Shown: positions 1-64,000 of the stretch, piece by piece | Position numbering within the stretch: position 1 is the first letter of the stretch | How the letters are laid out: every line of letters begins with the position of its first letter | Assembly: GCA_964607415.1 (NCBI GenBank) | Contig: CAZSKK010000001.1 | Location: 492,939-556,938, forward strand | Length of the DNA stretch: 64,000 nucleotides | Reading direction: 5' to 3' | Origin: an uncultured Candidatus Saccharibacteria bacterium | Lineage (GTDB): Bacteria; Patescibacteriota; Dojkabacteria; J137 | Notes under the pieces: generated by a model | What the model saw: only the letters and a program-made list of their open reading frames with translations | What the model was told of the DNA's origin: nothing | The model's database searches: none | Made by a program: the position numbers and the translations under genes

Positions 1-452
1 CCAAGAACGTTTCCTTCATATTCTCTAATAAATTTTCCTGCTGAATAGCCATTACCCTCTATTGCTTCAAATTTGAACTCGGATTTGTCTAACAATTTAA
101 ATTTAATTTTCCCTAAAGACTCTTTGCTTTCAATCGGTATCTCTTTTGCAAGACTAACACAAATAAGGTTGCCATTGATAGCTTCAGCATTATCGCAGTC
201 AGCAACTGCAATAAGCCAGCCATCCGATTTTTGATAATCTAGCAATTCAACTCCACTAGTTTTAAACTTAATAGAAACTGCATTTTCGTTAGGTTCAGGA
301 GTTGCGAGAATATCAACAGTATAGATTTGATTAATTTGAGCATTTTGCACATCAAAGTTAATTTGAGTTGCATTAACTTGGTGATTAAATTGTAAACAGT
401 AAATTGTAACTAGAACAAGAAGTTTTATTATTAATTTATGGTTGATAGCCAA
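1..452 (-). CDS. Secreted hypothetical protein, partial: the 3' end lies beyond the window start and the start is a probable TTG at 450-452. The beta-rich sequence is possibly a cohesin-like module.
   Basis: Open frame on the minus strand from 452 down to position 1 with no stops, checked by hand. The N-terminus MAINHKLIIKLLVLVTIYCLQFNHQVNA looks like a signal peptide. An in-frame TAG lies upstream at 456-458. The body has an alternating hydrophobic pattern loosely reminiscent of type I cohesin (KIIVFLFAED versus NLICVSLAKE). The ORF track missed it because it is partial. Confidence 0.35.
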   Translation of the reverse strand, partial: MAINHKLIIKLLVLVTIYCLQFNHQVNATQINFDVQNAQINQIYTVDILATPEPNENAVSIKFKTSGVELLDYQKSDGWLIAVADCDNAEAINGNLICVSLAKEIPIESKESLGKIKFKLLDKSEFKFEAIEGNGYSAGKFIREYEGNVL

Positions 453-565
453 TAGCTAGTAGTTAATAATTAATAGTTAATTGTTTAGCGTATAGCATAT
501 AGCGTAAAGCGAAAAGCAGTTAGCTGTTAGCTATTTACGTTCTAACATTTTGACCTTACAACGTT

Positions 566-2650
566 TCAACGCCCTAAAGCTTTTATCTGGCTGCAGGTAC
601 GTTTAAAAATACTATCAGTGATATTTCCATTGTTATCTCTTATGGCAATATTTGCAAAATCTAAAATATCTATTTTCCCATCCTTGTTTACATCCATGCT
701 TCCACATTCATTACATTCAGAAGCCCCTGAATAATTTATATTTTGACATGTGTATCCAAAAGTTCCATTTGCAGACATAGCAACAATATCAAGAATATCG
801 AAATCTCCGCTTCCATTCCTGTCGAGCGGTCCACATAATCCACAGCTATTTGCTGGTGGTGGTGTAGTTGTGGTTTTTTGAATCAGCTCTACAGTTGAAA
901 TGGCATAATTGATAGGCGTAATATTATTTAGGTAAAAAATCACTCTAAGCTGTTCTAGTTTTCCAGACCATGTTGAATCGCCAGGCTGTGGTTTTAGATC
1001 ACAATAACCCCATGTCTGATCGTTAGGTTTATTAACGCAGTTTGCAAGAACAGATCCTGTGCCACCTGTCCTTACCGAATTAGCTTTATCAGTGCATGTG
1101 CTTGATGTATCACCTGTGCATGTGGTTGTATACCATGTGGTTTGAATAGAAGCTGTACAGCTATCTCCAGGGCAAGTTGCAACAAATGCTATTCTTACAC
1201 CTTCATAATTTGTAAGGTCAACATTAGCTGCAATATCAAAAAAAGTGTTACCTCCAGGACTGTTATTTACAGTAAAACTGCCATAATCACCTGTTGCCGC
1301 AGATGTAATTTTTGTAGCATTAGGATTAAGATAAATTAATGAAACATCGGATGGGCTTCCCAGATTCCAACTTGTCTTACCAATAGATACAGCCGGGGTT
1401 AAGTCTGCCACACTCTCTTGCTGAGACGAATTTGGTACAAACCCAGGCATATAAACACTAGCAACTGCATTAATAACTTTAAACGGTTCGTTAGGATTTA
1501 ACGAACTTACTCCTGGCTCTATTTGTGCATCCTCAACCCACTCATTATATGCACCCAGTCCAACTACAGGTTTATCATTCACTTTTAGAATTGAAGATGC
1601 ATTATTGTCGGCAAGTGATTTTACTCCTTGTAAATACCTAGTATAGTCGTTTATATTATGATCTGTGCTGTACTGTCTTGGGCTAAGAAAGGTATCTATA
1701 TCATATCTGGGTCTTTCATCAAAGTTTGTAGTTGAAGTTGGAATAAATTTCATACCTGCTTGATTTGCAGCCTGCTGTAATGAAGAATTTGCGTTAATAG
1801 CTTGACTAACCATCTGACTATATACGACTGGATTTGTATTAAATGGAGGATATGTAATTCCAGGAATAACATAATAAGGTGATAGTGCATCAAATCCGTA
1901 TTGTTTAAGCACAGTAACACTATTTGCGTCATAACCATGACCTGCATACACAAAGAAAATATCCTGTCCCAATGCTTGTTCAAAATTTATTAATCTTTGA
2001 TTTACAGTCTGTGGTGTATCTGCTGAATCAGCAATTGTATCAACATTTAAAATGTAAATTACCGGTTTACCATCAAATCTAAGATAGTTTGGTTGATTTA
2101 AATAAGTATTTTTATATATATTTGCAACATCAGAATTTAATTTAGTAGCTACGCTTGTAGCATCCGTTTCCGGTGCAACAGAGGTAATCATCATTGCAAA
2201 CTGAAGATAGTTTTTATTCGGAGAACTTAAAAAAGCATTTATATCCGTTCTGTAAGATGAATTTGATCCAGAAATTGTCCAGAAATCATTAAAAACCCAA
2301 TAACTTATCCCTGCCTCAGCGGCCCATTTGATTTTGTAATTCATTGCTTCAACATTGCTACCATCATAAAAACCCAAAAGTGGTTTTCTTATTTGATTTA
2401 CATTTTCGGTTGATTGAAGTCTGTTGAATACTTTAAGATCGTACCATTGATGCGTAGGGTATTCAGGTTTTGGCATATAATAAGCTCCCAAAACGTAATT
2501 GGTGTTTAAAGGCTGAACTGCAGTGGATCCAGAAATATTCGCAGAAGTATCTTCAGTTGAAAGATCTCTTTGCCTCAAAATTATTATTGTGACAAAAGCT
2601 GATCCTAAAGTTAAGAAAAAAAGTATGATAAAAACAATTTTATTTCTCAT
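566..2650 (-). CDS. Secreted TIM-barrel glycoside-hydrolase-like protein with a C-terminal dockerin-like module.
   Basis: N-terminal signal/TM (MRNKIVFIILFFLTLGSAFV). Central region has GH-like features (LLGFYDG, WAAEAGISYWVFNDFW). The C-terminal ~85 aa carry two calcium-loop-like repeats, DRNGSGDFDILDIVAM and DVNKDGKIDILDFANIA, typical of dockerin. Confidence 0.6.
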   Translation of the reverse strand: MRNKIVFIILFFLTLGSAFVTIIILRQRDLSTEDTSANISGSTAVQPLNTNYVLGAYYMPKPEYPTHQWYDLKVFNRLQSTENVNQIRKPLLGFYDGSNVEAMNYKIKWAAEAGISYWVFNDFWTISGSNSSYRTDINAFLSSPNKNYLQFAMMITSVAPETDATSVATKLNSDVANIYKNTYLNQPNYLRFDGKPVIYILNVDTIADSADTPQTVNQRLINFEQALGQDIFFVYAGHGYDANSVTVLKQYGFDALSPYYVIPGITYPPFNTNPVVYSQMVSQAINANSSLQQAANQAGMKFIPTSTTNFDERPRYDIDTFLSPRQYSTDHNINDYTRYLQGVKSLADNNASSILKVNDKPVVGLGAYNEWVEDAQIEPGVSSLNPNEPFKVINAVASVYMPGFVPNSSQQESVADLTPAVSIGKTSWNLGSPSDVSLIYLNPNATKITSAATGDYGSFTVNNSPGGNTFFDIAANVDLTNYEGVRIAFVATCPGDSCTASIQTTWYTTTCTGDTSSTCTDKANSVRTGGTGSVLANCVNKPNDQTWGYCDLKPQPGDSTWSGKLEQLRVIFYLNNITPINYAISTVELIQKTTTTPPPANSCGLCGPLDRNGSGDFDILDIVAMSANGTFGYTCQNINYSGASECNECGSMDVNKDGKIDILDFANIAIRDNNGNITDSIFKRTCSQIKALGR

Positions 2651-2651
2651 T

Positions 2652-5075
2652 TTAATTTAAGTCTCTCAGAGTTTTAATCTGTGTACAAGTTTTCTTAAAT
2701 ATACTATCTGTTATTGCACCTTCTGAGTTTCGTATTGCAATATTTGCAAAATCTATAATATTTATTTTGTCATCACCATTTAAATCCATTGACCCACAAT
2801 CATTACATGCAGTGCTTCCAGAATAGTTAATTGTTTCGCATGTACTTCCAAATACTCCTGATGCAGACATTGCAACAATATCAAGTATGTCAAAGTTAGA
2901 ATTGCCATTTCTATCCAAGGGCCCGCATTTTCCACAAGAACTCGAACCAGGAGGTGGATTTGGAGTTTGGGAAACAGGGCAAGTATTGTTTGTTTCTGTT
3001 TGACTGCAATTTGAGTTTTCGGTATATCCAGTAGGACATGCTTCGGTAGAATTTACAGTTGTGCTTTCGCAAGCATTACCATCTGTTAAACTTGCAGTAC
3101 ATCGATAACAGCTTTTAGTTGTTGGAGCTTGTTCCACTGGACATTGGTTATTAGTTTCGGCTTCAAAACAATTTGCATTTTCTGTATATCCTGCAGGACA
3201 ATTCGCAGAAGTATCCACTGTTGTACTTTCGCATGAATTACCGTCAGCAAGACCTGTAGTGCATCTATAACATGATTTTGTTGTCGGTGTTGGCGTAGGT
3301 GTAGGATTTGGAGGTGGATTAGAAATAGTTCCATATTCAAAAGCTCCTATATCAGGTCTATTTCCTGCATAAGGAAGATTAACTGCCTCCCCATTTGCCC
3401 AAGTTATACTTCTATCCAAAGTAATCTGGTTAGTTTGATAATTAATGTCTGTGATTGTTGCAGTGTCGTCCCCTATCACAATATTGTCAGGAGTTATAAG
3501 ACCGTCAAATCCGTCATGGAAATAAAGTGCATCACTAACAGTAACAACTGTACCTGATCCTGAAGATGCAGTACTTGTTAAATCTACTCCCGCATCAATT
3601 GCTGGGCTGTTACTTTGTAGCCTAAAATCGAATGATCCATCTGAAGGATTCGAAACAGAACCCACATTGTAATTTACAAAAAGTGGATTAGCTTGAATAT
3701 TATTTGAAAAATTGTTTGGATATTGTGAATTATAAAGCTGTACAGTTCCCCTTGGAAGGCCAACAACATCTATCACAGTATTTGCAGTATTCTGATAAAA
3801 AAATGAATTACCTTGAATTAAGGTTCCAACCCAAGGTGCCCCACTTCTACCAGGTTGATAACTAAGGAAAATCTGAGCTGGATTACCGCCTTGATTAACA
3901 GATGGAAGGTTATCAAAGAAAATATTATTTTTAAGAATGTGGCTACCCATTGGCCTTCCAACAAGATTAGAATCAAAGTCATCTATAGAAAGCCCTGTTG
4001 TAGATTGATCATCAAAAAGATCCTGTCTTATACCGTTATGTGCAATAGTATTGTTAAAAAATCTGTTGCCTTGGCTTGTTAGTACTTCATCCCACATTTG
4101 CATATCAACAGCCCAACCTTGCGAATCTCTAAAAGTATTATTTCTAAATATTCCATAGCTTGAATTTGCATGTAAATGCATACCGCCATGGTCATCAACG
4201 CTAAAGCCTGAGCATGTAAAAGTATTACCTTCAACCAGATTCCAGCGAAATCCATTTACGGAAGGAGTATTACCTCTGTGCGTAAGCTCCAAACCTTTCT
4301 CTAAATCATTACAAAAAGTATTATTTCTTATTACATTTAAATAACCTCCATCAATTTGAAGTCCCGCGTGGCCTGCATTACCCACATAATTGCCTTGAAA
4401 CAGGTTATGGTGTGATCCACCAAAAATCTGAATTGCGTCACCACATGCTACTCCTGCATCACCGTCTCTTCGTGTTCCACAGTTATCAAATCTGGAATTT
4501 AAAACCCTTGTGTAACTTGATCCTTTTATTTGAAATCCAACAAATGCTCTATCCTGAGCAGGCTGATTCATATTGAAATTTGAATTTTGGACAGTTATGT
4601 TATTGGAGTTTTCAATATTCATCCATACTCCTCTATCTGTGTCAACATTTGAGTCTCTTACATGTAGCCCATCTATAACAATATAACTTTTATTTGTAAT
4701 ATCTATAACAACTTGTCCCCCTGAAAGTGTTGGCGTCTGGCCACTTGCAGCAATATAAGTAATTGGGTTTCCTGCAGTACCAGAATTAGTTGGTGTAAGA
4801 AGCGGGTCATACGACGACGATGTATAATTCCCACCGTTTAAAATAACTGTTGTTCCGGCAGTTGCCCTGCTTGCAGCTGTAGACAGTGAGCAAGGACTTG
4901 TTTGACTGCAAAAATTACCAGTTCCATTTGTAGACACATACAACATTTCTCCTGTGGTTGCACTAGAATCTTCCGAGGCTAAATTTTCTCTTAAAGCTTG
5001 AATTGCAAAGTATGAAACAATGCTTACGAATATTATTAGCAATAAAAAAAGTAGAAAACTTAAATTCTTTCGCAT
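2652..5075 (-). CDS. Secreted right-handed parallel beta-helix (pectate-lyase-like) protein with two tandem Cys-rich modules and a C-terminal dockerin-like module.
   Basis: The true start is the internal Met at 5073-5075 (MRKNLSFLLFLLLIIFVSIV signal). The track ORF runs on to 5234 and so overlaps tRNA-Leu. Repeated NNTF/GNTF/RNNTF beta-helix motifs are present. There are two ~50-aa repeats (TTKSCYRCT...CPV twice). The C-terminal DRNGNSNFDILDIVAM...DLNGDDKINIIDFANIA is paralogous to the C-terminus of 566..2650. Confidence 0.65.
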   Translation of the reverse strand: MRKNLSFLLFLLLIIFVSIVSYFAIQALRENLASEDSSATTGEMLYVSTNGTGNFCSQTSPCSLSTAASRATAGTTVILNGGNYTSSSYDPLLTPTNSGTAGNPITYIAASGQTPTLSGGQVVIDITNKSYIVIDGLHVRDSNVDTDRGVWMNIENSNNITVQNSNFNMNQPAQDRAFVGFQIKGSSYTRVLNSRFDNCGTRRDGDAGVACGDAIQIFGGSHHNLFQGNYVGNAGHAGLQIDGGYLNVIRNNTFCNDLEKGLELTHRGNTPSVNGFRWNLVEGNTFTCSGFSVDDHGGMHLHANSSYGIFRNNTFRDSQGWAVDMQMWDEVLTSQGNRFFNNTIAHNGIRQDLFDDQSTTGLSIDDFDSNLVGRPMGSHILKNNIFFDNLPSVNQGGNPAQIFLSYQPGRSGAPWVGTLIQGNSFFYQNTANTVIDVVGLPRGTVQLYNSQYPNNFSNNIQANPLFVNYNVGSVSNPSDGSFDFRLQSNSPAIDAGVDLTSTASSGSGTVVTVSDALYFHDGFDGLITPDNIVIGDDTATITDINYQTNQITLDRSITWANGEAVNLPYAGNRPDIGAFEYGTISNPPPNPTPTPTPTTKSCYRCTTGLADGNSCESTTVDTSANCPAGYTENANCFEAETNNQCPVEQAPTTKSCYRCTASLTDGNACESTTVNSTEACPTGYTENSNCSQTETNNTCPVSQTPNPPPGSSSCGKCGPLDRNGNSNFDILDIVAMSASGVFGSTCETINYSGSTACNDCGSMDLNGDDKINIIDFANIAIRNSEGAITDSIFKKTCTQIKTLRDLN

Positions 5076-5191
5076 ATAGTTAGTTGTAAGTGCTATAAAC
5101 AATTTACTAGAAAGGAAGAACCAGCGCAAGATGAGGTTCGAGATAAGTTTAAGTGTAAGATTTAAGAGTAAGGATAAGAATTTGTGATTCT

Positions 5192-5276
5192 TATCGAAGG
5201 AGGGAGTCGAACCCTCACGACCGATAAAGGCCAACGGATTTTAAGTCCGCCGCGTCTGCCATTCCGCCACTTCGAC
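5192..5276 (-). tRNA. tRNA-Leu(TAA), type II with long variable arm.
   Basis: Hand-folded: acceptor GTCGAAG/CTTCGAT with a G-U closing pair, D stem GCG/CGC, anticodon stem GCGGA/TCCGT, anticodon loop CTTAAAA (anticodon TAA), 17-nt variable arm, T stem GAGGG/CCCTC with T loop TTCGACT, discriminator A. No encoded CCA. Confidence 0.85.
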
Positions 5277-5395
5277 ACAATACATTTTTATATTTTAAAG
5301 TTCTAGGAGTCTGCTCCCGCTTCGTAAAACTTCGCGGGACTAAGATCTTCTTACATTCGACAGCACTACGTTTGTCTCATTAAGAATCTCTTGAG

Positions 5396-5418
5396 CATTC
5401 CGCCACTTCGACACAATA
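5396..5418 (-). repeat. 23-nt direct repeat of the tRNA-Leu 5' end plus 6 nt of its 5' flank (CATTCCGCCACTTCGACACAATA). The first copy is 5260..5282 inside the tRNA.
   Basis: Exact match of 5396-5418 to 5260-5282, flanking a ~113-bp spacer that contains a GC hairpin (cccgc..gcggg). Confidence 0.7.
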
Positions 5419-5542
5419 CTAGTCAATAGCAAGTATTATAGCGTTTAAAGTAAAAAGTTTCAAAGGATTTTGAAAAACTCAGCTCTATTCCAACTTAGTT
5501 GGAAATCCCTCTACTTTTTTTATATTCTCAACAGCATGAATC

Positions 5543-5657
5543 GTGAATCACACATTCACGACGAATTTACTTTATAAGTTTGAAACCGTTAATCTGCTCA
5601 ACAACATAAAATGTTGTTTCGTGTTTCAGAAAAGGGTGGCTTTGGCCCGGTGAGGAG
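5543..5657 (+). repeat. Copy A of a structured repeat element: palindrome GTGAATCACACATTCAC, a 36-nt spacer, hairpin GCTCAACAACATAAAATGTTGTTTCG, then a GC-rich GGGTGGC..GGCCCGGTGAGG motif abutting the stop codon of 5658..6686.
   Basis: Sequence identity in the palindrome and 26-nt hairpin, and the same 36/37-nt spacing, with copy B at 42274..42439 in the opposite orientation. TACATTCGACAGCAC (5352-5366) is also shared. Confidence 0.55.
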
Positions 5658-6686
5658 CTACCGTTCTCTAAACTTATATGCAGGTAACTTTTGAGAAGAA
5701 ATTGCCACTCTATAAGTATGAAATTTTAATTTCTCATGCGAAATCACAATATCGTAATTTCCGAATGGAATTTGATTTACTGTAGCAAATTTACCATCTG
5801 ATCCGGTTTTGGTTTCATAAACTCTACCTGATTGTAAATTTTTAAAAACAACTTTGACCTCAGGCACTGGCTTATCTTTTTTATCCACAACTATCCCAAA
5901 AAGTATTTGTCCATTCTGACTGATAAGTTCCCCTTTTTCATTTAACGATTCTGCTTCTGAAGACTTAAGTTCTTCTTTCCCGACAGATTTTAATTTTTCA
6001 AAAAGGGAATTTATTTTATTCATAATTTGAGATTCCTTTTTATTAAATTCCGGATCGTCTTTGGCAAGCCTTGAAAGTTCAAATTTCAAATTTTGTATTT
6101 GGCTTTGGTAATTTTCTGATGGAGCTTGTTCTACAGGCTTTTGCATCTGAGTGTGCGCTGATTGAGGTTTAGGAATGGTTTGCTTTTTTGTTTTTTGTAT
6201 ATCGTTCTTAAAAACTTGATCGTAAACCTGATTTAAATTTCCTGACGGCTCAAGAGAATCCCTATCATTTCCTGCTTTTGAATCTGAACCAAAAATCTTA
6301 TCCAATGGAATATCCGAAATATCAACCTTCCCTTGTTTTTGCATCGCAAGCTGCTGCTGGCTTTTTGTAGGAGATGTAATTTGGCTATTTTTAAGAATAT
6401 CTGGAGCTCTACTACTTTTAACCCAAACATATCGTGGAGATATGAATAAAGCTTTTAAATATCCATTCAACCAGGTACCAAAATTTGGAATAATCGCTAA
6501 AAGTAATCCAGTAAAAACACTTACACCCATGAGCGGGAATTTTATTATTACAGGTAATGGCAAAAAGAAAATTAGGAATGCGCCAACACAACCAAAAACG
6601 ATTTTGGCAAACTGTTTTAAAGTAAAACTTCCAAAAAGTTTGAATTCAACTTCTAAAATATTTTGTGGTACTGGATGTTGCTCCAC
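5658..6686 (-). CDS. Membrane protein with N-terminal TM helices, a low-complexity linker and a C-terminal carboxypeptidase-regulatory-like / transthyretin-like beta domain.
   Basis: Hydrophobic N-terminus (FLIFFLPLPVIIKFPLMGVSVFTGLLLAII). C-terminal GIVVDKKDKPVPEVKVVFKNLQSGRVYETKTGSDGKFATVNQIPFGNYDIVISHEKLKF looks like a CarboxypepD_reg-like fold. Confidence 0.5.
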   Translation of the reverse strand: MEQHPVPQNILEVEFKLFGSFTLKQFAKIVFGCVGAFLIFFLPLPVIIKFPLMGVSVFTGLLLAIIPNFGTWLNGYLKALFISPRYVWVKSSRAPDILKNSQITSPTKSQQQLAMQKQGKVDISDIPLDKIFGSDSKAGNDRDSLEPSGNLNQVYDQVFKNDIQKTKKQTIPKPQSAHTQMQKPVEQAPSENYQSQIQNLKFELSRLAKDDPEFNKKESQIMNKINSLFEKLKSVGKEELKSSEAESLNEKGELISQNGQILFGIVVDKKDKPVPEVKVVFKNLQSGRVYETKTGSDGKFATVNQIPFGNYDIVISHEKLKFHTYRVAISSQKLPAYKFRER

Positions 6687-6698
6687 TAGTTACGATAG

Positions 6699-6760
6699 TT
6701 AATTAGTAAGTTTGTTAATTGGTGACGATACTAATTAACCTTCCGCCAATTAACTTAATT
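6699..6760. promoter_or_regulatory. Intergenic cluster of the TTAATTAG/TTAATTGG/CTAATTAAC/CCAATTAAC motif, upstream of 5658..6686 (-).
   Basis: gttaattagtaag ... gttaattggtgacg ... ctaattaacc ... ccaattaact. The same motif pair recurs at 41963-42015, 48322-48393 and 51269-51312. Confidence 0.35.
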
Positions 6761-6798
6761 ATATAATACCTTCTTTTGCCAACTGACAACAAGGGCTA

Positions 6799-8085
6799 TT
6801 ACTCTACTACCTTTATAAACACTTTTCCCTTTCCAAATGCCTCATTCACTAATTTTCTATCTTCAATATCAGTTGTATAAAATATTCCTTCTTCTTTTGT
6901 TAGAGCATAAATAGTATCTGACTGATTTTTAAGATCAATCAATCTTTTTTGGAAAGTATAAGTCATAGCTATAGCATTTAAAATAAACATAAAAGCGGCA
7001 AGATAAATCAACCAATTAACCTTTTTACGAATTAACCTATTAACAGTTTCGAAATAAAGCAGCATAACTAATCCCGTTATCGGCACAAATAATCTAATTC
7101 CGAAAATCAAATTTAGAAAACCGGATTCAAAATGATAAGTTGGGAATCCAACAATATAAACAAAAAAGAGTAAAAAGCCAGATAGAATTTCCCACTTATA
7201 TTTAATCCTAGAAAAAAAGCTTAGTATTAACATGCCAGGGAATACCAAATTTAAATACAAAAAATACTTGATTGCCTGTGGGATAATCAAATTAGACTGT
7301 ATTAAAAACTCTTCTCCAGAAAAACTATAGCCTGACCTAAATATTCCTCCATAATATTTTTGATTCAAATAAAGAATAAAAAAAACAAAGGGCACAATGA
7401 AAAGTGCTGAGTTGATGAAGTCGCGTAATTTACTTTTATCAAGCGATCTTGCTAAATCCAAAATTAATGAAATCCAAAAGGGCAGAATAAAAATTGTATT
7501 TGTGTACTTAATAAAAATCAAAACTCCTGAAAGTATCCCTAACAAAACTGCGTAGATCCACCTTGCATTTCCTTTTCTTGAATCTTGAATCCTAATTCCT
7601 GAATTTTTTAATTTAATAAACAAATAAAATATCGCTATAATCAATGTTTGGCTAGGAATTTCGGTTAGTGCTTTATGCGAATAATAAATATAAGCGGGAA
7701 AAAAAGTGTAAAGCAAAATAAAAAATTTTTGAATTTTAAAATGCAAAAGTAGTTTATAAAAAATTACAATTCCAATTAGAAAAAAAGCAAAGTTCACAAC
7801 AAAAGCTAGATTCCAGTGTATTAAAACAAATGGTGCATAAATAAAACTTAGTCCAAGATTATACTTTGAAACATAACCTTGTTCGTTAAAATACCCGCAA
7901 TAAGCACCATCAAAACATTGATGATCATCCACAATAATGCTTCCCTTGGTAAGGAAGTATGCGTTTTGAATATAATCATGTTCATCGGTAGTTGTGTAGA
8001 ATTTGGGGAAGAAAATAGTAAATAGCAAAATAGTAACTAGTAGAGATATTATCAATAATTTATGTTTTTTTAAAAACTGCTTCAT
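6799..8085 (-). CDS. Multi-pass membrane glycosyltransferase of the GT-C fold (PMT/ArnT-like).
   Basis: At least 10 predicted TM helices. A DE-type motif sits in the first extracytoplasmic loop (TTTDEHDY), as in GT39/GT83 enzymes. 4-nt start/stop overlap with the downstream gene. Confidence 0.5.
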   Translation of the reverse strand: MKQFLKKHKLLIISLLVTILLFTIFFPKFYTTTDEHDYIQNAYFLTKGSIIVDDHQCFDGAYCGYFNEQGYVSKYNLGLSFIYAPFVLIHWNLAFVVNFAFFLIGIVIFYKLLLHFKIQKFFILLYTFFPAYIYYSHKALTEIPSQTLIIAIFYLFIKLKNSGIRIQDSRKGNARWIYAVLLGILSGVLIFIKYTNTIFILPFWISLILDLARSLDKSKLRDFINSALFIVPFVFFILYLNQKYYGGIFRSGYSFSGEEFLIQSNLIIPQAIKYFLYLNLVFPGMLILSFFSRIKYKWEILSGFLLFFVYIVGFPTYHFESGFLNLIFGIRLFVPITGLVMLLYFETVNRLIRKKVNWLIYLAAFMFILNAIAMTYTFQKRLIDLKNQSDTIYALTKEEGIFYTTDIEDRKLVNEAFGKGKVFIKVVE

Positions 8086-8597
8086 TTAACATTGTAATAT
8101 CTAACCTGTAAAACACCTTCTCCAATATCTTTTTCTTCTAGTTTTTCTAATTTCAACTGTGTTTCAAAATCGGAAGAAAATAATTTAATTCCACCTCCCA
8201 AAATTAATGGATGAATACTTAAAATCAGTTCATCAATCAATCCGGCTTTTAAAAATGATGCGTTTGTTATTCCGCCTCCAACAAGTAAAGCTTCCTTATA
8301 ACCTTTTTCACTAATTGCATTTAGTATCTCACTTGGCGTTAAATTTAAAGCCAATACATTATCATACTTTTTTATTGAATCTGGATTTGAAGTAAGAACT
8401 ACATTCAAAACATCTTGAACCGGATACAAATCATTTTCAAATTGTAAAAAGGTACTTTTCCCTACTATAATGCATCCTTTTTCTTTCATGGCTTTTTCAA
8501 AGTAAGGGAAATCAGCTTCTGATACCCACTCCGAATTACCATCTTTGCTTGCTAAAAAGCCATCTATAGAAATTGCGTTGTAAAGAGTTAGTTTCAT
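8082..8597 (-). CDS. Dihydrofolate reductase family protein (RibD C-terminal domain type).
   Basis: MKLTLYNAISIDGFLA...CIIVGKSTF...LVGGGITNASFLKAGLIDELILSIHPLILGGG matches the RibD_C / YwjB-like reductase signature. Confidence 0.75.
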   Translation of the reverse strand: MKLTLYNAISIDGFLASKDGNSEWVSEADFPYFEKAMKEKGCIIVGKSTFLQFENDLYPVQDVLNVVLTSNPDSIKKYDNVLALNLTPSEILNAISEKGYKEALLVGGGITNASFLKAGLIDELILSIHPLILGGGIKLFSSDFETQLKLEKLEEKDIGEGVLQVRYYNVK

Positions 8598-8656
8598 TTG
8601 GAAAAAATCCTAATAAACAACTATAATAGATTTGTACATTATACACATTTTGTAAG

Positions 8657-9361
8657 ATGGATAAAAAGATCAAGCGAGAACTAAAATCTTTAGCCAAACC
8701 CGAAAAAGCAACAGCATATTTAAGATTTTTTAAAACTGGACCGGGGGAATACGGTGAAGGCGATAAGTTCTTAGGAATAACAACTCCAGAACTTAAAGAT
8801 GTTATCCAGAAATACTATAAAAATATTTCGCTTTCTGAAGTTCAAAACCTACTAAATGGCTCATTTCACGAAGAAAGATCTGTAGCCTTATCTATTCTTA
8901 CCAGAAAATTTGATAAAGCTGATGAATTAGAAAGAAAAAAGATTTACGAAATATACCTTTCCAATACAGCAAACATTAATAATTGGGATCTTGTAGATAT
9001 AAGTGCGGAATATATTGTTGGCCCATACATTGAAAATAAAGATCGATCTGTTTTATACAAGCTCGCAAAGTCGGAAAATTTATGGGAACGAAGAATTGCC
9101 ATAATCTCAACATTTCATTTTATTAAAAATAAAGACAATGATGATACCTTTAGAATCGCAGAAGTTCTAATGAATGATAAACATGATCTAATCCACAAAG
9201 CAGTTGGATGGATGTTGAGAGAAGTTGGTAAAAGATCTGGCGAAGATGTATTAAAAAAATTTTTAGATAAACATTACAAAACAATGCCTAGAATAATGTT
9301 AAGATATTCAATTGAAAAGTTTGATGACAAAACTAGAAAACATTATTTAGCAAAATCTTAG
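8657..9361 (+). CDS. DNA alkylation repair enzyme (AlkD/AlkC-like HEAT-repeat glycosylase family).
   Basis: KATAYLRFFKTGPGEYGEGDKFLGITTPELK ... NNWDLVDISAEYIVGPY ... LWERRIAIIST ... HKAVGWMLREVGKR are the characteristic motifs of this family. Confidence 0.7.
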   Translation: MDKKIKRELKSLAKPEKATAYLRFFKTGPGEYGEGDKFLGITTPELKDVIQKYYKNISLSEVQNLLNGSFHEERSVALSILTRKFDKADELERKKIYEIYLSNTANINNWDLVDISAEYIVGPYIENKDRSVLYKLAKSENLWERRIAIISTFHFIKNKDNDDTFRIAEVLMNDKHDLIHKAVGWMLREVGKRSGEDVLKKFLDKHYKTMPRIMLRYSIEKFDDKTRKHYLAKS

Positions 9362-9399
9362 CTACTTGAATCTACTACTTCTTCATTAAAATTTTAATA

Positions 9400-9903
9400 T
9401 TAATCACCTTGCAAAGTTGCAACCACATGATCCGCATTGTTTATAGGATTGGGTTTAGCATAAAGACCTATGAGTTTTGCGGAGGCAATAATTTTATCTT
9501 GTATTATCTTTTTTAATTCATCTTTCTTAGAGCCTTCTTTTAAGTTTAAAAAATCATTTAATGCATGTAGTTGAAAAAAATAACGATGAATACCACTAGG
9601 AGGACATGGCCCGTCATAACCAATATTCCCAAAATCATTAATACCTTGAACTGCATTCACAGGAACCTGACCTTCGTTTATAAAAATTTCAGACGGACTT
9701 ATATTCCAAACAAGCCAATGTGTAAAATCTTTGCCTTCCGCGTCTGGGTCTTCAACAATCAATGCTAGGCTATTAGTATTTTCTGGCACATCAGTAATTT
9801 GCAAGGCAGGGCTAACATCATACCCATCGCAGGTATGTTTTGAAGGTATATATCCATTGTTTTTGAAATTAGGACTTTGTAATTTCATAATTTCAAAAGG
9901 CAA
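9400..9903 (-). CDS. YbhB/YbcL family phosphatidylethanolamine-binding (Raf kinase inhibitor-like) protein.
   Basis: KLQSPNFKNNGYIPSKHTCDGYDVSPAL...DPDAEGKDFTHWLVWNISP...GYDGPCPPSGIHRYFFQLHAL is the canonical bacterial PEBP signature. Confidence 0.8.
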   Translation of the reverse strand: MPFEIMKLQSPNFKNNGYIPSKHTCDGYDVSPALQITDVPENTNSLALIVEDPDAEGKDFTHWLVWNISPSEIFINEGQVPVNAVQGINDFGNIGYDGPCPPSGIHRYFFQLHALNDFLNLKEGSKKDELKKIIQDKIIASAKLIGLYAKPNPINNADHVVATLQGD

Positions 9904-10088
9904 AATGCATCTACACTTACAGTATAGTACAGTAAACTTTGACTGTAAAGAAAAAGCTTCGAATACTCTTATCAGAGCAGAATAAAGTTATGATTAAGTA
10001 GGCCTATCCAAATAATTGCGAATTTATAGATTCTTTATCGAACTTGAGTTTTATAAAAACAAGATGGCATTACTTGGAAAAGTGTTGA

Positions 10089-10487
10089 CTAGAATTCTAC
10101 CATGATACCTAACTGTTCCAAGCCAAAGAATATATCTTCCCACGTTGCAAGAAACTTATTTAGTTGAAGCAATTTAGCTATTTGAAGACGATTAAATTCG
10201 TTTGAAAGAAGTGCTTTCTTACTTTCAGTATTAAGATTTCTCAGGGAATCATCCAATCTTTTTAGATATGTATCAACTATTCTTTCCCAGGTTGAGTCTT
10301 CAGGTAGTTGGTAAGCTTCAATACAATCTAGTCTATAGAAGTCCTCCAAAGCCTTCAAATCATCGTTACCTCTAAATAACTCCTGCATTAATAATGGATA
10401 TAAATCGTCATGGCCTGAGGAATCTGAAAGATCAAATCTCTTTGCTAAAGATATTCTTACTTCGTCACATTTTTGAAAATCTAACAT
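10089..10487 (-). CDS. Hypothetical cytoplasmic protein.
   Basis: 132-aa ORF with no recognisable motif. Confidence 0.45.
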   Translation of the reverse strand: MLDFQKCDEVRISLAKRFDLSDSSGHDDLYPLLMQELFRGNDDLKALEDFYRLDCIEAYQLPEDSTWERIVDTYLKRLDDSLRNLNTESKKALLSNEFNRLQIAKLLQLNKFLATWEDIFFGLEQLGIMVEF

Positions 10488-10803
10488 AGTTGAAGTGAAA
10501 TTTTCAGAATTATATCAAATAAGTATGAAATGTATAGAAAATAACTCAAAAATCGGGTAAAATACTTCGTACTTAAAACTTTAGTAGTGTTCGATAATTT
10601 GTCGCAAATGACTTCAACTTCGTTGAAGAGTTTGCAAAAACTTGCAATTTTAGACGTCATGCTGAATTTATTTCAGCATCTGTCTAAAATACAGATTGTT
10701 CATTAAAACATAAATGGTATTATTAGTTTAGTTGAAATTAGAATCACAGATAAACTCAGCCATGGGCTGAGTAATTTCAAAAAAACAATAATATTGTTTT
10801 TTT

Positions 10804-10877
10804 GGGGTGGTAGCTCAACTGGTTAGAGCATTCGCCTGTCACGCGAAAGGTTGCGAGTTCGATTCTCGTCCACCCCG
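10804..10877 (+). tRNA. tRNA-Asp(GTC).
   Basis: GGGGTGGTAGCTCAACTGGTTAGAGCATTCGCCTGTCACGCGAAAGGTTGCGAGTTCGATTCTCGTCCACCCCG. Acceptor GGGGTGG/CCACCCC, anticodon loop CTGTCAC, T loop TTCGATT, discriminator G. Preceded by a long AT palindrome (10777-10803) and followed by a 12-bp palindrome (10876-10900). Confidence 0.9.
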
Positions 10878-10976
10878 AAACATGACATTGTCATGTTTCG
10901 CATATAAAAAAAGAATTATGCTGCTTCGAGCTCAATTACTTTACAATTAGTTTACATTTGATTAATAAATAACTTT

Positions 10977-11633
10977 ATGCCTTCTCAGACTGACTCCCTA
11001 AACCATGACAATATTGATTCAGAAGCCGTCCAATTTCTAGAATTTCTCAACAACGGTGGTATTGAACTAAAAGGACTTTCAGGAGATACCAGACTAAATG
11101 AAATTGAAGGAAGAATTACAGATAAAAAAGAAGGCACAAGTGTATACATAATATTTAGATGTCTTCAAGCACAGGGATATTACATAATTGATGACCTAGT
11201 ATCCTGTGATACTAGTGCAAAAATTAAAGGAATTGGTGCTGTATTAAAACCTAAACTGGAAGCTTTAAAAACTCTTTTCATCCAAAAAGGAATTCTTCAA
11301 GCGGAAACTCCAACCTCAGTTGAGGAGCTAAGGGCAATATATGAAGCAACAATAGACTGGGCTACATTTAGTTTACAGTCCCAATTATCAACTGATGTTC
11401 AAATTATACCCAAAACATGGTCCGATCTAGCAAGAAAAACTAGCATCAGCACTTTGAGGGATTTGGCTACTAACATGGGTTTTGTTAGAGAATACAAATG
11501 GATTGGCCCTGTATCTTTTCAAGCCATAGAAGTTCTAATTGCTATGTGTACTGAAAGAGGCATAATTACACCAGAAATTTACAGAACAGGACTACTTGGA
11601 TTCAATCGCCCTACTAAAGATCTTGAAGCTTAA
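10977..11633 (+). CDS. Hypothetical protein.
   Basis: 218-aa ORF located directly downstream of tRNA-Asp. Confidence 0.5.
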   Translation: MPSQTDSLNHDNIDSEAVQFLEFLNNGGIELKGLSGDTRLNEIEGRITDKKEGTSVYIIFRCLQAQGYYIIDDLVSCDTSAKIKGIGAVLKPKLEALKTLFIQKGILQAETPTSVEELRAIYEATIDWATFSLQSQLSTDVQIIPKTWSDLARKTSISTLRDLATNMGFVREYKWIGPVSFQAIEVLIAMCTERGIITPEIYRTGLLGFNRPTKDLEA

Positions 11634-11726
11634 TTTTTCTTCTTTATTTCTTACTTCACAAAGAGTAAAATACAGCTAATTTTTTAGTCGCAAGTAGCGG
11701 CTTTTATTAGATTTTATTTTTAAGTA

Positions 11727-12092
11727 ATGGGCAACTTCATACCTGGTACTAATGAGACGGTTTCTGATACAAATCTCACGAAAGCTAAAACTAAAATGCT
11801 ATTGCAACTTCAAAAGAAAATTGACTCAGTTAACGGCCAATTGCCCTACTCTTATGTAGTTAGAAATCCTATTGCCGAGTTAGACCCAAATAGATTAATA
11901 ATCACTCTCAAACAACCAGATTTAGGAGGGCACAATATAATAGTAAATGCTATACAAACATTAAATATAGAAATGAAAGACTCTGGACTTTGTATTAAAA
12001 ATACTTCGCCTAAAAAAGTTGGGGATACGTTTGTTTACGAATTAAGCTTTGCAGAAAAAACGGAAGAAGCAACAGCAATCCTAGAACAGTAA
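11727..12092 (+). CDS. Hypothetical protein.
   Basis: 121-aa ORF. Confidence 0.45.
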   Translation: MGNFIPGTNETVSDTNLTKAKTKMLLQLQKKIDSVNGQLPYSYVVRNPIAELDPNRLIITLKQPDLGGHNIIVNAIQTLNIEMKDSGLCIKNTSPKKVGDTFVYELSFAEKTEEATAILEQ

Positions 12093-12195
12093 CCATACAA
12101 AATAAAAATCTGTATGTGTGTTTAAGCCAAGCTTCGATTTCCTTAGCATGACAGTGGCTTTGGCTTACTCTGCCCTCAGGCTTCCGCACTTCAAA

Positions 12196-12262
12196 CCTTA
12201 TTGCTCTTTTGCCCTATTGCTCTATTGCTCTATTGCTCTTCACCTCTTTCGCTCTTACCGCC
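12196..12262. repeat. Short tandem repeat (TATTGCTC octamer, about 4 units with degenerate flanks) upstream of the ECF sigma gene.
   Basis: cttattgctcttttgccctattgctctattgctctattgctcttcacc. Confidence 0.6.
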
Positions 12263-12314
12263 CTTTCCTTTGTAACATAAAATCACATATAATATAGATG
12301 TAGCAAATTTACCC

Positions 12315-12860
12315 ATGGAAAATCTTTCAGACTCTGCCTTAATTGAACAGTACGTAAAAAATCACAGTAACGATGCTTTTTATCAGATCTATATAAAGTA
12401 TGTGGATTATGTGTTTAAATTTGTCTATAGCAGAACAGGAAATGTGCAACTGACTGAAGACATTGTGAGCGATACTTTTTTAATTTTAATTGACGTACTT
12501 CCGAACTTCAAAGGTGAATCCAAGCTTCAAACGTTTATAATCGGAATTGCTTTTAATAAATTAAGAACACACTGGAACTCCTTAAAAAAAGAAAGTCTTA
12601 CTGGTCTTGATGAATTTGAAGAATTTATTATTGACGATGTAACTGAGGACGATGAAAATGAAATTGATGATGAAAAGTTAAAAAAAGAAGTTCAGGCTCT
12701 TTTAAATACTCTTGATAGCAAATATAAAGAAGTGCTAATAGCAAGATTTTTAGAAAACCTTTCGGTTAAAAATACGGCAAAAAAGCTAAATCTAACCGAA
12801 GCAAACGTTAGGGTAATTCAAAACCGTGCGCTTGAAAAGCTTAGAAGTGTAACGCAGTAA
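12315..12860 (+). CDS. RNA polymerase sigma-70 factor, ECF subfamily.
   Basis: Region 2 (LTEDIVSDTFLILIDVLPNF...FIIGIAFNKLR) and region 4 (YKEVLIARFLENLSVKNTAKKLNLTEANVRVIQNRALEKLR) are both present. Confidence 0.85.
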   Translation: MENLSDSALIEQYVKNHSNDAFYQIYIKYVDYVFKFVYSRTGNVQLTEDIVSDTFLILIDVLPNFKGESKLQTFIIGIAFNKLRTHWNSLKKESLTGLDEFEEFIIDDVTEDDENEIDDEKLKKEVQALLNTLDSKYKEVLIARFLENLSVKNTAKKLNLTEANVRVIQNRALEKLRSVTQ

Positions 12861-12976
12861 GACATATTAATAGATATATTTATAATTTTGCTCGATGCTC
12901 TATGATCAATAGTTTTTATAAAAACAAAACCATTAGCTATCAAGCATTGACTATCAGCTAAAACTACTAATACATT

Positions 12977-14971
12977 ATGGATTCTGAAAAAATAATTATA
13001 AAACTTAGAAAAGCTTCACAAAACTCTATTCCTTCGAACGAGTTTAAAAACACGTTGCTTACTAAGCTAGATAGAGAATTAGACTTAAAAAAACCTAAAT
13101 TAACTTTTAACACCCTATTTATGAATAAAAAACTAATGCTTTTTGCTACGTTTTTATTTTTTATTGCTGTGATTTCCACTGGCGGAATTGCAGGATACTT
13201 GTTACTACAAGAAGACAAGTCCGACAAATTTTTTACTGTAAGTGCTTCTGAAAGGCAACGTGTACTTAGCAATGTGATAGCCAATAACTCAGAAGCAGCA
13301 CTCACAAGTAATTCTCTGAAGAGTACAAACAATACGCCGACTTATGAAAATGCACCAAATCTTGCAAATGATAGCGCAGTAGCAATGGAAGAGCCATCAC
13401 CAGATAAACTTTCTGCACCAGGAATGCTAATAGCTCCTCCAAAAGAACCTGAAACTTTCGCTTACACTAAAACAAAAATTAAGTATGGTCCTAAAGTTGC
13501 AGAGTGTAAGTCTTACGGTATTGCTGACGAAGCCAAAGAAGCAAACTCAGAATCGTATGAATACTACTTTGATAATTATAAATATTTCTCAAAAAATTTT
13601 TCTAAGATAGATGGTGTTTTACAATACTACTATATAAATAAATCTTACGAAAATAGATCTGAAAACATAGAATACTATGGCGGGAATTTTGCTATCAAAA
13701 CTGTTGCTACTTACGATACTGTAAGCTCAACAGGTACACTTGCAATACCTTTAATAGAAAACGAAATTGGTGATGATGTGAATGTAGAAGATCAAATCAA
13801 AAATATTTTTGGTAATGATGTAATTATTCTAAAACCCGAAAACGATGATTCATACTATGTTATTGAATATCAGCATGAAATCAATTGTTTAATTGATAGT
13901 AATGAAAACTTAGATACATTAATTACGAGAAGTTATATAAAATCAGATTCATTTGAAATATTTAAAACTCAAACTTACTTAAATATTGTGTCCAAAGAAA
14001 ATCTTCTTGATACAACAAACATAGATTCAAAAGAAGAGAAAAAAGATTATAGTGATGTTTCAGATAAATTTGAATTTGAGTATGATGTACCAATAAAAGA
14101 AGAAAGAATTACAAGTTTTAACCCTTACAATAATGTTGAAAAAGTTAAAGACGAGACTCTAAAGTACCTTTCCGAAAACAATTTAAAAATTTTAGTTCCG
14201 GTAAAAACTTTTGCAAATGAAACACTGTATGCACCAACTGCTGTGACAACAAAAATCGAAAGAGGTCTTGATACATTTGAATATAAGAATCTGAGAGATG
14301 ATAGGGATTTTTACCCTAAAGGATCCTATGGAGATGAGCTTTATAATAATATAATCCAGAGCTATCTTGGAACAAGTCAATTATTAAGTTATGGTTTTTA
14401 CGATACAAATTCAAGCTTAAACATAGAAGTTTATAAAGACGATGTGGCTATCGACGAACTTTTGAAAAATCTTATTGGCGAAGTGGATTCCGATAGCTTG
14501 AATAAGTCTACACTAAAAATTACAATTGACGGAAAGCAATTTTCGGTAAATGTGTTTGAGTATACATACGAAAACTCCATACGACCAATGCCCCCTTCAG
14601 CTGAAGGAGCAATGCCTGTAGAACCACCAGATTGCTTAACAGGTAGTTGCGGGTATACCATTCAAAAAATTAATTTTGTTGAATTTAATGGATATTTTTA
14701 TAAGCTTGATTACTACGATTATTCAAATGGCTTAACAAACAATACCCTTTCTATCACTGAGTTTAAAAGTCTAGATTCAAAAAATATCGATGCCAAAGCT
14801 CAAATTGAAATTCTAATCGATAATGCATATGAAGATCAACCAATTCCTGTGGATGTATTACCTCCAGAATCTGGTGGAATTGCTTGCACAATGGATGCAA
14901 TGATTTGTCCGGATGGAAGCGCAGTTGGAAGGAACCCTGAAAATAATTGTGAATTCGATCCTTGTCCATAA
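12977..14971 (+). CDS. Putative membrane-anchored anti-sigma factor. It has a short cytoplasmic N-terminus, one TM helix and a ~590-aa extracytoplasmic domain with a Cys-rich C-terminus.
   Basis: Lies immediately downstream of the ECF sigma gene. Topology: cytoplasmic ~60 aa, then TM LMLFATFLFFIAVISTGGIAGYLLL, then a large outside domain. No zinc-finger anti-sigma domain was recognised, so the call rests on position and topology only. Confidence 0.4.
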   Translation: MDSEKIIIKLRKASQNSIPSNEFKNTLLTKLDRELDLKKPKLTFNTLFMNKKLMLFATFLFFIAVISTGGIAGYLLLQEDKSDKFFTVSASERQRVLSNVIANNSEAALTSNSLKSTNNTPTYENAPNLANDSAVAMEEPSPDKLSAPGMLIAPPKEPETFAYTKTKIKYGPKVAECKSYGIADEAKEANSESYEYYFDNYKYFSKNFSKIDGVLQYYYINKSYENRSENIEYYGGNFAIKTVATYDTVSSTGTLAIPLIENEIGDDVNVEDQIKNIFGNDVIILKPENDDSYYVIEYQHEINCLIDSNENLDTLITRSYIKSDSFEIFKTQTYLNIVSKENLLDTTNIDSKEEKKDYSDVSDKFEFEYDVPIKEERITSFNPYNNVEKVKDETLKYLSENNLKILVPVKTFANETLYAPTAVTTKIERGLDTFEYKNLRDDRDFYPKGSYGDELYNNIIQSYLGTSQLLSYGFYDTNSSLNIEVYKDDVAIDELLKNLIGEVDSDSLNKSTLKITIDGKQFSVNVFEYTYENSIRPMPPSAEGAMPVEPPDCLTGSCGYTIQKINFVEFNGYFYKLDYYDYSNGLTNNTLSITEFKSLDSKNIDAKAQIEILIDNAYEDQPIPVDVLPPESGGIACTMDAMICPDGSAVGRNPENNCEFDPCP

Positions 14972-15123
14972 TAAGATTATTAACTAGATATAGTGCTAGT
15001 GCTTTATTTTAGAATTTGAACTATCTGCTATCCGCTATAAAGCTAAGTACTGTAATGCTAATCAAAAATTTGTCTGACTATTAGGTTTTTTCTGGTAAAA
15101 TGAGCTAGGTCAATAAAATCGAA

Positions 15124-16368
15124 ATGTTGAATTGGGCTGATAGTCTTAACAATCCTGATTCTAATTCAACTTCTCACTTCGAAGCTGCAAATGAACGTCA
15201 TGTTTATCTTCCAGCAATTATAGAAATTTCTAGCAAACCCAGATTGGAAGAAGGCTGGGTACCAATAATTGAAACCAACCCTTCCGGTTTTTGTTTTCGT
15301 ATAAAAGCAGATGAAGTAGGATTCCTGCAACTGTTTGGTTTTAATCTTTCAGAGAATAGAGTTCTAACTAGCTTGCTTCCTCCAGACGAATTTACTAAAT
15401 TTGAAAACATAATCAAAACCGACCTTACTGATCCGTTCTTATTCCAAAAAGCAAATTATCGACACTTTCGAATGTTTACTCCCGATGGAATTTTAAAACA
15501 TGTTGTTACGTCTACTCGTATTCTTAAACGTAACCAGGCCCTCGACGGCTCTTGGGAAATGACTTTAGAAATGGTATTTTTTGATGCAACTGAAGCAATT
15601 GAACCATTAATAGGAAAACAAGATAGTAAAACAGCATCCTTGCTTGAATCATTTATTAGAGATTTGCGAACAAAGTTTAGTATATCTTCTGTAATCATCA
15701 ATCAAATCACAAGTATTCTTGGCAAATTATCAAATACCTTGAAAGAAACCTCAGATATTAATCAAATACAAAAATTAACCGAACAGATTGAAACGCTATC
15801 TTCTTTAAACTTAAGTGCAATTAATAACCAGCAAAAAATAGAATCATCACTTTCATTTTTACAATCTCTTCTAAATTCTTCTGAAAAATTAGCCTCTTTT
15901 AGTCCTGGAATTTGGATAGAGACTTTTAAAACACGTGCATCCACAACACCCTTTGTAAGAGTCATTTCAATCGATGAAACTCTTTCACAAAAACAAGTTT
16001 TTGGCAATGAATCACTTCTTGATTTATCTGTAAAAGTAATTATAAATAAAATTTTTGAGAACCAAGCCGAAGGGTTTAATCTTGAAATTTCAATTGAGAG
16101 AACAGATGATGCAATGTTAATAAAATTGAATAAATCAGATGCTAAGATTATTCATCCCCATCTTTCTCATCTTGCTGCATATTGGCAAAATGATAGTTTT
16201 CTGGATCAAGATCAAATTGAATCCGTAGATGCAATTTATGTAAAAAAAATTATAAAAGAATATTTTGGTGGAAGTATTGATCTTACAATAACACATTCTG
16301 TAGAGGACTTAGCAAGTTTGGAATGCATTATCTCCTTACCTTTCAGGATGGAATCTTCTGAGGTTTAG
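15124..16368 (+). CDS. Hypothetical cytoplasmic protein with a possible degenerate histidine-kinase-like ATPase C-terminus.
   Basis: The C-terminus IYVKKIIKEYFGGSIDLTITHSVEDLASLECIISLPF resembles the G2-box region and LP ending of HATPase_c. No TM and no clear H-box. Confidence 0.4.
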   Translation: MLNWADSLNNPDSNSTSHFEAANERHVYLPAIIEISSKPRLEEGWVPIIETNPSGFCFRIKADEVGFLQLFGFNLSENRVLTSLLPPDEFTKFENIIKTDLTDPFLFQKANYRHFRMFTPDGILKHVVTSTRILKRNQALDGSWEMTLEMVFFDATEAIEPLIGKQDSKTASLLESFIRDLRTKFSISSVIINQITSILGKLSNTLKETSDINQIQKLTEQIETLSSLNLSAINNQQKIESSLSFLQSLLNSSEKLASFSPGIWIETFKTRASTTPFVRVISIDETLSQKQVFGNESLLDLSVKVIINKIFENQAEGFNLEISIERTDDAMLIKLNKSDAKIIHPHLSHLAAYWQNDSFLDQDQIESVDAIYVKKIIKEYFGGSIDLTITHSVEDLASLECIISLPFRMESSEV

Positions 16369-16424
16369 AAACTTATTATAAATCACTCCGCAAAACTGAC
16401 AAGTTAACTATGAACGCAGTTGTC

Positions 16425-16811
16425 TTATTTTGCTTTTGCTGTAGTTTTCTTAGCTGGAGTTTTTTTTGTAGCTGGCTTTTTTGTTACTTTTTTTACTGGC
16501 TTACTTTCGCTCACCTTCTTAGTTTCAACTTTTTTCACGCTCTTACTCTTTTCAGGTAGCACATGTACTTTCTTCAAATGTCTTTTAAATCCTGTCATTC
16601 TTTGAAAATGTACAAATCCTTCTGCAACTGCAAAAAGAGTATGATCACGACCTATAGAAACATTCTCACCTGCATGAAATTTTGTACCTCTTTGTCTTAC
16701 TAAAATATTTCCTGGTTTTACGTACTCTCCGCCAAACTTCTTAATACCTAATCTTTTTCCTGCAACATCTACGTTTCTTTTTGCTGCTCCTGCTGACTTG
16801 GTGTGTGCCAT
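16425..16811 (-). CDS. rpmA: 50S ribosomal protein L27 with a ~45-aa lysine/alanine/threonine/proline-rich C-terminal extension.
   Basis: [51 protein letters not shown] is canonical L27. The tail [36 protein letters not shown] resembles histone H1. Confidence 0.85.
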
Positions 16812-16922
16812 ATGCCAAACTTCGTTTGGAAATCCGAATAGCTAAATTCGAATAACTAAACAATATTGAATAATAAAATAAAAAAATTAACAAAAAACTA
16901 AACGCTAATTGCTAAAAGCTAA

Positions 16923-17237
16923 CTAGCTTATCTGTACCACTTTAAATCTTGTAACCAATTTTCTGTGTCCAATTTTTCTTTTATATCTTACTTTTGCTCT
17001 GTGAACTTGTTTTACAACTTTTTCACCTTTTCCTTGTTCTATGATTTCAATTTCAACTTTTGCTTTATCAAGATTTGGCATTCCAACCTGTAAATCTTTA
17101 TCTGATCCAACAGCCAAAACTTCTGAAACTGTAATTTTCTTCCCAGGTTCAGCTTCAAATCTAGGCACTGAGTATTCTTTACCTTCTTCAACCGTGTACT
17201 GAAAAGGACCAAATTTTATTATTGCGAATTTACTCAT
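16923..17237 (-). CDS. rplU: 50S ribosomal protein L21.
   Basis: MSKFAIIKFGPFQYTVEEGKEYSVP...HRKLVTRFKVVQI is the L21 signature. It lies upstream of rpmA, as in the conserved rplU-rpmA operon. Confidence 0.85.
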   Translation of the reverse strand: MSKFAIIKFGPFQYTVEEGKEYSVPRFEAEPGKKITVSEVLAVGSDKDLQVGMPNLDKAKVEIEIIEQGKGEKVVKQVHRAKVRYKRKIGHRKLVTRFKVVQIS

Positions 17238-17576
17238 GTTTTTTCAATTAAAAAGACTTAAAAAGGATACTATAAAGAATCCCCAATTGCAATAGGATTA
17301 TAGCAGAACAATGAAATCTTTGGAAATAGAAAATACCTAAATAATGACAAAGTTCAAAGTATTCAAAATAATTTAAAAATTAAACCATTAAAAATTGATT
17401 ATTATCTTGTTATTTGATCTTTGATGTTATCAATGTGCTTACAGAATAATCGAAACTAAAGAAGATGCTATAAGCTATTGCAGTTACAATTGACATTAAA
17501 TAGAATAACTCAGGTTTACATTAATAAAGGACTTGATTATGTGTAGAACTAAAACAAAATATTTAACTTAGATTTT

Positions 17577-17601
17577 CAAAGAGGCGTATTGCCTCTTTTT
17601 T
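17577..17601 (+). terminator. Intrinsic-terminator-like hairpin (AGAGGC / GTATT / GCCTCT followed by TTTTT) ending one base before the ATG of 17602..18897.
   Basis: caaagaggcgtattgcctcttttttATG: a 6-8 bp GC-containing stem with a 5-6 nt T tract on the plus strand. Confidence 0.45.
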
Positions 17602-18897
17602 ATGCTTAAAATGAGAAGATATGAAGATACCGCGCCACAAATATTAAAAGTCAATTACGATTGTCCTCTTCCTACAACGGCTATTGAAGAGCTCGAAGGT
17701 AGAAAAACTCATTTTTATAGAGAATTTACAGGCGAGGATATCCGTTCATTTTATCAATATTATTCTAAGCGAAAAGAAACTGTTTTAATAAAAGATGAAC
17801 CTGAAGATTTGCCAACATATGAGCAAAAAGAGCAAATTGAACTCCAGAAAATAACAGAAGCAATTTTTGAGGCAGTCTTTTCAAAGCACGATCCAGTTCT
17901 ACTAAAACAAATATTAAAGGGTCAAGAAACAGAGAGGTTTACGGTTCTAACAGATTCTTTAATTAATGCTTTATTAAATCTCGACCTTCCTGAAAGTAAT
18001 CTAGAAATTAATGAGTATGTTCTATCCACTGATACTAACCGTGACAAGCTACTATTTGGAAGATGTGGAGATGGAATTGATATTGCAAGAGCGTATCTTG
18101 CTTACTTAGGTGTAGGATTTGATCCTACTGATATATTGTCTAGGAATGAAATATTTACTAGATTAAGTATACTTTCTAACCTAAAAAGAATTCTCGACCA
18201 AATTCCAACTGATACTGAAGATGCACTACTTTTTAGAAACTCAGTTCATTATAACTTTGAGTATATTGTTCAAACAATTGAGTTGATATTAGGCTCACTT
18301 GAATTAAATGGTTGGGACAAATCGGCAAAGCTTGAGGATCAATTTAAGTATGTGGGCTTAACTGAAATAAGAGGTTTTTATTCATTCAGCTTTGGGCTTA
18401 ATTCCTTCAAGCACTTTTTTAGTAAACTAAATAACTATCCTAATGCCGAAATAAAGTTTAAATACTGCTCAAGAACCAGGATAGTTAGAAAAAAAGCAGC
18501 TCAAGACGAACATATAATTTTCCCCCTAGGTTCTTTTAATCCCAAAGCTGTAGATTCTAAAGGAACAATTCTAAAAGACTTTTTGAATAGGCTTAATGTA
18601 GCATCGTGCATTTTTAACGGAAGAAAAATAGAAAATGGTGAAGATCAAAATTTACCTTATACGAATTTATCAAACAGAAGAATATATGAAATACTTGGCA
18701 AAACTCAAACAGTTTCACTAAATACCGATTTACAATTGGTAAATATGCTTGATAATCAAATAAATTTAGGAATCGAAGATATTCACTGTGCTAAAGGTGT
18801 TCTAAAGTATATTGAATATTTAATTATGTGCCAGAATGAAGAAGTTTCGTATCAAGGAGGGTTTCTTTTGGAGGCTGCTATGCACCACGAAGCATAA
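17602..18897 (+). CDS. Hypothetical protein.
   Basis: 431-aa ORF with no recognisable motif. Preceded by a 360-bp AT-rich leader. Confidence 0.5.
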   Translation: MLKMRRYEDTAPQILKVNYDCPLPTTAIEELEGRKTHFYREFTGEDIRSFYQYYSKRKETVLIKDEPEDLPTYEQKEQIELQKITEAIFEAVFSKHDPVLLKQILKGQETERFTVLTDSLINALLNLDLPESNLEINEYVLSTDTNRDKLLFGRCGDGIDIARAYLAYLGVGFDPTDILSRNEIFTRLSILSNLKRILDQIPTDTEDALLFRNSVHYNFEYIVQTIELILGSLELNGWDKSAKLEDQFKYVGLTEIRGFYSFSFGLNSFKHFFSKLNNYPNAEIKFKYCSRTRIVRKKAAQDEHIIFPLGSFNPKAVDSKGTILKDFLNRLNVASCIFNGRKIENGEDQNLPYTNLSNRRIYEILGKTQTVSLNTDLQLVNMLDNQINLGIEDIHCAKGVLKYIEYLIMCQNEEVSYQGGFLLEAAMHHEA

Positions 18898-18903
18898 ATG
18901 CCA

Positions 18904-18938
18904 AAGAAGCCGAAACGTCGCCGTTTCGGCTTCTTTCG
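18904..18938. terminator. Bidirectional intrinsic terminator between convergent 17602..18897 (+) and thrS (-).
   Basis: aagaagccgaaacg tcgc cgtttcggcttctt is a perfect 14-bp inverted repeat with T-rich tails on both strands. Confidence 0.6.
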
Positions 18939-18974
18939 TAGCCTTTCTTGTCCGTGACTTCGAAGTCGCTGCTA

Positions 18975-20726
18975 CTACAAATCCAAAGATTTACTTTCGA
19001 TCTTTTCCTTAACTCTTTTTACAAAATCCGCAACGCTCATTTCGCCCAAAGTTTCTCCATTTCTTAATCTAATATTAACTGAATTATTTTCAATTTCTTT
19101 ATCTCCAATTACAACAATGTATGGTATTTTCTGGCCTTGAGCTTTCCTTATTTTATTTCCTAGCGTTTCTGCATCTAAATTTAAGTGTGATCTGATTCCT
19201 GCCTTTTTTAATTCCTCATGAACATTGCCTGCATAATCAGCGTGCTTTTCAGAAGAAATTGGTAAGATCTCTACTTGCTCGTAAGAAAGCCACACAGGGA
19301 AATTTCCGGCAGTATGTTCAATATAAACAGACATAAACCTTTCAATCGAACCTAGTAATGCCTTATGGATCATAACTGGCATCTGCTCACTTCCATCTTT
19401 ATCTGTGTATTTTAGTTCAAATCTTGATGGCTGGATAAAATCCAATTGTTCAGTAGCACATTGCCATTCTCTACCTAAAGAATCAGTGATTAAAATATCA
19501 ATTTTAGGGCCATAAAAAGCCGCTTCACCAATCGCAACAAAGTAATCTAAATCTAATTTTTTTGCTACATCTTCAATTATTTTTTGCGCATTCTCCCAGG
19601 TTGCATCATCTCCATGATATTTTTCGGGCTGATCAGGATCTCTAAAAGATAGTCTGGCTTTAAATTCTAAGCCTAAAGCTTTATATAAGGTTTTAATCAT
19701 ACCCATTATATTCGTAAACTCATATTCTATTTGATCTAACCTACAAAATATATGTGCATCATCTTGGGTTAATGATCTAACTCTTGATAAACCCAAAAGC
19801 TCTCCTGCTTTTTCATCTCGATAGTTTGTTGTTGTTTCAAAATATCTAATTGGTAAATCTTTATAGCTTCTTGGTTCTGAAGCGTAAATTTGAGTATGAT
19901 GTGGGCAATTCATTGGTTTCATTACAAACACATCATCAGTTTCTTGGCTATTAACAATAAATAGTTCGTTACCAAATTTATCCCAGTGACCTGACTTTTT
20001 ATAAAGATCAGTTTTTGTAATATGAGGAATCCAAACCTGTTCAAAACCTCCATCTTTTTGTAGCTGCTCAGAAAAGCTTGCAAGTTGCTGTCTTAAAAAC
20101 GCACCTTTGGGAGTAAAAAGTGGAAGACCTGAGCCAACAAGTTCCGAAATTGTAAATAAACCTAATTCTTTACCAATTTTCCTATGATCTCTTTTTTTTG
20201 CTTCTTCGAGTTTAGCTAAATATTCATCCATTTCAGCCTTTGATTCGAATGCAATTCCGTAAACTCTAGTTAGCATATCGTTTTTTTCATCTCCTCGCCA
20301 ATATGCTCCAGATAAACTCATTAATTTAAATGCTTTTATTTCTGAAGTTTTAGCAACGTGAGGTCCTTTACATAGATCTACGTACTCATTTCCTGTCCAA
20401 TAAACAGTCAACGATTTACCTTCGTTTGCCCACTGCTCCATCCATTCAAGTTTGTATTTATTATTCTTGAACATTTCTTTGGCTTCATCAATACTGATTT
20501 CTTTTTCAGTTATAGGCAAATCTTTATCAATGATTTCTTGCATTTTCTTTTCGATTTTTGCAAAGTCATCTTCGGATAATTTTACATCCCATTTTGCATC
20601 ATTTGCAAAACCTGTATCCGAAATGTGCGCTACTGCTAAAGTTACTTTATCTCCATAGAGTTCTTTTACTGCTTGCGCAAAAACGTGTTCTGCTGAGTGT
20701 TTGATTTTATAATTTTGATCTTCCAT
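18975..20726 (-). CDS. thrS: Threonyl-tRNA synthetase, short form lacking the N-terminal TGS domain.
   Basis: SAD/editing region (HSAEHV...), class II core (FRDPDQPEKYHG, RVRSLTQDDAHIFC) and a C-terminal anticodon-binding domain. Confidence 0.9.
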   Translation of the reverse strand: MEDQNYKIKHSAEHVFAQAVKELYGDKVTLAVAHISDTGFANDAKWDVKLSEDDFAKIEKKMQEIIDKDLPITEKEISIDEAKEMFKNNKYKLEWMEQWANEGKSLTVYWTGNEYVDLCKGPHVAKTSEIKAFKLMSLSGAYWRGDEKNDMLTRVYGIAFESKAEMDEYLAKLEEAKKRDHRKIGKELGLFTISELVGSGLPLFTPKGAFLRQQLASFSEQLQKDGGFEQVWIPHITKTDLYKKSGHWDKFGNELFIVNSQETDDVFVMKPMNCPHHTQIYASEPRSYKDLPIRYFETTTNYRDEKAGELLGLSRVRSLTQDDAHIFCRLDQIEYEFTNIMGMIKTLYKALGLEFKARLSFRDPDQPEKYHGDDATWENAQKIIEDVAKKLDLDYFVAIGEAAFYGPKIDILITDSLGREWQCATEQLDFIQPSRFELKYTDKDGSEQMPVMIHKALLGSIERFMSVYIEHTAGNFPVWLSYEQVEILPISSEKHADYAGNVHEELKKAGIRSHLNLDAETLGNKIRKAQGQKIPYIVVIGDKEIENNSVNIRLRNGETLGEMSVADFVKRVKEKIESKSLDL

Positions 20727-20798
20727 AGTGTTTTTTAGTAATGGGTTTTGTAATTGTTTATATTAATTAATATTTATAGTTGACGAGTTTGCGAGTTA

Positions 20799-20832
20799 GT
20801 ATCTGCTATCTGCTATCTGCTATCTGCTAAAC
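20799..20832. repeat. Heptamer microsatellite (TCTGCTA, about 4.5 units) in the thrS upstream region.
   Basis: agtatctgctatctgctatctgctatctgctaaac. Degenerate GCTATCTGCTAT-like strings also occur in other intergenic regions (around 500, 15020, 42040). Confidence 0.6.
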
Positions 20833-20887
20833 AATTGTACTACTTATAAATGTAAATTGAAAAATACTAACTTTAAATTGTGAATTA

Positions 20888-20913
20888 TCTTTGATTTTTG
20901 AGTATTTGGATTT
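20888..20913 (+). repeat. Hairpin with the conserved 13-nt loop TGAGCTTGTCGAA (stem CACCC/GGGT(T)). Two further copies flank the GIY-YIG gene.
   Basis: gtcaccctgagcttgtcgaagggttaa. The same loop sequence occurs at 61786-61816 (plus strand, A at loop position 11) and at 62168-62191 (minus strand). Confidence 0.5.
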
Positions 20914-21281
20914 GTTTTTTTATGTCACCCTGAGCTTGTCGAAGGGTTAATATTCGTGCTTAGTTATTCCCCCAAAGGGGTTGTTGTTGAAGCTGTTGTG
21001 AAGAATTTGCTAATCTTTTTCATTAAGTAAGATTATAGCTAAGTATATTCTAAATTTCAAATGGCAATAATTAAAGTTCAAATGTATCACAAGACTCAAA
21101 ACTACTTGCGAATTGAATTCTTATTAAACTTGTTGATCTGTGATTTGGAATTTATGAGTTACAAACTTACTTGTTACTAATTCGTTATTCTAATGATAAA
21201 ATGGATTAGTTTCTATTGGAAGCTGGCAGCTGATGGCTGTGAGCAAGCCTTTGACATTTAACTATTAACTTGTAACTAAAT

Positions 21282-23138
21282 ATGTGCGGACTAACAGGTT
21301 TTACAGGAACACCCAATTCTGAAATCCTTGAGAAAATGACAGCTTCTATAAAACATAGAGGTCCCGATGACACGGCATATATTGTAAGTTCAAAATACTC
21401 AGTTGGCTATAGAAGACTTGCAATTATTGATTTATCGGCAAATATTTACCCAATTGAAAATGAAAAGAAAACAATCTCTTTGGTTTTAAATGGAGAAATC
21501 TATAATTATCAGGATTTAAGAAAAGAGTTGGAATCCAGAGGACATGAATTCAAAACTGAATCTGATTCTGAAACTATAGTTCACGGTTACGAAGAATGGG
21601 GCTATGAAGTTGTTGAACATTTACGAGGTATGTTTGTATTTGTTCTTTACGATAAAGAAAAGGATGAGCTATTTATTGCTCGTGATAGACTTGGAATTAA
21701 GCCTCTTTACTATGCAAAACATGAAGGTAGAGTTGCATTTTCATCTGAAATTAAATCAATTTTAGCGGGCTTTGATATACCTAGAGAGCCTAATGATGAA
21801 GTTGTAGCAAAATTTTTAAAAACAAGAGTTCATGATGATACAGAAAATACTTTCTTTAAAAATATAAAGAGATTACTTCCAGGTCATTTTATGATTTTAA
21901 AGTTTGATGATTCTGATACACAAATTAAAATTCAAAAATATTGGAACCCTGAATTTAATTCCGAATTTAAATCTAAAAAAAGTGATGCAGATTATGCAGC
22001 TGAATTTAAAGAGAATTTTTCTGAAGCGGTTAAACTTCATTTGATTGCCGACGTACCTGTTGGAATTACACTTTCAGGAGGATTAGATTCAAGTGGAATT
22101 GTAAGCCTAGCCTCAAAACTAACTAATGATGCTCTAACTATTGATCAAGTTGAAGGAAGATCTAAAAAAGCTGAGATTATTGCATTCTCTGCCGTTCATC
22201 CAGGCGAAACAATTGATGAATCTGAATATATTGATTCAGTTGTAAATTATACAGGAATAAAATCAGTAAAGATTCAACCTAATGTAGATCAGTTCTGGGA
22301 AGAGTTGGATACTTGGACATATTTTCAGGAAGAACCTGTTATAAGTGGTGCGCCATATGCATATTACGTTGTAATGCGAGAAGCCAGAAAACAGGTTACG
22401 GTTTTACTTTCGGGCCAGGGTGGTGACGAATTGCTAGCAGGTTACATTCCTTATTTTGCAACATATTTAAACTCTGCAAAAGATCAGCATAAATACTTAC
22501 CTATGATTAGAGAAAGCTTTATGGGTCGTGATCTATACTTTAAGTATTTTATGCAAAAAATTGGATCAAAAGTAAATTCGGGAAATCCAATTGTGCCCTC
22601 TGAAATTTTAACTGATGAAGCAAACTCAGTTACACTTGATAAATTTGTGCCAAGTAGGAATCTTAATGAAAGGCTGTTTTATGATGTAACAACACATACA
22701 ACACCAGCACTATTAAGATATGAAGATAAAAACTCAATGGCTCATTCATTAGAATCCAGAGTTCCATTTTTTGACCATAAAGTTGTTGAATATATTTTTA
22801 ATCTTCCGATTGATCAGAAAATTAAATTTGGTTGGAACAGATTTATATATAGAAATGCAATGAAAGGCATAATTCCAGAAATGAATAGAACCCGAAGAAG
22901 TAAAGTTGGATTTACAAATCCAGAATGGGAATGGATAGAAAGAAGAGCTGACAAATTTAGAGAGATTTTTGTATCTGAAACATTCAGAAGTAGAAAATAT
23001 TGGAATGCCGAAAAAGTTCTTTCTGAATTTGAACTGGCATTACATAATAAAAAGAAAGGCGATATCTTGTTCTTCTGGAGATTATTCTCGGTTGAAATGT
23101 GGATGAGAACTTACGTTGATAAGTTTGAAGCGAGATAA
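21282..23138 (+). CDS. asnB: Asparagine synthetase (glutamine-hydrolysing).
   Basis: N-terminal MCGLTG (class II Ntn amidotransferase Cys2) and the PP-loop SGGLDSS. Confidence 0.9.
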   Translation: MCGLTGFTGTPNSEILEKMTASIKHRGPDDTAYIVSSKYSVGYRRLAIIDLSANIYPIENEKKTISLVLNGEIYNYQDLRKELESRGHEFKTESDSETIVHGYEEWGYEVVEHLRGMFVFVLYDKEKDELFIARDRLGIKPLYYAKHEGRVAFSSEIKSILAGFDIPREPNDEVVAKFLKTRVHDDTENTFFKNIKRLLPGHFMILKFDDSDTQIKIQKYWNPEFNSEFKSKKSDADYAAEFKENFSEAVKLHLIADVPVGITLSGGLDSSGIVSLASKLTNDALTIDQVEGRSKKAEIIAFSAVHPGETIDESEYIDSVVNYTGIKSVKIQPNVDQFWEELDTWTYFQEEPVISGAPYAYYVVMREARKQVTVLLSGQGGDELLAGYIPYFATYLNSAKDQHKYLPMIRESFMGRDLYFKYFMQKIGSKVNSGNPIVPSEILTDEANSVTLDKFVPSRNLNERLFYDVTTHTTPALLRYEDKNSMAHSLESRVPFFDHKVVEYIFNLPIDQKIKFGWNRFIYRNAMKGIIPEMNRTRRSKVGFTNPEWEWIERRADKFREIFVSETFRSRKYWNAEKVLSEFELALHNKKKGDILFFWRLFSVEMWMRTYVDKFEAR

Positions 23139-23171
23139 GTGCTTACGTAAATCCTGCCCTCGATGAATACA

Positions 23172-23285
23172 CCCCTCCTTGCTCCTCCCCAGTTTTGGGG
23201 AGGAGACCTAGTGGAGGGAATATATTAAAACTAAGCTACTCTCAAATTAATCTCCCCGCCTATGCAGGAGGGGATAAAGGGGAGG
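23172..23285. repeat. Two GC-rich imperfect palindromic elements (23172-23219 and 23252-23285) between asnB and the DUF559 gene.
   Basis: cccctccttgctcctcccc agtt ttggggaggagacctagtggaggg, and tctccccgcctatgcaggaggggataaaggggagg. They are strongly GC-rich against an AT-rich background. Confidence 0.55.
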
Positions 23286-23301
23286 TAAGTAAAGGTAAGT
23301 T

Positions 23302-23667
23302 ATGCAAGTAAATAATCCATACAACAAAAAACTAGTCCATTACTCAAAAGACTTGCGCGCTAATGCAACACCAGGCGAAAGACTACTATGGAAGTTTATA
23401 AACAAAAATCAACAAGGAGTTAAGTTTCGAAGGCAGCACCCACTTCTTAATTATATTGTAGATTTTTACTGTATAAAACTTAGACTTGCCATTGAAATTG
23501 ATGGCAGTAGCCACGATGAAGCTAAGTATTTATATGACAAGCGAAGACAAGTAGAGCTTGAATCTGTTGGCGTTACATTCCTACGCTTCACTGAGCATGA
23601 AACACGTTACAATATCGAAAGTGTATTGCAGACTATTGAGCTGAAAGTATGTGAATTACAGATTTAA
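23302..23667 (+). CDS. DUF559 / Vsr-like endonuclease-domain protein.
   Basis: ERLLWKFI...FRRQHPLLNYIVDFYCIKLRLAIEIDGSSHDE...VGVTFLRFTEHE fits the DUF559 restriction-endonuclease-like fold signature. Confidence 0.7.
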   Translation: MQVNNPYNKKLVHYSKDLRANATPGERLLWKFINKNQQGVKFRRQHPLLNYIVDFYCIKLRLAIEIDGSSHDEAKYLYDKRRQVELESVGVTFLRFTEHETRYNIESVLQTIELKVCELQI

Positions 23668-24311
23668 ATTTCTTGGAACAATGGCATTTGCTCTCCCTTT
23701 TCAATTGTTCTTAAAGATTTTTTTACATACCATTCCCCTTCCCAAAAAGCTACTTTTACATCACTTCCTTCATCTATTTGCCCAGTGTAAACACCTTCCT
23801 CATCAAGCGAAAACTGTATGAAATTGTTCCCATGATAAATACCAACTGGAACTTCTACACCTTCAACAGCTCCAATAGATAGTAGGCCTAACTCGGTTTG
23901 AATATTAAGATAGACTTGTGGATTTTCAGTTTCTGGAACAAATGAAAGAGAAAAAAATTTCTCTTTTGAGATTTGAGAAATATATGCATTTTGTCCTAGT
24001 TCGAAAAAATGCCTATCCTTGCCTATTTTTAGAAATTCTGGAGTGCCATGATTGTCAAAATAAATTTCTCCAAAGCCTGTTTCGGTATGTAGCATCTCAT
24101 AAAGCTCTACTTTTTCATTATACTTACTTGCTATATATATTATAGGCCCCTCATTAGTGGTGATAAATCTTCCAGAATCGTAAGGCTGAAAATAAAAATG
24201 CTTCCCATTACAAGTATTTAATGTATTTGGATTTTCCCATTCATCAAGAAGCAAACTCCCTACATTTTTAATCTCAATAATTTCATCAACTTCATCGACC
24301 TTTTGATACAT
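23664..24311 (-). CDS. Hypothetical protein.
   Basis: 215-aa ORF. 4-nt overlap with the convergent DUF559 gene. Confidence 0.5.
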   Translation of the reverse strand: MYQKVDEVDEIIEIKNVGSLLLDEWENPNTLNTCNGKHFYFQPYDSGRFITTNEGPIIYIASKYNEKVELYEMLHTETGFGEIYFDNHGTPEFLKIGKDRHFFELGQNAYISQISKEKFFSLSFVPETENPQVYLNIQTELGLLSIGAVEGVEVPVGIYHGNNFIQFSLDEEGVYTGQIDEGSDVKVAFWEGEWYVKKSLRTIEKGEQMPLFQEI

Positions 24312-24614
24312 ATGTCTTACTTAAAATATACAATCTATAGTATCTGGACCATGCCTTGAACACTATATGTTGCGTTTATACTAAACCTTTCTGTTTTTAA
24401 TTTCAATAGTTTTTATATAAATTGCTGCGTGAAACTGGAAACAAGCGTGAAACGTCTATTGATTGGTACTTTTATATAGTATGTAATAAATATAGCAAGA
24501 ATCTATTTGGGATATATAAGAAGCAACCAGCACATAGCAGATAGCTTATAGTAATGTTTCTACTTGCTAACCGCTATGAGCTATTTGCTGACTGTTATAT
24601 GCTAAAATAGCACC

Positions 24615-25850
24615 ATGACTCCAAAAGACAGAACAATTGATACAGGAATACTAGGTCTACCCTACCCCGTAATTGGACTTGCACCTATTGATGGTGTTTC
24701 TGATGCTGCTTTTAGAAGAATTACAAAGAAATATGGAAATCCTGATTTGATTTTTACTGAATTTACGCATGTAATGGGCTTATGTTTTGCTGCGGAAAAT
24801 ATACTAAATACTTTTGATTATGAAGAAATGGAAAGACCAATAGTGGCACAAATTTTTGGGAAAGACCCAGAGTATTTTTATCACGCTGCAAAAGTGATTT
24901 GTGCATTAGGATTTGATGGCGTTGATATAAATATGGGCTGCCCCGCGCATAGTGTTTCTAGTAAAGGTGCTGGCGCTGGTCTTATAAAAACTCCAGATTT
25001 AGCAAGAGAAATTATTTTTCAAACTAAACTTGGAGTGAGTGATTGGGTTAAAGATGGAAAGCTTACAGGATTGAGGCCCAAAGCACAAAGAGCGATTGAA
25101 AAAATGGCAGAAAGGAACCAATTAAGAGTTACCACCCCCATCCCCTCTTTTTCTCCCCCAGATCTGGGGGAGAAGCCGAAGGCAGAGGGGGTGGGGGTGA
25201 CTAACCTGCTCGCTCGCGACTCGAAGCTGGTAGCTCGTAGCTCAATCCCGGTTTCGGTCAAAACGCGTATCGGTTACGATGAACCTGTTACTAAAAGCTG
25301 GATTAAAAATCTTGAAAAAGGAAACCCTCAGTGGATTACAGTTCATGGACGAACTTTAAAACAGATGTATACAGGAAATTCAGACTGGAACCAAATTAAA
25401 ATTGCAGTAGAAACCACAGATATACCTGTTATGGCAAACGGTGATGTTAAAGAACACGCAGATATACAAAAGATTTTAGATGCAACAGGAGCTAAAGGGA
25501 CGTTAGTTGCAAGAGGTGCGTTTGGTAACCCGTGGATTTTTGCCTCACCCCCTGCCCCTCTCCTTCAGGAGAGGGTGGCAAGCGCAAGCGAGCCGGGTGA
25601 GGTGTTAGCTGTTCTTCTAGAACACGCCAAACTTTTTGACGAACTGAATAACTACTCCGAAAAAGCATTTGTGCAAATGCGAAAACATTTTGCATGGTAC
25701 ATTAATACAATTACCAAAATGCAAGGAACAAATAACAATAATGTTAAGTTTTTCTTAAAAATGAAGGATTTAAAGACGAAATTGATGCAGGTGAGTAGCT
25801 CAAAACAGGTGGAGCGAGAGGTAGAAAGCTTTAGAGCAGTAGAGCGTTAG
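24615..25850 (+). CDS. tRNA-dihydrouridine synthase (Dus family) carrying two in-frame GC-rich insertions.
   Basis: Dus motifs NMGCP, KTRIG, HGRT and GNPWIF are present. The insertions are TTPIPSFSPPDLGEKPKAEGVGVTNLLARDSKLVARSS and ASPPAPLLQERVASASEPGEVLAV. Confidence 0.8.
   Translation: MTPKDRTIDTGILGLPYPVIGLAPIDGVSDAAFRRITKKYGNPDLIFTEFTHVMGLCFAAENILNTFDYEEMERPIVAQIFGKDPEYFYHAAKVICALGFDGVDINMGCPAHSVSSKGAGAGLIKTPDLAREIIFQTKLGVSDWVKDGKLTGLRPKAQRAIEKMAERNQLRVTTPIPSFSPPDLGEKPKAEGVGVTNLLARDSKLVARSSIPVSVKTRIGYDEPVTKSWIKNLEKGNPQWITVHGRTLKQMYTGNSDWNQIKIAVETTDIPVMANGDVKEHADIQKILDATGAKGTLVARGAFGNPWIFASPPAPLLQERVASASEPGEVLAVLLEHAKLFDELNNYSEKAFVQMRKHFAWYINTITKMQGTNNNNVKFFLKMKDLKTKLMQVSSSKQVEREVESFRAVER
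25131..25258. repeat. GC-rich imperfect palindromic element inserted in frame in dus (palindromic core 25133-25199).
   Basis: cacccccatcccctctttttctccccca gatc tgggggagaagccgaaggcagagggggtgggggtg. No stop codons in the gene frame. Confidence 0.55.
25543..25604. repeat. Second GC-rich palindromic element inserted in frame in dus.
   Basis: cctcacccc ctgcccctctcc ttca ggagagggtggcaagcgcaagcgagccgggtgagg. It shares the GGGTGGC..GCCGGGTGAGG motif with the elements at 5634-5657 and 42417-42439. Confidence 0.5.
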
Positions 25851-25944
25851 AGAGGCTCAAGTCTCGTCATTGAAATTCCTAAGTGTATAAATCCTACCCT
25901 CTGACTGCCGATTTCCAGCTCTATCCTCTGTCTTCTTTCAATAT

Positions 25945-26790
25945 TTAAAAGTTCGCTCGATTTTCACTATTTTTATTTTTTACAAAAGCTTCCTTTTTTG
26001 TTTCCAATTCACCAATTAGACTATCTATCCTAGTAGTGTAAGTACTATTATTCCTATCCCTAAAAGATTTTCTTAAAACTCTTAAAGCTACAATATCAGC
26101 ATCAATAGCCGCTTCTTGATCTTGCATGTTTGAATAGTCTAAGTTTTCCATCTCTTCTAACTCTAAAATATCTCTTCTGTTTTCAAGATTGTCAAGTAAA
26201 GGCTTAACCGAAGGATCATCAGCGTACATTTCTAAAATTGCAATTACTGAATTTAATTCTTCTTTATTAACTGTTGCTTTGCTAATTAATTCTTTTGCTT
26301 TATCTAGTGCATTAAGTTTTGCAACCTGATCAATCTTTTTGCTATTGGCAACTAAGGTATCAGCTGATTGTAATTGTCCATACATATCATAATAACTTGA
26401 AATTGTGTCACGATTTATATATCCTAAACCTTCTTCAACAACTTCATAATTTCCTTTCGTAAGCAATTCTAAATTTCTTTGCTTTTCTTCTTCTGTTTCA
26501 CCTAGAGATAGCCTTTTTTCATGTTCTGATTTAAGTTTGTCTGCTTGTGTTTCAAATTGTTGCCCTGCTAAATTGTTTAGTTTATTCAATAGTTTAGACT
26601 TTTGTTCAGCTGTGAAATTACCTTGAAATATAGCGTTTCTAAGCTCAGCTGGATCATTTTGTGAATCCAAAAAATCTTGAAAAGCTGCATTTGGATCCTG
26701 TGCTACTTCACCACCTGATTGACCTGTGATTCCTTGCGATCCTGCATCTGTTGTAGCTTCAACTTCATCAGTAATTTCTTCTTGTGCCAT
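25945..26790 (-). CDS. Hypothetical coiled-coil protein, the last gene of the giant-protein operon.
   Basis: 281 aa, acidic and helical. 4-bp gap to the upstream gene. Confidence 0.5.
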   Translation of the reverse strand: MAQEEITDEVEATTDAGSQGITGQSGGEVAQDPNAAFQDFLDSQNDPAELRNAIFQGNFTAEQKSKLLNKLNNLAGQQFETQADKLKSEHEKRLSLGETEEEKQRNLELLTKGNYEVVEEGLGYINRDTISSYYDMYGQLQSADTLVANSKKIDQVAKLNALDKAKELISKATVNKEELNSVIAILEMYADDPSVKPLLDNLENRRDILELEEMENLDYSNMQDQEAAIDADIVALRVLRKSFRDRNNSTYTTRIDSLIGELETKKEAFVKNKNSENRANF

Positions 26791-26793
26791 TAT

Positions 26794-27498
26794 TTAAGGT
26801 ATAACTTGTAGTAATAATTTAACCATTGCAAGAACTGATTCATCTATATTTACTAAAAGTTGATCATCTTTTCCAACTGTCAAATCAATCACATTGCCAT
26901 TAAAGTCACAGATTTCAACGTATTGAAGATTTTGATCATCTAAAACTTCTAGTTGAATTATAATTTGATCAAAAAGAACAAACAAAAATTTCTTCTTTGA
27001 ATCTGACTGTCTACACATTAAAAGCAGGTATTCAGTAAGTACTTTTTTAAAATCAATCTCTTTATTACCATCCATTGCTTCGTAATTACCAAAATCAATT
27101 GATTCGTATGTTTGAATTGTAAAGAATGTTTTAAGTGTAGATAGTTTTTGCCAAACTAATTCTTTAAAAATATCGTTTTTAAATTTTACTGGATCGATTT
27201 TTGCATCTTTTGCAAAAAGAACTTTAGTTTTTTCGTCTATAAATGCATATATAGATTTTTCGTTATTCTCTGTTACTTCTAAAAGTTGAATTTGAACAAT
27301 ACCACCCTGAAATTTAATAAAAATATATGTATTATTTTCTGAATCTTTTAAGCTAACTATTGAACCCAAAACCAAAACTTCTTGGTTATATTTATCCAAA
27401 AGTTCTGAAGTTATAGGCTTATCATCAAATGTTTTGTAAGTTTCTACCAAGTACTTTAAATTTTGTTGTGTAAAGAACGTTATTGGTTGTTGTGTCAT
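26794..27498 (-). CDS. Hypothetical protein in the giant-protein operon.
   Basis: 234 aa with no TM. Confidence 0.5.
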   Translation of the reverse strand: MTQQPITFFTQQNLKYLVETYKTFDDKPITSELLDKYNQEVLVLGSIVSLKDSENNTYIFIKFQGGIVQIQLLEVTENNEKSIYAFIDEKTKVLFAKDAKIDPVKFKNDIFKELVWQKLSTLKTFFTIQTYESIDFGNYEAMDGNKEIDFKKVLTEYLLLMCRQSDSKKKFLFVLFDQIIIQLEVLDDQNLQYVEICDFNGNVIDLTVGKDDQLLVNIDESVLAMVKLLLQVIP

Positions 27499-27508
27499 AG
27501 GTCTATAT

Positions 27509-28687
27509 TTAAATCATTAATATTCCTCGCATTATTGCTAAAGCCTGATCTTTATCTTCTCCAAATCTATTTCTTACACCTTCCACTTCATCATAGGTCT
27601 TTTCAAGCCAAGATTGTTGGTCTGTAGGGCCCATTTCGCTAAATGATCGATAATTACTTCCAGCCAATTCTAATAAGCTAGCTTTATTTCTAATTCTTTG
27701 CATAACTCCTCGATGAATTCTATTTCCATCCCTCTCATCTAAGCCTCCACCTGTTTGTGGACGCGCTCTCTCTCCATCAGCTGCTTGTTTTCTTGCTCTT
27801 AAATAATCCTGTTCAGCACCAGGTCCAAATACACTAACTTCTCTAGGTGGCACCGGGCCAGTTTCAGGATCACCAAGTTCAGGAATACCATAAGAGCGAT
27901 AGTCTGGTACCGTATGTATCTGGACGGTAGGATTATTTACAGCTGTTTCAGCTACTTGCGATGGCGGAGTATAATTACGAGTATTACCAGCTGCATCTGT
28001 ATATTGTGTAACAGTATACCCTGCTCTTCCTTCCAGTCCTGAATAAGGGCCGTAATAATCTCCGTCTGGACCTGTAGCATTTACATAAGTATCTGAGGAC
28101 AAAACTATACCAGGTAAAGTTTGATTTGACTGGTTAGTGTTTTCAGGTGTTTCAGCGTTAGCAGGACTCTCACCTTGCGAACTTAAATCGTTAGGCGGAG
28201 ATTCTTCTTCGATTAAATCAGGAGTTGGCATAAAATCACCTTTTTCTCCTTGTGGGTTTAGCTTATCTATTAGTGCCGGTTTTGAAGTATCCTCAATTAC
28301 AGTGGATGTTTTCTCCTCACTTTTAGTTCTTTTTGGGTGGTTTTCACTAATTTGTTTTTCAGCATCTTCCGGACTCACACCATGTTTTATAAGATCATTA
28401 AATTCTTCAAAAGCGGCTTGTCCGTAAGCTTGTCCTATTCTTTCAGCTGTATTGAAATATTCTGGTATTGCTGTCCCATTGGGTTGGCTGACATCTTCTC
28501 CAGGTTCTTCACTAGCTGATGCAGGTGGCTGCGATTGGGCAAATACTGCTTCTCCCTTACTAACATCACCAAACTCTGCACCTTCACTATTACGATTTGA
28601 TTTTAATGGTGGTGCAGGCGGTTCTTTATACCCAAGTACCGCTGGGAGACCTGCAGGTACAGGTTTAGGAATAAACTGTTCCGGCAA
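27509..28687 (-). CDS. Pro-rich hypothetical protein, most likely the frameshifted C-terminal continuation of the giant protein 28603..33546.
   Basis: The track start is TTG. The same frame stays open upstream to an in-frame TGA (plus strand tca at 28781-28783) and reads plausibly there (RKNCNIYDKVQQARAKRAFDDYDDALKNGTELPEQ). The giant ORF's last ~45 aa look like out-of-frame junk. Confidence 0.45.
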   Translation of the reverse strand: MPEQFIPKPVPAGLPAVLGYKEPPAPPLKSNRNSEGAEFGDVSKGEAVFAQSQPPASASEEPGEDVSQPNGTAIPEYFNTAERIGQAYGQAAFEEFNDLIKHGVSPEDAEKQISENHPKRTKSEEKTSTVIEDTSKPALIDKLNPQGEKGDFMPTPDLIEEESPPNDLSSQGESPANAETPENTNQSNQTLPGIVLSSDTYVNATGPDGDYYGPYSGLEGRAGYTVTQYTDAAGNTRNYTPPSQVAETAVNNPTVQIHTVPDYRSYGIPELGDPETGPVPPREVSVFGPGAEQDYLRARKQAADGERARPQTGGGLDERDGNRIHRGVMQRIRNKASLLELAGSNYRSFSEMGPTDQQSWLEKTYDEVEGVRNRFGEDKDQALAIMRGILMI

Positions 28688-31600
28688 TTCAGTACCATTC
28701 TTAAGTGCATCATCGTAATCATCAAAAGCCCGCTTTGCTCTTGCTTGCTGAACCTTATCATATATGTTACAGTTCTTCCTTCACCACTTATACTGGCAGG
28801 AGTTTGTCTTGCAGTTTGTGGCGGTAGTGCTTGCAGGTCAGCCACTGGAGGTGGAACTAGTTGGTTAATTATATTAGATGGGTTATTTACAATATTTATA
28901 GCCCTATCAAGTATTTGATTAATTTTTTCTGAATCTGTTGTAGGTATAATGTCAAAATCTCCATTATTGTATTCTATTTGAACAAAATCCTTGTCTCTTT
29001 TTACACTAGTAGGTAATTTAGGTTGGCCAATTATATTTTGTGGTGGCTGATCTGCTGTTCGTTTCACAGGTTTATAAGCAACGCCATTTCCCGTTACACG
29101 ATAAGCTCCATCAGGTATACGCTGACCAGCTTCAAGCATATAAATTTTTCTTACCTCTCCAGGGTATTGATAAAATATTTGCTCACCATTTTCATCATAA
29201 GCATCTTGTCTTAATGGAGGCCTAACTTTGTCATCACCTGCTCCCATTCCACCCCCTACTGGATGCGCTCCATCAGGTAAGGGATTATTGCTATTCCACA
29301 AAGTTTGTTGGCCATTAGGATATTGAATTGTAATGTACGGAGCTCCTTGTTCAACTGTAAAATTACTTGGTCCTTGTGTCTGTCTCAATGGTGGATTACC
29401 TACTGTTGCCTGATTGCCTGCTGTAGTCTGTGGAGGTACATACTGTCCACCAGGCGCAGGAACTTGATTAACTCCTGGTGGGAGTGGAATATTAGCAGGC
29501 CATGGTGCAACAGGACCTCCTGGCGCCTGATAGTAAATATAAGGTACAGGATTATTTGGCATTGCCTGAGGCGGAATACCAGTTGCCGGTTGTCCTCCTG
29601 GAGCTTGTGCTCCAGCTAATGGCTGTGGATTAAGATTTGCCTGACCATATAACGGCTGTAAAGCATTTACTAAATTAATTGCAGCATTTGGATCAGGAGC
29701 CTGAATTAACAATCCTCCACCAGGTGTAATTTGTACAACTACCCCTTGTGCAGGTGCAGGATTAGCTGCTGGATTTCCTGCCGCTACTCCGCCCCCAGCT
29801 CCTGGTTGTTGCTGTGCAATAATATTCAACATCTGCTGCATAATACCAGCCATTCCATTCATTGCGTCTGCAATTGGTGTTAAATCAACATTATTTGTTA
29901 TCTGGAAAGCTCCAGGCTGAATATTCATTTCATTATTAAAAGAATCAGTATTAGTATTATTACCGAAATTACTCATTGGCTGTGGTGGAACCACAACTGG
30001 TGCTGCCGCATTTCCTAAGCCACCCCCACCTGCTGCATTTGCATTAGCTGGTGGTTGTTGAGGAGGCTGTTGTTGCTGTTGCAGATTTTGCGGCGGAATA
30101 TTAGGTGGATTATTATTGCCTCGACCTCTACCAGTCCTGAAAATAGTTCTAGTTGCCAATGCCCCTAAAGCTCCTAAACCAATCAATGATAAACCTAGCA
30201 CGGCTGCTGCTTTAGTCAAATCTACATCACGCATTCTCTTCAAAAAATCATTTTCAGTAATCTCAACTAAAGCACCACCTTGATTATCAAAATACATTCC
30301 ATTAACCATTACAAGCTCCCCATCTTTAAATGCTCTAGACATGTATATTCCATTATTAGGATCTAATGGAACTCCATTTCCTCCGTAAATAATAGCTCCA
30401 TTTACACCGTCGTCAGAGTTTTCAGCCCAGTATAAAACTTGATCTCCATAGTTAACTTGTTGCCAATTTGTTTCATAGCCGGAAGCTTGAAGAGCCGCAA
30501 TAATTGCTGGATCATTGTGATGATCCCAAGGCATTATTGTTACAGTTATAGGCGCTCCACCAACTACCGGTGTATATGTAACTTCTACTGCTGGCATAAT
30601 TGGTGTACCTCCAGCTCCTATCAATCCTCCACCTGGTGTTATTACTCCTGCTCCCGCCGCTGGAACTCCAGGTAGTGCACCTGGTCCAACTACTCCTGGT
30701 GTTGCTGTAGCTGCATTTAATTTACCAACAGCTCCATCCCAAAAAGGATCCACATTTGTAGTTCCTGGATAATAATTTATAGCCATTGGACCTTCAGTGC
30801 CTGTGATTACACCGGTTTTGAAATCATTAACTAATGTATCTAATTTTGTTGTATCTGGAATAGCGCTCGTTCCTACACCACCTGTAAAATACTTCCCTGC
30901 ATTTACATCTGCATAAGTAGGACCAGCGGGATCTTGCCCTTGAACTATTCTCCTTGCTATATCTAGAGCTATTGCTTCCTTATCCGTTGGAGTCATCGAT
31001 GCGAACGCTGCTGAATCAAGCCCATAATCTTCAGGTCTAACTCCACCGTTCAAATCCGCTAGTACGTGTTGTGCAATAAAAACAGCTGTTTGGCGTTCAT
31101 TTTCAAAACTAGATCCTGCACCGGTAATCCAACTTACAACTGCTGGGCTTGTAGTACCATATCCACTACTTACTACTCCCGGTGCTGCTGCACCTGGGGC
31201 AGCTGGTGCTCCTACTGCTGGTCCGCCTACAAATCCTGGTGGCAAAGCACCTGCACTTGTTGGAGGCATCGTTATTGGTAGCCCAGCTGTACTAATTCCT
31301 CCTGGAGGAGCTAATACTAAACCTGAGGGTAATCCTGTAGGAAGTGGCATTCCTGCTGGACCGTAGTTTGGTATAGATCCATCAGCTGAATAAATCAAAT
31401 TTCCTACTATTGGTGTTCCTGCTACTGGCGCCGGGGCACCTGCGGGGATGCTTATATCAATAATGTACTGTACTTGCAATACGTCGTTGGCACCTGGCCC
31501 ATTTCTAAAAACTATATATTCTAAACCGGGGTCTGTGTCCATATTAGCCGCGAAAACCTGGTCGCCTCCGGGGATTACACCCAAACCTTCATGCCTCAAA

Positions 31601-33546
31601 GGTCCAAACCCTGCGGCAATAACTCCTCCTCCGGCTCCTTGAAGAGGTATCAATTGAGGACTTGGAGAGCGTTGATCTATAAATCCTAAAATGTGCCCAT
31701 CCCCATCCATAACTATTTCCATTGGAACATTTTGACCATCCGCAAAAACATTTATGTCTCCAAAGTGGGAGCCTTCCCTCACAACTTCCATTGGCGCTAT
31801 ACCATTATTAATTATCAAGTGCTCTTCAATTACGCCAGATCTTACATGTCCTCTCGGTATGCCCCACTTTAAAGGATCGTCAATTGGAACTGGGCCTCTT
31901 GGTGGTCCCTTTTCGAAAGGTTTTAAGTTTTCTAACTTTTCATCAAGTAAGTTTCCCTTCTCTCCTATTTCAACAGGGCTCTTAGTTGTTTCCTCAAAAC
32001 CCATAAATTCACCTGCTTTACCTCCTTTCCCTGGAGTTGGTAAACCAGGTCTACCTTTCGCTTGTGGTAAAAATTGTTCAAGTTGGTTTGGTTCATTATT
32101 ACTTCCCAAAGTAGTCTCAAGATTTTGCCTTACACCTCTAATTGAAAATTTGTCAAGAAAATCGTTTCCAACTAATTGAAATTGAACCAATAATGCCAAC
32201 GATCTCATTGCAGAAACATTTCTAGAAAAGTCTTTTTGAATATTTTCTATTTCTTTATTTTCATACCCTAATGCCTTTAGCCCTCTTGCGCCAACCATTC
32301 TAAACATTAAAACAGGTGCAAATGTTGATAAACTTCTTCTAACTGTCCAAGCCATTGCTCTATCTGCCATTCGAGATTTCATTACATCCAAGCCAAGCTT
32401 ATTTGCAAGGCTACCAGCTAAAATTCCACTCCCTTCACTAAAATATGTTCCTGGGAATAATAAAAATGCTGTAGCGGGCAAACTTAATACTGTAGAAGTA
32501 AAAAACTCTTTAAATGACCTATTACCATCTATTGCCCATTCCTTAACTCCTCCCAGCAAACGTTGAATTGGTAATCTTCCCCAATTTAACATTCTAGATA
32601 AATCTACAAATGCATTTTGTCCTGCAAGCTCCATTCCTTTTTGCGCACCTTTTTCCATAAACTTTGACATTTGAATTCCACCTCCGATCATTGCTGCGGC
32701 AGTTAACCCCAGCTCAATACCTTCACCAAGTGTTCTAATAGCATTCCTAGGAGACAAAACAATATTTTTAAATGTGCCAGCTAATCCCTCTCCTAAACCG
32801 GTGCTCTTTAGTATTTGTTTTCTTACAAGCTCAGATTCATCATTATCAATATTTAAATCTATTGCTTGCTTTTCTTTATTAAGTCTAATTTTAACTATAC
32901 CTTGTTCATTATTATCTTCTCTTTCAATATTAAGTTTTTCTCCCCATTTATAGTTTCCTTTTGTATATAAACCCATATATTTACGAATTCCAAGAATATC
33001 TTTAGTTGGATCTTCGTAAATACCAAAGTTCTCCATAAACTGCTTTTGCCTATTTAAAGCATTTATTAATGGAATGTTTTTTTGAATATTTCTGGGAAGT
33101 GATTCTATAGCTCTTCTAAAGCCACTCTTAGTCTGTTCTTCCTTTTCAAATTCATCCGCTAAAATTTCTGCAGCCACCCTCTCTTTAGTTTTTTCAGAAT
33201 CTTCAATTGTATATTCCTGGTATTCTAACTCCTTTGCATAATCACCGTTTCTTCTTCTGGTTAAAGCCAATTTGTCACCTTTTTTCAACAGCACAAAGTT
33301 TTGATCCTTTGCTTTTTTAACTAAAGCATCTACTTCTTCAGCAGTAAGATCGCCTATTTCAACTACTTTATTTTCTTTTTTTGCGAATCTATTTTTGGGA
33401 AGAATATCAGATACTTCTAAAAGTATCTGCCCTGCTTTTTGCTCAGAAGTTAGCATTGCCTCATTTTCCGGGGAGATTCCAGTATCAAGATTATCTGTAA
33501 TATCTATTGCTCCAGAAATTATTTGGTTTGGATCAGCATTACTCAT
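28603..33546 (-). CDS. Giant (1647 aa) surface or membrane-associated protein. It has a ~350-aa N-terminal domain, Gly-rich hydrophobic helices, a central globular region, one TM-like segment and a long Pro/Gln/Ala/Gly low-complexity tail.
   Basis: A single long ORF. Hydrophobic segments include GIELGLTAAAMIGGGIQM, FTSTVLSLPATAFLLFPGTYF and LGLSLIGLGALGALA. The DNA is locally GC-enriched from Pro/Gly/Ala codons. Overlaps the upstream gene by 8 nt. Confidence 0.6.
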   Translation of the reverse strand: MSNADPNQIISGAIDITDNLDTGISPENEAMLTSEQKAGQILLEVSDILPKNRFAKKENKVVEIGDLTAEEVDALVKKAKDQNFVLLKKGDKLALTRRRNGDYAKELEYQEYTIEDSEKTKERVAAEILADEFEKEEQTKSGFRRAIESLPRNIQKNIPLINALNRQKQFMENFGIYEDPTKDILGIRKYMGLYTKGNYKWGEKLNIEREDNNEQGIVKIRLNKEKQAIDLNIDNDESELVRKQILKSTGLGEGLAGTFKNIVLSPRNAIRTLGEGIELGLTAAAMIGGGIQMSKFMEKGAQKGMELAGQNAFVDLSRMLNWGRLPIQRLLGGVKEWAIDGNRSFKEFFTSTVLSLPATAFLLFPGTYFSEGSGILAGSLANKLGLDVMKSRMADRAMAWTVRRSLSTFAPVLMFRMVGARGLKALGYENKEIENIQKDFSRNVSAMRSLALLVQFQLVGNDFLDKFSIRGVRQNLETTLGSNNEPNQLEQFLPQAKGRPGLPTPGKGGKAGEFMGFEETTKSPVEIGEKGNLLDEKLENLKPFEKGPPRGPVPIDDPLKWGIPRGHVRSGVIEEHLIINNGIAPMEVVREGSHFGDINVFADGQNVPMEIVMDGDGHILGFIDQRSPSPQLIPLQGAGGGVIAAGFGPLRHEGLGVIPGGDQVFAANMDTDPGLEYIVFRNGPGANDVLQVQYIIDISIPAGAPAPVAGTPIVGNLIYSADGSIPNYGPAGMPLPTGLPSGLVLAPPGGISTAGLPITMPPTSAGALPPGFVGGPAVGAPAAPGAAAPGVVSSGYGTTSPAVVSWITGAGSSFENERQTAVFIAQHVLADLNGGVRPEDYGLDSAAFASMTPTDKEAIALDIARRIVQGQDPAGPTYADVNAGKYFTGGVGTSAIPDTTKLDTLVNDFKTGVITGTEGPMAINYYPGTTNVDPFWDGAVGKLNAATATPGVVGPGALPGVPAAGAGVITPGGGLIGAGGTPIMPAVEVTYTPVVGGAPITVTIMPWDHHNDPAIIAALQASGYETNWQQVNYGDQVLYWAENSDDGVNGAIIYGGNGVPLDPNNGIYMSRAFKDGELVMVNGMYFDNQGGALVEITENDFLKRMRDVDLTKAAAVLGLSLIGLGALGALATRTIFRTGRGRGNNNPPNIPPQNLQQQQQPPQQPPANANAAGGGGLGNAAAPVVVPPQPMSNFGNNTNTDSFNNEMNIQPGAFQITNNVDLTPIADAMNGMAGIMQQMLNIIAQQQPGAGGGVAAGNPAANPAPAQGVVVQITPGGGLLIQAPDPNAAINLVNALQPLYGQANLNPQPLAGAQAPGGQPATGIPPQAMPNNPVPYIYYQAPGGPVAPWPANIPLPPGVNQVPAPGGQYVPPQTTAGNQATVGNPPLRQTQGPSNFTVEQGAPYITIQYPNGQQTLWNSNNPLPDGAHPVGGGMGAGDDKVRPPLRQDAYDENGEQIFYQYPGEVRKIYMLEAGQRIPDGAYRVTGNGVAYKPVKRTADQPPQNIIGQPKLPTSVKRDKDFVQIEYNNGDFDIIPTTDSEKINQILDRAINIVNNPSNIINQLVPPPVADLQALPPQTARQTPASISGEGRTVTYMIRFSKQEQSGLLMITMMHLRMVLNCRNSLFLNLYLQVSQRYLGIKNRLHHH

Positions 33547-34027
33547 TCGATTTAGAACTTATTTGAATTTTATCTTCAATTTCTTTTTTTATTCTTTCTA
33601 AATATAAGCTTTCCAACTCATTCATATATTCGTTAAATTCTTTAACAAAATCTTCTTCCGGTTCATCTTTAAGTTTATCAACAATATGAGCCACAGTTTT
33701 ATAATGGCTCTCAATTGATTCAACCAAGCTGTCGAGAAAATCCGCAACAAGTTGATCAACATCTTTACTAGTTTTTTTATTAAAACAAAATGCAACATAT
33801 TGTTCAGTTTCAAAAGCATCGTATTCCCTAGCTTCTGACACCTCCTTCATAGCCTTCAGTTCTTCATTAGTAAAACCTGTTTCGTATAAATTTTCAATAA
33901 ATCTAGAAATAGTAGGCTCCAAAAACATAGCGAAATCTTCGATCTGCTTGCTATTATAGCCCATATCTTTCAAATGCTGCAAAAATCTTTCAGGTTTGGA
34001 CATATATAATGAAAATATCAACAGCAC
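33539..34027 (-). CDS. Acidic hypothetical protein, the first gene of the giant-protein operon.
   Basis: 162 aa, rich in Glu/Asp/Lys, helical. Confidence 0.5.
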   Translation of the reverse strand: MLLIFSLYMSKPERFLQHLKDMGYNSKQIEDFAMFLEPTISRFIENLYETGFTNEELKAMKEVSEAREYDAFETEQYVAFCFNKKTSKDVDQLVADFLDSLVESIESHYKTVAHIVDKLKDEPEEDFVKEFNEYMNELESLYLERIKKEIEDKIQISSKSNE

Positions 34028-34102
34028 GTAATATAAAAACGTAAATCTACGTCTTAGTACCAGTGTATAACTTTTTCAAAATGGCTGCAAATGGGAAAAG
34101 AA

Positions 34103-34176
34103 TCAGTTACGAATTACGATTTAGAAATTACGAGAAACAGAATCAATTACTAATTACGAGATCTGAATTACGAGAA
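34103..34176 (+). repeat. Array of AATTACGA(G/T) repeats (about 5 units, plus strand) immediately upstream of the four-helix-bundle gene.
   Basis: cagttacgaattacgatttagaaattacgagaaacagaatcaattactaattacgagatctgaattacgagaaag. Confidence 0.6.
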
Positions 34177-34316
34177 AGTATATTCTGAGAATTATAAGCT
34201 AGAAATTAAAAGTCGCTTTCAAAAAATTTACATAATGCTCTTGTATTTCGTAATTTATCTTCTCGTAGTCATTTATCTATGTTATTATTTATTGCCCCAC
34301 GAAAATTCCAGCAATT

Positions 34317-34679
34317 ATGAAATACAATATCCTTCAGGAAAAATCATTAGCTTTTTCTATTGAAATAATATCTTTTTGCAAGCTATTAAGAAATAATAAA
34401 GAATTTGTTCTTGCTGATCAACTATTAAGAAGCGGAACTTCTATTGGTGCCAATGTAGAAGAAAGCATAGGAGCAGCTTCTACAAAAGACTTCTTATCTA
34501 AATTGACTATCGCATATAAAGAAGCACGTGAATCCAAATACTGGTTAACACTTATAGATAAATCTTTTCCAGAATGCGCAGATCAAGTGCTACAGCTATT
34601 AAATGCTAATGAAGAGCTTCTTAAAATAATTGGAACGATCCAAATAAAAACTAAATCAAGAATTAGACCTCGAGATTAA
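34317..34679 (+). CDS. Four-helix-bundle protein (23S rRNA intervening-sequence protein family).
   Basis: LLRSGTSIGANVEESIGAASTKDFLSKLTIAYKEARESKYWLTLI matches the family signature. Confidence 0.75.
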   Translation: MKYNILQEKSLAFSIEIISFCKLLRNNKEFVLADQLLRSGTSIGANVEESIGAASTKDFLSKLTIAYKEARESKYWLTLIDKSFPECADQVLQLLNANEELLKIIGTIQIKTKSRIRPRD

Positions 34680-34689
34680 TACCTAAACA

Positions 34690-34842
34690 TATCTCGTAAT
34701 TCATAATTGTTAACTGCAAATCTACTCTCGTAATTCGTACTTCGTACCTGACAACCTCCCCTCGTAATTCTTATTTCGTAACTGGCAATCTCCCCTCGTA
34801 ATTCGTACTTCGTAACTCGTAATTGCACATGCTATACTTTTA
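34690..34842 (-). repeat. Array of CTCGTAATTC repeats (the reverse complement of GAATTACGAG; about 6 units) immediately downstream of the four-helix-bundle gene.
   Basis: atctcgtaattcat...ctctcgtaattcgtacttcgtacc...cccctcgtaattcttatttcgtaactgg...cccctcgtaattcgtacttcgtaactcgtaattgc. Confidence 0.6.
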
Positions 34843-34844
34843 CC

Positions 34845-36200
34845 ATGACTTTAGACGACGCAAAACAGATCCTAAACAAAAAGGGCTTAAGCCGCGAAAC
34901 AGTGGAAGCTATTTCTGTTTTTAAAAACGAGCCAGTTTGGATGAAAGAACTACGACTTAAAGCTTTTGATCACTATTCCGAAAGACCAGTTCCAACATGG
35001 GGTGCAAATCTTTCTGCTTTTGATGATTCACAAATCCAGTTTTATGTAACCCCAGAATCTAAAAAAACTAGAAGCTGGGATGAAGTTCCAGAAGACATGA
35101 GAAACACATTTGACAGGCTTAAAATTCCTGAAGCAGAGAAAAAATACCTGGCCGGAGTTGAAACACAATTCGATTCAAACGTTGTTTACGGAAGAATGAA
35201 GGAAAAGTGGGAAAGTAAAGGCGTCATTTTTACAGATTCAGACACAGGATTGCGCGAACATGAAGAGATTTTTAAAAAATGGTTCGGCAAAGCAATTCCA
35301 TATACTGATAATAAATACGCAGCACTTAATACAGCATGTTGGAGTGGCGGTAGCTTTGTTTACGTTCCAAAGGGAGTTAAAGTTGAAATCCCTCTTCAAG
35401 CTTACTTTTATATTCAAACTCAAAATCTTGGTCAGTTTGAACGAACTTTAATAATTGCAGATGAAGGTGCTGAAGTTCAATATGTTGAAGGCTGCAGCGC
35501 TCCAACTTATTCATCAGACATTCTTCACTCAGGAGTAATTGAATTGATTGCACAAAAAAATGGAAGGATTAGGTACACAACAATTCAAAACTGGTCCAAG
35601 AATGTTTACAACCTGGTAACTCAAAGAGGCCTTGCATATGATGACGCAACGATAGAATGGGTTGATTGCAATTTAGGATCACAAGTTACTATGAAATATC
35701 CTTCAGTGATTTTGGCTGGTGCCAGAGCACATGGTGAGGTTTTATCTATAGCACTTGCAGATGGTAAACAACATTTGGACACTGGAGCCAAAATGATTCA
35801 TATTGGTAGAGACACAAGTGGGATAATTACAACAAAATCTATTTGCAAAAATGGTGGTAGAACTAGTTATAGAGGGCTTGTTAAAGTTGCAAAAAACGCA
35901 AAAAATGCGAAGACAAAAATCAAATGTGATGCCTTAATTTTAGATAATATTTCTCAAACAGATACTTACCCATATAACGAAATCTACGAAAGATCATCCC
36001 GAATAGAACACGAAGCAACTGTAAGTAAAGTTTCTGATAATCAGCTTCATTACTTAATGAGTAGGGGTTTATCGGAAGAGGAAGCCGCAGGATTAATAGT
36101 TTCAGGGTTTGTAGAACCAATTGCAAAAGAACTTCCAATGGAATACGCAATGGAGATGAACGAGCTGATTAAACTTAGCATGGAAGGAAGTGTGGGGTAA
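34845..36200 (+). CDS. sufB: Fe-S cluster assembly protein SufB.
   Basis: FVYVPKGVKVEIPLQAYF...GAEVQYVEGCSAP...NWSKNVYNLVTQRG...RTSYRGLVKV...GFVEPIAKELPMEYAMEMNELI is characteristic of SufB. Confidence 0.8.
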   Translation: MTLDDAKQILNKKGLSRETVEAISVFKNEPVWMKELRLKAFDHYSERPVPTWGANLSAFDDSQIQFYVTPESKKTRSWDEVPEDMRNTFDRLKIPEAEKKYLAGVETQFDSNVVYGRMKEKWESKGVIFTDSDTGLREHEEIFKKWFGKAIPYTDNKYAALNTACWSGGSFVYVPKGVKVEIPLQAYFYIQTQNLGQFERTLIIADEGAEVQYVEGCSAPTYSSDILHSGVIELIAQKNGRIRYTTIQNWSKNVYNLVTQRGLAYDDATIEWVDCNLGSQVTMKYPSVILAGARAHGEVLSIALADGKQHLDTGAKMIHIGRDTSGIITTKSICKNGGRTSYRGLVKVAKNAKNAKTKIKCDALILDNISQTDTYPYNEIYERSSRIEHEATVSKVSDNQLHYLMSRGLSEEEAAGLIVSGFVEPIAKELPMEYAMEMNELIKLSMEGSVG

Positions 36201-36310
36201 ACTTCGTTCCTACCATTTATTCTCCATTTTCATCTTACTAACCAAATCCTCCCGCTTTTTGTCAGAAATTTGTATTGCAATACAATGCGGCCATAAAGTA
36301 ATTTTGGTAG

Positions 36311-36562
36311 ACTTACCAGATGATTCGATGTGGAAGGTCTATTACAGCTAATATCGCTGAAGCTTATGGGCGTTTCGGATTTAAAGACAGCAGAAGAATA
36401 TACATATTTGCTCGAGGATCCATGTTTGAGCTTAAAGATCATCTGAACGTAGCAATCGAAAACGAGTTTATTTCTCTAACCGAATTTAATGAATCAATAA
36501 CGATATTAATTAGGAAATTGAATGCTTATTTAAAATATCTTGGAAGAAAATCCTTTGACTAA
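36311..36562 (+). pseudogene. N-terminally truncated fragment of a second four-helix-bundle protein gene.
   Basis: TYQMIRCGRSITANIAEAYGR...IFARGSMFELKDHLNVA matches the C-terminal two thirds of the family. In-frame TAA and TAG stops at 36299-36310 close the frame upstream, so the N-terminal helix is missing. Confidence 0.55.
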
Positions 36563-36595
36563 TTAACTTTTTCACAAATTAACTAGTTAACGTTT

Positions 36596-38536
36596 ATGAA
36601 AATCATCCCACTAACCTTAGTTTTCGCTGTATTGTTTACATTAATTTCAGTCAAACTTTACGCACAGGAGATTCGGCCTCAAACACTCTTCATCACCGAA
36701 TTCTTCCCAAACCCAGAAGGATCTGATTCTGGCAAGGAATGGGTGGAACTTTTTAACAACTCTGACGAGACAATAACTTATACAAATCTGGAAATAGTAA
36801 CAATATCTGCTGCAGGAAACGAAAGGATTACCAGTATTTCTGAAATTACAGTTGAACCTTTTTCTTATTTTTTGATTTTGGAAAGTGCTAACATTGCGCC
36901 TGATTTTACTCAGAAATTAGTTGTAGGGGATGGAATGCTTAATTTATATAATGATGGCCAATTCATAAGGCTACAAGATAGGCAAAATAATATTCTGGAT
37001 GAAATTGAATACTCCACTACACCTTCGGCAAAATCATGGGAACGCAATGGGATTTCTGATATTGAAGGATGTAACTTACTTGATCTTCATTTAAGTTCTA
37101 ATTCTATCGGTATTCCAAATACTAACTTCGAAGATTCCTGCTGGGGAGAACAAATTCTCGATCCTGAGCCCGAACCTGTTAATGCTGAAATACTTTTTAG
37201 CTCCGATAATGTTAGCTTTGCTAATTCGATCTACACACTTTCTGGGCAACAAATTTACCTAGATTTCACAATGGATTCTACTCTGGAAGTTACGGATTAC
37301 ATATACTATTTGGATGATGGGACACAAGTTTATTCTCCGTTTTCAAGCGGAAATTATGTTAACCGCCCGATAAATTTACAAGTAACGCTCGAAAATAATG
37401 AAATTCACAATTTTCAAAGCCTTCCAATAAGTATTTTCCCAATAATTAATCTTAATGAGTATAGCTTTGAAAATAATCAAAATCTAATAGAAGTTTTTAA
37501 TCCAAATGCGTTTGATATCATGCTTTCAAACTATCAGTTAGCAGGCTTTGCAATTCAAGAAAACACTTGCTCCACAATTATTAACCCTAATAGCTTTTGC
37601 GTCATAACAATTCCAGAATCCTTAAATGAAATTACTTTACAAGTTGGTGATTTAATAATAGAAACTTTGCAATCTGATAGTTTGAAAGCATCTTTTTTTG
37701 AAGGTAGCTGGTACTCGGATTTCGAAAATTCTTTAGGAGCTGAAAACTTACCCCCTAGTACTTTAATAATAAATGAAATTTATCCATCCCCGAATTCAGG
37801 CGAAAAAGAGTGGATCGAAATTTACAACTATGGAAATTTTGCACTAGATCTTAAAAATTATTATTTAAAAGATAAAGTAAGTTCTGGTGGATTTGGCACA
37901 ACCAAGAGTTTCCTTCCTAATATTATTTTAAAACCGGATCAATATTATGTTGTAAATGATTTTGATTTAAAAATATCTCTTAATAATTCAGGTGATCTGA
38001 TAGGTCTTTTTAACCAAAATGATAAGCTACTGAATGAAGTTGAATATCCCGAAATTCCTAAAGGTATGTCTTACTCAAGAATTAATAATGAATTTGTTAA
38101 ATCGTACAAGTCAACTCCAGGCTTTATTAATGAAATCATATCGCAACCAATAGCGTCACTAGCCCCAAAGAAATCCACAACTTCTCCCTCTGTAAAAAAA
38201 GAGCCCAAAGTTGGTACAAATAATATAAACCCTTCATCTCAAGTTCTTGGTACCCAAGAAACAAGTTTTAAATTACCTGATTTGGTTATGCACAACAACA
38301 AAGATGCTTCAAGAACTCAAATACAATACGAAATTAATCTTTGGCCAGTTCAACTTTTTATGCTTTTTATTTTTAGCATCAGTTTGTGGCTAATAAGTCC
38401 TAGTTTTAGGAAAAAAACAATAAGGACAATTTGCATTATAAGGAATTTTTTTAAAACGCTTGATACGATGGAATATAAGGCCGCTAAACAAAATACTGAG
38501 TTTTCCAAAGCATCAAGATATGAGGTATTTGCTTAG
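36596..38536 (+). CDS. Secreted, C-terminally TM-anchored protein with two lamin-tail-domain (LTD) modules.
   Basis: Signal peptide. LTD motifs TEFFPNPEGSDSGKEWVELFNNSDETI and INEIYPSPNSGEKEWIEIYNYGNFALDL. C-terminal hydrophobic anchor FMLFIFSISLWLI. Confidence 0.6.
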   Translation: MKIIPLTLVFAVLFTLISVKLYAQEIRPQTLFITEFFPNPEGSDSGKEWVELFNNSDETITYTNLEIVTISAAGNERITSISEITVEPFSYFLILESANIAPDFTQKLVVGDGMLNLYNDGQFIRLQDRQNNILDEIEYSTTPSAKSWERNGISDIEGCNLLDLHLSSNSIGIPNTNFEDSCWGEQILDPEPEPVNAEILFSSDNVSFANSIYTLSGQQIYLDFTMDSTLEVTDYIYYLDDGTQVYSPFSSGNYVNRPINLQVTLENNEIHNFQSLPISIFPIINLNEYSFENNQNLIEVFNPNAFDIMLSNYQLAGFAIQENTCSTIINPNSFCVITIPESLNEITLQVGDLIIETLQSDSLKASFFEGSWYSDFENSLGAENLPPSTLIINEIYPSPNSGEKEWIEIYNYGNFALDLKNYYLKDKVSSGGFGTTKSFLPNIILKPDQYYVVNDFDLKISLNNSGDLIGLFNQNDKLLNEVEYPEIPKGMSYSRINNEFVKSYKSTPGFINEIISQPIASLAPKKSTTSPSVKKEPKVGTNNINPSSQVLGTQETSFKLPDLVMHNNKDASRTQIQYEINLWPVQLFMLFIFSISLWLISPSFRKKTIRTICIIRNFFKTLDTMEYKAAKQNTEFSKASRYEVFA

Positions 38537-38546
38537 ATGCTAAAAT

Positions 38547-39080
38547 ATGGAGTTTGAAACCGAAAATATGAGAATAAAAATAAATCTTTTTGAACCAAAA
38601 TTAAAAACAGAGGTGAGCATTCTAGGTAAATTATATAAAATTGAATATTCAGATAAATACTTTCTAAAGCCTAAGGTTTATTTTAAAGACAATAGAATTA
38701 TTGTTCATACATCAGAGCTCCAACCTAAAAGCTACCATACTGTTTTAAAAAAATTCCTTCTAGAGTTTAGTAAAAAAGAAATTAAAAACAGAGTTGAAAA
38801 TATAGCTTTTGAAAATGGTTTTGAATATAACAATATAGCAATTAGAGATCAATCAACAAGGTGGGGAAGCTGTTCATCAAAAAAGAACCTGAACTTTAAC
38901 TGGAGATTAATTTTTGCTCCAGAAGATATTCTAGATTATGTGATTGTTCATGAACTTTGCCATTTAAAAGAAATGAATCATTCTAAGAAATTTTGGGATT
39001 TAGTTGGCAGTATTGCTCCTAATTATAAACAGAACCGATTATGGCTTAGGGAAAATGGATCGAAGCTTCGAATTGAGTAG
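38547..39080 (+). CDS. YgjP-like (DUF45 / M48 family) zinc metallohydrolase.
   Basis: RWGSCSS...FNWRLIFAPEDILDYVIVHELCHLKEMNHS, with the HExxH motif. Confidence 0.6.
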   Translation: MEFETENMRIKINLFEPKLKTEVSILGKLYKIEYSDKYFLKPKVYFKDNRIIVHTSELQPKSYHTVLKKFLLEFSKKEIKNRVENIAFENGFEYNNIAIRDQSTRWGSCSSKKNLNFNWRLIFAPEDILDYVIVHELCHLKEMNHSKKFWDLVGSIAPNYKQNRLWLRENGSKLRIE

Positions 39081-39111
39081 CTGTATTTACAATAAAATCA
39101 CATACACTTTT

Positions 39112-40245
39112 TTAATCACCAATCCTCTTTCTAAACATAAACAATAAACCTGCAAATAATGACAGCGCTCCGATTATATAAAAATACGGAAGATTATCAG
39201 CAACACCTGTGGAAGGAAGATTAGAATTATTAGATGTATTTGTTCCTGTGTTTGTATTAGTGTTAGTATTTGTATTGTTTGAGCTCCCAGCTAAAATTGT
39301 AAATGTATCTGTATTACAAACACTACCATTTAAAAAGCAACTGGCAGAGTAATTACCTGCCGCTGAAAGAGTTACATTTCTTACCTCATTAGTACTATAG
39401 TTAACGATACTACCACTTGGTGAAGTTAAGATAATACTAGCTCCAGTTAAAAGTGCAGCACCATTTTCTGTAAAACAATTTATATGAAAACTACTTGCTG
39501 GAGTTCGTAAATTCATGGCTGAAACCTGTGCTCCACTCATCCAAGCACTAATGGTTCCTTGCTCAAACTGAATATCAGCGCCAGCACATCCACTAGCAGT
39601 TGAAACTGCATTATCTAACCCTCCACAGTATGTGTTTATAAATACTTCACTTGCTGTTAGCTCATTTACATCTTGGTCATAAAATTCAGTACAAAATGCC
39701 TTACCAATATTTGCTTTTGACCCATCTGGACAGGTTATACAAGCAAGGTTCAAATCTCGGTCACATTCATCATTATTTGCTGTAACTAAATCAGAATCAC
39801 AACTTTCACCTTCATCTTTAATTTCTGAATAACCCGAAGTATCACAATCGGTGGAACAATTTGTTACTGATTCACCTGATTCGCAAATAGCATCACCATC
39901 GCAAACTGAAGCATTGTCGCTGCATGCTGAGCACTCGCCTTTATTACATGCTTCGGTTCCAGCTGTAAAATCACCATCGTAATTTGAACAGGCTGAATCT
40001 GAACAACAAGTTGTTGTTTCACCTGAAGTATCCTTGTCTTTATCACTCCTAGATTGCAAAGCTATATACGTTGAGATCGCAATAAGCCCAAAAGTTACCA
40101 TCGTCAGAACTATTATTGCAGCTACTCTTTTCGACTCCTGAACCTTAATTCTGGAAAGATTGGGATTCAATCTTGGAGGATCAACCGGCTGATTAGCAAA
40201 GCCATTTGCTTCGTTTATTTTTTGAATATCAGCTTCGGGATTCAT
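39112..40245 (-). CDS. Cys-rich surface protein with an N-terminal signal anchor, an (NT)n repeat and a C-terminal LPXTG-type sorting signal.
   Basis: C-terminus NLPSTGVADNLPYFYIIGALSLFAGLLFMFRKRIGD: an LPSTG motif, a hydrophobic segment and a positively charged tail. No sortase gene is present in the window. Confidence 0.55.
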   Translation of the reverse strand: MNPEADIQKINEANGFANQPVDPPRLNPNLSRIKVQESKRVAAIIVLTMVTFGLIAISTYIALQSRSDKDKDTSGETTTCCSDSACSNYDGDFTAGTEACNKGECSACSDNASVCDGDAICESGESVTNCSTDCDTSGYSEIKDEGESCDSDLVTANNDECDRDLNLACITCPDGSKANIGKAFCTEFYDQDVNELTASEVFINTYCGGLDNAVSTASGCAGADIQFEQGTISAWMSGAQVSAMNLRTPASSFHINCFTENGAALLTGASIILTSPSGSIVNYSTNEVRNVTLSAAGNYSASCFLNGSVCNTDTFTILAGSSNNTNTNTNTNTGTNTSNNSNLPSTGVADNLPYFYIIGALSLFAGLLFMFRKRIGD

Positions 40246-40439
40246 ATTAAAACGATACTAAAAATAGCAAAAGAACACAAGAAGCCAGAAAACAAAGCTC
40301 AGATTATTCTAATTTACTTAAATATTCTAGTCGAATTTTCAAGAAACAATTTTACAATTTCCCAAATATGACATTGAAAATTTTTTTAATTGTAAATTGT
40401 TATTTAAATCTTCAAACGTCCTACGCCTAGCTCCAAACG

Positions 40440-41885
40440 CTATTCATCAAACTTCTCAAACAAAATCCCTGTTTGTCTATTTTTTAACATTTGTTCAGCT
40501 TTTTCGGAACTTTCAGGAATTATTGGCTTAAAAAGAATAATTACTCTTTCTATTAAATAAATAAGATTTTTTATCACCTGTTCAGAATCAACGCTTTCTT
40601 TGCTCCAAGGTTGCTTTTCTGTTATATATTTATTAGCAAACCTTGTTAATTCGTTAATTTGTTCTATTGCTTCAAATACTTCAAAATTTTCAAAATGTTG
40701 GTGATATTTATTTTCAGCTTCTTCAATCTTTGTTAAAACATCTTTATCAACCAAAGATTTGTTTACTTCTCCAATGTTTTTTTTATTAGAAAGATGAATA
40801 ACCCTATTTATAAGATTTCCCCACTGATCTGCAAGTTCCGTTTGATACTTAACTTTAAGCCTTTCAATGCTAAAATCACCATCATTTCCTATTTGAAATT
40901 CCGATAGCAATGCATACCTAACTGCATCAATCCCAAACTCATTTGCTAGATCCACAGGGCTTATTGCGTTTCCGTTGCTTTTGCCAATTTTCAAGCCATT
41001 TACCGTAAAGAATCCTGTTACCAAAATATGCTTTGGTATTTCCAATCCTGCAGACTTTAACATTGCAGGCCATAAAATTGCATGAAATTTTAGAATATCT
41101 TTTCCTACAACATGTGTAACATTGTCTGGCCAAAATTTTTCGGGATATCCTTCCTTTTTGTTTTCTGCAAAATGTAAATATGAAAGATAGTTAGGCAAGG
41201 CGTCATACCAGACATAAATTGTCTGTTCATGATCGAAAGGAACGGGAATTCCCCATTTTACATTAGCTCTAGTTACAGGAATATCTTGAAGTCCAGCTTT
41301 AACAAAGTTTTTTACAAATTCAGCCCATTTTGCAGGTAGAATAAAATCTGGATGTTCTTCGTAATATTCTAAAAGCCAATTTTGATATTTTGACCATCGA
41401 AAGTAGTAGTTTTTTTCCTTTGTATATATTGGAGTTTTTGTAGGATGGTTAGGGCATTTACCATCTACAAGATCAGCTTCACTATAATACGCTTCACAAC
41501 TTTGGCAATACCAACCTTCGTAAGATCCTTCATAAATATCACCATTGTCAAATGATTTTTGAAGTAAATCCTGCGCAAATTTTTCATGCTCAGGATGTGT
41601 GGTTCTCATAAAATAATCATTTGTTATCTTTGTTTTGCTCCAAATTTCTTTGTACGCTTCAGCGTAATCATCAACATACTCGGTAGGAGTTTTACCTTCA
41701 TCAGAAGCTTTTGTCGCAATATTTGCTCCGTGCTCATCTGTACCTGTTAAAAAAAGAGTCTCTGCTCCTTGAATTCTTGCGTATCTTGCAAGTGTATCCG
41801 CAATAAAAACGCAATAGGCAGTTCCAATATGCGGAAGTCCAGTTGGATAAAAGATTGGCGTTGTGACATAAAAATTCTTGTTCAT
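40440..41885 (-). CDS. metG: Methionyl-tRNA synthetase, short form.
   Basis: HIGH region (PTGLPHIGTAY), TGTDEHG, and a KMSKS-like GLKIGKS. Confidence 0.9.
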   Translation of the reverse strand: MNKNFYVTTPIFYPTGLPHIGTAYCVFIADTLARYARIQGAETLFLTGTDEHGANIATKASDEGKTPTEYVDDYAEAYKEIWSKTKITNDYFMRTTHPEHEKFAQDLLQKSFDNGDIYEGSYEGWYCQSCEAYYSEADLVDGKCPNHPTKTPIYTKEKNYYFRWSKYQNWLLEYYEEHPDFILPAKWAEFVKNFVKAGLQDIPVTRANVKWGIPVPFDHEQTIYVWYDALPNYLSYLHFAENKKEGYPEKFWPDNVTHVVGKDILKFHAILWPAMLKSAGLEIPKHILVTGFFTVNGLKIGKSNGNAISPVDLANEFGIDAVRYALLSEFQIGNDGDFSIERLKVKYQTELADQWGNLINRVIHLSNKKNIGEVNKSLVDKDVLTKIEEAENKYHQHFENFEVFEAIEQINELTRFANKYITEKQPWSKESVDSEQVIKNLIYLIERVIILFKPIIPESSEKAEQMLKNRQTGILFEKFDE

Positions 41886-41962
41886 GTTAGTAAGTTAAAA
41901 GTTAAATGTTTAAGGTTAAGTGCAGAAACCAGACAACAAAGACTAGAGATCAAGACGTAATA

Positions 41963-42015
41963 GTTAATTGGTCGACAACGTTTAATTAGTAAGATGAACT
42001 AATTAACAAATTAAC
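41963..42015. promoter_or_regulatory. TTAATTGG / TTAATTAG motif pair in the metG upstream region.
   Basis: gttaattggtcgacaacgtttaattagtaag is almost identical to 51269-51298 (gttaattggcttacgtttaattagtagtg). Confidence 0.35.
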
Positions 42016-42085
42016 GACGAATACCTATAACCTACTGTAGCACTAAATGCTAATCGCTATCTGCTTTACGCTATTCGCTTGCTTT

Positions 42086-42114
42086 AAAAAACAAAAAATC
42101 CTCTTTTGGAGGAT
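42086..42114 (-). terminator. Intrinsic terminator on the minus strand ending the ~330-nt 3' region of 42440..42889.
   Basis: Minus strand: stem GAGGAT/ATCCTC with loop CAAAA, then TTTTTTGTTTTTT. Confidence 0.55.
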
Positions 42115-42273
42115 CTAAAAACAAAAAATGGATGAGCCTCCTAGTATCATTACAGGATTTGCATCATCATTTTTTGGCTATTTGCTTTTATTTGCATAGG
42201 TTGATTATAGCCGAAACTAATAGTACTGCGCAACAGCCTCTCCATGTTTTCACTTCGTTCAAACTTCCCTCTC

Positions 42274-42439
42274 CTGAGATCGAAACAACATTTTATGTTG
42301 TTGAGCAAACTAACACTATTAGGTCTTAAAACCATTTCTCACTGTGAATGTATGATTCACTGTTCGTGCTGTCGAATGTAGCTAATTTTATTCTCGACAG
42401 GATAATATCCTGTCTCGGGGTGACCGTGGGCCGGTGAGG
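42274..42439 (-). repeat. Copy B of the structured repeat element: a GC-rich motif abutting the stop codon, then TACATTCGACAGCAC, palindrome GTGAATCATACATTCAC, a 37-nt spacer and hairpin GCTCAACAACATAAAATGTTGTTTCG. Possible ncRNA or 3' UTR structure.
   Basis: Matches copy A (5543-5657) in all three sub-elements and in spacing. There is an additional hairpin gagacaggatattatcctgtc. Confidence 0.5.
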
Positions 42440-42889
42440 CTACTTTTGCCACTGGCATTTATTACTAGCACTACATCCACATTTATATCCCGCTTGTGTT
42501 GGTGTATCTTGTGCTGGTGCCAAGCAAATAGATGACATTAATTCTTCGTTAATTCCTTGGCAAATTTCCATGTTACATCCAGATACAATACAATCAGAAT
42601 CTGCATTACAAGATGAAAACGTTGAGCTTCCATAATAATCAGTGTTTTCACCCGAATCTAAATTATCTTGCTCCTCTTGGGTCAATTGTCTTATGAAAGT
42701 TGTTCCATCTGGTGTTTTGCACTGCTCTGGATAAGTTTCTAAAATTGGATTTCCAGCTTCCACACATTCCTCATATGAATTTATTTCTTCGTTATCATCT
42801 TTAATCAGAACATATGAAATTACACCTGCAACGCTTGCAATAATAAAAAACAGTATCGCAAAGGTTACTACTAATGTTTTATTTTTCAT
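42440..42889 (-). CDS. Small secreted Cys-rich protein.
   Basis: Signal peptide. About 10 Cys in the mature part (SSTFSSCNADSDCIVSGCNMEICQG...CGCSASNKCQWQK). Confidence 0.5.
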   Translation of the reverse strand: MKNKTLVVTFAILFFIIASVAGVISYVLIKDDNEEINSYEECVEAGNPILETYPEQCKTPDGTTFIRQLTQEEQDNLDSGENTDYYGSSTFSSCNADSDCIVSGCNMEICQGINEELMSSICLAPAQDTPTQAGYKCGCSASNKCQWQK

Positions 42890-42938
42890 AAAGGATTTAT
42901 AAAAAGTTAAAATTTTTTAACTCTTTTGCTCTTTACCT

Positions 42939-43247
42939 CTAAACCTCTCCACCTTTTCTAGCTATTTTCTTCATTTCATTTGCTTCAAGCCTTCCTTGCA
43001 AATCCCCAAAAAGACCATCGAAAACAAAAACTGAAATAAAGTGCATAAATAAGCCAAATCCCCAGAAAACTGTTACCCAGAAGAACCAAACGCTATCGGA
43101 GTCTGTTGTAAAAATTGTTACCAAGTTGATAGTAAACAAGATTGAATTAACAAAAAGGAAACTTGCAAGATGTCCAAAAAATTCTATTTTATCTTTAGCT
43201 TTCTTTTTTGCAAGTTTAATTTGTTCCTCAGTAAGATTGGTATCCAT
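42939..43247 (-). CDS. Small membrane protein, possibly of the 2TM-domain family.
   Basis: Two hydrophobic helices (FLFVNSILFTINLVTIF; FFWVTVFWGFGLFMHFISVFVF) with W/G-rich spacing. Confidence 0.4.
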   Translation of the reverse strand: MDTNLTEEQIKLAKKKAKDKIEFFGHLASFLFVNSILFTINLVTIFTTDSDSVWFFWVTVFWGFGLFMHFISVFVFDGLFGDLQGRLEANEMKKIARKGGEV

Positions 43248-43298
43248 GAAAGTATGTTAACAACTATACTTCCATGATACTTTGTGATGTTAGAATTA

Positions 43299-43598
43299 TC
43301 AAGCTTCAAGCTCATTTAAGCCGTTGAATTCTCTACTTGCAATTATTTCAAGACGCTGCTCAGCATCTGGGTTTAGTATAACACCATTATTTATAAGAAC
43401 TTCAACTGCTGCTTTAAACGCATCTTCACCTGAGAACGGGTCATTAACAACTACTAAGCTTTTTTCTAACAGCAGTTGTAAAGCATTGAATCTATTACCT
43501 ATTCTGGTATCAGGTCCACCATTTAACTTAGTAGCTATTCTATTCAAAATTCCTACTTTTAACAAGGTTGGTGAGCTTATTCGTAAAGCATTTTCCAT
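43299..43598 (-). CDS. Hypothetical small protein.
   Basis: 99-aa ORF. Confidence 0.45.
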   Translation of the reverse strand: MENALRISSPTLLKVGILNRIATKLNGGPDTRIGNRFNALQLLLEKSLVVVNDPFSGEDAFKAAVEVLINNGVILNPDAEQRLEIIASREFNGLNELEA

Positions 43599-43641
43599 TA
43601 TTTTATTTTTAATATTTAAATAATGGCTTCTTTAGGGAGGT

Positions 43642-43899
43642 TTAGGCTTCTAAGCGTTGTTTAATTCCATTGGTAAGTAGATCTACTGGTGAATACAGCT
43701 GAGGGTAATTTGTACTTTGAACAAAAATATTAGCTTTATCCAATCTTCTATTTCGTACAGCTTCTATCTCATCAAGTATTTGTAGCATTTGGGCTATTCT
43801 GTCCTCTCCCATTTCCATTTTTGCATTCCCCAACACTATTTTCCTTAACTCAGTTGGATGAACTGGAGCAATACTATCTTGATTAATTAATTCCTTCAT
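43642..43899 (-). CDS. Hypothetical small protein.
   Basis: 85-aa ORF. Confidence 0.45.
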   Translation of the reverse strand: MKELINQDSIAPVHPTELRKIVLGNAKMEMGEDRIAQMLQILDEIEAVRNRRLDKANIFVQSTNYPQLYSPVDLLTNGIKQRLEA

Positions 43900-43993
43900 A
43901 TTTTTTATATAACCAATCCATTTTAATCCTTATAACATATTTCTGTCAACAGACAAGAGTAACAGATCAAGGGCCGAGTGTAGTGAAGATTTC

Positions 43994-44034
43994 AAAAAGA
44001 GAGCTCCGAGTTTTACCTCAAGCTCTCTTTTTTA
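43994..44034. terminator. Bidirectional terminator-like hairpin downstream of 44067..44801 (-).
   Basis: aaagagagct / ccgagttttacctca / agctctcttttttatt: a 10-bp stem, followed by a T tract on the plus strand and preceded by an A tract (a T tract on the minus strand). Confidence 0.5.
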
Positions 44035-44066
44035 TTGACGTTTCGCCAACTCTAACATCCTAAGCT

Positions 44067-44801
44067 TTAGTTTAATGCTGAAATTGCAATTTCATCAGCT
44101 TCGTTAAGCACACTTGCGTTTGGGTTGCCTTCAATAATAAGCGAATTTGCGCTATCACCAAATCCTGGGAAAAACGGTGATGCACAATAGTCAGAACCTG
44201 TTAAATCGCCAAATAAATCTGCATCCAAACTTGCACAATCAACAACGTCAGCATATCTCCACACTGTTTCTCCATTTGCTCGATATCTTATCAAATCTGA
44301 GCTAACCTCAACAATTTCGTAATCAGACTCAGAAAATCCGTTTGGGAATCCATCGATTGCTTGCAAAACTTTACTAAAAATCATCTTTGTTGTGCCTTTT
44401 GATAAAGTTAGTTCATAACCGCTTATAATTTTTCCGCTGGAGCTCCCATCTTCAGGATAAATAAAGTCTTCCCCTATTTCTGTATTCAAGCTTTGTTTCC
44501 AAGTCGGAGGAAAAGTAACTTTTATACCTCTACCTTTGTCTTCAAAAATGATATCTTTACCTACACATTCGGATGTACCTACATCAGGGCAATCTGCTGG
44601 GCTCCCTGCTTCAAGTTCATCTATTTTTTCTTGCAAAGATGCATTCTCATCTTGTTGATCACTGAAATCTTTATCTTTTTGGTAATAAAGAAATCCTACT
44701 ATTCCTGCAACTGTTGCCGCTATAACAAAAAGAATAAAAGTGAAAAATAACAAAACAGACCGGACCCAAAGTTTATTGAACATATATAGTAGTAATAACA
44801 A
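44067..44801 (-). CDS. Membrane-anchored secreted hypothetical protein.
   Basis: N-terminal TM (VLLFFTFILFVIAATVAGIVGFLYY). Cys-containing extracytoplasmic domain. Confidence 0.5.
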   Translation of the reverse strand: MLLLLYMFNKLWVRSVLLFFTFILFVIAATVAGIVGFLYYQKDKDFSDQQDENASLQEKIDELEAGSPADCPDVGTSECVGKDIIFEDKGRGIKVTFPPTWKQSLNTEIGEDFIYPEDGSSSGKIISGYELTLSKGTTKMIFSKVLQAIDGFPNGFSESDYEIVEVSSDLIRYRANGETVWRYADVVDCASLDADLFGDLTGSDYCASPFFPGFGDSANSLIIEGNPNASVLNEADEIAISALN

Positions 44802-44958
44802 GTAAATTATATAAATTCGAAACCGGATGTCAGTGATAAATCCCTCTCAGCTTTAACTTATTTTAAACTCAAACCAATCTAAAATCTACTGACTGTTGCG
44901 CAGAATTATTAAATATATTAGACTGAATTTAAGCACTTTTAACTTTTACTAGAAACAT

Positions 44959-46233
44959 ATGGCAAAGCCTAAATCTTTAAGCCTTGAAATGGAAAAATCT
45001 CCGCTTCTAAGGCAAGAATCTCCCAGCACTATACACCCAGACAAACTGGATCACTCGCGATTTTCTGACAGAATCGCTGATGAAGAAGGCAGTAGTAGTT
45101 TGAGAATTTTGATCTACGTTATAATTGTAATTGTAGTTGGTGTTGGTGCAGCACTTTTGATTAGAAATCTTATTATTAATAATGATGGAAACAAGACCGA
45201 AGAAGATAATACAACGCAAGACCAAGAAAGTGAAATGCTATCAGCCTTTGTGATTGATAAGGTTGTAACTGCTGATGCTCAAGCTATACTACCAACAAAT
45301 GTTGATAGTTATGTTAATTCTGCTCAAGTTACTTTAGGCGAAGAACTCGCAAGTGAAGCTGTTGTAAGCCTGGATAAAATCACTTACAAAAAATATACAA
45401 CATTTGTGAGAATGGAATTTGATTTTTCAGGAGCAAAACTTCCTAAATTAAACACCACTTTTGATTCAGTAAAAAATATTTTTACAATTAAATTGCCAAA
45501 TAGTGTTACAGTAAATAATGATCTAACATCAGCTCAACAAATTTCAGATCTTGTATCGACAGTAAGTTTTAATTCAACAACAAAAGAATACACTATCAAC
45601 TTGTCTGAAGATTCCTTTTATGCTGTAAAACAAAACACCGGAGATTTAATTGTTGACTTTAAAACTGCTTCCCAATTAGATGAAGATAAAAATGTATCTG
45701 ACAAACCATTAACTCCACCAGCTGCAATAGTAGAGGATACAGATACAACAACAGAAGATGATTCTAACGATAAGCCAACCGCAACCAACTACAAAAATGA
45801 TTTTTCTCAAAAACAGCAATATGTAGTTAGTGAAGTTAAAACTACATCGTTAAACTATAACAAATTTTTCTATGGTGACGCTGGTACATTTTTCGAACTT
45901 AGCTGGGGTGAGCAAGGCAAACTAGGAGAAAAAAATAGCGCAAACTCCACTGCTTATCTTAAAACTGAAAACAGCAAAGAATACTTGTATGTTGAGCTAG
46001 AGAACCTAACTCAAGAACCATTCAGTTTTCTCGGATTTACAAATAACGGAACCGATTTATCAACTTACATCAATACAAGTGGGGCTAACTTTGTGCGAAT
46101 TGATAGAATTAAGTTTGAAGGTGGAAAAGCAACGTATAGAATTGAATTAAAAAGAAAAGCTGATTTTAGCTTGCTTAGTCAACCAAGTTTCGATGGTACT
46201 ACTCAGGTTATAAGTATTCAGATCAAAGACTAA
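44959..46233 (+). CDS. Membrane-anchored hypothetical protein with a cytoplasmic N-terminus, one TM helix and a ~350-aa outside domain.
   Basis: TM ILIYVIIVIVVGVGAALLI after ~45 cytoplasmic residues. Confidence 0.5.
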   Translation: MAKPKSLSLEMEKSPLLRQESPSTIHPDKLDHSRFSDRIADEEGSSSLRILIYVIIVIVVGVGAALLIRNLIINNDGNKTEEDNTTQDQESEMLSAFVIDKVVTADAQAILPTNVDSYVNSAQVTLGEELASEAVVSLDKITYKKYTTFVRMEFDFSGAKLPKLNTTFDSVKNIFTIKLPNSVTVNNDLTSAQQISDLVSTVSFNSTTKEYTINLSEDSFYAVKQNTGDLIVDFKTASQLDEDKNVSDKPLTPPAAIVEDTDTTTEDDSNDKPTATNYKNDFSQKQQYVVSEVKTTSLNYNKFFYGDAGTFFELSWGEQGKLGEKNSANSTAYLKTENSKEYLYVELENLTQEPFSFLGFTNNGTDLSTYINTSGANFVRIDRIKFEGGKATYRIELKRKADFSLLSQPSFDGTTQVISIQIKD

Positions 46234-46242
46234 AAGTTACGT

Positions 46243-46296
46243 GTTGACGGGTTAGCGGGTTAAAAATTTAACTCGTAAACCCGAAAACTCGTCAAC
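46243..46296. terminator. Nested palindrome between convergent 44959..46233 (+) and pheT (-).
   Basis: gttgacg ggttagcgggttaaaaatttaactcgtaaacccg aaaact cgtcaac. Confidence 0.45.
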
Positions 46297-46298
46297 TC

Positions 46299-48248
46299 TT
46301 ATTTAAATATCTTCCTGTGTAATTGCTTAGCCTCAGGATCAGTTAAATGCATGTACGCAACTCTTATTGTGTATTTTGTACTATTATCATTTGTAAACTG
46401 ATCTATAACCTTATAGCTCCAAATATTATCACTTTCGTTTTGAATTAACTTTTGCACTTCTTGTTCAAGGTTTTTGCTAGAGTCTAAAACAAGATTTGTG
46501 TCTAGCTCAACAATTTTTTGAGTAATTTCTTGAACAGGTTTTGCACTTTCATGTTTAGATAAAACCTCATCAAGTTTTGTTAAATTGATCTCAGAAATAT
46601 TGGATTCATCTACTTTGCTTTTATTGGAGCTATAAATTATACCAATCTTAATGTCTTCAACATATACATCCCAACAAGCCTTTGGATGAGCCGAGCCGGG
46701 TATAGATTCTGAATTTTTATAATAAATTCTATTAATACCTTCTAGTCTTAAAATTGTTTCCAAAGTGTTTTTGAGATCGTTAATGTCTTTACTGACACTT
46801 AGTATGCCCAAATGTTCTTCCTCATTGTAATCTTCAAACTTACCAAATACTTTTCCAATTTCAAAAATTGTTATATCAGAAATATTGTTTTTTTTCATTT
46901 CAGCAGCTTGTCCAATAAGACTTGCTGCAATAGTTTGTCTAAGATTCGAAACTTCCTCATTAATCGAATTAGTAACCTTTATCTCTGACCATTTTTGATA
47001 ATTAGAAGTATTATTGATGCTGTCACCAACAAGTACCCAAGATCTTACTTCGTCAAAACCTGATTTAGAAAGATTATCAGTTATTCTTTTCGAAAGCTTA
47101 ATTCTGCTTGGAGTAATTTCTTTAAACACAGGTAATACTAAGCTATCTTTAGGAATATTGTTAAATCCTTTAAGTCTTATTATTTCTTCAAATACGTCTT
47201 CTTCAAGCTCAATATCTAATCTATCAATTGGCCTTTTAACTTTTAGTTTTGGAAGGTCGGTTTCTATTATTTCAAAACCCAATCTTGTTAAATAGTTAAT
47301 TGAGTCTTCGTAAGGGATTTCAATTCCTGCAATCTGTTGAACTTTGTTTAACTCTACATCAATAATAATTTCTGGAGTTTTGACAATATAGCTTTCAAAA
47401 AGTTTTGAAGAAATAATACCTCCGCAATTCTCTAAAATTAAATTTACGAGCAAATTAAAGGCATACGGAATTGATTCAGGATCCAGGTATTTTTCAAGCC
47501 TACTTCCAGCTTCTGTCGCAACTCTCATTTGTCTTGAATTTTTTCTAACAACACCACCTTCATAAACTGCAATTTCCAGAATAATATTTCGTGTATTTGA
47601 ATTAATGGCAACTTCTGATCCTCCAATCATCGACAAGGATAGAGGTCTTATACCATCAGAAATAACAATTGCATCATTTACAATATCCAGTTCCTCACCA
47701 GAAAGAGTTTTAAACTTTTTATATTTACCATTATTCATTTCCCAAACTAGCTTATCTGAACCCATTAAGTCTATATCAAATGCATGTGAAGGATGACCTG
47801 TTAAAATCATTACATAGTTTGTTAAGTCAACAAGATTATTGATTGAATTAATATCGTATTGTGCAAGATACTCTTTAAGCCATGCTGGTGATTCGTTAAC
47901 TTTGAGGTCTGAAATTTTTATTGCTAAAAGTCTTTTTGTTTCTCTATTAGTTTTTACTTCTATTGGAAGATTGTAAGATTGCGTGACTAAATCTAAGCTA
48001 AAATCATCCTTTTTTAATGGAATATTGTAGTAAGCTGACAGTTCTCGGGCAAGGCCCAAAACGCCAAAGCTATCTGCTCTATTTTGTCGAACTTCTAAAT
48101 CTAATAGGAAATCCTTTTGACCATTTACTTCAACTTCAAAGAATTTGTCAATCATAAAGCCAGTTATTGTAAAAACCTGCGCAACTTCTTTTGCATCAGC
48201 TTTTAAATCTGGAAGATATTTTTTTAGCTCAGAATAAAGTACTTTCAT
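46299..48248 (-). CDS. pheT: Phenylalanyl-tRNA synthetase beta subunit, lacking the N-terminal tRNA-binding domain.
   Basis: B3/B4 region (LVDLTNYVMILTGHPSHAFD), B5, and a C-terminal FDX-ACB-like domain. No pheS is adjacent. Confidence 0.85.
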   Translation of the reverse strand: MKVLYSELKKYLPDLKADAKEVAQVFTITGFMIDKFFEVEVNGQKDFLLDLEVRQNRADSFGVLGLARELSAYYNIPLKKDDFSLDLVTQSYNLPIEVKTNRETKRLLAIKISDLKVNESPAWLKEYLAQYDINSINNLVDLTNYVMILTGHPSHAFDIDLMGSDKLVWEMNNGKYKKFKTLSGEELDIVNDAIVISDGIRPLSLSMIGGSEVAINSNTRNIILEIAVYEGGVVRKNSRQMRVATEAGSRLEKYLDPESIPYAFNLLVNLILENCGGIISSKLFESYIVKTPEIIIDVELNKVQQIAGIEIPYEDSINYLTRLGFEIIETDLPKLKVKRPIDRLDIELEEDVFEEIIRLKGFNNIPKDSLVLPVFKEITPSRIKLSKRITDNLSKSGFDEVRSWVLVGDSINNTSNYQKWSEIKVTNSINEEVSNLRQTIAASLIGQAAEMKKNNISDITIFEIGKVFGKFEDYNEEEHLGILSVSKDINDLKNTLETILRLEGINRIYYKNSESIPGSAHPKACWDVYVEDIKIGIIYSSNKSKVDESNISEINLTKLDEVLSKHESAKPVQEITQKIVELDTNLVLDSSKNLEQEVQKLIQNESDNIWSYKVIDQFTNDNSTKYTIRVAYMHLTDPEAKQLHRKIFK

Positions 48249-48321
48249 AAATTAGAATTTTGAAAATTGATTTTAGATTATTGAATAGAATTAAGATTCA
48301 CGATTCAGGAATTAAGAAAAA

Positions 48322-48393
48322 GTTAATTGGTTAATTCGTTCTGGGTTAATTGGTGTCCACAAATTAACTTCTTCTCCGTTAACTAATTAACCA
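48322..48393. promoter_or_regulatory. TTAATTGG motif cluster upstream of pheT.
   Basis: agttaattggttaattcgttctgggttaattggtgtcc ... aaattaact ... gttaactaattaacc. Confidence 0.35.
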
Positions 48394-48429
48394 CTTTATT
48401 GCCCCAAAAACCTCTAGCCTGTCTTGCTC

Positions 48430-49185
48430 TCAACCTCTTTCACTCTCTTCCTCTAGTGCTTTAATGAATATCCTCACTGATTTTAACTTCTTTTCAAGTA
48501 AGGTTTCAAGCCAAGAAATGTGAATATTGAGTAATTTCAACTTTTCTTCAGAATCTAGTGAAAGTTTTAAAGATGAAAAAAGTCCCGTTTTTAATACAAA
48601 TTTCTGTGCCTTTACAAATCTGGAATCAATTTTAGTAAGCATCATTCCCTTTTGGTTAGATACATATCCCACATGATCTTCCAATATAAATATTTGATCC
48701 TCTAAAAGCTTTTCTCCAGTAATTACACATGTTGATAAATCCGGAAGATTTCCAGTAATATCCAAAATCTGAACTATAAAGATTAACATTATCAATGTTA
48801 TGTCTGATAGATCTTCCAAACCCAAAATGTTCGAGACAGTCTTAAAAAGTCTTGGGTCGTGATTTTCCTCGAAGCAAAAATTGTTGATAATCTCACAAAT
48901 TAGCTGTAAAGCAGTTAAACAAACAAAATCTTTTTTCCATTGGCGTAAATCCGATAGAAGTTCAACATCAGACACTATTGGCACATTATACCCTTCAACA
49001 ATTTTTGCTTTAACAAAATTTCCTAAATCAATAGAATGGGATTTTCTACTGAATTGTTTTTTTACACCTTTTGCAATAAAAGATTTCTTGGATCCATTGG
49101 TATCAATGATATTTATAACTTTATCCGAAGCTCCAGAATCAAAAACTCTGTAGATATATCCTTTGATTGTTGTAGTTGGTTTCAT
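48430..49185 (-). CDS. recO: DNA repair protein RecO-like.
   Basis: N-terminal OB-fold pattern (GYIYRVFDSGASDKVINIID...FIAKGVKK...SIDLGNFVKAKIVEG) followed by a helical domain. No classic Cys4 zinc finger. Confidence 0.5.
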   Translation of the reverse strand: MKPTTTIKGYIYRVFDSGASDKVINIIDTNGSKKSFIAKGVKKQFSRKSHSIDLGNFVKAKIVEGYNVPIVSDVELLSDLRQWKKDFVCLTALQLICEIINNFCFEENHDPRLFKTVSNILGLEDLSDITLIMLIFIVQILDITGNLPDLSTCVITGEKLLEDQIFILEDHVGYVSNQKGMMLTKIDSRFVKAQKFVLKTGLFSSLKLSLDSEEKLKLLNIHISWLETLLEKKLKSVRIFIKALEEESERG

Positions 49186-49865
49186 GCTTCAGCTAAAGGT
49201 AGACTACGCAAAATTTTTCTAAAAATTTTATCTTTCTTAGGATCTTTTGATAAAACAAAGCCATCAAATGTTATGCCCCAACTTTTTACAAGCTGATCCA
49301 ATGTAGGCATTCTATTTTTTAGAGCCTCACCTAGGCTTAATCTAACTTCCTCATTAATCTTATCACAAGAAGATAAGCGATATACTAAATATAATGGTGC
49401 TTCCCGGAGATCTAAATTCAGCAAATCTTTTTCCAAATTAATCAAACATCCTTGTGCAAAGATCCTAATACGAAGAGGTGTGGGTTGAGTTTCGACGAAA
49501 GAGTCAATAACATCCAAATAGATCATAAGCTTGTCCTCTATCTTAAGGGCTTTTATTTGCCTTCTATAAGTGTCCAGGTTTCCGATGGTTCCATGTTTAA
49601 AATCTTGTCTGATATTAAACGAAAGTTTGCTCCAAACAATTGCTTCACCTGAATCAGGTTCATCACCAATTATAGTTTCCAACTGTGATTCAGCAGGAAT
49701 TGCTTGTAACCCATCAACTGCCACTGGATTTACTGATTCCTTAAGCTCACCATCAGTTATCGCTCCTGTAGTATCAACCAACTGTGGTCCTGTTTTACCA
49801 GCTCTAGTGGATGCAATTAAGAATAAATCATCAGTCGGTTGACTTAAATCGTTCATAAGAATCAA
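49182..49865 (-). CDS. Hypothetical protein. 4-nt overlap with the recO-like gene.
   Basis: 227-aa ORF. Confidence 0.45.
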   Translation of the reverse strand: MILMNDLSQPTDDLFLIASTRAGKTGPQLVDTTGAITDGELKESVNPVAVDGLQAIPAESQLETIIGDEPDSGEAIVWSKLSFNIRQDFKHGTIGNLDTYRRQIKALKIEDKLMIYLDVIDSFVETQPTPLRIRIFAQGCLINLEKDLLNLDLREAPLYLVYRLSSCDKINEEVRLSLGEALKNRMPTLDQLVKSWGITFDGFVLSKDPKKDKIFRKILRSLPLAEA

Positions 49866-50045
49866 TTAAACATTATATGCTACCAGACACCGGCAGAGGT
49901 TTCAAATTAACTCCAAATAACTACAATTTCACTTATTACTGGTTTTTGCTAGAATGTGAGAGCTTGAGTTGACAAGTTTACGAGTCAGCAAGTTTTCTTG
50001 AAAAGTATTCTTGAATCATGAATCTTTAATCTTTAATCTTTATTT

Positions 50046-50567
50046 ATGTCTAACAAAACTTTATTTTTAGGAATTATCATTATTATCGTTATGGCAGCAT
50101 TTGTAATTTATAACCCAAAAAAGATCGAAAATAAAAGAAGACCAGTTGACTCCAATACAAATTCGACTTCAAATACATTTGAGAGTAGGCTTAAGAATGC
50201 AGATACATCCAGCTTAGAAACTTTATCTAGCAAACTAACTGAGTTGCAAACTCTGGTTATTGCCGAAGGATCTGGAGATGAAACTGTTGCAACTGGACAA
50301 AGGATAAGAGTAAACTACAGAGGATGGTTAGCATCTAATGGACAAGTTTTTGATCAATCATTTAATAGAGGCGATGAAGGGTTTACATTTACCGTAGGAA
50401 GTGGAGTAATCGTGGGCTGGAGCCAAGGTGTTGTTGGAATGAAAGTAGGTGAGGTAAGAAGATTAAAAATCCCATCAGATTTAGGCTATGGTGAAGGTGG
50501 CGCCGGAGATTCAATTCCTGCAAATGCAGACCTTATCTTTGACGTTGAATTAATCGAAATACTATAA
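50046..50567 (+). CDS. FKBP-type peptidyl-prolyl cis-trans isomerase, membrane-anchored.
   Basis: GQRIRVNYRGWLASNGQVFDQSF...FTFTVGSGVIVGWSQGVVGMKVGEVRRLKIPSDLGYG...ADLIFDVELIEI. Confidence 0.85.
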   Translation: MSNKTLFLGIIIIIVMAAFVIYNPKKIENKRRPVDSNTNSTSNTFESRLKNADTSSLETLSSKLTELQTLVIAEGSGDETVATGQRIRVNYRGWLASNGQVFDQSFNRGDEGFTFTVGSGVIVGWSQGVVGMKVGEVRRLKIPSDLGYGEGGAGDSIPANADLIFDVELIEIL

Positions 50568-50644
50568 TGTTTGATGTTAAGTAAACAAGTGAAAAATTTT
50601 GTAATTTAAATAAATTTAGTTTAATTTCTAATCTTTAATCTTTT

Positions 50645-51262
50645 TTGAATCCCTTTTTTGAAAAACCACAAACAAAAAAAACAACAAAAAGCGTATTTCT
50701 AAATATGCTTCAAATCCTTGTTGTAATTAGTGCAATATTCATTGTTATGTACCTTGTTGTGGTTAACCCTAACCAAGTTGATGGTCCATCAATGGAACCG
50801 AACTTCTACAATGGTCAACTTTTATTCACCAATAAGCTTTATAACATTTTAGGCGAACAGGAAGTTGGGAAAAGTTTAAACTTAACCTACAAACGGGGCG
50901 ATGTTATAACTTTCCAAAAATCAGGCGATAGAAAAGCATTAATCAAAAGAGTTATTGGACTCCCGGGCGAACGAGTAGCAATCAAAAATGGTAGCTTTTA
51001 TATAAATAATCAAAAATTAACCGAAGAATATCTTCCACCTGCAACATATACCAGAGGTGGCGAGTTTATTGAGGATGGAGGAGAAAGCATTTTAGTTGAA
51101 GAGGGAAGTTATTTTGTCGCAGGAGACAACAGATCTGTAAGCAGAGATTCCAGATCAATAGGTTTAATAAAGCACGATTGGATAAAAGGAAAAGTTATCT
51201 TAAGATTCTGGCCACTTAAAGACTTCTCATTAATTAACCGAGGGACTACAAGTTTACAATAA
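50645..51262 (+). CDS. lepB: Signal peptidase I.
   Basis: S26 boxes: GPSMEPN, KRVIGLPGE, GDNRSVSRDSR. Confidence 0.85.
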   Translation: MNPFFEKPQTKKTTKSVFLNMLQILVVISAIFIVMYLVVVNPNQVDGPSMEPNFYNGQLLFTNKLYNILGEQEVGKSLNLTYKRGDVITFQKSGDRKALIKRVIGLPGERVAIKNGSFYINNQKLTEEYLPPATYTRGGEFIEDGGESILVEEGSYFVAGDNRSVSRDSRSIGLIKHDWIKGKVILRFWPLKDFSLINRGTTSLQ

Positions 51263-51268
51263 TATACT

Positions 51269-51312
51269 GGTTAATTGGCTTACGTTTAATTAGTAGTGTT
51301 ACTTGTTAACCG
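51269..51312. promoter_or_regulatory. TTAATTGG / TTAATTAG motif pair between convergent lepB and sufC.
   Basis: ggttaattggcttacgtttaattagtagtg ... ttgttaacc. Confidence 0.35.
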
Positions 51313-51324
51313 TAAAGAAATTGA

Positions 51325-52083
51325 CTAAACCATTTTTCCACTTACCATTTCATGAACAAAATCAGGTTTTAGATATTCCTGGACTTTATCGTAATGGGTA
51401 ATTATTATGAAAGCAATTTCAGGATTTATTTTCCTAAAATTTGAAAGCCCTTCAAAAACATCTTGAATTGATTGCTTATCTAAACCTGAATCTATTTCAT
51501 CTAAGAATGCATACCTTGGTTCAAGAATCAGAAACTGTAAAATTTCAGTTTTTTTCTTTTCACCGCCCGAAAAACCTTCATTAAGGTTTCTAGTTAAAAG
51601 ATGTTTGGGATACTTTATAAGTTCTGCTCTTTCCTCTAGAAATTTTTTAAATTTAAATACAGGAAGTTGCTCTTCTTTTGGCTTACGATTATTGTAAATC
51701 AACCGCAAATAACTAATTAGATTAACACCCGGGATTTCTGTTGGGTATTGATTGGCAAGATATAATCCGGCAAAGGATCTTTCGTTTGGCTCAAGTATAG
51801 AAATATCGATATCAAAACTATCCCCTTCATTTTTTTTAAAAGCTTCAGGATTTATTTTCTCTACTTCCAGCCTTGAGTATTTTTCATGAATTAATTTTAT
51901 TGTACCAGATGTTTTTTCAAAAGATGGGTTTGCCATCACAACATTAAAAAAGCTGCTTTTGCCTGACCCATTTCTTCCATTTACAAGATGTACTTGGCCC
52001 TTATCCGCCAAAAGATTTACATCACTTAGAATAGTCTTCCTACCTTCAATCAATTTTGCTGACAGATTTTTTACTTCAAACAT
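51325..52083 (-). CDS. sufC: Fe-S cluster assembly ATPase SufC.
   Basis: Walker A (GRNGSGKSS), NQYPTEIPGV, LLTRNLNEGFSGGEKKKTEILQ, LDEIDSGLD, ITHYDKVQEYLKPDFVH. Confidence 0.85.
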   Translation of the reverse strand: MFEVKNLSAKLIEGRKTILSDVNLLADKGQVHLVNGRNGSGKSSFFNVVMANPSFEKTSGTIKLIHEKYSRLEVEKINPEAFKKNEGDSFDIDISILEPNERSFAGLYLANQYPTEIPGVNLISYLRLIYNNRKPKEEQLPVFKFKKFLEERAELIKYPKHLLTRNLNEGFSGGEKKKTEILQFLILEPRYAFLDEIDSGLDKQSIQDVFEGLSNFRKINPEIAFIIITHYDKVQEYLKPDFVHEMVSGKMV

Positions 52084-52115
52084 CTATGAATTTAATAATG
52101 ATTTCCGATTATACA

Positions 52116-52970
52116 CTATGATTTGTGTTTTTTTAACTTGTTTTGAAATAGTAAAAATGATCCCAATCCAACTATAATTAATCCACCACTTATTACACCA
52201 AAAATTGTGAATACTTTATTATTATCAGAATTTCCTTCATTAGTAGTTGCAACTCTGGATGGTGTATTAACTTCAAAGCTTTGTGGATCGTCACTTCGCA
52301 GCTTTACGTATGAATCAGCAAATACATTAGACCTTTTATCGATTGTTCTTAAAATCACATATCCGGGTAATTTAGTGTTTTCAAAAGATTTAATAGCGCT
52401 AGTAGCTTTCATTGTTTGTCCATCATTTAAATCCCAAATATAATCATATTTTTGTATATCTGGATTAATCACCTTGAACTCAATTTCTTTAAATCTAGAA
52501 ATATCTTTTGTTGGATTTACATCCGAAACTTCTTGCCCATCAACGCTAAAACTAGTAGGTTCAATTTCATCGCCAATAATAATCATAAATGTTTCATCAA
52601 ATTCTGATTTATTTTCTTCAATCACTTCTATTTTTACAAAATAATTTCCTGTTTCTTCAAATAAATGGTTAACTTCTACTCCATTTAAATTTTTATCTTC
52701 AATTTGCCATTTTACTTCTACATTTTTCTCAAATCCCAAAGCTTCTAAATCTACTTTAAAATTAATTTCCCGGTTTTTTTCAAAGTTCTTTGTTAAAACA
52801 TGTTCACTCCACTCAAGTTTGGATGTATTTGGAGATTCGTTATCAGTGCTTAAACTTTCATTGTTTATAATAAGCCATGGATTTATTGAAACATCATGTG
52901 CTTTTACAATTAATGAGTTATTGAGTAGAATTAGTAATCCAAGAACCAATACCAGAATATATTTATGCAT
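52116..52970 (-). CDS. Secreted, C-terminally anchored protein with two PKD-like domains.
   Basis: Signal peptide. WQIEDKNLNGVEVNHLFEETGNYFVKIEV and YIWDLNDGQTMKATS...GYVILRTID have the PKD-like pattern. C-terminal TM. Confidence 0.45.
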   Translation of the reverse strand: MHKYILVLVLGLLILLNNSLIVKAHDVSINPWLIINNESLSTDNESPNTSKLEWSEHVLTKNFEKNREINFKVDLEALGFEKNVEVKWQIEDKNLNGVEVNHLFEETGNYFVKIEVIEENKSEFDETFMIIIGDEIEPTSFSVDGQEVSDVNPTKDISRFKEIEFKVINPDIQKYDYIWDLNDGQTMKATSAIKSFENTKLPGYVILRTIDKRSNVFADSYVKLRSDDPQSFEVNTPSRVATTNEGNSDNNKVFTIFGVISGGLIIVGLGSFLLFQNKLKKHKS

Positions 52971-54188
52971 AAATTAAAAAATAACAAATCAAAAGTCTTC
53001 ATTGCAATTTGGATTATTCTTTTAGCACTGTTTTCAATCAGCTTATTAAGCTTTTTACTGATAGACCAGTCCAATTTTCCAAATTCACAGGATAATTCTA
53101 CCATTAAAACAAACACTACTTACAACAACATGCATGAGATTGAAAGCTGCTTTAGCCTTCCTTCTGATAAACAGCAAAAATGTTTTGATGATTTTATAAA
53201 AGATTACGCAATAACAAACAACAAAGATGTAAATGGTTTACTAACTGATTTAGAAGTAGCAAGATCCAAAAATAAAACAATTGAAAATAGTTGCCATCCA
53301 ATAGCACATGCAATTGGAAGATACTCTTTAGTAAAATATATAAACGTAGGCGACTCTTTTGAAAAGTGCGATTTAACTTGTCATTCTGGTTGTTATCACG
53401 GTGTAATGGAAAGGCTTTTTTTTACAGATAAGGAAATTTCTTCTTCAACAAATCATTTAAATCCAACCGATTTAAAAGATAAAATTCCAGATATCTGTAA
53501 TAAAAACAATTTTAGCGATCCTTCTAACTCAATCATTTTTCAATGCTTACATGGAGTTGGACATGCAATACTCTATTCTATGGCCTACAACCTTGAAGAT
53601 GCATTAATTTCGTGTGATTTTTTTAAAACTAGTTACGAACAAAGTTCTTGTTACGGCGGAGTTTTTATGGAGAATGTTACTGCATTTGATAAAAAGCTAA
53701 GAGATGTTAATCCAAAGGATCCACTCTACCCTTGCAATAAAGTTGACAAAAAATACAAAAGAGATTGTTTTACAATGCAAACAAGTTTGATGTTTGAATA
53801 TGGGTTAAGCATTCCACAAATCGCTGAACAGTGCAGGCTTGCTAAAGACTATAAAAGTAACTGTTTTATTAGTTTAGGTAGAGATTTGAGTAATTATGTA
53901 CGAACTGGGAATTCAAAATTAGCTGTTGAGGCATGTGAAATTTCAAGTTTGGGAAATCAGCAAAATTGTATAGACGGTGTGGTTTATGCGCTCATTGATA
54001 ATACTTGGGATGCAACTTTTGCATTTGGATTTTGCAACAGCTTATCAGACCCTAATAACAAAAAGACCTGTTACAAAGATTCCCTTAGCTACCTGGGCTG
54101 GTCATATAATAAAAACGAAAACAAAAAAAAAGAAGAGTGCCAAAAATTTGCTGGATCGGCAATAGATCTATGTTATGATTCCATATAA
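52965..54188 (+). CDS. Membrane-anchored Cys/His-rich hypothetical protein.
   Basis: N-terminal TM. Repeated C..H(G)..H motifs (CHPIAHAIG, CHSGCYHGV, CLHGVGHAI). Its start overlaps the divergent gene's start in the palindrome ATGCAT. Confidence 0.45.
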   Translation: MHKLKNNKSKVFIAIWIILLALFSISLLSFLLIDQSNFPNSQDNSTIKTNTTYNNMHEIESCFSLPSDKQQKCFDDFIKDYAITNNKDVNGLLTDLEVARSKNKTIENSCHPIAHAIGRYSLVKYINVGDSFEKCDLTCHSGCYHGVMERLFFTDKEISSSTNHLNPTDLKDKIPDICNKNNFSDPSNSIIFQCLHGVGHAILYSMAYNLEDALISCDFFKTSYEQSSCYGGVFMENVTAFDKKLRDVNPKDPLYPCNKVDKKYKRDCFTMQTSLMFEYGLSIPQIAEQCRLAKDYKSNCFISLGRDLSNYVRTGNSKLAVEACEISSLGNQQNCIDGVVYALIDNTWDATFAFGFCNSLSDPNNKKTCYKDSLSYLGWSYNKNENKKKEECQKFAGSAIDLCYDSI

Positions 54189-54204
54189 ATTAAAATTTTA
54201 AATA

Positions 54205-54597
54205 ATGGAATCAACTGCCCAATCAATCGATACTTTTAGAAGACTTTGTGAACAATACGTAGATTTTAGAGATCTTATTCTAATTACCTTTGGTAGAGCT
54301 AAAAGATTAAGAGACGAGAATAGTATGAAAGATGCGCTTTCCTTGGAGGAACTGATGCTTAACTATACAATTCAATATCTAAATTTTAGCCACGATACAC
54401 CTTATAAAGAAGCGTTCGCGAGAAATCTTCTAGAAGGAATTTATCTAAAAATATCTGGCCAATCTATTGATCTACAATCTCATGTATATGGAAATACGGT
54501 TCAAGTTTACTTTGCCCACGAAACTGAAATAAATGATCTGGTGTATCATGCTGACTGGAATAATTTCTGGAAAGAATTATCTGCCTTTACTTCCTAG
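54205..54597 (+). CDS. Hypothetical protein.
   Basis: 130-aa ORF. Confidence 0.45.
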   Translation: MESTAQSIDTFRRLCEQYVDFRDLILITFGRAKRLRDENSMKDALSLEELMLNYTIQYLNFSHDTPYKEAFARNLLEGIYLKISGQSIDLQSHVYGNTVQVYFAHETEINDLVYHADWNNFWKELSAFTS

Positions 54598-54908
54598 ACT
54601 TTTAATAAAGTAAAAATATTTCTTAATCCAACTTTTTAGTATTTTTTGTATAATTAAAAAGCAACTCTAGATTTCCTTAAGTTTTAAATCTTTATAGATT
54701 TATTAACGACTTTGTAAGCAGTCGTTACAATAATGGGGCTTACTTTCAAAGATAAGCTTCCTAGAGCAACCTAATTTCTTTAAAACACAATACTTGAATT
54801 GCTAGAACAGATTAACAAATTTGAAGCAAAGTACCTAATACTGTCTTCGATTTCAGAGTTAGTGGCTCAAAATGACAATTAATGTCGCCATTTGCCGGCA
54901 ACTTTTAA

Positions 54909-55307
54909 TTGACAAGTCGTATAGCCAATTATATAATGGCTATAGTTAATTTTAGTTACCGATATATGGAGACAATTGAAAACTTATTCGCAAGAGAGTC
55001 TATCAGGAACTATTTTGTTCCTCGTATTGAAAAACAAACTAAAGCGTTTTTTAGCGCAAAAAAAGAAGTTATACAAAAATATATACCTTCTGATTTTATT
55101 AAGCATTTAAACGCAAACATATTACAAAGTATTTATTTTGATCCTGAACTGAGCGATCAAACTAGATCGATTTATGAAAGTATCTGGAATACATTGATTG
55201 CTCAGGAAAGTACACAAAAAGAATTAACTCAGCTTTTTGCTTTAGAGCAGGGAAAAGCACTTAACAGAGTTCATGATGAAGCTAAAGGAATTCACCAAGA
55301 AGCTTAA
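54909..55307 (+). CDS. Hypothetical protein.
   Basis: 132-aa ORF. Confidence 0.45.
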   Translation: MTSRIANYIMAIVNFSYRYMETIENLFARESIRNYFVPRIEKQTKAFFSAKKEVIQKYIPSDFIKHLNANILQSIYFDPELSDQTRSIYESIWNTLIAQESTQKELTQLFALEQGKALNRVHDEAKGIHQEA

Positions 55308-55327
55308 TAAAATATTAGAAAAATACT

Positions 55328-56044
55328 ATGTTAAACGAACCTAGAGGTAATTTCGAACAATTCCAACCAACTGTTGCAGAAGTCATAGAAGTGACTATCA
55401 ATAAGCTTATTGATGTTGATTCTGCATTAATGGTATGCGATATTCCCATTTACGAAATTTGGGATTCAAAAGATGTACAAGATTTCCTGAACGAGTTCGG
55501 CGCTAGTCCTATAGACCTTACAACTACAACTTATTTTGGGAAAAACCCTGTAATTGTTGAACTAGCTTTCGCTGTAATGGAAAAGCTAAGAGGTCTTGAT
55601 ATACAAAAGTATATTTCATATATCAAAGCTAACTGTATTTCAATAGAAGAGCAAGAAGGTAGACATGATAGATCCGCTAGTAACCATTACTTAAATTCAG
55701 AAACCACTCCTACTCGTCTTGACCTTAACCCTGATTTACTTTCATTTGCTGATATGGCATTCGGTTGGATTAGCTCTGGACGATTAACAGAAGCTTCTTT
55801 TAAGGAAAAATACGAATGCCAATATTCCCCAAATGAGTTCGCAGCAATCTTAAATTATTTCACCGAAAAACAAACAGCTCAAGCAAACGGTCTTAATTCT
55901 GACTTACTCTCATTCGCTAATATGGCAAAAGATTGGATTAAGCTGGGACAGATGGATATAGAAACATTTAAATCTAAATTTGGGAAAAAATATACTCCAA
56001 GAGAATTTCAAGGAATATTAGCCTATATTTTTAGTGAACAATAA
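55328..56044 (+). CDS. Hypothetical protein with an internal tandem duplication of ~50 aa.
   Basis: LNPDLLSFADMAFGWISSGRLTEASFKEKYECQYSPNEFAAILNYFTEKQ versus LNSDLLSFANMAKDWIKLGQMDIETFKSKFGKKYTPREFQGILAYIFSEQ. Confidence 0.5.
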   Translation: MLNEPRGNFEQFQPTVAEVIEVTINKLIDVDSALMVCDIPIYEIWDSKDVQDFLNEFGASPIDLTTTTYFGKNPVIVELAFAVMEKLRGLDIQKYISYIKANCISIEEQEGRHDRSASNHYLNSETTPTRLDLNPDLLSFADMAFGWISSGRLTEASFKEKYECQYSPNEFAAILNYFTEKQTAQANGLNSDLLSFANMAKDWIKLGQMDIETFKSKFGKKYTPREFQGILAYIFSEQ

Positions 56045-56056
56045 ATTGAATTCCAT

Positions 56057-56437
56057 ATGACAAGATTTTCAACAACAAAACTTACAGCAGAACAGTTTTG
56101 GGCAGTATTACCTGAATATGTAGACAACATAGCTGGCTTACTTGATCTAAGCTCAGAGGCAGAGAAAGCCCTGGTAGCTTATCTAGCAAAAAATTGCCTA
56201 TCTGAGCACCCAGCTTTAGATATAACTAATGGAGTAAATAATCAAGCATTTAAAAATGCCAGAATGTTTTACCTCCAAGAAGTTGATAGCATTCAAACAG
56301 AATCCGTTAACAAAGCATTTGATAAATGTATTGAAACTGACTCTATAAAGATATTTGAAATTGGAAGATCAATTATATATAAGAGATTTGGAATATCAGA
56401 GCAAGAAACAATCACAGCTGAGCTCCAGGTGGCTTAA
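56057..56437 (+). CDS. Hypothetical protein.
   Basis: 126-aa ORF, 12 nt after the previous gene. Confidence 0.45.
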   Translation: MTRFSTTKLTAEQFWAVLPEYVDNIAGLLDLSSEAEKALVAYLAKNCLSEHPALDITNGVNNQAFKNARMFYLQEVDSIQTESVNKAFDKCIETDSIKIFEIGRSIIYKRFGISEQETITAELQVA

Positions 56438-56653
56438 TATATCTACATACAGTTTTTTATTTTTCATTTACCTGATACCAGTTACTACACCTTTCCTCTC
56501 CGCTCTTTTACCTTTTTCTATATCCCACATTCAATATTCCTATATCCATTTTCAAATTTCCATTCTATAATTAAGTAAGCAATTTGAGAATTTTTGAATT
56601 TTGAAATTTTTTAAAAATTAATTGATACCACATTAATCTTTAATTGCATTACT

Positions 56654-57853
56654 TTGCCTCTAGCAGACGAACTTAGACCAAAAACTTTAGACGAATTTGT
56701 AGGACAGCAACATCTTGTTGGTAAAAATAAACCAATCCGCAAAATGCTTGAATCGGGTAAAATAACTTCGATGATTCTTTGGGGACCACCAGGCTCAGGG
56801 AAAACCACACTTGCAAGACTTATTCCTAACTATATAAAAGCCGAATTTATTCCCTATTCAGCAGTAACGGGAAGTGTTAAAGAAGTTCGTGAAATCATCA
56901 AGCTAGCAACTCAAAGAAAAGAAGAGTCAGGAATTGAAACAGTTCTGTTTGTTGATGAAATTCACAGGTTTAATAAAAGCCAACAAGATGCATTTTTACC
57001 ATCAGTTGAAGATGGAACTATAATTTTAATTGGTGCAACAACAGAAAACCCAGGTTTTGAAGTAAACGCTCCTCTAATTTCTAGAAGCCAAGTTTATGTC
57101 TTCTTTAGTTTAACTGACCAAGAGATTAAGGAAATAACTCAAAGAGCAATAAAGTATTTTCCCAAAAATAATTTTGAAGCGTCAGCAATAAAACACATAG
57201 TAAAACACGCTAATGGGGATGCAAGAACAGCAATAAACGCTGTAAGCCTGGCTGCATCAATTGCAAAAACAGTTAATTTAAAAGTTGCAGAAGAGGCACT
57301 TCAACAAAAGGCAATATATTATGATAAAAAAGGTGATAATCACTACGATACAATTTCTGCTTTTATAAAAAGTATGCGAGGCGGCAACCCTGACGCTACT
57401 CTTCACTACCTCGCCAGAATGATAAAAGCGGGCGAAGATCCAGTCTTTATTGCTCGCAGAATGCTTATATTTGCCTCGGAAGACATAGGGAACGCCCAGG
57501 TGGCAGCATTAATGGTTGCGACCACTTGTATGCAAGCTGTAAAAATGATTGGTATGCCAGAAAGTCAGTTGATTTTAGCTCAAACAGCAACCTATCTTGC
57601 AACGGCAAAAAAATCAATCGCATCAACCATCGGAATTTTTGAAGCCTTACAAGATATCGATATGGAAAAGCTTGATGCAATACCACTTCATTTAAGAAAT
57701 GCCCCTAACAAAGTGATGCGAAATCTTGGATATGGGAAAGGTCATATTCGTTATCCCTGGCTTGAAGAACTAAAGACAGGAAAAAAGGTTGAGCAGGAAT
57801 ACATGCCTAAAAATTTAAAAGGTAAAAAATATTATAGAAAAGACTGGGAGTAA
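56654..57853 (+). CDS. rarA: Replication-associated recombination protein A (AAA+ ATPase).
   Basis: [15 protein letters not shown]...[15 protein letters not shown], and a C-terminal MgsA helical domain. Confidence 0.9.
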
Positions 57854-57931
57854 TAGCTATAAAAGCCTAATTACAAATATAAATTAGGATTTGGTAGTAG
57901 AGTAAATAATGTATTTTTATAGTTTAAAAGC

Positions 57932-58351
57932 TTAAGCCCCTGGACTCCTAAGCCGCTCGATTAGTCGCCTTAATTCACGATCAGATAACATTGTTGAACT
58001 TGTAAAACGTTTTGAAAAAATATTGTAAAGAGCTAAGAAGGAGCTCTCATCTACAGCTCTGATAATAAAGGATTCCGCAGGTACAATAAGTACATTTGAT
58101 TGCTTATCTATTAAATCAATTTGTGCTTCCACAATACATGCAGTTTCTTCATTTTCAAAATATTCAGGAATTATAAAAACTTCAGAGGGATCCAAGCCGT
58201 AAGATTTTAACTTTATACAAAAATCTCTTAATAATTCTGGAAAAGTATCGTTGTAGCCTGAAAGTAAATTATTTAAGCGGACAATTCCATCAACTGATTC
58301 AACTACAAAATTGTTAGAAGGTAACTCGTTTAAACCTGGCATTAACAACAA
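57932..58351 (-). CDS. Hypothetical protein.
   Basis: 139-aa ORF. Confidence 0.45.
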   Translation of the reverse strand: MLLMPGLNELPSNNFVVESVDGIVRLNNLLSGYNDTFPELLRDFCIKLKSYGLDPSEVFIIPEYFENEETACIVEAQIDLIDKQSNVLIVPAESFIIRAVDESSFLALYNIFSKRFTSSTMLSDRELRRLIERLRSPGA

Positions 58352-58393
58352 GTAAAGTTAATACTGGGAGATTACCAAACAAGTGTTTTGTCG

Positions 58394-59488
58394 TCAAGTG
58401 GTTTGTAAAAGTTGGGCTTCCTTTTTATGGGAAAAACTCAACAATACCCTAATTAATAAAAACATGATAAAAAGCGAAATGCCTATTAGTAAGACCATTT
58501 GAAAAATATTATTGATCATGCTTTCCAAACCACCCAACACTTTGATGACCAACTCCTGTACCTGCAAGTTATCATTTTGTGCCTGCTTCTCAATTGTATC
58601 AAAAATCAATGGAATAACTGCCAGTGTACTCCCTGATAAAGCTGTAACTAAAACACCTACAAGAATATAAATATTAGAAAAATTAATAACAAAATTCTTT
58701 ATTCCATCTTTTGAAAATAAGCCAACAAGTAAGCTCAAAACAATTGACAGGACAATTAAACCAAATCCTAAAATCTTTGTATATAAAGCAATATCACTTG
58801 CAGTTTCAATTGCATCTTGAAAGGATTTTTTATCTTCGTCAGACTTTATTAAGCTTAAAACTGAATCTAAAGAAGTTTTCTCCCCGATTCCAGCATACCC
58901 TGCTTCTTGTAAAGCCTGCTCTACCACATCTTGGTTATCTAATATGGTTGCAAGTCTGCTTTCAAGTTCAGCCCTACTTTCAGAAAAAATCTGCGTAAAG
59001 TTTGAAGGTTTACATTCAGGAACATAGTTTCCATCAACACCAGGCTGAAAATTTTCTAAATCACTATCATTTTCACATGTTGGTAACTTACTAAAATTCT
59101 CCTCAAAACTATCAAGTACCTTATTTCTAAACTCCTCTGACGTTATCTTATTTTTTAAATCTTCTTTAGGAAAATATATGTAAAAATCATCCCTTCGGTT
59201 AATCCAGTTAGAAAGATAATCAAGATTTGTAAAAACCGTCTTCTTTACTAAAGTTTTTATATCTAGCTCATTAAGTATAGGTTTCAAAAAAAGCTGAACA
59301 TCATCTTGATCTGCATCAAAATATTTTTCAATATTGTCAATTTCGTCAAAAATGCCTGCGTTTTCTAAGCCTGATTTATAGAAGTCAGCATTTGTAAGTT
59401 TAAATCGAAAGGTTATTAAAAAGATACCACTAACTGCAAAGAAAATTGCAAAGATACCAAAAAATATTTGAGCTAATCGGCGTAACAT
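58394..59488 (-). CDS. Polytopic membrane hypothetical protein.
   Basis: An N-terminal TM and three C-terminal TM segments. Confidence 0.5.
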   Translation of the reverse strand: MLRRLAQIFFGIFAIFFAVSGIFLITFRFKLTNADFYKSGLENAGIFDEIDNIEKYFDADQDDVQLFLKPILNELDIKTLVKKTVFTNLDYLSNWINRRDDFYIYFPKEDLKNKITSEEFRNKVLDSFEENFSKLPTCENDSDLENFQPGVDGNYVPECKPSNFTQIFSESRAELESRLATILDNQDVVEQALQEAGYAGIGEKTSLDSVLSLIKSDEDKKSFQDAIETASDIALYTKILGFGLIVLSIVLSLLVGLFSKDGIKNFVINFSNIYILVGVLVTALSGSTLAVIPLIFDTIEKQAQNDNLQVQELVIKVLGGLESMINNIFQMVLLIGISLFIMFLLIRVLLSFSHKKEAQLLQTT

Positions 59489-59565
59489 AACCTATTGTAA
59501 TTAAATTTAAAAAAGATCTCTAGGGTGAAAGATGAAATTTGTAAAATATCAAGTTATACTTAGGC

Positions 59566-60492
59566 ATGTCTAATGCTATCGAAGTAAAAGATCTAACGAA
59601 AGAATACAAAACAGGTTTTAAATCTGTAGATTCTGTAAGTTTTGAGGTTAAACACGGCGAAATTTTTGGTATATTAGGACCAAATGGTGCTGGTAAAACT
59701 ACAACTCTAGAGATGATTGAGGGTATAAGACCAATTTCTTCTGGAGAAGTATATATAAAAAATATAAAGCAAGCGCCTAAAAATCGGAATAAAATTCAGC
59801 AAAAAATAGGTATTCAACTACAATCTAGCTCATACTTCGACCTTCTTTCTCTTAAGGAAATATTAAAGCTTTTCGGCTCATTTTATAAAAAAAGAATTGC
59901 TGCCGAAAAGCTTTTAGAACAAGTAAAACTTGGGCCCAAAGCTAATGAGTTTGTAAAGAATTTATCTGGCGGTCAAGCTCAAAGATTTTCGATTGTCGCA
60001 GCTTTAGTTAATGATCCAGATGTTGTATTTTTAGATGAGCCAACAACAGGGCTTGACCCACAAATAAGAAGATCGTTATGGGAATTAATTAGAGAAATTA
60101 ACAAATCTGGAAAGACAGTAGTTCTAACTACTCACTATATGGAGGAGGCTGAAGAGCTTTGCGAACGTGTTGCTATAATGGATGGTGGACAAATTATAGC
60201 AATCGATTCTCCGCAAAATTTAATTACAAATTTGAACTTAAAATTTACCATAAAGTTTGTATCGGTTGAACCATTAAGCTCAAAACAAATCGAAAAGCTC
60301 CTAGCAAGCAAAATAATTTCAAATATTAAGCATGAGAAAGAAAAATATATTCTTAAACTAAACGATGCCACAAAAATAAACGATACTTTGAACTTACTGG
60401 AAGAAAATAAAGTAAAATTTAAAAATTTGGAAATAATTCCTCCAAACCTGGAAGATGTTTTTTTGGAATTGACTGGAAAGAAGCTGAAATAG
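59566..60492 (+). CDS. ABC transporter ATP-binding protein (ABC-2 type).
   Basis: Walker A GPNGAGKTT, signature LSGGQAQR, Walker B VVFLDEPTTGLD. Confidence 0.85.
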   Translation: MSNAIEVKDLTKEYKTGFKSVDSVSFEVKHGEIFGILGPNGAGKTTTLEMIEGIRPISSGEVYIKNIKQAPKNRNKIQQKIGIQLQSSSYFDLLSLKEILKLFGSFYKKRIAAEKLLEQVKLGPKANEFVKNLSGGQAQRFSIVAALVNDPDVVFLDEPTTGLDPQIRRSLWELIREINKSGKTVVLTTHYMEEAEELCERVAIMDGGQIIAIDSPQNLITNLNLKFTIKFVSVEPLSSKQIEKLLASKIISNIKHEKEKYILKLNDATKINDTLNLLEENKVKFKNLEIIPPNLEDVFLELTGKKLK

Positions 60493-60607
60493 CATATGAG
60501 CTAAAGAGGTTTAGAGTTGAAAAGGTAGAGAGGAAAGTGCAGCATTATTTTGTAATGTTAAGCCTTTCGAAATATGAATAAAATTCTTAAGTCCTTAATC
60601 ATTTGAT

Positions 60608-61702
60608 ATGTTTAAACTAATTTACTACTCATTATTAAACTACTTTCGTGATTTCGAAGCTATATTCTGGACACTTGGTCTACCTATGATATTTCTTGTT
60701 CTTTTCAAGTTTGTCAGCCTTGGTGGTGAAGTTGGTGCAAATGTAATCATTGTTGATAACACTCAATCGTCTTTTTATTCTACAATTATTAACGATCTGA
60801 GAAAATCTGAAACTTTATTCATAAACGAAGATTTTAATAATTTAGATAAAGCAAAAGAAGCTTTAGATTCTGGAGAGCCAATAGAGTTTCTTCACATTAA
60901 AGAAGGAAAACTTACATCCCAACTAAAAGCTCCTAATGTAATAATCTATGTAGACAATCAAAGTTCCAATTCTTTCAAAATAATTTTTGATCCTGCCCAA
61001 GAAAGCCAGGTAAGTTCAAGTAAAGAAGTAGAAAAGCTTATTTTAAAATCAGTTAATGGTAATGTTAATATTGAAAGAACAGGTATTAATACAAATAAAA
61101 TTGAATTTTATGATGTATTAGTTCCAGGAATTCTTGGTTTTAGTATAGCCCAGGCTCAAACTACAAGTCTTGCAATTTTGATTGCAACTCAAAAGGAAAA
61201 ACGAATTTTTAAAAGAATTGCGGCAACACCACTTTCTGTTGCAAAGTATTTGGCATCTGTTTTAACAATGCATGTACTAATTGGAATAATTCAAGCCATG
61301 GCAATACTTGCAGTTGCAAAATTTGTATTTAATGCAAACTTATATGGCAATATTTTAAATATTCTTTTATTGGTTTTATTAGGAAATTTGATATTCTTAA
61401 ACTTGGGTTTTATATCTGGAAGTTTAACCAAAACAGCCAAAGCTGCAAATGGTATTGCAAGTGGAATTGTTTTACCTATGTTGTTTTTTTCTGGAGTGTT
61501 TTTCCCAAGATCTTTACTGCCTGAATGGGCGTTTAGAATCTCAGCATATGTTCCACTAACTCCAGTCATAGACTCCCTAAGGGGTGTAAGTTTATATGCT
61601 AAATCTTTAAATACTTTCACTGATGAGCTCTTAATTATTTTAATTTGGATTATTTTAACTACCTTAATTTCTTTGAGAGTATTTAGGTTTCGGGAAGGAT
61701 GA
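60608..61702 (+). CDS. ABC-2 family transporter permease.
   Basis: Six predicted TM helices. Follows the ABC ATPase gene. Confidence 0.65.
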   Translation: MFKLIYYSLLNYFRDFEAIFWTLGLPMIFLVLFKFVSLGGEVGANVIIVDNTQSSFYSTIINDLRKSETLFINEDFNNLDKAKEALDSGEPIEFLHIKEGKLTSQLKAPNVIIYVDNQSSNSFKIIFDPAQESQVSSSKEVEKLILKSVNGNVNIERTGINTNKIEFYDVLVPGILGFSIAQAQTTSLAILIATQKEKRIFKRIAATPLSVAKYLASVLTMHVLIGIIQAMAILAVAKFVFNANLYGNILNILLLVLLGNLIFLNLGFISGSLTKTAKAANGIASGIVLPMLFFSGVFFPRSLLPEWAFRISAYVPLTPVIDSLRGVSLYAKSLNTFTDELLIILIWIILTTLISLRVFRFREG

Positions 61703-61785
61703 TGTGTTGTCTTGAAACACGGCTTCTGTCAGGTAGATAAAACATTTGAAGATAACTAATCCTCTTATGTTAGGTTGCTTGTCGT

Positions 61786-61816
61786 GTCAGGCTGAGCTTG
61801 TCAAAGCCTGAACCCC
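61786..61816 (+). repeat. Hairpin with the conserved loop TGAGCTTGTCAAA (stem TCAGGC/GCCTGA), upstream of the GIY-YIG gene.
   Basis: gtcaggctgagcttgtcaaagcctgaacccc. Confidence 0.5.
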
Positions 61817-61871
61817 TAATTTTGTATTTTAATACAATGTTTAATACTTCTTTATCTGATAGAATTTCCTC

Positions 61872-62189
61872 ATGAGAAAATATGAGTTTTTTGTATATAT
61901 CTTACTATGTAACGATGGTAGCTATTATACGGGTGTAACAAACAATCTGGAACGTAGGCTGTCAGAGCATCAAAACGGAGAAGCAAGTGCTTATACAAAA
62001 CAAAGGTTTTCCAATAAAGTTGAAGAAAAAAGCTTCGTATTCAACGATATAAGGGAGGCTATAGCTTTCGAAAAACAAGTTAAGGGTTGGTCTAGGAAAA
62101 AGAAAAAGACCTTAATAAAAGATGACTGGCAAAATATCTCTAACTTATCAAAAACTGCTAAGTGTCATACTTCGACAAGCTCAGTATGA
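61872..62189 (+). CDS. GIY-YIG nuclease family protein (small UPF0213/YhbQ-like).
   Basis: EFFVYILLCNDGSYYTGVTNNLERRLSEH is the GIY-YIG core. Confidence 0.75.
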   Translation: MRKYEFFVYILLCNDGSYYTGVTNNLERRLSEHQNGEASAYTKQRFSNKVEEKSFVFNDIREAIAFEKQVKGWSRKKKKTLIKDDWQNISNLSKTAKCHTSTSSV

Positions 62190-62191
62190 CA
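62168..62191 (-). repeat. Hairpin with the conserved loop TGAGCTTGTCGAA read on the minus strand (stem GTCATAC/GTATGAC), overlapping the 3' end of the GIY-YIG ORF.
   Basis: gtcatacttcgacaagctcagtatgac. Confidence 0.5.
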
Positions 62192-62231
62192 TGAAAACAA
62201 CCAATTCTTGACTTGTTAGACCAATAATCTT

Positions 62232-63176
62232 CTATTCTTCAAACTTATCCGGTAATCTTGCAATAAAAGTCTTTTTTATACCTTTTCCATCAGGTGAGTA
62301 TAAAGGCAATGTCAAAGAATATGCGTGTAACATTAGTCTTTTATACTTCTGGCCTCCATAAAGTTTATCACCTAAAATTGGATGCTTTATACTCGAGATA
62401 TGTACTCTAATTTGATGTGTTCGGCCAGTTTTAGGCTCTGCAAATATTCTACTGAATTTATACTTTCCAAACTTATTAAAATATTTATCAAAGTAGAATA
62501 TTGTTTTTGCATGTTTCCCCTTTCTTCCACTGGCATTGTAGTAAGCACCATCTTGATTCTTATTTACACTTATAACTGATTCTATTTCAATAAATTCATT
62601 GGGATCTTGTTGAGTTCTCATAAAATCACCATGTACTATTGCAACGTAAACTTTTTTCACTTCACGAGTTTCAAATAATTTGGAGTAAAAATCATGCGCC
62701 TTTAAATCTTTAGCTATCAAAATAACTCCTGAAGTTTCTCTATCCAGTCTGTGCACAAGCCTTGGTTTTACATTTCTTTCAAATTTAGTTTCAGAATTTA
62801 AATAATAATTTATTCCATTCAACAATGATTGATTATCTTTTTTAACAGCAGGATGAGAGTTTAAACCGGATTCTTTATTTATAACTAATGTATACTCATC
62901 CTCAAAAATAATATCCAAATTCATTTTTTGAGGTTTTAGGATTGTATTTCCTGATGGAGATTTTAGAAATTTCGCTATTGCACTTTCGTCAAAAAAAATC
63001 CTGTCTTTGAACTTCAATTTATAATTTGGAAGGACTTTTTTATTATTTACAGTAATAATGCCCTTAATTATAAGTTTTTTTACAACTGATCTTGTGATAT
63101 CTGGTCTTATTGTCAAGAAAGTTATGTCTACCCTGCTACCTGCTTCTTTTTGTTGTACAAAATGGGTTTTAATCAA
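62232..63176 (-). CDS. RluA family pseudouridine synthase with an N-terminal S4 domain.
   Basis: HRLDRETSGVILIAKD and the downstream KVYVAIVHG motif. Confidence 0.85.
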   Translation of the reverse strand: MIKTHFVQQKEAGSRVDITFLTIRPDITRSVVKKLIIKGIITVNNKKVLPNYKLKFKDRIFFDESAIAKFLKSPSGNTILKPQKMNLDIIFEDEYTLVINKESGLNSHPAVKKDNQSLLNGINYYLNSETKFERNVKPRLVHRLDRETSGVILIAKDLKAHDFYSKLFETREVKKVYVAIVHGDFMRTQQDPNEFIEIESVISVNKNQDGAYYNASGRKGKHAKTIFYFDKYFNKFGKYKFSRIFAEPKTGRTHQIRVHISSIKHPILGDKLYGGQKYKRLMLHAYSLTLPLYSPDGKGIKKTFIARLPDKFEE

Positions 63177-63195
63177 AAGTTTGAAAGTTAAACAA

Positions 63196-63876
63196 TTATT
63201 CGTTTCTTAATAATAGAGAATTATTCATTTTTTCTTCAAGAAAAAGATTAATAAGTTTTTTGAAGAGGTTCTTATTATTAAGGTACTGATCGAAGATGAT
63301 AAACTCAATTCCTGCATTTTTTGCAAATTGAGAATCAATCTCAGAATCTCCGAAGTAAATGAATTCATCTTTATCTGTTTTCTCACGAGTAATTATGTCA
63401 AGAAGACACTTAGGATTTGGTTTTTTATAACCTTCATCCACGCAAGAAATAACCTCATCAAAATACTCAGATATCTCGTTATGTTCAAGAATAGGCATTA
63501 AAAGCTTCTTACTTCTATTTGTACAAATATAAATCTTTTTCTCTCTAGTTTTTAAGAATTCTAAAATCTCTTTAGCTCCATCAAAAATCCTCATTTTTCT
63601 AATATTTTTTATCTGAATATCGGCATCAAGTTTTAGTAATTCATCTATAGATAATTCTAAATTTAGTTCTTTAAGAATGTACTCATAAAGATCTCTTATT
63701 GCCATCCCTCTTATGGATTCATGAATTTTTACAATTAGTTCAAAGTTAGCTTCTGGATGAAGTTGAGTAATTGCCCTGGCAATAGTTTCTCCACAGAACT
63801 CCCTTCCGTCAACAAGAGTATCGTCAAAATCAAAAACAAAGTAGTTTTTTGTATTATTTTTTTTCATAAAGCTCAA
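63196..63876 (-). CDS. HAD superfamily hydrolase.
   Basis: Motif I FVFDFDDTLVDG, motif II ICTNRS, motif III-IV GDSEIDSQ. Confidence 0.8.
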   Translation of the reverse strand: MSFMKKNNTKNYFVFDFDDTLVDGREFCGETIARAITQLHPEANFELIVKIHESIRGMAIRDLYEYILKELNLELSIDELLKLDADIQIKNIRKMRIFDGAKEILEFLKTREKKIYICTNRSKKLLMPILEHNEISEYFDEVISCVDEGYKKPNPKCLLDIITREKTDKDEFIYFGDSEIDSQFAKNAGIEFIIFDQYLNNKNLFKKLINLFLEEKMNNSLLLRNE

Positions 63877-64000
63877 GTTTTAAATTCAGCTTTCTATTAT
63901 AACATAAACCCGAACCGTTTTTAAGATACCAAAAAGCATCGACAGCTGACCTCTTGCTAAAAAACTAAATGTTAATTATGCTTAAATAAGTTAAATCAAT

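Follow-up and report, generated by a model that had tools for sequence, protein, structure and literature searches.

Five closely spaced open reading frames (ORFs) lie on the minus strand of the window, the 64,000-nt stretch of DNA analysed here, at 33539..34027, 28603..33546, 27509..28687, 26794..27498 and 25945..26790. They raise the question of whether they form, as a preliminary description proposed, a five-gene operon around a giant protein with a probable −1 frameshift, and what such a protein would do for the cell. ORF calls bore out the coordinates and strand of all five, and the spacing is indeed tight: the stop of the first gene overlaps the start of the giant gene by 8 nt (ATGAGTAA), and the following gaps are 10 and 3 nt. 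The count of five genes did not hold. The ORFs of 1647 and 392 aa belong to a single gene, so the cassette consists of four genes: gene A (154 aa), the giant gene (about 2011 aa, in agreement with the fused length of ~2000 aa originally estimated), gene C (234 aa) and gene D (281 aa).

The final ~52 residues of the giant ORF appear to be out of frame; the protein resumes in the −1 frame, within the next ORF. The 5' part of the gene (28781..33546, minus strand) codes in the original frame to about aa 1595, after which the mechanical ORF runs on out of frame to 28603. The 3' part (27509..28780, minus strand, about 417 codons) is open in the −1 frame from a TGA at 28781-28783 to a stop at 27509-27511. 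Over its full length, this stretch of 1.27 kb without a stop codon matches the C-terminal ends of uninterrupted orthologues in the related lineages L008, L009, L011 and L006, and it ends with a conserved C-terminal domain. In the DNA alignment the break lies in a patch at 28754..28777 (minus strand) that includes an (AT)3 run at 28760-28765; the patch measures 24 nt here versus 22 nt in L024, where the giant gene is read through in one frame. Deleting one TA from catatatg (28760-28765) restores the frame as ...GEGRTVTY-DKVQQARAKRAF.... A single-frame giant gene is found in four related lineages (L006, L008/9/11, L024 and L012), with uninterrupted ORFs of 2047 aa in L006 and 2129 aa in L012. 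No slippery X_XXY_YYZ heptamer was found in the overlap (28603-28780). The lesion, the only one in the 6 kb of the giant gene, recurs in 12 contigs from three SRA accession series (runs SRR298502xx, SRR7051042 and SRR22443710), and the patch is identical across L001-L005. The exact 1647-aa product of the giant ORF was found on 12 contigs, and gene callers annotate the 3' part as a 289-aa remnant, present on 13 contigs. Since the orthologues are intact in a single frame, the patch differs by 2 nt, a slippery heptamer is missing and the 12 contigs are identical, the break is a fixed +2-nt (TA) insertion-type mutation in the examined strain, not programmed recoding. The frameshift initially suspected was thus correct as to the frame in which the protein continues, and incorrect as to a decoding event. 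Genes with programmed −1 frameshifting, such as dnaX, phage tail chaperone G/GT genes and those of IS elements, likewise present two overlapping ORFs with the second in the −1 frame; they differ from the present gene, whose overlap lacks the heptamer, whose orthologues are single ORFs and which carries a 2-nt insertion relative to an in-frame allele.

Gene A (33539..34003, minus strand) encodes an acidic protein of pI 4.6. It had been described as a small acidic first gene of 162 aa at 33539..34027; acidity and ORF stand, whereas the gene callers place its start at ATG 34003 (154 aa) rather than at GTG 34027. The stretch upstream of this start (34004..34176, minus strand) is a candidate promoter or leader of the cassette, where blastn homology with L006, L020 and L024 begins at 34176 at 75-80% identity; a promoter search in the region upstream of the cassette demonstrated none. 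Past 34176, the neighbouring 23S-IVP gene is non-orthologous. G+C reaches 0.42-0.44 at 28-32 kb versus about 0.33. The raised zone coincides with Pro/Gly/Ala-rich coding, which presumably causes it.

Gene A is 91% identical to its L020 copy, 60% to its L006 copy, and 34% (E 2e-31) to a gene of 142 aa immediately adjacent to the distant homologue of the giant gene in L012. Gene C (26794..27498, minus strand), also acidic, is the most conserved cassette gene, with 97% aa identity, about 85% nt identity and a dN/dS of 0.05 against both L006 and L008; no homologue was found outside its own cluster, and it shows no significant similarity to the 240-aa gene at the equivalent position in L012. Gene D (25945..26790, minus strand) encodes an acidic protein, helical for the most part, whose N-terminal half varies and whose last ~100 aa are conserved. 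It is 66% identical to the L006 copy and 42% to the L008 copy, and is absent from L012. The coiled coil ascribed to it comes down to one heptad-like stretch near aa 159-192, which supports the label weakly.

No match, to a catalytic or any other domain, was obtained for the four cassette proteins, A and D included, in Pfam, NCBIfam, PHROGs, PADLOC or PDB sequences. This agrees with the earlier statements that catalytic motifs are not recognisable and that the operon is a candidate for an undescribed system, as no characterised system was matched in any library tried. An exhaustive phmmer search of 1.84 billion representatives returned only the protein's own fragment and one distant homologue, P0014 (2129 aa, in L012), and the cassette was not found in GTDB species representatives, JGI metagenomes, IMG/VR, or phage or plasmid records. 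P0014 has an architecture like that of the window's giant protein. Its locus reads A-like gene, giant gene, 240-aa gene and convergent Dus, the last 56% identical to the window's copy. The cassette is thus conserved in related genomes, with the Dus neighbour retained as far as L012. Gene A and the giant gene occur in every lineage found, and genes C and D in the closer ones. Because the 240-aa gene of L012 is not detectably related to gene C, the conserved core may be just gene A and the giant gene. The best explanation is that the cassette is chromosomal, vertically inherited and lineage-restricted, and that its host is a member of the Patescibacteria (CPR) with Candidatus Dojkabacteria as the closest relatives sequenced.

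Comparison among close lineages shows a mosaic. The L024 giant gene is L006-like over aa 1-500 and then 92-98% window-like, and that of L020 is window-like apart from aa 800-950. This helical module (30697..31149, minus strand) shows 26-34% aa identity to L020 between neighbours of 84-100%, versus 94-96% to L024; its dS is 1.67 versus about 0.6 in the flanks. Along the locus, dS ranges from 0.2 to 2.0 within the same genome pair. Gene A co-segregates with the first 500 residues of the giant protein, whose C-terminal half is hypervariable up to a conserved extreme C-terminus. Gene C stays 97% identical whichever C-terminal giant allele precedes it, and gene D varies in a pattern opposite to that of the giant C-terminus. 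These alignments indicate that recombination has shuffled old and divergent alleles of gene A, the giant gene and gene D, and that gene C, like the flanking genes, is conserved. The dN/dS values, 0.05-0.42 throughout the locus and below 0.25 over most of the giant gene, indicate that the locus is under purifying selection.

The giant protein does have a Pro/Gly/Ala/Gln-rich low-complexity half. Its best-conserved part is a Gly-rich hydrophobic or amphipathic helical region at aa 266-479 (32110..32751, minus strand), on which the match to P0014 centres; the enclosing aa 251-500 are 95% identical to L020 with a dN/dS of 0.06. Both AF2 models had very low pLDDT, 32.5 for the giant protein and 38 for gene C, and neither is taken as evidence of a fold; the former draws the Gly-rich region as helices and the latter draws gene C as two beta-sheet-plus-helix units. 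Among the several Gly-rich hydrophobic helices previously noted, one (aa 348-366) is marginally TM-like by a Hessa-type sum, and the others are not. A single strong TM-like segment is borne out: it lies at aa 1113-1131 within a helix of aa ~1110-1134 (30145..30219, minus strand) with a Kyte-Doolittle value of 2.1 and a Hessa-type sum of 0.2. The Arg-rich cluster RTIFRTGRGRG follows it directly, and in all five homologues its C-flank carries +3 to +6 with zero acidic residues, while its N-flank is net-negative. Pro/Gly/Ala-rich spacers border the divergent module at aa ~700-790 and ~940-985. N-terminal to the TM helix, L006 and P0014 carry DxNxDGxx[DE] motifs, accompanied by an FG-GAP match below threshold.

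These features suggest a topology, derived with the positive-inside rule and rough hydrophobicity sums in place of a trained predictor. By hydropathy, an N-terminal hydrophobic segment resembling a signal peptide is missing from all four proteins. Because A, C and D are acidic and without strong hydrophobic segments (none in A and D, one weak one at aa 168-189 in C), they are predicted to be cytoplasmic. Since the Arg-rich C-flank would place the middle of the giant protein outside and its tail inside, the PQAG tail is probably not a surface fibre, and only the middle segment of ~600 aa is predicted to be a candidate for exposure. An in-to-out pass before the strong TM helix has to be assumed, as the N-terminal helices are only marginally hydrophobic.

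We tentatively favour the view that the cassette encodes a recombining, lineage-restricted trans-membrane protein not described before, together with cytoplasmic partners, and that this protein has an outward recognition role; topology, partners and role are all inferred from sequence. The giant protein would most likely be double-anchored. Its first ~260 residues, which lack a hydrophobic segment, would be soluble and cytoplasmic, and the Gly-rich region (aa ~266-479) would lie in the membrane or on it. The ~600 residues that follow would be outside, with beta-rich modules and the allelic helical module held between its two spacers, and the TM helix would return the chain inside, where the Pro/Gln/Gly/Ala-rich tail of ~880 residues and the C-terminal domain would lie alongside A, C and D. 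Because gene A is coupled to the giant gene in translation and co-inherited with its first 500 codons, its product may be the likeliest direct partner, either a chaperone or a subunit. Variable alleles of A, the giant gene and D beside a conserved C and conserved flanks fit contact with a variable outside partner. The exposed part would meet this partner, be it a host-cell surface, a phage or a sibling cell, and the cytoplasmic part would couple the contact to the invariant internal component C. The fast divergence of the tail could be a matter of disorder and not of selection by an outside partner. In the examined strain, the insertion cuts the tail short at about aa 1595 and splits off the conserved C-terminal domain; as the giant gene is broken there, its intact function may be dispensable.

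It is also conceivable, though unlikely, that the giant protein, tethered to the membrane and largely disordered, serves as a scaffold on the cytoplasmic face that organises cell shape, division or a polar structure, with A, C and D as subunits and the variability as relaxed constraint on linkers. Pro-rich cytoskeletal proteins of mycoplasma attachment organelles and the PQ-rich linker of FtsK would be analogues. Most of the protein's mass, in the N-terminal ~260 aa and the ~880-aa tail, is predicted to be cytoplasmic, as are all three partners; the extreme conservation of gene C is expected of a part that binds core machinery; and in L012, mraZ, rsmH and ftsI are about 3 kb away from the cassette. 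However, no division genes adjoin the cassette in the window, Pfam models of the EAGR/APR type gave no match and no cytoskeletal family is similar. The deepest divergence falls in the structured helical module, where saturated dS speaks for old alleles and recombination and not for sloppy linkers alone, and the giant gene is broken in a strain evidently thriving in several samples.

We consider it decidedly unlikely that the protein is a surface adhesin or fibre which displays the PQAG region outside, reaches full length by programmed −1 frameshifting and is served by the small genes as secretion or chaperone accessories. Its size, Pro-rich low complexity, tight operon and hypervariable C-terminal half fit such a role, and surface proteins of monoderms often span the wall with Pro/Gly-rich segments. 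Giant membrane proteins have been proposed as host-attachment factors in another CPR bacterium (PMC8080830). The 2-nt length difference, the missing slippery heptamer and the single-frame orthologues argue against recoding, and the Arg-rich cluster in five of five homologues speaks for a cytoplasmic tail. The giant protein has neither an N-terminal hydrophobic segment nor an LPXTG motif, and its accessories, for their part, lack export signals and gave no match to a chaperone or secretion family.

Decay or dispensability is very unlikely, too: the cassette would then be a lineage-specific gene, or the leftover of a mobile element, without current function in the examined strain. The lesion is fixed in every copy from this strain, the distribution is that of an orphan, and dN/dS downstream of the lesion (0.34-0.41 versus L008) is among the highest of the locus. 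Against decay, a single lesion has accumulated, the downstream frame remains open, orthologues are intact in four lineages under low dN/dS, Dus synteny persists across deep divergence and the cassette carries no phage, plasmid or integrase signal. Least probable of all is a polymorphic-toxin or contact-dependent locus for antagonism or kin recognition, with specificity or toxicity in the variable giant parts and immunity or adaptor functions in the small genes: mosaic alleles, small acidic genes after a large protein and Gly-rich helices reminiscent of membrane-inserting toxin segments recall one, whereas the extreme C-terminus is conserved rather than variable, neither C nor D follows the C-terminal allele, and toxin, immunity, Rhs/LXG/WXG and secretion-system domains and an export signal are all missing.

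Polymorphic toxin and contact-dependent inhibition loci resemble the cassette in having small genes behind a large protein whose strongly divergent segments recombine; they differ from it in its conserved C-terminus, its invariant downstream gene and its lack of toxin, immunity or delivery domains. The T7SSb proteins EsaA/YueB and the YhgE/Pip phage-infection proteins belong to monoderms and have a large extracellular loop between membrane segments. The giant protein shares this membrane-exposed-membrane layout, as predicted, in a cell without an outer membrane, and its exposed part is a plausible contact site for phage or another partner; however, it matches none of the Pfam or NCBIfam models of these proteins, has no EssC/Esx genes nearby, and adds a PQ-rich cytoplasmic tail and a soluble N-terminal domain. 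In the mycoplasma attachment organelle, the P1 adhesin has a Pro-rich cytoplasmic tail, and HMW1, HMW3 and P65 have acidic Pro-rich domains. The minimal genome, the very large acidic Pro-rich low-complexity protein, the Pro-rich cytoplasmic tail behind a TM helix and the co-operonic accessories are all reminiscent of it, whereas sequence similarity, a Pfam match and a signal peptide are absent, the lineage is unrelated, and the function here is a prediction. The giant membrane proteins of Vampirococcus lugosii, one of the episymbiotic or predatory CPR bacteria, carry WD40, PKD, integrin, fibronectin and DUF11 domains (PMC8080830), whereas the window's protein has no interaction domains, both ends predicted cytoplasmic and three conserved cytoplasmic partner genes. 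The two are alike in their reduced-genome CPR host, in a predicted membrane protein of more than 1,400 aa without a catalytic domain, and in the role proposed for it in cell contact (PMC8080830).

The cassette lies on the minus strand at 25945-34027, where all five open reading frames (ORFs) listed in the preliminary description were recovered exactly: 33539-34027 (gene A; 162 aa from a GTG, for which gene callers choose the ATG at 34003 and 154 aa), 28603-33546 (5' part of the giant gene, 1647 aa), 27509-28687 (its 3' part, 392 aa from a TTG), 26794-27498 (gene C, 234 aa) and 25945-26790 (gene D, 281 aa). The gene A stop overlaps the giant gene start in ATGAGTAA, and gene A is translationally coupled to the giant gene. 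The gaps upstream of gene C and gene D are 10 nt and 3 nt, respectively. Promoter and terminator scans returned fewer sites than in shuffled controls and were uninformative. The anatomy first described was thus largely right, but the cassette has four genes and not five, and the frameshift was misinterpreted. The 1647-aa and 392-aa ORFs are one giant gene carrying a fixed insertion-type lesion of 2 nt, which shifts reading into the -1 frame.

The 1647-aa ORF looks to be out of frame over its final ~52 residues, and the -1 frame, open from the TGA at 28781-28783, carries on the Pro-rich sequence. A single continuous giant ORF is found in the related-strain locus L006 (2047 aa) and in the distant locus L012 (2129 aa), and an uninterrupted C-terminal giant ORF of at least 838 aa in three further related-strain loci (L008, L009 and L011). 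The related-strain locus L024, with 92-98% identity to the window near the break, reads straight through it, and its ORF is uninterrupted for at least 1670 aa. The stretch between the shared sequences agtggtgaagg and gttcag is 24 nt long in the window (28754-28777) and 22 nt long in L024. When one TA is removed from the catatatg run (28760-28765), the reading becomes GEGRTVTY-DKVQQARAKRAF and a 2011-aa protein results, whose C-terminus aligns with that of the intact orthologues. No slippery heptamer (X_XXY_YYZ, zero frame) was found in 28603-28800, a region that covers the ORF overlap (28603-28780). Because there is no heptamer, the orthologues (L006, L008, L009, L011, L024 and L012) are single-frame and the window has 2 nt more than L024, programmed -1 ribosomal frameshifting is not supported, although the break had first been read as a probable -1 frameshift. 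A phase-variation tract was also considered; the run is only (AT)3, short for such a tract, and the five assemblies are identical.

An exact-sequence look-up found the exact 1647-aa product on 12 contigs (runs SRR298502xx, SRR7051042 and SRR22443710). Five fetched loci were 100% identical to the window across the operon, so the frame break is in the genome and is not a read error. The TA insertion in the window strain cuts the tail at ~aa 1595 (numbering of the fused protein, used throughout) and detaches the conserved C-terminal end. Since the downstream frame is still open, with a dN/dS of 0.34-0.41 versus L008, either the lesion is recent or the split gene is tolerated. Contigs from three SRA series (SRR29850202/08/09, SRR7051042 and SRR22443710; loci L001-L005) matched the window at 100% identity for as much as 8 kb, lesion included, and the alleles of this locus in other samples were only 65-90% identical to it. 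Either one clone is very widely spread or the samples have a common source. The practical lesson is that comparison of strain variants showed an apparent two-ORF "frameshift" of a giant, low-complexity gene to be a simple 2-nt lesion and not recoding.

The genes flanking the cassette are ordinary chromosomal genes. On one side lies the convergent gene for dihydrouridine synthase (Dus; 24615-25850), and on the other a 23S-rRNA-IVS protein gene followed by sufB; several tRNA synthetases, an LPXTG protein and a lamin-tail-domain protein are encoded farther out. No phage, plasmid or integrase signals were found at the cassette. The G+C content of the window is ~33% and reaches 0.42-0.44 at 28-32 kb, where it coincides with the Pro/Gly/Ala-rich coding that probably explains the rise.

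Some other features of the window were recorded. Two genes for 23S-rRNA-intervening-sequence proteins (PF05635), at 34317-34679 (+) and 36320-36562 (+), flank sufB. A PF05635 gene also lies between sufB and the cassette in L006 (251-616), L020 (another related-strain locus; 2762-3127) and L024 (238-603), and its strand relative to gene A in the window is opposite to that in these three loci. The window gene has no nucleotide homology to their copies; sufB and ~150 nt upstream of gene A align. These small genes around sufB behave like replaceable or mobile cassettes. The LPXTG-anchored protein (39112-40245, minus strand; 377 aa) has a cell-wall anchor signal at its C-terminus, and its presence suggests that the organism has sortase-dependent surface display, a route unused by the giant protein. 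Two adjacent large ORFs, 566-2650 (-) and 2652-5234 (-), share a C-terminal ~103 aa with 67% identity; one of the pair matches a WbsX-type glycosyltransferase and the other a right-handed beta-helix. The ORF at 2652-5234 overlaps tRNA-Leu (5191-5277), so its true start must be farther downstream. Five mid-sized ORFs (215-664 aa) had no Pfam match: 12977-14971 (+), 15124-16368 (+), 17602-18897 (+), 23664-24311 (-) and 44959-46233 (+). The first four had no significant match in an NCBIfam scan either, and the 664-aa ORF has a short N-terminal motif (~40% identity, ~40 aa) in common with the ORFs 42440-42889 and 44067-44801.

The cassette proteins had no match in Pfam, PHROGs or NCBIfam, nor among PDB sequences searched singly and as profiles, and PADLOC defence models gave sub-significant noise only. 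No known system was therefore recognized in these collections, in keeping with the preliminary description, which had taken the cassette for a candidate undescribed system. In an exhaustive phmmer search of 1.84 billion cluster representatives, giant aa 1-1200 retrieved only its own fragment and P0014, the 2129-aa giant homologue at L012 (34% identity over giant aa 95-475, E 3e-38). Word-index searches with the whole 2011-aa fusion and with the N-terminal alignment gave no matches, but they missed even P0014, a cluster representative in the same collection, so these two negatives carry no weight and the phmmer search is the informative one. No match to the N-terminal (conserved-region) alignment turned up in GTDB species representatives, JGI metagenomes or IMG/VR, and none to the A-protein alignment in JGI metagenomes.

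A synteny search found the cassette in related genomes, and an A-like gene, the giant gene and the Dus gene stand together even in L012. There, a 142-aa gene (34% identity to gene A, E 2e-31) abuts the giant gene, followed by a 240-aa gene and the convergent Dus gene; gene D is absent. The 240-aa gene was rejected as a C orthologue, its similarity being not significant (BLASTP E 0.048; hhalign probability 0.2%). The nearest species representatives by Dus alignment are Candidatus Dojkabacteria MAGs (46-51% identity), and the cassette was not found beside Dus in these MAGs. Two similar-sized minus-strand genes that follow Dus in the Dojkabacteria MAGs L014 and L015 were tried as C and D and rejected, since they have no similarity and encode secreted or transmembrane (TM) proteins. 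The giant-gene family is confined to a narrow clade of Patescibacteria, so far the window species cluster and one distant lineage. The Dus proteins of the window and L012 are now only 56% identical and the cassette sits at the same chromosomal spot in both, as expected of vertical descent and not of a mobile element.

A module map of the giant protein was drawn by comparing the window protein with L006, L020, L024 and P0014. All five share the small acidic upstream gene, a Gly-rich helical region, a distal TM helix with an Arg-rich C-flank and a low-complexity tail. A soluble N-terminal part without a signal-like segment (aa 1-260) is followed by the best conserved region, composed of Gly-rich hydrophobic or amphipathic helices (aa ~266-479; aa 251-500 are 95% identical to L020, with a dN/dS of 0.06), and by a conserved PQAKGRPGLPTPGKGGKAGEF motif. 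The beta-rich stretch that comes next (aa ~560-700) leads into a Pro/Gly/Ala spacer with almost no charge (aa ~700-790), in which P, G or A make up 57 of 100 residues. A helical module (aa ~800-950) stands between this spacer and another one rich in Pro, Gly and Ala (aa ~940-985). After that come a beta-rich module (aa ~985-1090) and a strong TM helix (aa ~1110-1134) followed by an Arg cluster. The remainder is a tail of ~750 aa rich in Pro, Gln, Gly, Ala and Asn, and a charged, conserved C-terminal ~120 aa. In P0014 (L012 1912-8301), two long internal repeats at aa ~985-1330, each opening with DxNNDGxxD (aa 991 and 1174), stand in place of the Pro/Gly/Ala-flanked helical module, so the segment between the membrane parts is modular and lineage-specific. 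An apparent aromatic/Gly repeat, GPDG..YY...P.G[FYW], in the C-terminal half was discarded because it was not reproduced by a pattern search of the window protein.

By a Hessa-type sum, the distal TM helix (0.2-1.0 in all homologues) is the only segment that is clearly membrane-spanning; aa 348-366 are marginal (3.5-4.9). In each of the five homologues, the 20-residue stretch behind the helix lacks acidic residues and has a charge of +3 to +6, and the 20 residues before the helix are net negative. Positively charged flanks of membrane helices stay inside the cell (the positive-inside rule, applied here by hand), so the chain is predicted to cross from outside to inside; aa ~480-1107 would then lie outside, and the long tail would be cytoplasmic. 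Such a helix requires an in-to-out pass, which probably lies within the conserved helical region. The Pro/Gln/Gly/Ala-rich region, at first thought to be on the surface, is thus probably cytoplasmic. DxNxDGxx[DE] motifs, of the kind found in extracellular Ca-binding FG-GAP repeats, upstream of the TM helix (one in L006, two in P0014, none in the window protein) and one sub-threshold FG-GAP match in the L006 orthologue (15.7 bits against a cut-off of 22.1) weakly corroborate the predicted extracytoplasmic location. An FG-GAP/integrin-like Ca-binding repeat protein was rejected, as Pfam blade repeats above threshold were absent and this L006 match is the single one. So was a sortase-anchored LPXTG protein: the giant protein has neither an N-terminal hydrophobic segment nor an LP.TG motif, and its TM helix and Arg cluster are internal, with 880 aa after them.

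A and D are acidic (pI 4.5-4.6) and have no hydrophobic segment, and C (pI 4.6) has only one weak internal segment (aa 168-189), so all three are predicted to be cytoplasmic. AlphaFold2 models of C (five near-identical sequences; pLDDT 38) and of giant aa 1-1140 (a 2-sequence alignment; pLDDT 32.5) were too poor for fold assignment because the alignments were very shallow. No PDB structure matched the C model in Foldseek at E 0.001 or better. The low-confidence C model has two tandem units, each a 4-5-stranded sheet then a helix, and its weak Foldseek matches (probabilities <0.2) cluster on beta4-alpha repeat nucleic-acid-binding folds (PUR-alpha, p32 and MRP1/2); this possible likeness is a lead only and not evidence.

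Divergence is strikingly uneven along the locus for the same genome pairs (dS and dN/dS by NG86 codon alignment, whose identity values may differ from BLASTP). Gene C is 97% identical in amino acids to L006 and L008 (DNA ~85%), with a dS of 0.23-0.24 and a dN/dS of 0.05, and Dus is 88-89% identical to L008 (dS 0.40, dN/dS 0.18). Versus L006, A is only 60% identical (dS 1.6, dN/dS 0.19) and giant aa 251-500 are 58% identical (dS ~2, dN/dS 0.17). Giant aa 800-950 are 37% identical to L020 by NG86 (26-34% per 50-residue bin; dS 1.67, dN/dS 0.40). For D, BLASTP identities to L006 and L008 are 66% and 42% (NG86, 68% and 48%), with dS of 0.77 and 1.0 and dN/dS of 0.28 and 0.42. The breakpoints are sharp. 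L020 is window-type apart from the module at aa 800-950; L024 is L006-type in gene A and giant aa 1-500, then has 92-98% window-type sequence, with further allele switches near aa 600-800 and 1450-1600. A moves with the giant N-terminus across recombinants, which is compatible with physical pairing and also with mere adjacency. Because dN/dS is 0.05-0.42 in every segment, each allele type is a working coding sequence. Loci that face a variable partner show this combination of deep allele classes, abrupt breakpoints and purifying selection inside each class, and such a partner may be its cause here; disorder alone would not yield saturated dS or a divergent structured module.

The cassette is real, uncharacterised and narrowly distributed, with unusually clear allelic mosaicism, and our confidence in its anatomy is much higher than in any function. 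We tentatively propose, at somewhat less than even confidence, that the giant protein is double-anchored in the membrane and holds the variable module outside on two Pro/Gly/Ala stalks, with its long disordered tail and conserved end domain on the inner side, beside A, C and D; it would serve contact with, or recognition of, an external partner. A bolder form of this proposal seems to us improbable: an undescribed recognition apparatus of a Dojkabacteria-related CPR lineage that shows a recombination-shuffled module on Pro/Gly/Ala stalks to host, sibling or phage and is coupled through the tail and the conserved C-terminal domain to the invariant C, with old alleles kept under frequency-dependent selection and the TA insertion as a loss-of-function or off-state.

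The strongest rival makes the cassette a cytoplasmic scaffold that acts in shape or division, given that the bulk of the giant protein is predicted to be cytoplasmic and the L012 cassette lies ~3 kb from mraZ-rsmH-ftsI. The giant gene may instead be a dispensable, decaying orphan; orphan membrane proteins are common in CPR genomes, and a merely fast-evolving one would be one among many. An antagonism or kin-recognition locus should show toxin-immunity co-variation, which is missing, as are toxin and immunity domains; D varies in a pattern opposite to that of the giant C-terminus. For a surface-fibre adhesin made by recoding, recoding is refuted and the predicted tail location argues against display. 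As to contact with an external partner, little is known about how ultra-small CPR/Patescibacteria cells recognise and keep hold of their partner cells, and annotation is lacking for most of the candidate proteins. The locus described here is a bounded candidate: a clade-restricted family with a segment that is predicted to be exposed and whose alleles are old and recombine, and with co-inherited, predicted cytoplasmic partners, one of which hardly varies. Should the exposed module follow the identity of host or phage, the locus would give a handle on specificity in an uncultured lineage.

The cassette belongs to none of the known systems with which it was compared, as every testable family-defining feature was lacking. 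A phage tail tape-measure or prophage module was rejected, with no PHROG match at E <=0.001, no tblastn match in 50,697 phage records and no IMG/VR locus; the neighbouring genes (Dus, SufB, tRNA synthetases and others) are non-phage genes. Type IV or type VII secretion components of the VirB6/TrbL or EsaA/YueB kind were rejected, with no Pfam, NCBIfam or plasmid match, and no VirB4/VirD4/EssC-type domains were found in the 20 neighbouring proteins scanned. A polymorphic toxin-immunity pair was likewise rejected, since the giant protein ends in ~120 conserved residues, gene C differs little between alleles (97% identity) and such domains are absent. In layout, the giant protein resembles monoderm proteins in which membrane segments bound a large exposed loop, and also mycoplasma adhesin/cytoskeleton proteins with Pro-rich cytoplasmic parts. 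Giant, lineage-specific membrane proteins have been proposed for host contact in CPR bacteria (Vampirococcus; PMC8080830), and this loosely defined class is the closest likeness of the cassette. What is new is a sequence unrelated to anything described; roles of the presumed kind have been proposed for CPR bacteria before.

Follow-up and report, generated by a model that had tools for sequence, protein, structure and literature searches.

A small gene of the PF05635 four-helix-bundle family lies in the 5' region of sufB in the 64-kb stretch of DNA analyzed here (the window), whose host genome is a Candidatus Dojkabacteria (CPR) genome, and it is enclosed by two arrays of heptameric repeats that run in opposite directions. 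We interpret this arrangement as an intervening sequence (IVS)-type PF05635 cassette that resides outside rRNA, with arms that would form a stem cut by RNase III, and we give this reading, its proposed mechanism included, a probability of about 55%. Taken as a unit, the cassette would most probably be a selfish or commensal module that moves slowly and has no part in Fe-S cluster biology. The features that make up the cassette and its surroundings are collected in Table 1.

Table 1. Positions of the cassette, its repeats, and neighboring genes in the window
Feature	Position	Strand	Remarks
Upstream (5') arm	34096..34175	+	two 40-nt units of heptamers
Exact AATTACGAG copies, upstream array	34126, 34152, 34166	+	
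Short reverse-oriented unit TATTTCGTAATT...TCTCGTAG	34244..34268		between 5' arm and ORF
Intact four-helix-bundle gene, 120 aa	34317..34679	+	23S rRNA-IVS protein / Avd-like family
Downstream (3') arm	34690..34825		reverse complement of 5' arm; 3.7 units of 34 nt
CTCGTAATT copies (complement of AATTACGAG), downstream array	34693, 34727, 34761, 34795, 34816		
sufB	34845..36200	+	TIGR01980, 658 bits; flanked by the two cassette sites
Relic of second four-helix-bundle cassette	36242..36562	+	after sufB, no arms recognizable
sufC	51325..52083	minus	TIGR01978, 217 bits

The repeats stand out sharply from the rest of the window. On the two strands together, the exact 9-mer AATTACGAG is found 10 times where 0.33 would be expected, a count of 10 being reached by none of 100 shuffled sequences, and 8 of these 10 copies fall inside the two inverted arrays. 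If 8-mers with one mismatch are counted, there are 6 copies upstream of the gene (34105-34173) and 10 downstream (34694-34824), and TRF resolves both arrays into higher-order units, one of 40 nt repeated 2.1 times (34095-34177) and one of 34 nt repeated 3.7 times (34693-34817). The 5' arm is built of TTACGAA, TTACGAT, TTAGAAA, TTACGAG, and similar heptamers, with a degenerate third unit of the 40-nt type extending it to 34213. The 34-nt unit of the 3' arm consists of CTCGTAA, TTCGTAC, TTCGTAC, and CTGACAA followed by CCTCCC, and this arm terminates in CTCGTAATTG, 20 nt ahead of the sufB start codon. The inverted arrays on either side of the gene, to which an initial annotation of this sequence had drawn attention, are confirmed by these counts, but the strand layout described there needs one amendment, since a single reverse-oriented unit, TCGTAATT at 34248-34255, also sits inside the element between the upstream array and the ORF.

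The protein encoded between the arms has 4208 homologs, the best non-self match being 65% identical, and matches PF05635 with E = 3e-20 and 72.8 bits (cut-off 33.8) and TIGR02436 with E = 6e-26 and 90.8 bits (cut-off 24). It also matches PDB 2RLD (E = 1e-22), an entry with five chains, and it is through this sequence match that a four-helix-bundle fold and a pentameric state are suggested for it. The family motif (G/Q)xxRxxxSxxxNxxE, attributed to Lin 2006 as quoted in PMC3936711, is present as Q35-L-L-R38-S-G-T-S42-I-G-A-N46-V-E-E49, with R-x3-S-x3-N-x2-E kept. These motif residues are invariant or nearly so in the alignment of homologs, which contains about 20 invariant residues in all, and the protein is clearly constrained.

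Diversity-generating retroelements (DGRs) are common in CPR bacteria. If the gene were the Avd accessory gene of such an element, its family membership would be accounted for, as Avd is assigned to PF05635 (PMC10053308), but none of the genes called across 25177-42421 gave a Pfam match to reverse transcriptase (RT), several of them having no match of any kind, and apart from the two arrays no repeats reaching 35 nt occur within 20000-50000, so that no template repeat/variable repeat (TR/VR) pair was found there. RT was likewise encoded by 0 of 136 neighbors of the homologs. This explanation is already refuted for the present locus and has next to no chance of being correct, unless an RT and a TR/VR pair elsewhere act in trans.

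Past sufB lies a second member of the family, which had initially been described as a truncated second copy of the first gene. Truncated it is: the ORF at 36320-36562 encodes 80 aa without helix 1 and matches PF05635 over profile positions 35-95 only, the gene as a whole scores 50.6 and 54.9 bits (PF05635 and TIGR02436) with coverage limited to profile positions 31-108, and faint in-frame similarity (…AFCQKF…) persists upstream across two in-frame stops (36299-36301 and 36308-36310). The segment 36311-36562 is not a copy of the first gene, however, because the two are only 24% identical. This armless gene belongs to a different subfamily and is what is left of another cassette. When the 120 best homologs of the first gene were used to build a local HMM, it recovered only the subfamily of that first gene and missed the second one, and family detection therefore relied on Pfam scans and tblastn.

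If transcription were to read through the cassette, its arms would pair into a long imperfect stem with the ORF in the loop. The predicted fold joins 34104-34203 to 34721-34825 by 66 base pairs with a duplex or cofold energy of about −62 to −63.5 kcal/mol, versus −33.7 ± 3.5 for a shuffled arm, and the MFE and centroid structures agree on this pairing with a mean pairing probability of 0.72. The stem is AT-rich and imperfect: of 83 aligned positions, about 72% are complementary. Complementary termini that enclose an insert, as expected of an IVS, are thus predicted for the window cassette. RNase III would cut this stem as it does in the 23S rRNA IVS of Coxiella, Leptospira, and Salmonella, an analogy that we draw because those elements share with the cassette the protein family and the terminal inverted repeats, and in Coxiella also heptamers ahead of the ORF; cleavage by RNase III is on record for the rRNA-borne elements only. 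Such a cut would either free the four-helix-bundle mRNA or silence it, and would define the 5' end of the sufB message.

Some observations weigh against a stem formed by the RNA. At the non-Watson-Crick arm positions of relatives, G·U is no more frequent than A·C (51 vs 48), and so there is no signature of selection on pairing of the sense-strand RNA. The gene upstream of the cassette is divergent, and the promoter/terminator scan returned no consensus promoter upstream of the 5' arm. The 141-nt spacer between the 5' arm and the ORF may contain the cassette's own promoter; if it does, the 5' arm would be left untranscribed and no RNA stem would therefore be possible.

The arrangement of gene and arms is not peculiar to this genome. 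Heptamers of the form AATTnnn stand in phase on both sides of the gene at 63 of 73 homologous loci of the subfamily, against 14 of 101 control segments; there is enrichment of AATTAC on the upstream side (152 vs 52) and of GTAATT on the downstream side (133 vs 19), and an inverted repeat with a score of 30 or more is present at 55 of 77 loci. An association of the arrays with other members of the family, on which the initial annotation had made its reading depend, is thus found, and its treatment of gene plus inverted arrays as a discrete cassette-like unit is upheld by the presence of the same inverted heptamer arms in most relatives. Self-identity peaks at a lag of 7 (0.66/0.57 vs 0.38 in controls) and is about 0.4 at every other lag, the peak being found in the subfamily set and in distant viral-contig relatives alike. 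Among more distant relatives, located on viral contigs and finished plasmids, the inverted arms keep a period of 7 or 8 but differ in sequence; heptamers of other types make up the arms in loci L240-L260, in L211, and in finished plasmids of Nostoc, Anabaena, Geminocystis, Riemerella, Azospirillum, Gemmatirosa, and Leptolyngbya. Overall, loci of this type occur in CPR, Bacteroidota, Cyanobacteriota, Gemmatimonadota, Pseudomonadota, and contigs classed as viral.

The arms also have a polarity with respect to the ORF. The purine-rich arm lies 5' of it at 42 loci vs 3 within the subfamily and at 21 vs 5 outside it (p = 0.0025), an imbalance that speaks for a constraint linked to transcription direction. 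Across phyla, the family norm is an ORF flanked by inverted arms of period 7 or 8, the purine-rich one lying 5', and the sequence of the repeat unit is specific to each lineage. Among strains that encode an identical protein, the arms differ by indels of 7 and 21 nt, arm length thus changing in 7-nt steps, so that tandem heptamers beside the ORF in variable copy number, a trait of the Coxiella IVS, are seen here as well; replication slippage would be what lengthens and shortens the arms. A role of the 3' arm in supplying stops in all three frames was also considered and rejected, as this would suit AATTACG-type arms but fails for pyrimidine-rich CTGTCAC or CCCTTTT. The neighbors of the cassettes are mostly co-directional, at 61 of 68 loci upstream and 52 of 68 downstream, the median gap being about 38 nt on the upstream and 25 nt on the downstream side, and the operon contexts encountered include cas6|4HB|cas4, cmr2|4HB|cmr3, hsdR|4HB|hsdM, and MFP|4HB|AcrB, where 4HB is the four-helix-bundle gene. 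The window cassette is not inside an operon, because its upstream neighbor is divergent.

Could the arms simply be generic simple-sequence repeats (SSRs), products of polymerase slippage or 5'-UTR elements, that happen to flank a small gene? The window does contain 13 period-7 and 9 period-8 arrays, mostly beside start codons, where about 0.3 of each would be expected, and an excess of heptameric SSRs with paired convergent arrays is known from Xanthomonas and Nostoc (PMC4692102) and from Beggiatoaceae (PMC4679880). Long AATTACGAG arrays elsewhere are, for their part, mostly solo, with 94 of 98 having no four-helix-bundle gene within the 8 kb examined, and some array matches in genomes are unrelated longer-period or coding repeats (L011, L024, L028, L066). 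Because only 4 of the 98 mark such a gene, it is the gene that predicts the arms, whereas an array does not predict the gene, and these solo arrays, together with the many period-7 and period-8 arrays of this genome, indicate that heptamer arrays also occur apart from cassettes. Mere coincidence, however, does not fit with the way in which homologs in unrelated hosts are flanked by this heptamer type, inverted as it is here, at the rates given above, nor with the return of the inverted layout and its polarity around distant family members that use other heptamers. In the window itself, the two arrays around the gene are by far the highest-scoring repeats and each other's complement. This explanation is already disfavored, and we consider it very unlikely.

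An alternative that is compatible with the RNA stem is a partnership between protein and repeat resembling that of REPtrons, in which the arrays would be RNA or DNA binding sites of the four-helix-bundle protein, itself presumably a pentamer. The gene would then either sit amid its own sites for autoregulation, or its protein would create, maintain, or spread the arrays, with the solo arrays as further targets. Avd binds nucleic acid and the reverse transcriptase. Such a partnership is favored by the presence in the family of Avd, a protein required for DGR retrohoming (PMC10053308), as well as by the evident constraint on the protein of the cassette and by the abundance of solo arrays of the same heptamer in the same phyla. 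The unit sequence varies by protein subfamily while period and layout persist, which would be expected under co-evolution of a protein with its sites. In addition, the 28-mer at 34107-34134 recurs unchanged in the 5' arm of a cassette from an unrelated host (L226-L229), and since the proteins of the two hosts share only 57% identity, the arm is here more conserved than the ORF. If ORF and arm are simply inherited together, however, the same correlation would arise without binding. An arm of 35 nt, as a pentamer facing heptamers (5 x 7) might prefer, had to be rejected, as typical arms comprise 2-4 heptamers (16-30 nt); moreover, about 10 heptamer types in the arrays of the window stand against only two four-helix-bundle genes per 64 kb, and the solo arrays lack such a gene nearby. 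On balance, we regard the partnership as unlikely.

Comparison with relatives of the host shows that the flanks of sufB are sites of change. In L211, a Dojkabacteria relative with a 98% identical SufB, the upstream array is shared with the window, but homology stops exactly at window position 34176, and beyond this breakpoint L211 has another four-helix-bundle gene, which is oriented the other way and has arms of its own, of the CAAAGnn type. After sufB, L211 has a third kind of cassette, with an intact 116-aa gene on the other strand and ATGTTTG/CAAACAT arms, and the LTD-YgjP block next to it has opposite orientations in the two genomes. The flanks of sufB have thus indeed seen cassette turnover and local rearrangement, and the turnover is local, since this near relative has two different cassettes at the same sites together with a neighboring inversion. 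In the IVS-type reading, the arms, being repeats, would be the sites both of cassette exchange and of inversion of neighboring DNA.

Of the insertion and recombination that the initial annotation had proposed for the suf locus, turnover and rearrangement beside sufB are upheld, but a separation of sufB from sufC by the cassettes is not. It is correct that sufB lies between two family members and that sufC is found far downstream, though on the minus strand. When synteny was compared, however, four contigs from relatives with three different SufB proteins of 79-81% identity (L212-L215) were found to have a solitary sufB as well, with sufC absent within 10 kb and with no adjoining four-helix-bundle gene or heptamer array. 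The initial annotation had named such a result as one that would refute its reading. With sufB standing alone in relatives devoid of cassettes, the cassettes were not what separated it from sufC; the split predates them, and for the suf genes themselves not much follows from the finding.

A MITE-like non-autonomous transposon, with the arrays as terminal inverted repeats for a transposase encoded elsewhere and with recombination between cassettes reshaping the suf locus, could account for the different cassettes at the same two sites in the window and in L211 and for the inversion beside one of them. The inverted termini often read CAATTA...TAATTG, and Logan contigs break at 34240 and 34264, beside the array. 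Against this, the direct repeats flanking 49 relatives average 1.39 nt, versus 1.51 ± 0.12 for permuted pairs, in a test where a palindromic AATT duplication would be indistinguishable from the arm itself. Transposase, integrase, and RT are absent among 136 neighboring genes of the homologs and within 15 kb in the window, and three proteins, each present on 14-23 contigs, are always in a single genomic context. The arms vary in length and sequence by slippage, unlike transposase-binding ends, and their polarity relative to the ORF would not be expected of a symmetric DNA end; the sufB/sufC split, as noted, is older than the cassettes. Among 78-80% relatives of the Saprospiraceae M1 peptidase that precedes one cassette, no clean empty site was found, the junctions being occupied by other repeats, degenerate heptamers, or ORF-less inverted (TAATTAA)n arms. 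With no target-site duplication, no recombinase neighbor, and no identical protein in two contexts, the non-autonomous mobile cassette of the initial annotation does not hold up as a classical transposon, and we consider this reading improbable.

In practical terms, arrays of this kind can break assemblies, and their regular spacing might pass for CRISPR-like repeats in annotation, but the same layout around relatives of the gene in many phyla offers a new handle on an old element and a simple sequence signature for finding such cassettes. Two puzzles are thereby tied together, the large IVS protein family and the repeatedly described excess of intergenic heptamers, because the family is habitually found inside inverted heptamer arrays of fixed polarity whose sequence co-varies with the lineage of the gene. 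A more far-reaching and still tentative possibility, which we are inclined to doubt more than to believe, is that PF05635 genes and inverted 7-8-nt tandem arrays constitute one widespread genetic module whose protein recognizes period-7 repeats. If this were true, rRNA intervening sequences would be a special case, copies that landed in rRNA, and the module would be a source of the overabundance of heptameric simple-sequence repeats between bacterial genes.

How does the window cassette compare with systems already known? In REPtrons (REP + RAYT), a single gene lies between inverted short repeats that are also scattered through intergenic DNA. By analogy, the inverted short-repeat flanks of the cassette resemble those of REPtrons, and its terminal inverted repeats could be called MITE-like, but no domain of HUH, other nuclease, or transposase type is present in the four-helix-bundle protein, tandem heptamers take the place of palindromic REPs, and, unlike MITEs, the cassettes show neither target-site duplications nor multi-copy identical elements among relatives. 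With Avd (PDB 4DWL), the encoded protein shares the fold family PF05635 / cd16375 and would probably likewise form a small basic pentameric four-helix bundle, whereas the DGR setting of Avd is missing, as no RT, template repeat, or variable repeat lies nearby in the window and heptamer arms are undescribed for DGRs. Eighteen four-helix-bundle genes have been reported in cas loci (PMC3936711), and like such free-standing TIGR02436 genes of cas and restriction-modification operons, the cassette genes of relatives are small and wedged between co-directional operon genes; flanking repeats go unmentioned in those reports, and the upstream neighbor in the window is divergent.

Bacterial heptameric SSRs include TAACTGA in Beggiatoaceae, Cyanobacteria, and Bacteroidetes (PMC4679880), as well as GGGAATC in Xanthomonas, GGGGA(C/T)T in Nostoc, and STRR, with 70-75 convergent (inverted) heptamer array pairs in Xanthomonas (PMC4692102). 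The arms of the cassette are like these in being intergenic tandem heptamers, often only a few nt away from a start codon, with a copy number that varies between relatives, and unlike them in forming an inverted pair around one specific gene family. A link to that family is not drawn in the SSR papers, where "S23" occurs in neither PMC4692102 nor PMC4679880 and "four helix" does not occur in PMC4679880, and full-text literature searches found PF05635 genes with flanking heptamer arrays reported only in a single description of the Coxiella IVS. That IVS carries an S23p ORF and terminal inverted repeats whose 28-bp stem is cleaved by RNase III, and tandem GACAGAT heptamers directly precede the ORF in 2-3 copies, the number differing between strains (PMC4990558). 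As in the 23S rRNA IVS of Leptospira, Coxiella burnetii, Brucella, and Haemophilus, the window cassette has the same protein family in the loop of terminal inverted repeats predicted to form a stem. Instead of lying within rRNA, it is intergenic, between a divergent protein-coding gene and sufB, and an Rfam scan of 33500-37000 returned no RNA families; its arms are long arrays of about 80 and 135 nt in place of a compact 28-bp stem.

The heptamer arrays that flank the four-helix-bundle gene just upstream of sufB are, by a wide margin, the strongest repeats of the window. On both strands of the 64 kb, the 9-mer AATTACGAG occurs 10 times against 0.33 expected, a count that 0 of 100 shuffles reach, which confirms the arrays described in the initial annotation. 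Three plus-strand copies lie at 34126-34174 and 5 copies of the complement form, CTCGTAATT, at 34693-34824; with one mismatch permitted, the units number 6 upstream and 10 downstream of the ORF. Both arrays consist of heptamers, TTACGAA/TTACGAG and variants, organized into higher-order units of 40 nt (2.1 copies) upstream and 34 nt (3.7 copies) downstream. The ORF between them is intact, and sufB starts 20 nt past the final repeat of the downstream array. Logan contigs L007 and L008, assembled independently from short reads of the same strain, begin at window 34240 and 34264, just inside the spacer past the upstream array, which fits an array that is repeated or hard to assemble.

Coordinates of the genes and of the period-7/8 arrays in the window
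Feature	Position	Strand	Match or remark
Four-helix-bundle ORF	34317-34679		intact, 120 codons; PF05635 E 3e-20; TIGR02436 E 6e-26; structure 2RLD E 1e-22
sufB	34845-36200		TIGR01980
Second family member (relic)	36320-36562		last three quarters of profile only
sufC	51325-52083	minus	TIGR01978, 216.9 vs cut-off 212.8 bits
Period-7/8 array	386-511
Period-7/8 array	12199-12256
Period-7/8 array	16893-16922
Period-7/8 array	20800-20829
Period-7/8 array	41892-41919
Period-7/8 array	48322-48454
Period-7/8 array	50009-50042
Period-7/8 array	50620-50643
Period-7/8 array	56588-56611

A scan of metagenome contigs gave 80 loci whose encoded proteins are 47-66% identical to that of the window. In-phase AATTnnnAATT is present on both sides within 250 nt at 63 of 73 usable loci, compared with 14 of 101 control segments, and AATTAC prevails on the upstream side (152 versus 52), GTAATT on the downstream side (133 versus 19). 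At 55 of 77 loci the flanks form an inverted repeat as strong as 15 or more perfect pairs, and flank self-identity has a sharp maximum at lag 7, reaching 0.67 on the upstream and 0.56 on the downstream side, whereas controls give 0.39 and the remaining lags about 0.4. That generic heptamer repeats merely coincide with the gene is contradicted by these comparisons of homologous loci with controls, and this explanation fails. The 3′ arm mostly begins at the stop codon of the ORF, and a frequent C-terminus, ...RNS*, can be read out of the repeat itself (CGT AAT TCG TAA, by eye from the alignment).

The lag-7 peak also surrounds remoter relatives (31-53% identical) in viral contigs, where the units differ (TTTGTAA, GTAATGA/CTCATTA, CAATTGA/TTGTCAA, GAGTTAG/CTCCTAA, AAATAGA/TTTTCTA, AAGAAAT/CTCTTAC, and GGATTGC/CAATCCG). 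On finished plasmids, 12 four-helix-bundle genes were sampled and at least 8 of them have inverted period-7/8 arms, with examples in Nostoc, Anabaena 90, Geminocystis, Picosynechococcus, Stanieria, Riemerella, Azospirillum, Gemmatirosa, and Leptolyngbya; two further plasmid genes have period-7/8 arrays on either side that are in direct orientation (Pseudanabaena, AAAAGCT x16 and AAAAGCC x10) or of non-complementary units (Nostoc PCC 7120). Since subfamily, viral-contig, and plasmid loci keep the layout with different units, period and arrangement are conserved across phyla and GC contents, and each lineage has its own unit sequence. On the same comparisons members of this gene family have the inverted-arm layout as a rule, which supports the reading of the window's element as a cassette. 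Two loci (L264 3910-4345 and L265 3842-4500) have inverted (TAATTAA)n arm pairs that enclose no four-helix-bundle ORF and come after a Saprospiraceae M1 peptidase gene, the same gene that a cassette follows in a 75-80% related lineage; in L265, the segment between the arms is tandemly duplicated.

The arms also have a consistent polarity, the purine-rich arm (sense strand) lying 5′ of the ORF at 42 versus 3 loci in the subfamily and 21 versus 5 in independent subfamilies (p=0.0025). A flip of the ORF between its arms would leave the arrangement unchanged, and this polarity therefore points to a constraint linked to the direction of transcription rather than to a symmetric DNA end. One viral-contig relative, 42% identical (L247 2850-3480), departs from this rule: it has the same AATTACG-type heptamer, but its arms are swapped (CGTAATT x4 upstream, TTACGAA x4 downstream). 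Among strains with identical proteins, the length of the 3′ arm changes by one heptamer in L227 and L236, and that of the 5′ arm by three in L237, a slippage matching the 2-versus-3 heptamer polymorphism of the Coxiella intervening sequence (IVS) of 23S rRNA (PMC4990558). Arm sequence can be shared, as in an exact 28-nt match, TTACGAATTACGATTTAGAAATTACGAG, between the window's 5′ arm (34107-34134) and L226 2972-2999 (also L227-L229). The match, between unrelated hosts, keeps even the order of two rare heptamer variants; the cassettes sharing it encode proteins 57% identical, with ORF DNA roughly 65% identical. If the four-helix-bundle pentamer were to bind period-7 repeats, in a partnership like that of the RAYT gene and REP elements, both the lineage-specific units and the conserved arm would be accounted for, but co-inheritance accounts for them equally, and such a partnership could coexist with pairing of the arms as an RNA stem.

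Genes neighboring the cassettes are co-directional upstream at 61 and downstream at 52 of 68 loci, with median gaps of about 38 nt (upstream) and 25 nt (downstream) that are largely taken up by the arms; the ORF caller is prone to underestimate the downstream gap, but canonical N-termini (such as AcrB MNITEISIKRP) confirm it in several cases. Cassettes are hosted, among others, by operons for RND efflux, for type I restriction-modification, and for two-component and ABC systems, as well as by cas operons. Family members lodged in cas operons are on record (PMC3936711). In plasmid and metagenome relatives (among L267, L270, L273, L230, and L272), family members lie between cas6 and cas4, cmr2 and cmr3, or hsdR and hsdM and, on Riemerella plasmids, directly 3′ of an iron-sulfur cluster assembly accessory gene. 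The 136 neighbor genes of homologs include no transposase, integrase, or reverse transcriptase, a search of the cassette ends found no target-site duplication, and no protein was found in more than one genomic context. A classical MITE thus fails as an explanation, lacking target-site duplications and a partner transposase and having a copy number that does not fit. A diversity-generating retroelement, to whose accessory protein Avd the family is related (PMC10053308), is excluded, there being no reverse transcriptase and no template/variable repeat pair at the locus. In many phyla, long arrays of the window's heptamer occur commonly, with more than 120 loci matching a three-copy pattern for which fewer than 1 chance match was estimated; only 4 of 98 adjoin a family member.

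The named best SufB matches are from Candidatus Dojkabacteria, a CPR lineage. In four contigs (L212-L215, with three different SufB proteins 79-81% identical to the window's) sufB is solitary, with no sufC within 10 kb and neither a four-helix-bundle gene nor a heptamer array at either flank. Because these cassette-free relatives have a solitary sufB, the separation of sufB from sufC is, on this comparison, older than the cassettes. The proposal that cassettes had split the two genes is not supported, this being the case that the initial annotation had given as its refutation. What stands of the proposed suf rearrangement is local cassette turnover at the sufB flanks and one adjacent inversion, both visible against a close relative, L211, whose SufB shows 98% protein and 89% DNA identity. 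Homology with L211 extends to window 34176, where the upstream array has its inner end, and then gives way to complete divergence. Beyond this point L211 has another four-helix-bundle gene, 33% identical and on the opposite strand, between CAAAGnn/nnCTTTG arms of its own, and after sufB an intact third kind of cassette that has ATGTTTG/CAAACAT arms and is 35% identical to the relic of the window. Since the two genomes differ at both flanks, two sites hold four unrelated cassettes. A block of LTD-domain and YgjP-like metallopeptidase genes is inverted between them (window 36596-39080 versus L211 6481-7279), one breakpoint being the second cassette site. These alignments indicate that the turnover is real and that the array is a breakpoint. 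The relic, initially annotated as a copy of the first gene, is only 24% identical to it, is closed 5′ by two in-frame stops, and has no recognizable arms around it; it is a decayed remnant of a different cassette.

Several further features were seen around this locus. The best promoter-like site of the region (window 36259-36286) contains a perfect palindrome, TTGTATTGCAATACAA, which lies 3′ of sufB and 5′ of the relic in the window and 5′ of sufB in L211 (about 4619-4636), and may be an operator or promoter shifted along with rearrangements. A 14-nt direct repeat, TAACTTTTTCA(A/C)AA, at 34068-34081 and 36564-36577 encloses cassette, sufB, and relic together and may be chance or a trace of the whole block's move as one unit. 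The sufC match, barely above its cut-off, comes in two separate parts, suggestive of an insertion or of divergence in the N-terminal half. A 1647-codon ORF at 28603-33546 (minus strand), rich in Pro/Gly/Ala/Gln low-complexity stretches and with no Pfam hit on record, is kept in L211 at about 82% DNA identity.

Across the window, tandem arrays of at least 3 copies number 13 at period 7 and 9 at period 8, against about 0.3 expected each, and other periods are all but absent. Most of the arrays are intergenic, in sense orientation, and end just 5′ of a start codon, a likeness to the TAACTGA repeats of Beggiatoaceae; (TCTTTAA)n precedes both an FKBP gene (50046) and a signal peptidase gene (50645). 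Heptamer repeats are known, unexplained, from several phyla (PMC4679880), and inverted pairs from Xanthomonas (PMC4692102).

Folding of 34090-34835 as RNA predicts that 34104-34203 pairs with 34721-34825 in a stem of 66 pairs, present in MFE and centroid structures alike, with a mean pairing probability of 0.72, and the arms cofold at -63.5 kcal/mol versus -33.7 ± 3.5 when one of them is shuffled. If transcription runs through the two arms, they would form a long stem enclosing the ORF, a plausible substrate for RNase III that would also sequester the purine-rich leader of the four-helix-bundle ORF and would set the 5′ end of the sufB message. Counting against this RNA-stem reading, the DNA upstream of the 5′ arm yielded no promoter, the 141-nt spacer between that arm and the ORF could hold one, and G·U is not in excess among the mismatches of the arms (51 versus 48 A·C).

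In the full-text literature, subscription literature aside, we found no statement that inverted heptamer arrays of fixed polarity habitually surround PF05635 genes or that protein-coding operons harbor IVS-type cassettes. The nearest counterpart on record is the 23S rRNA IVS, in which a PF05635 ORF with terminal inverted repeats yields a stem cut by RNase III and which in Coxiella has tandem heptamers 5′ of the ORF (PMC4990558). Because the window element shares these three features, PF05635 ORF, inverted termini, and 5′ heptamers, and its arms are predicted to pair, it is most likely an IVS-type cassette, but one that lies outside rRNA, whereas the 23S IVS sits within it.
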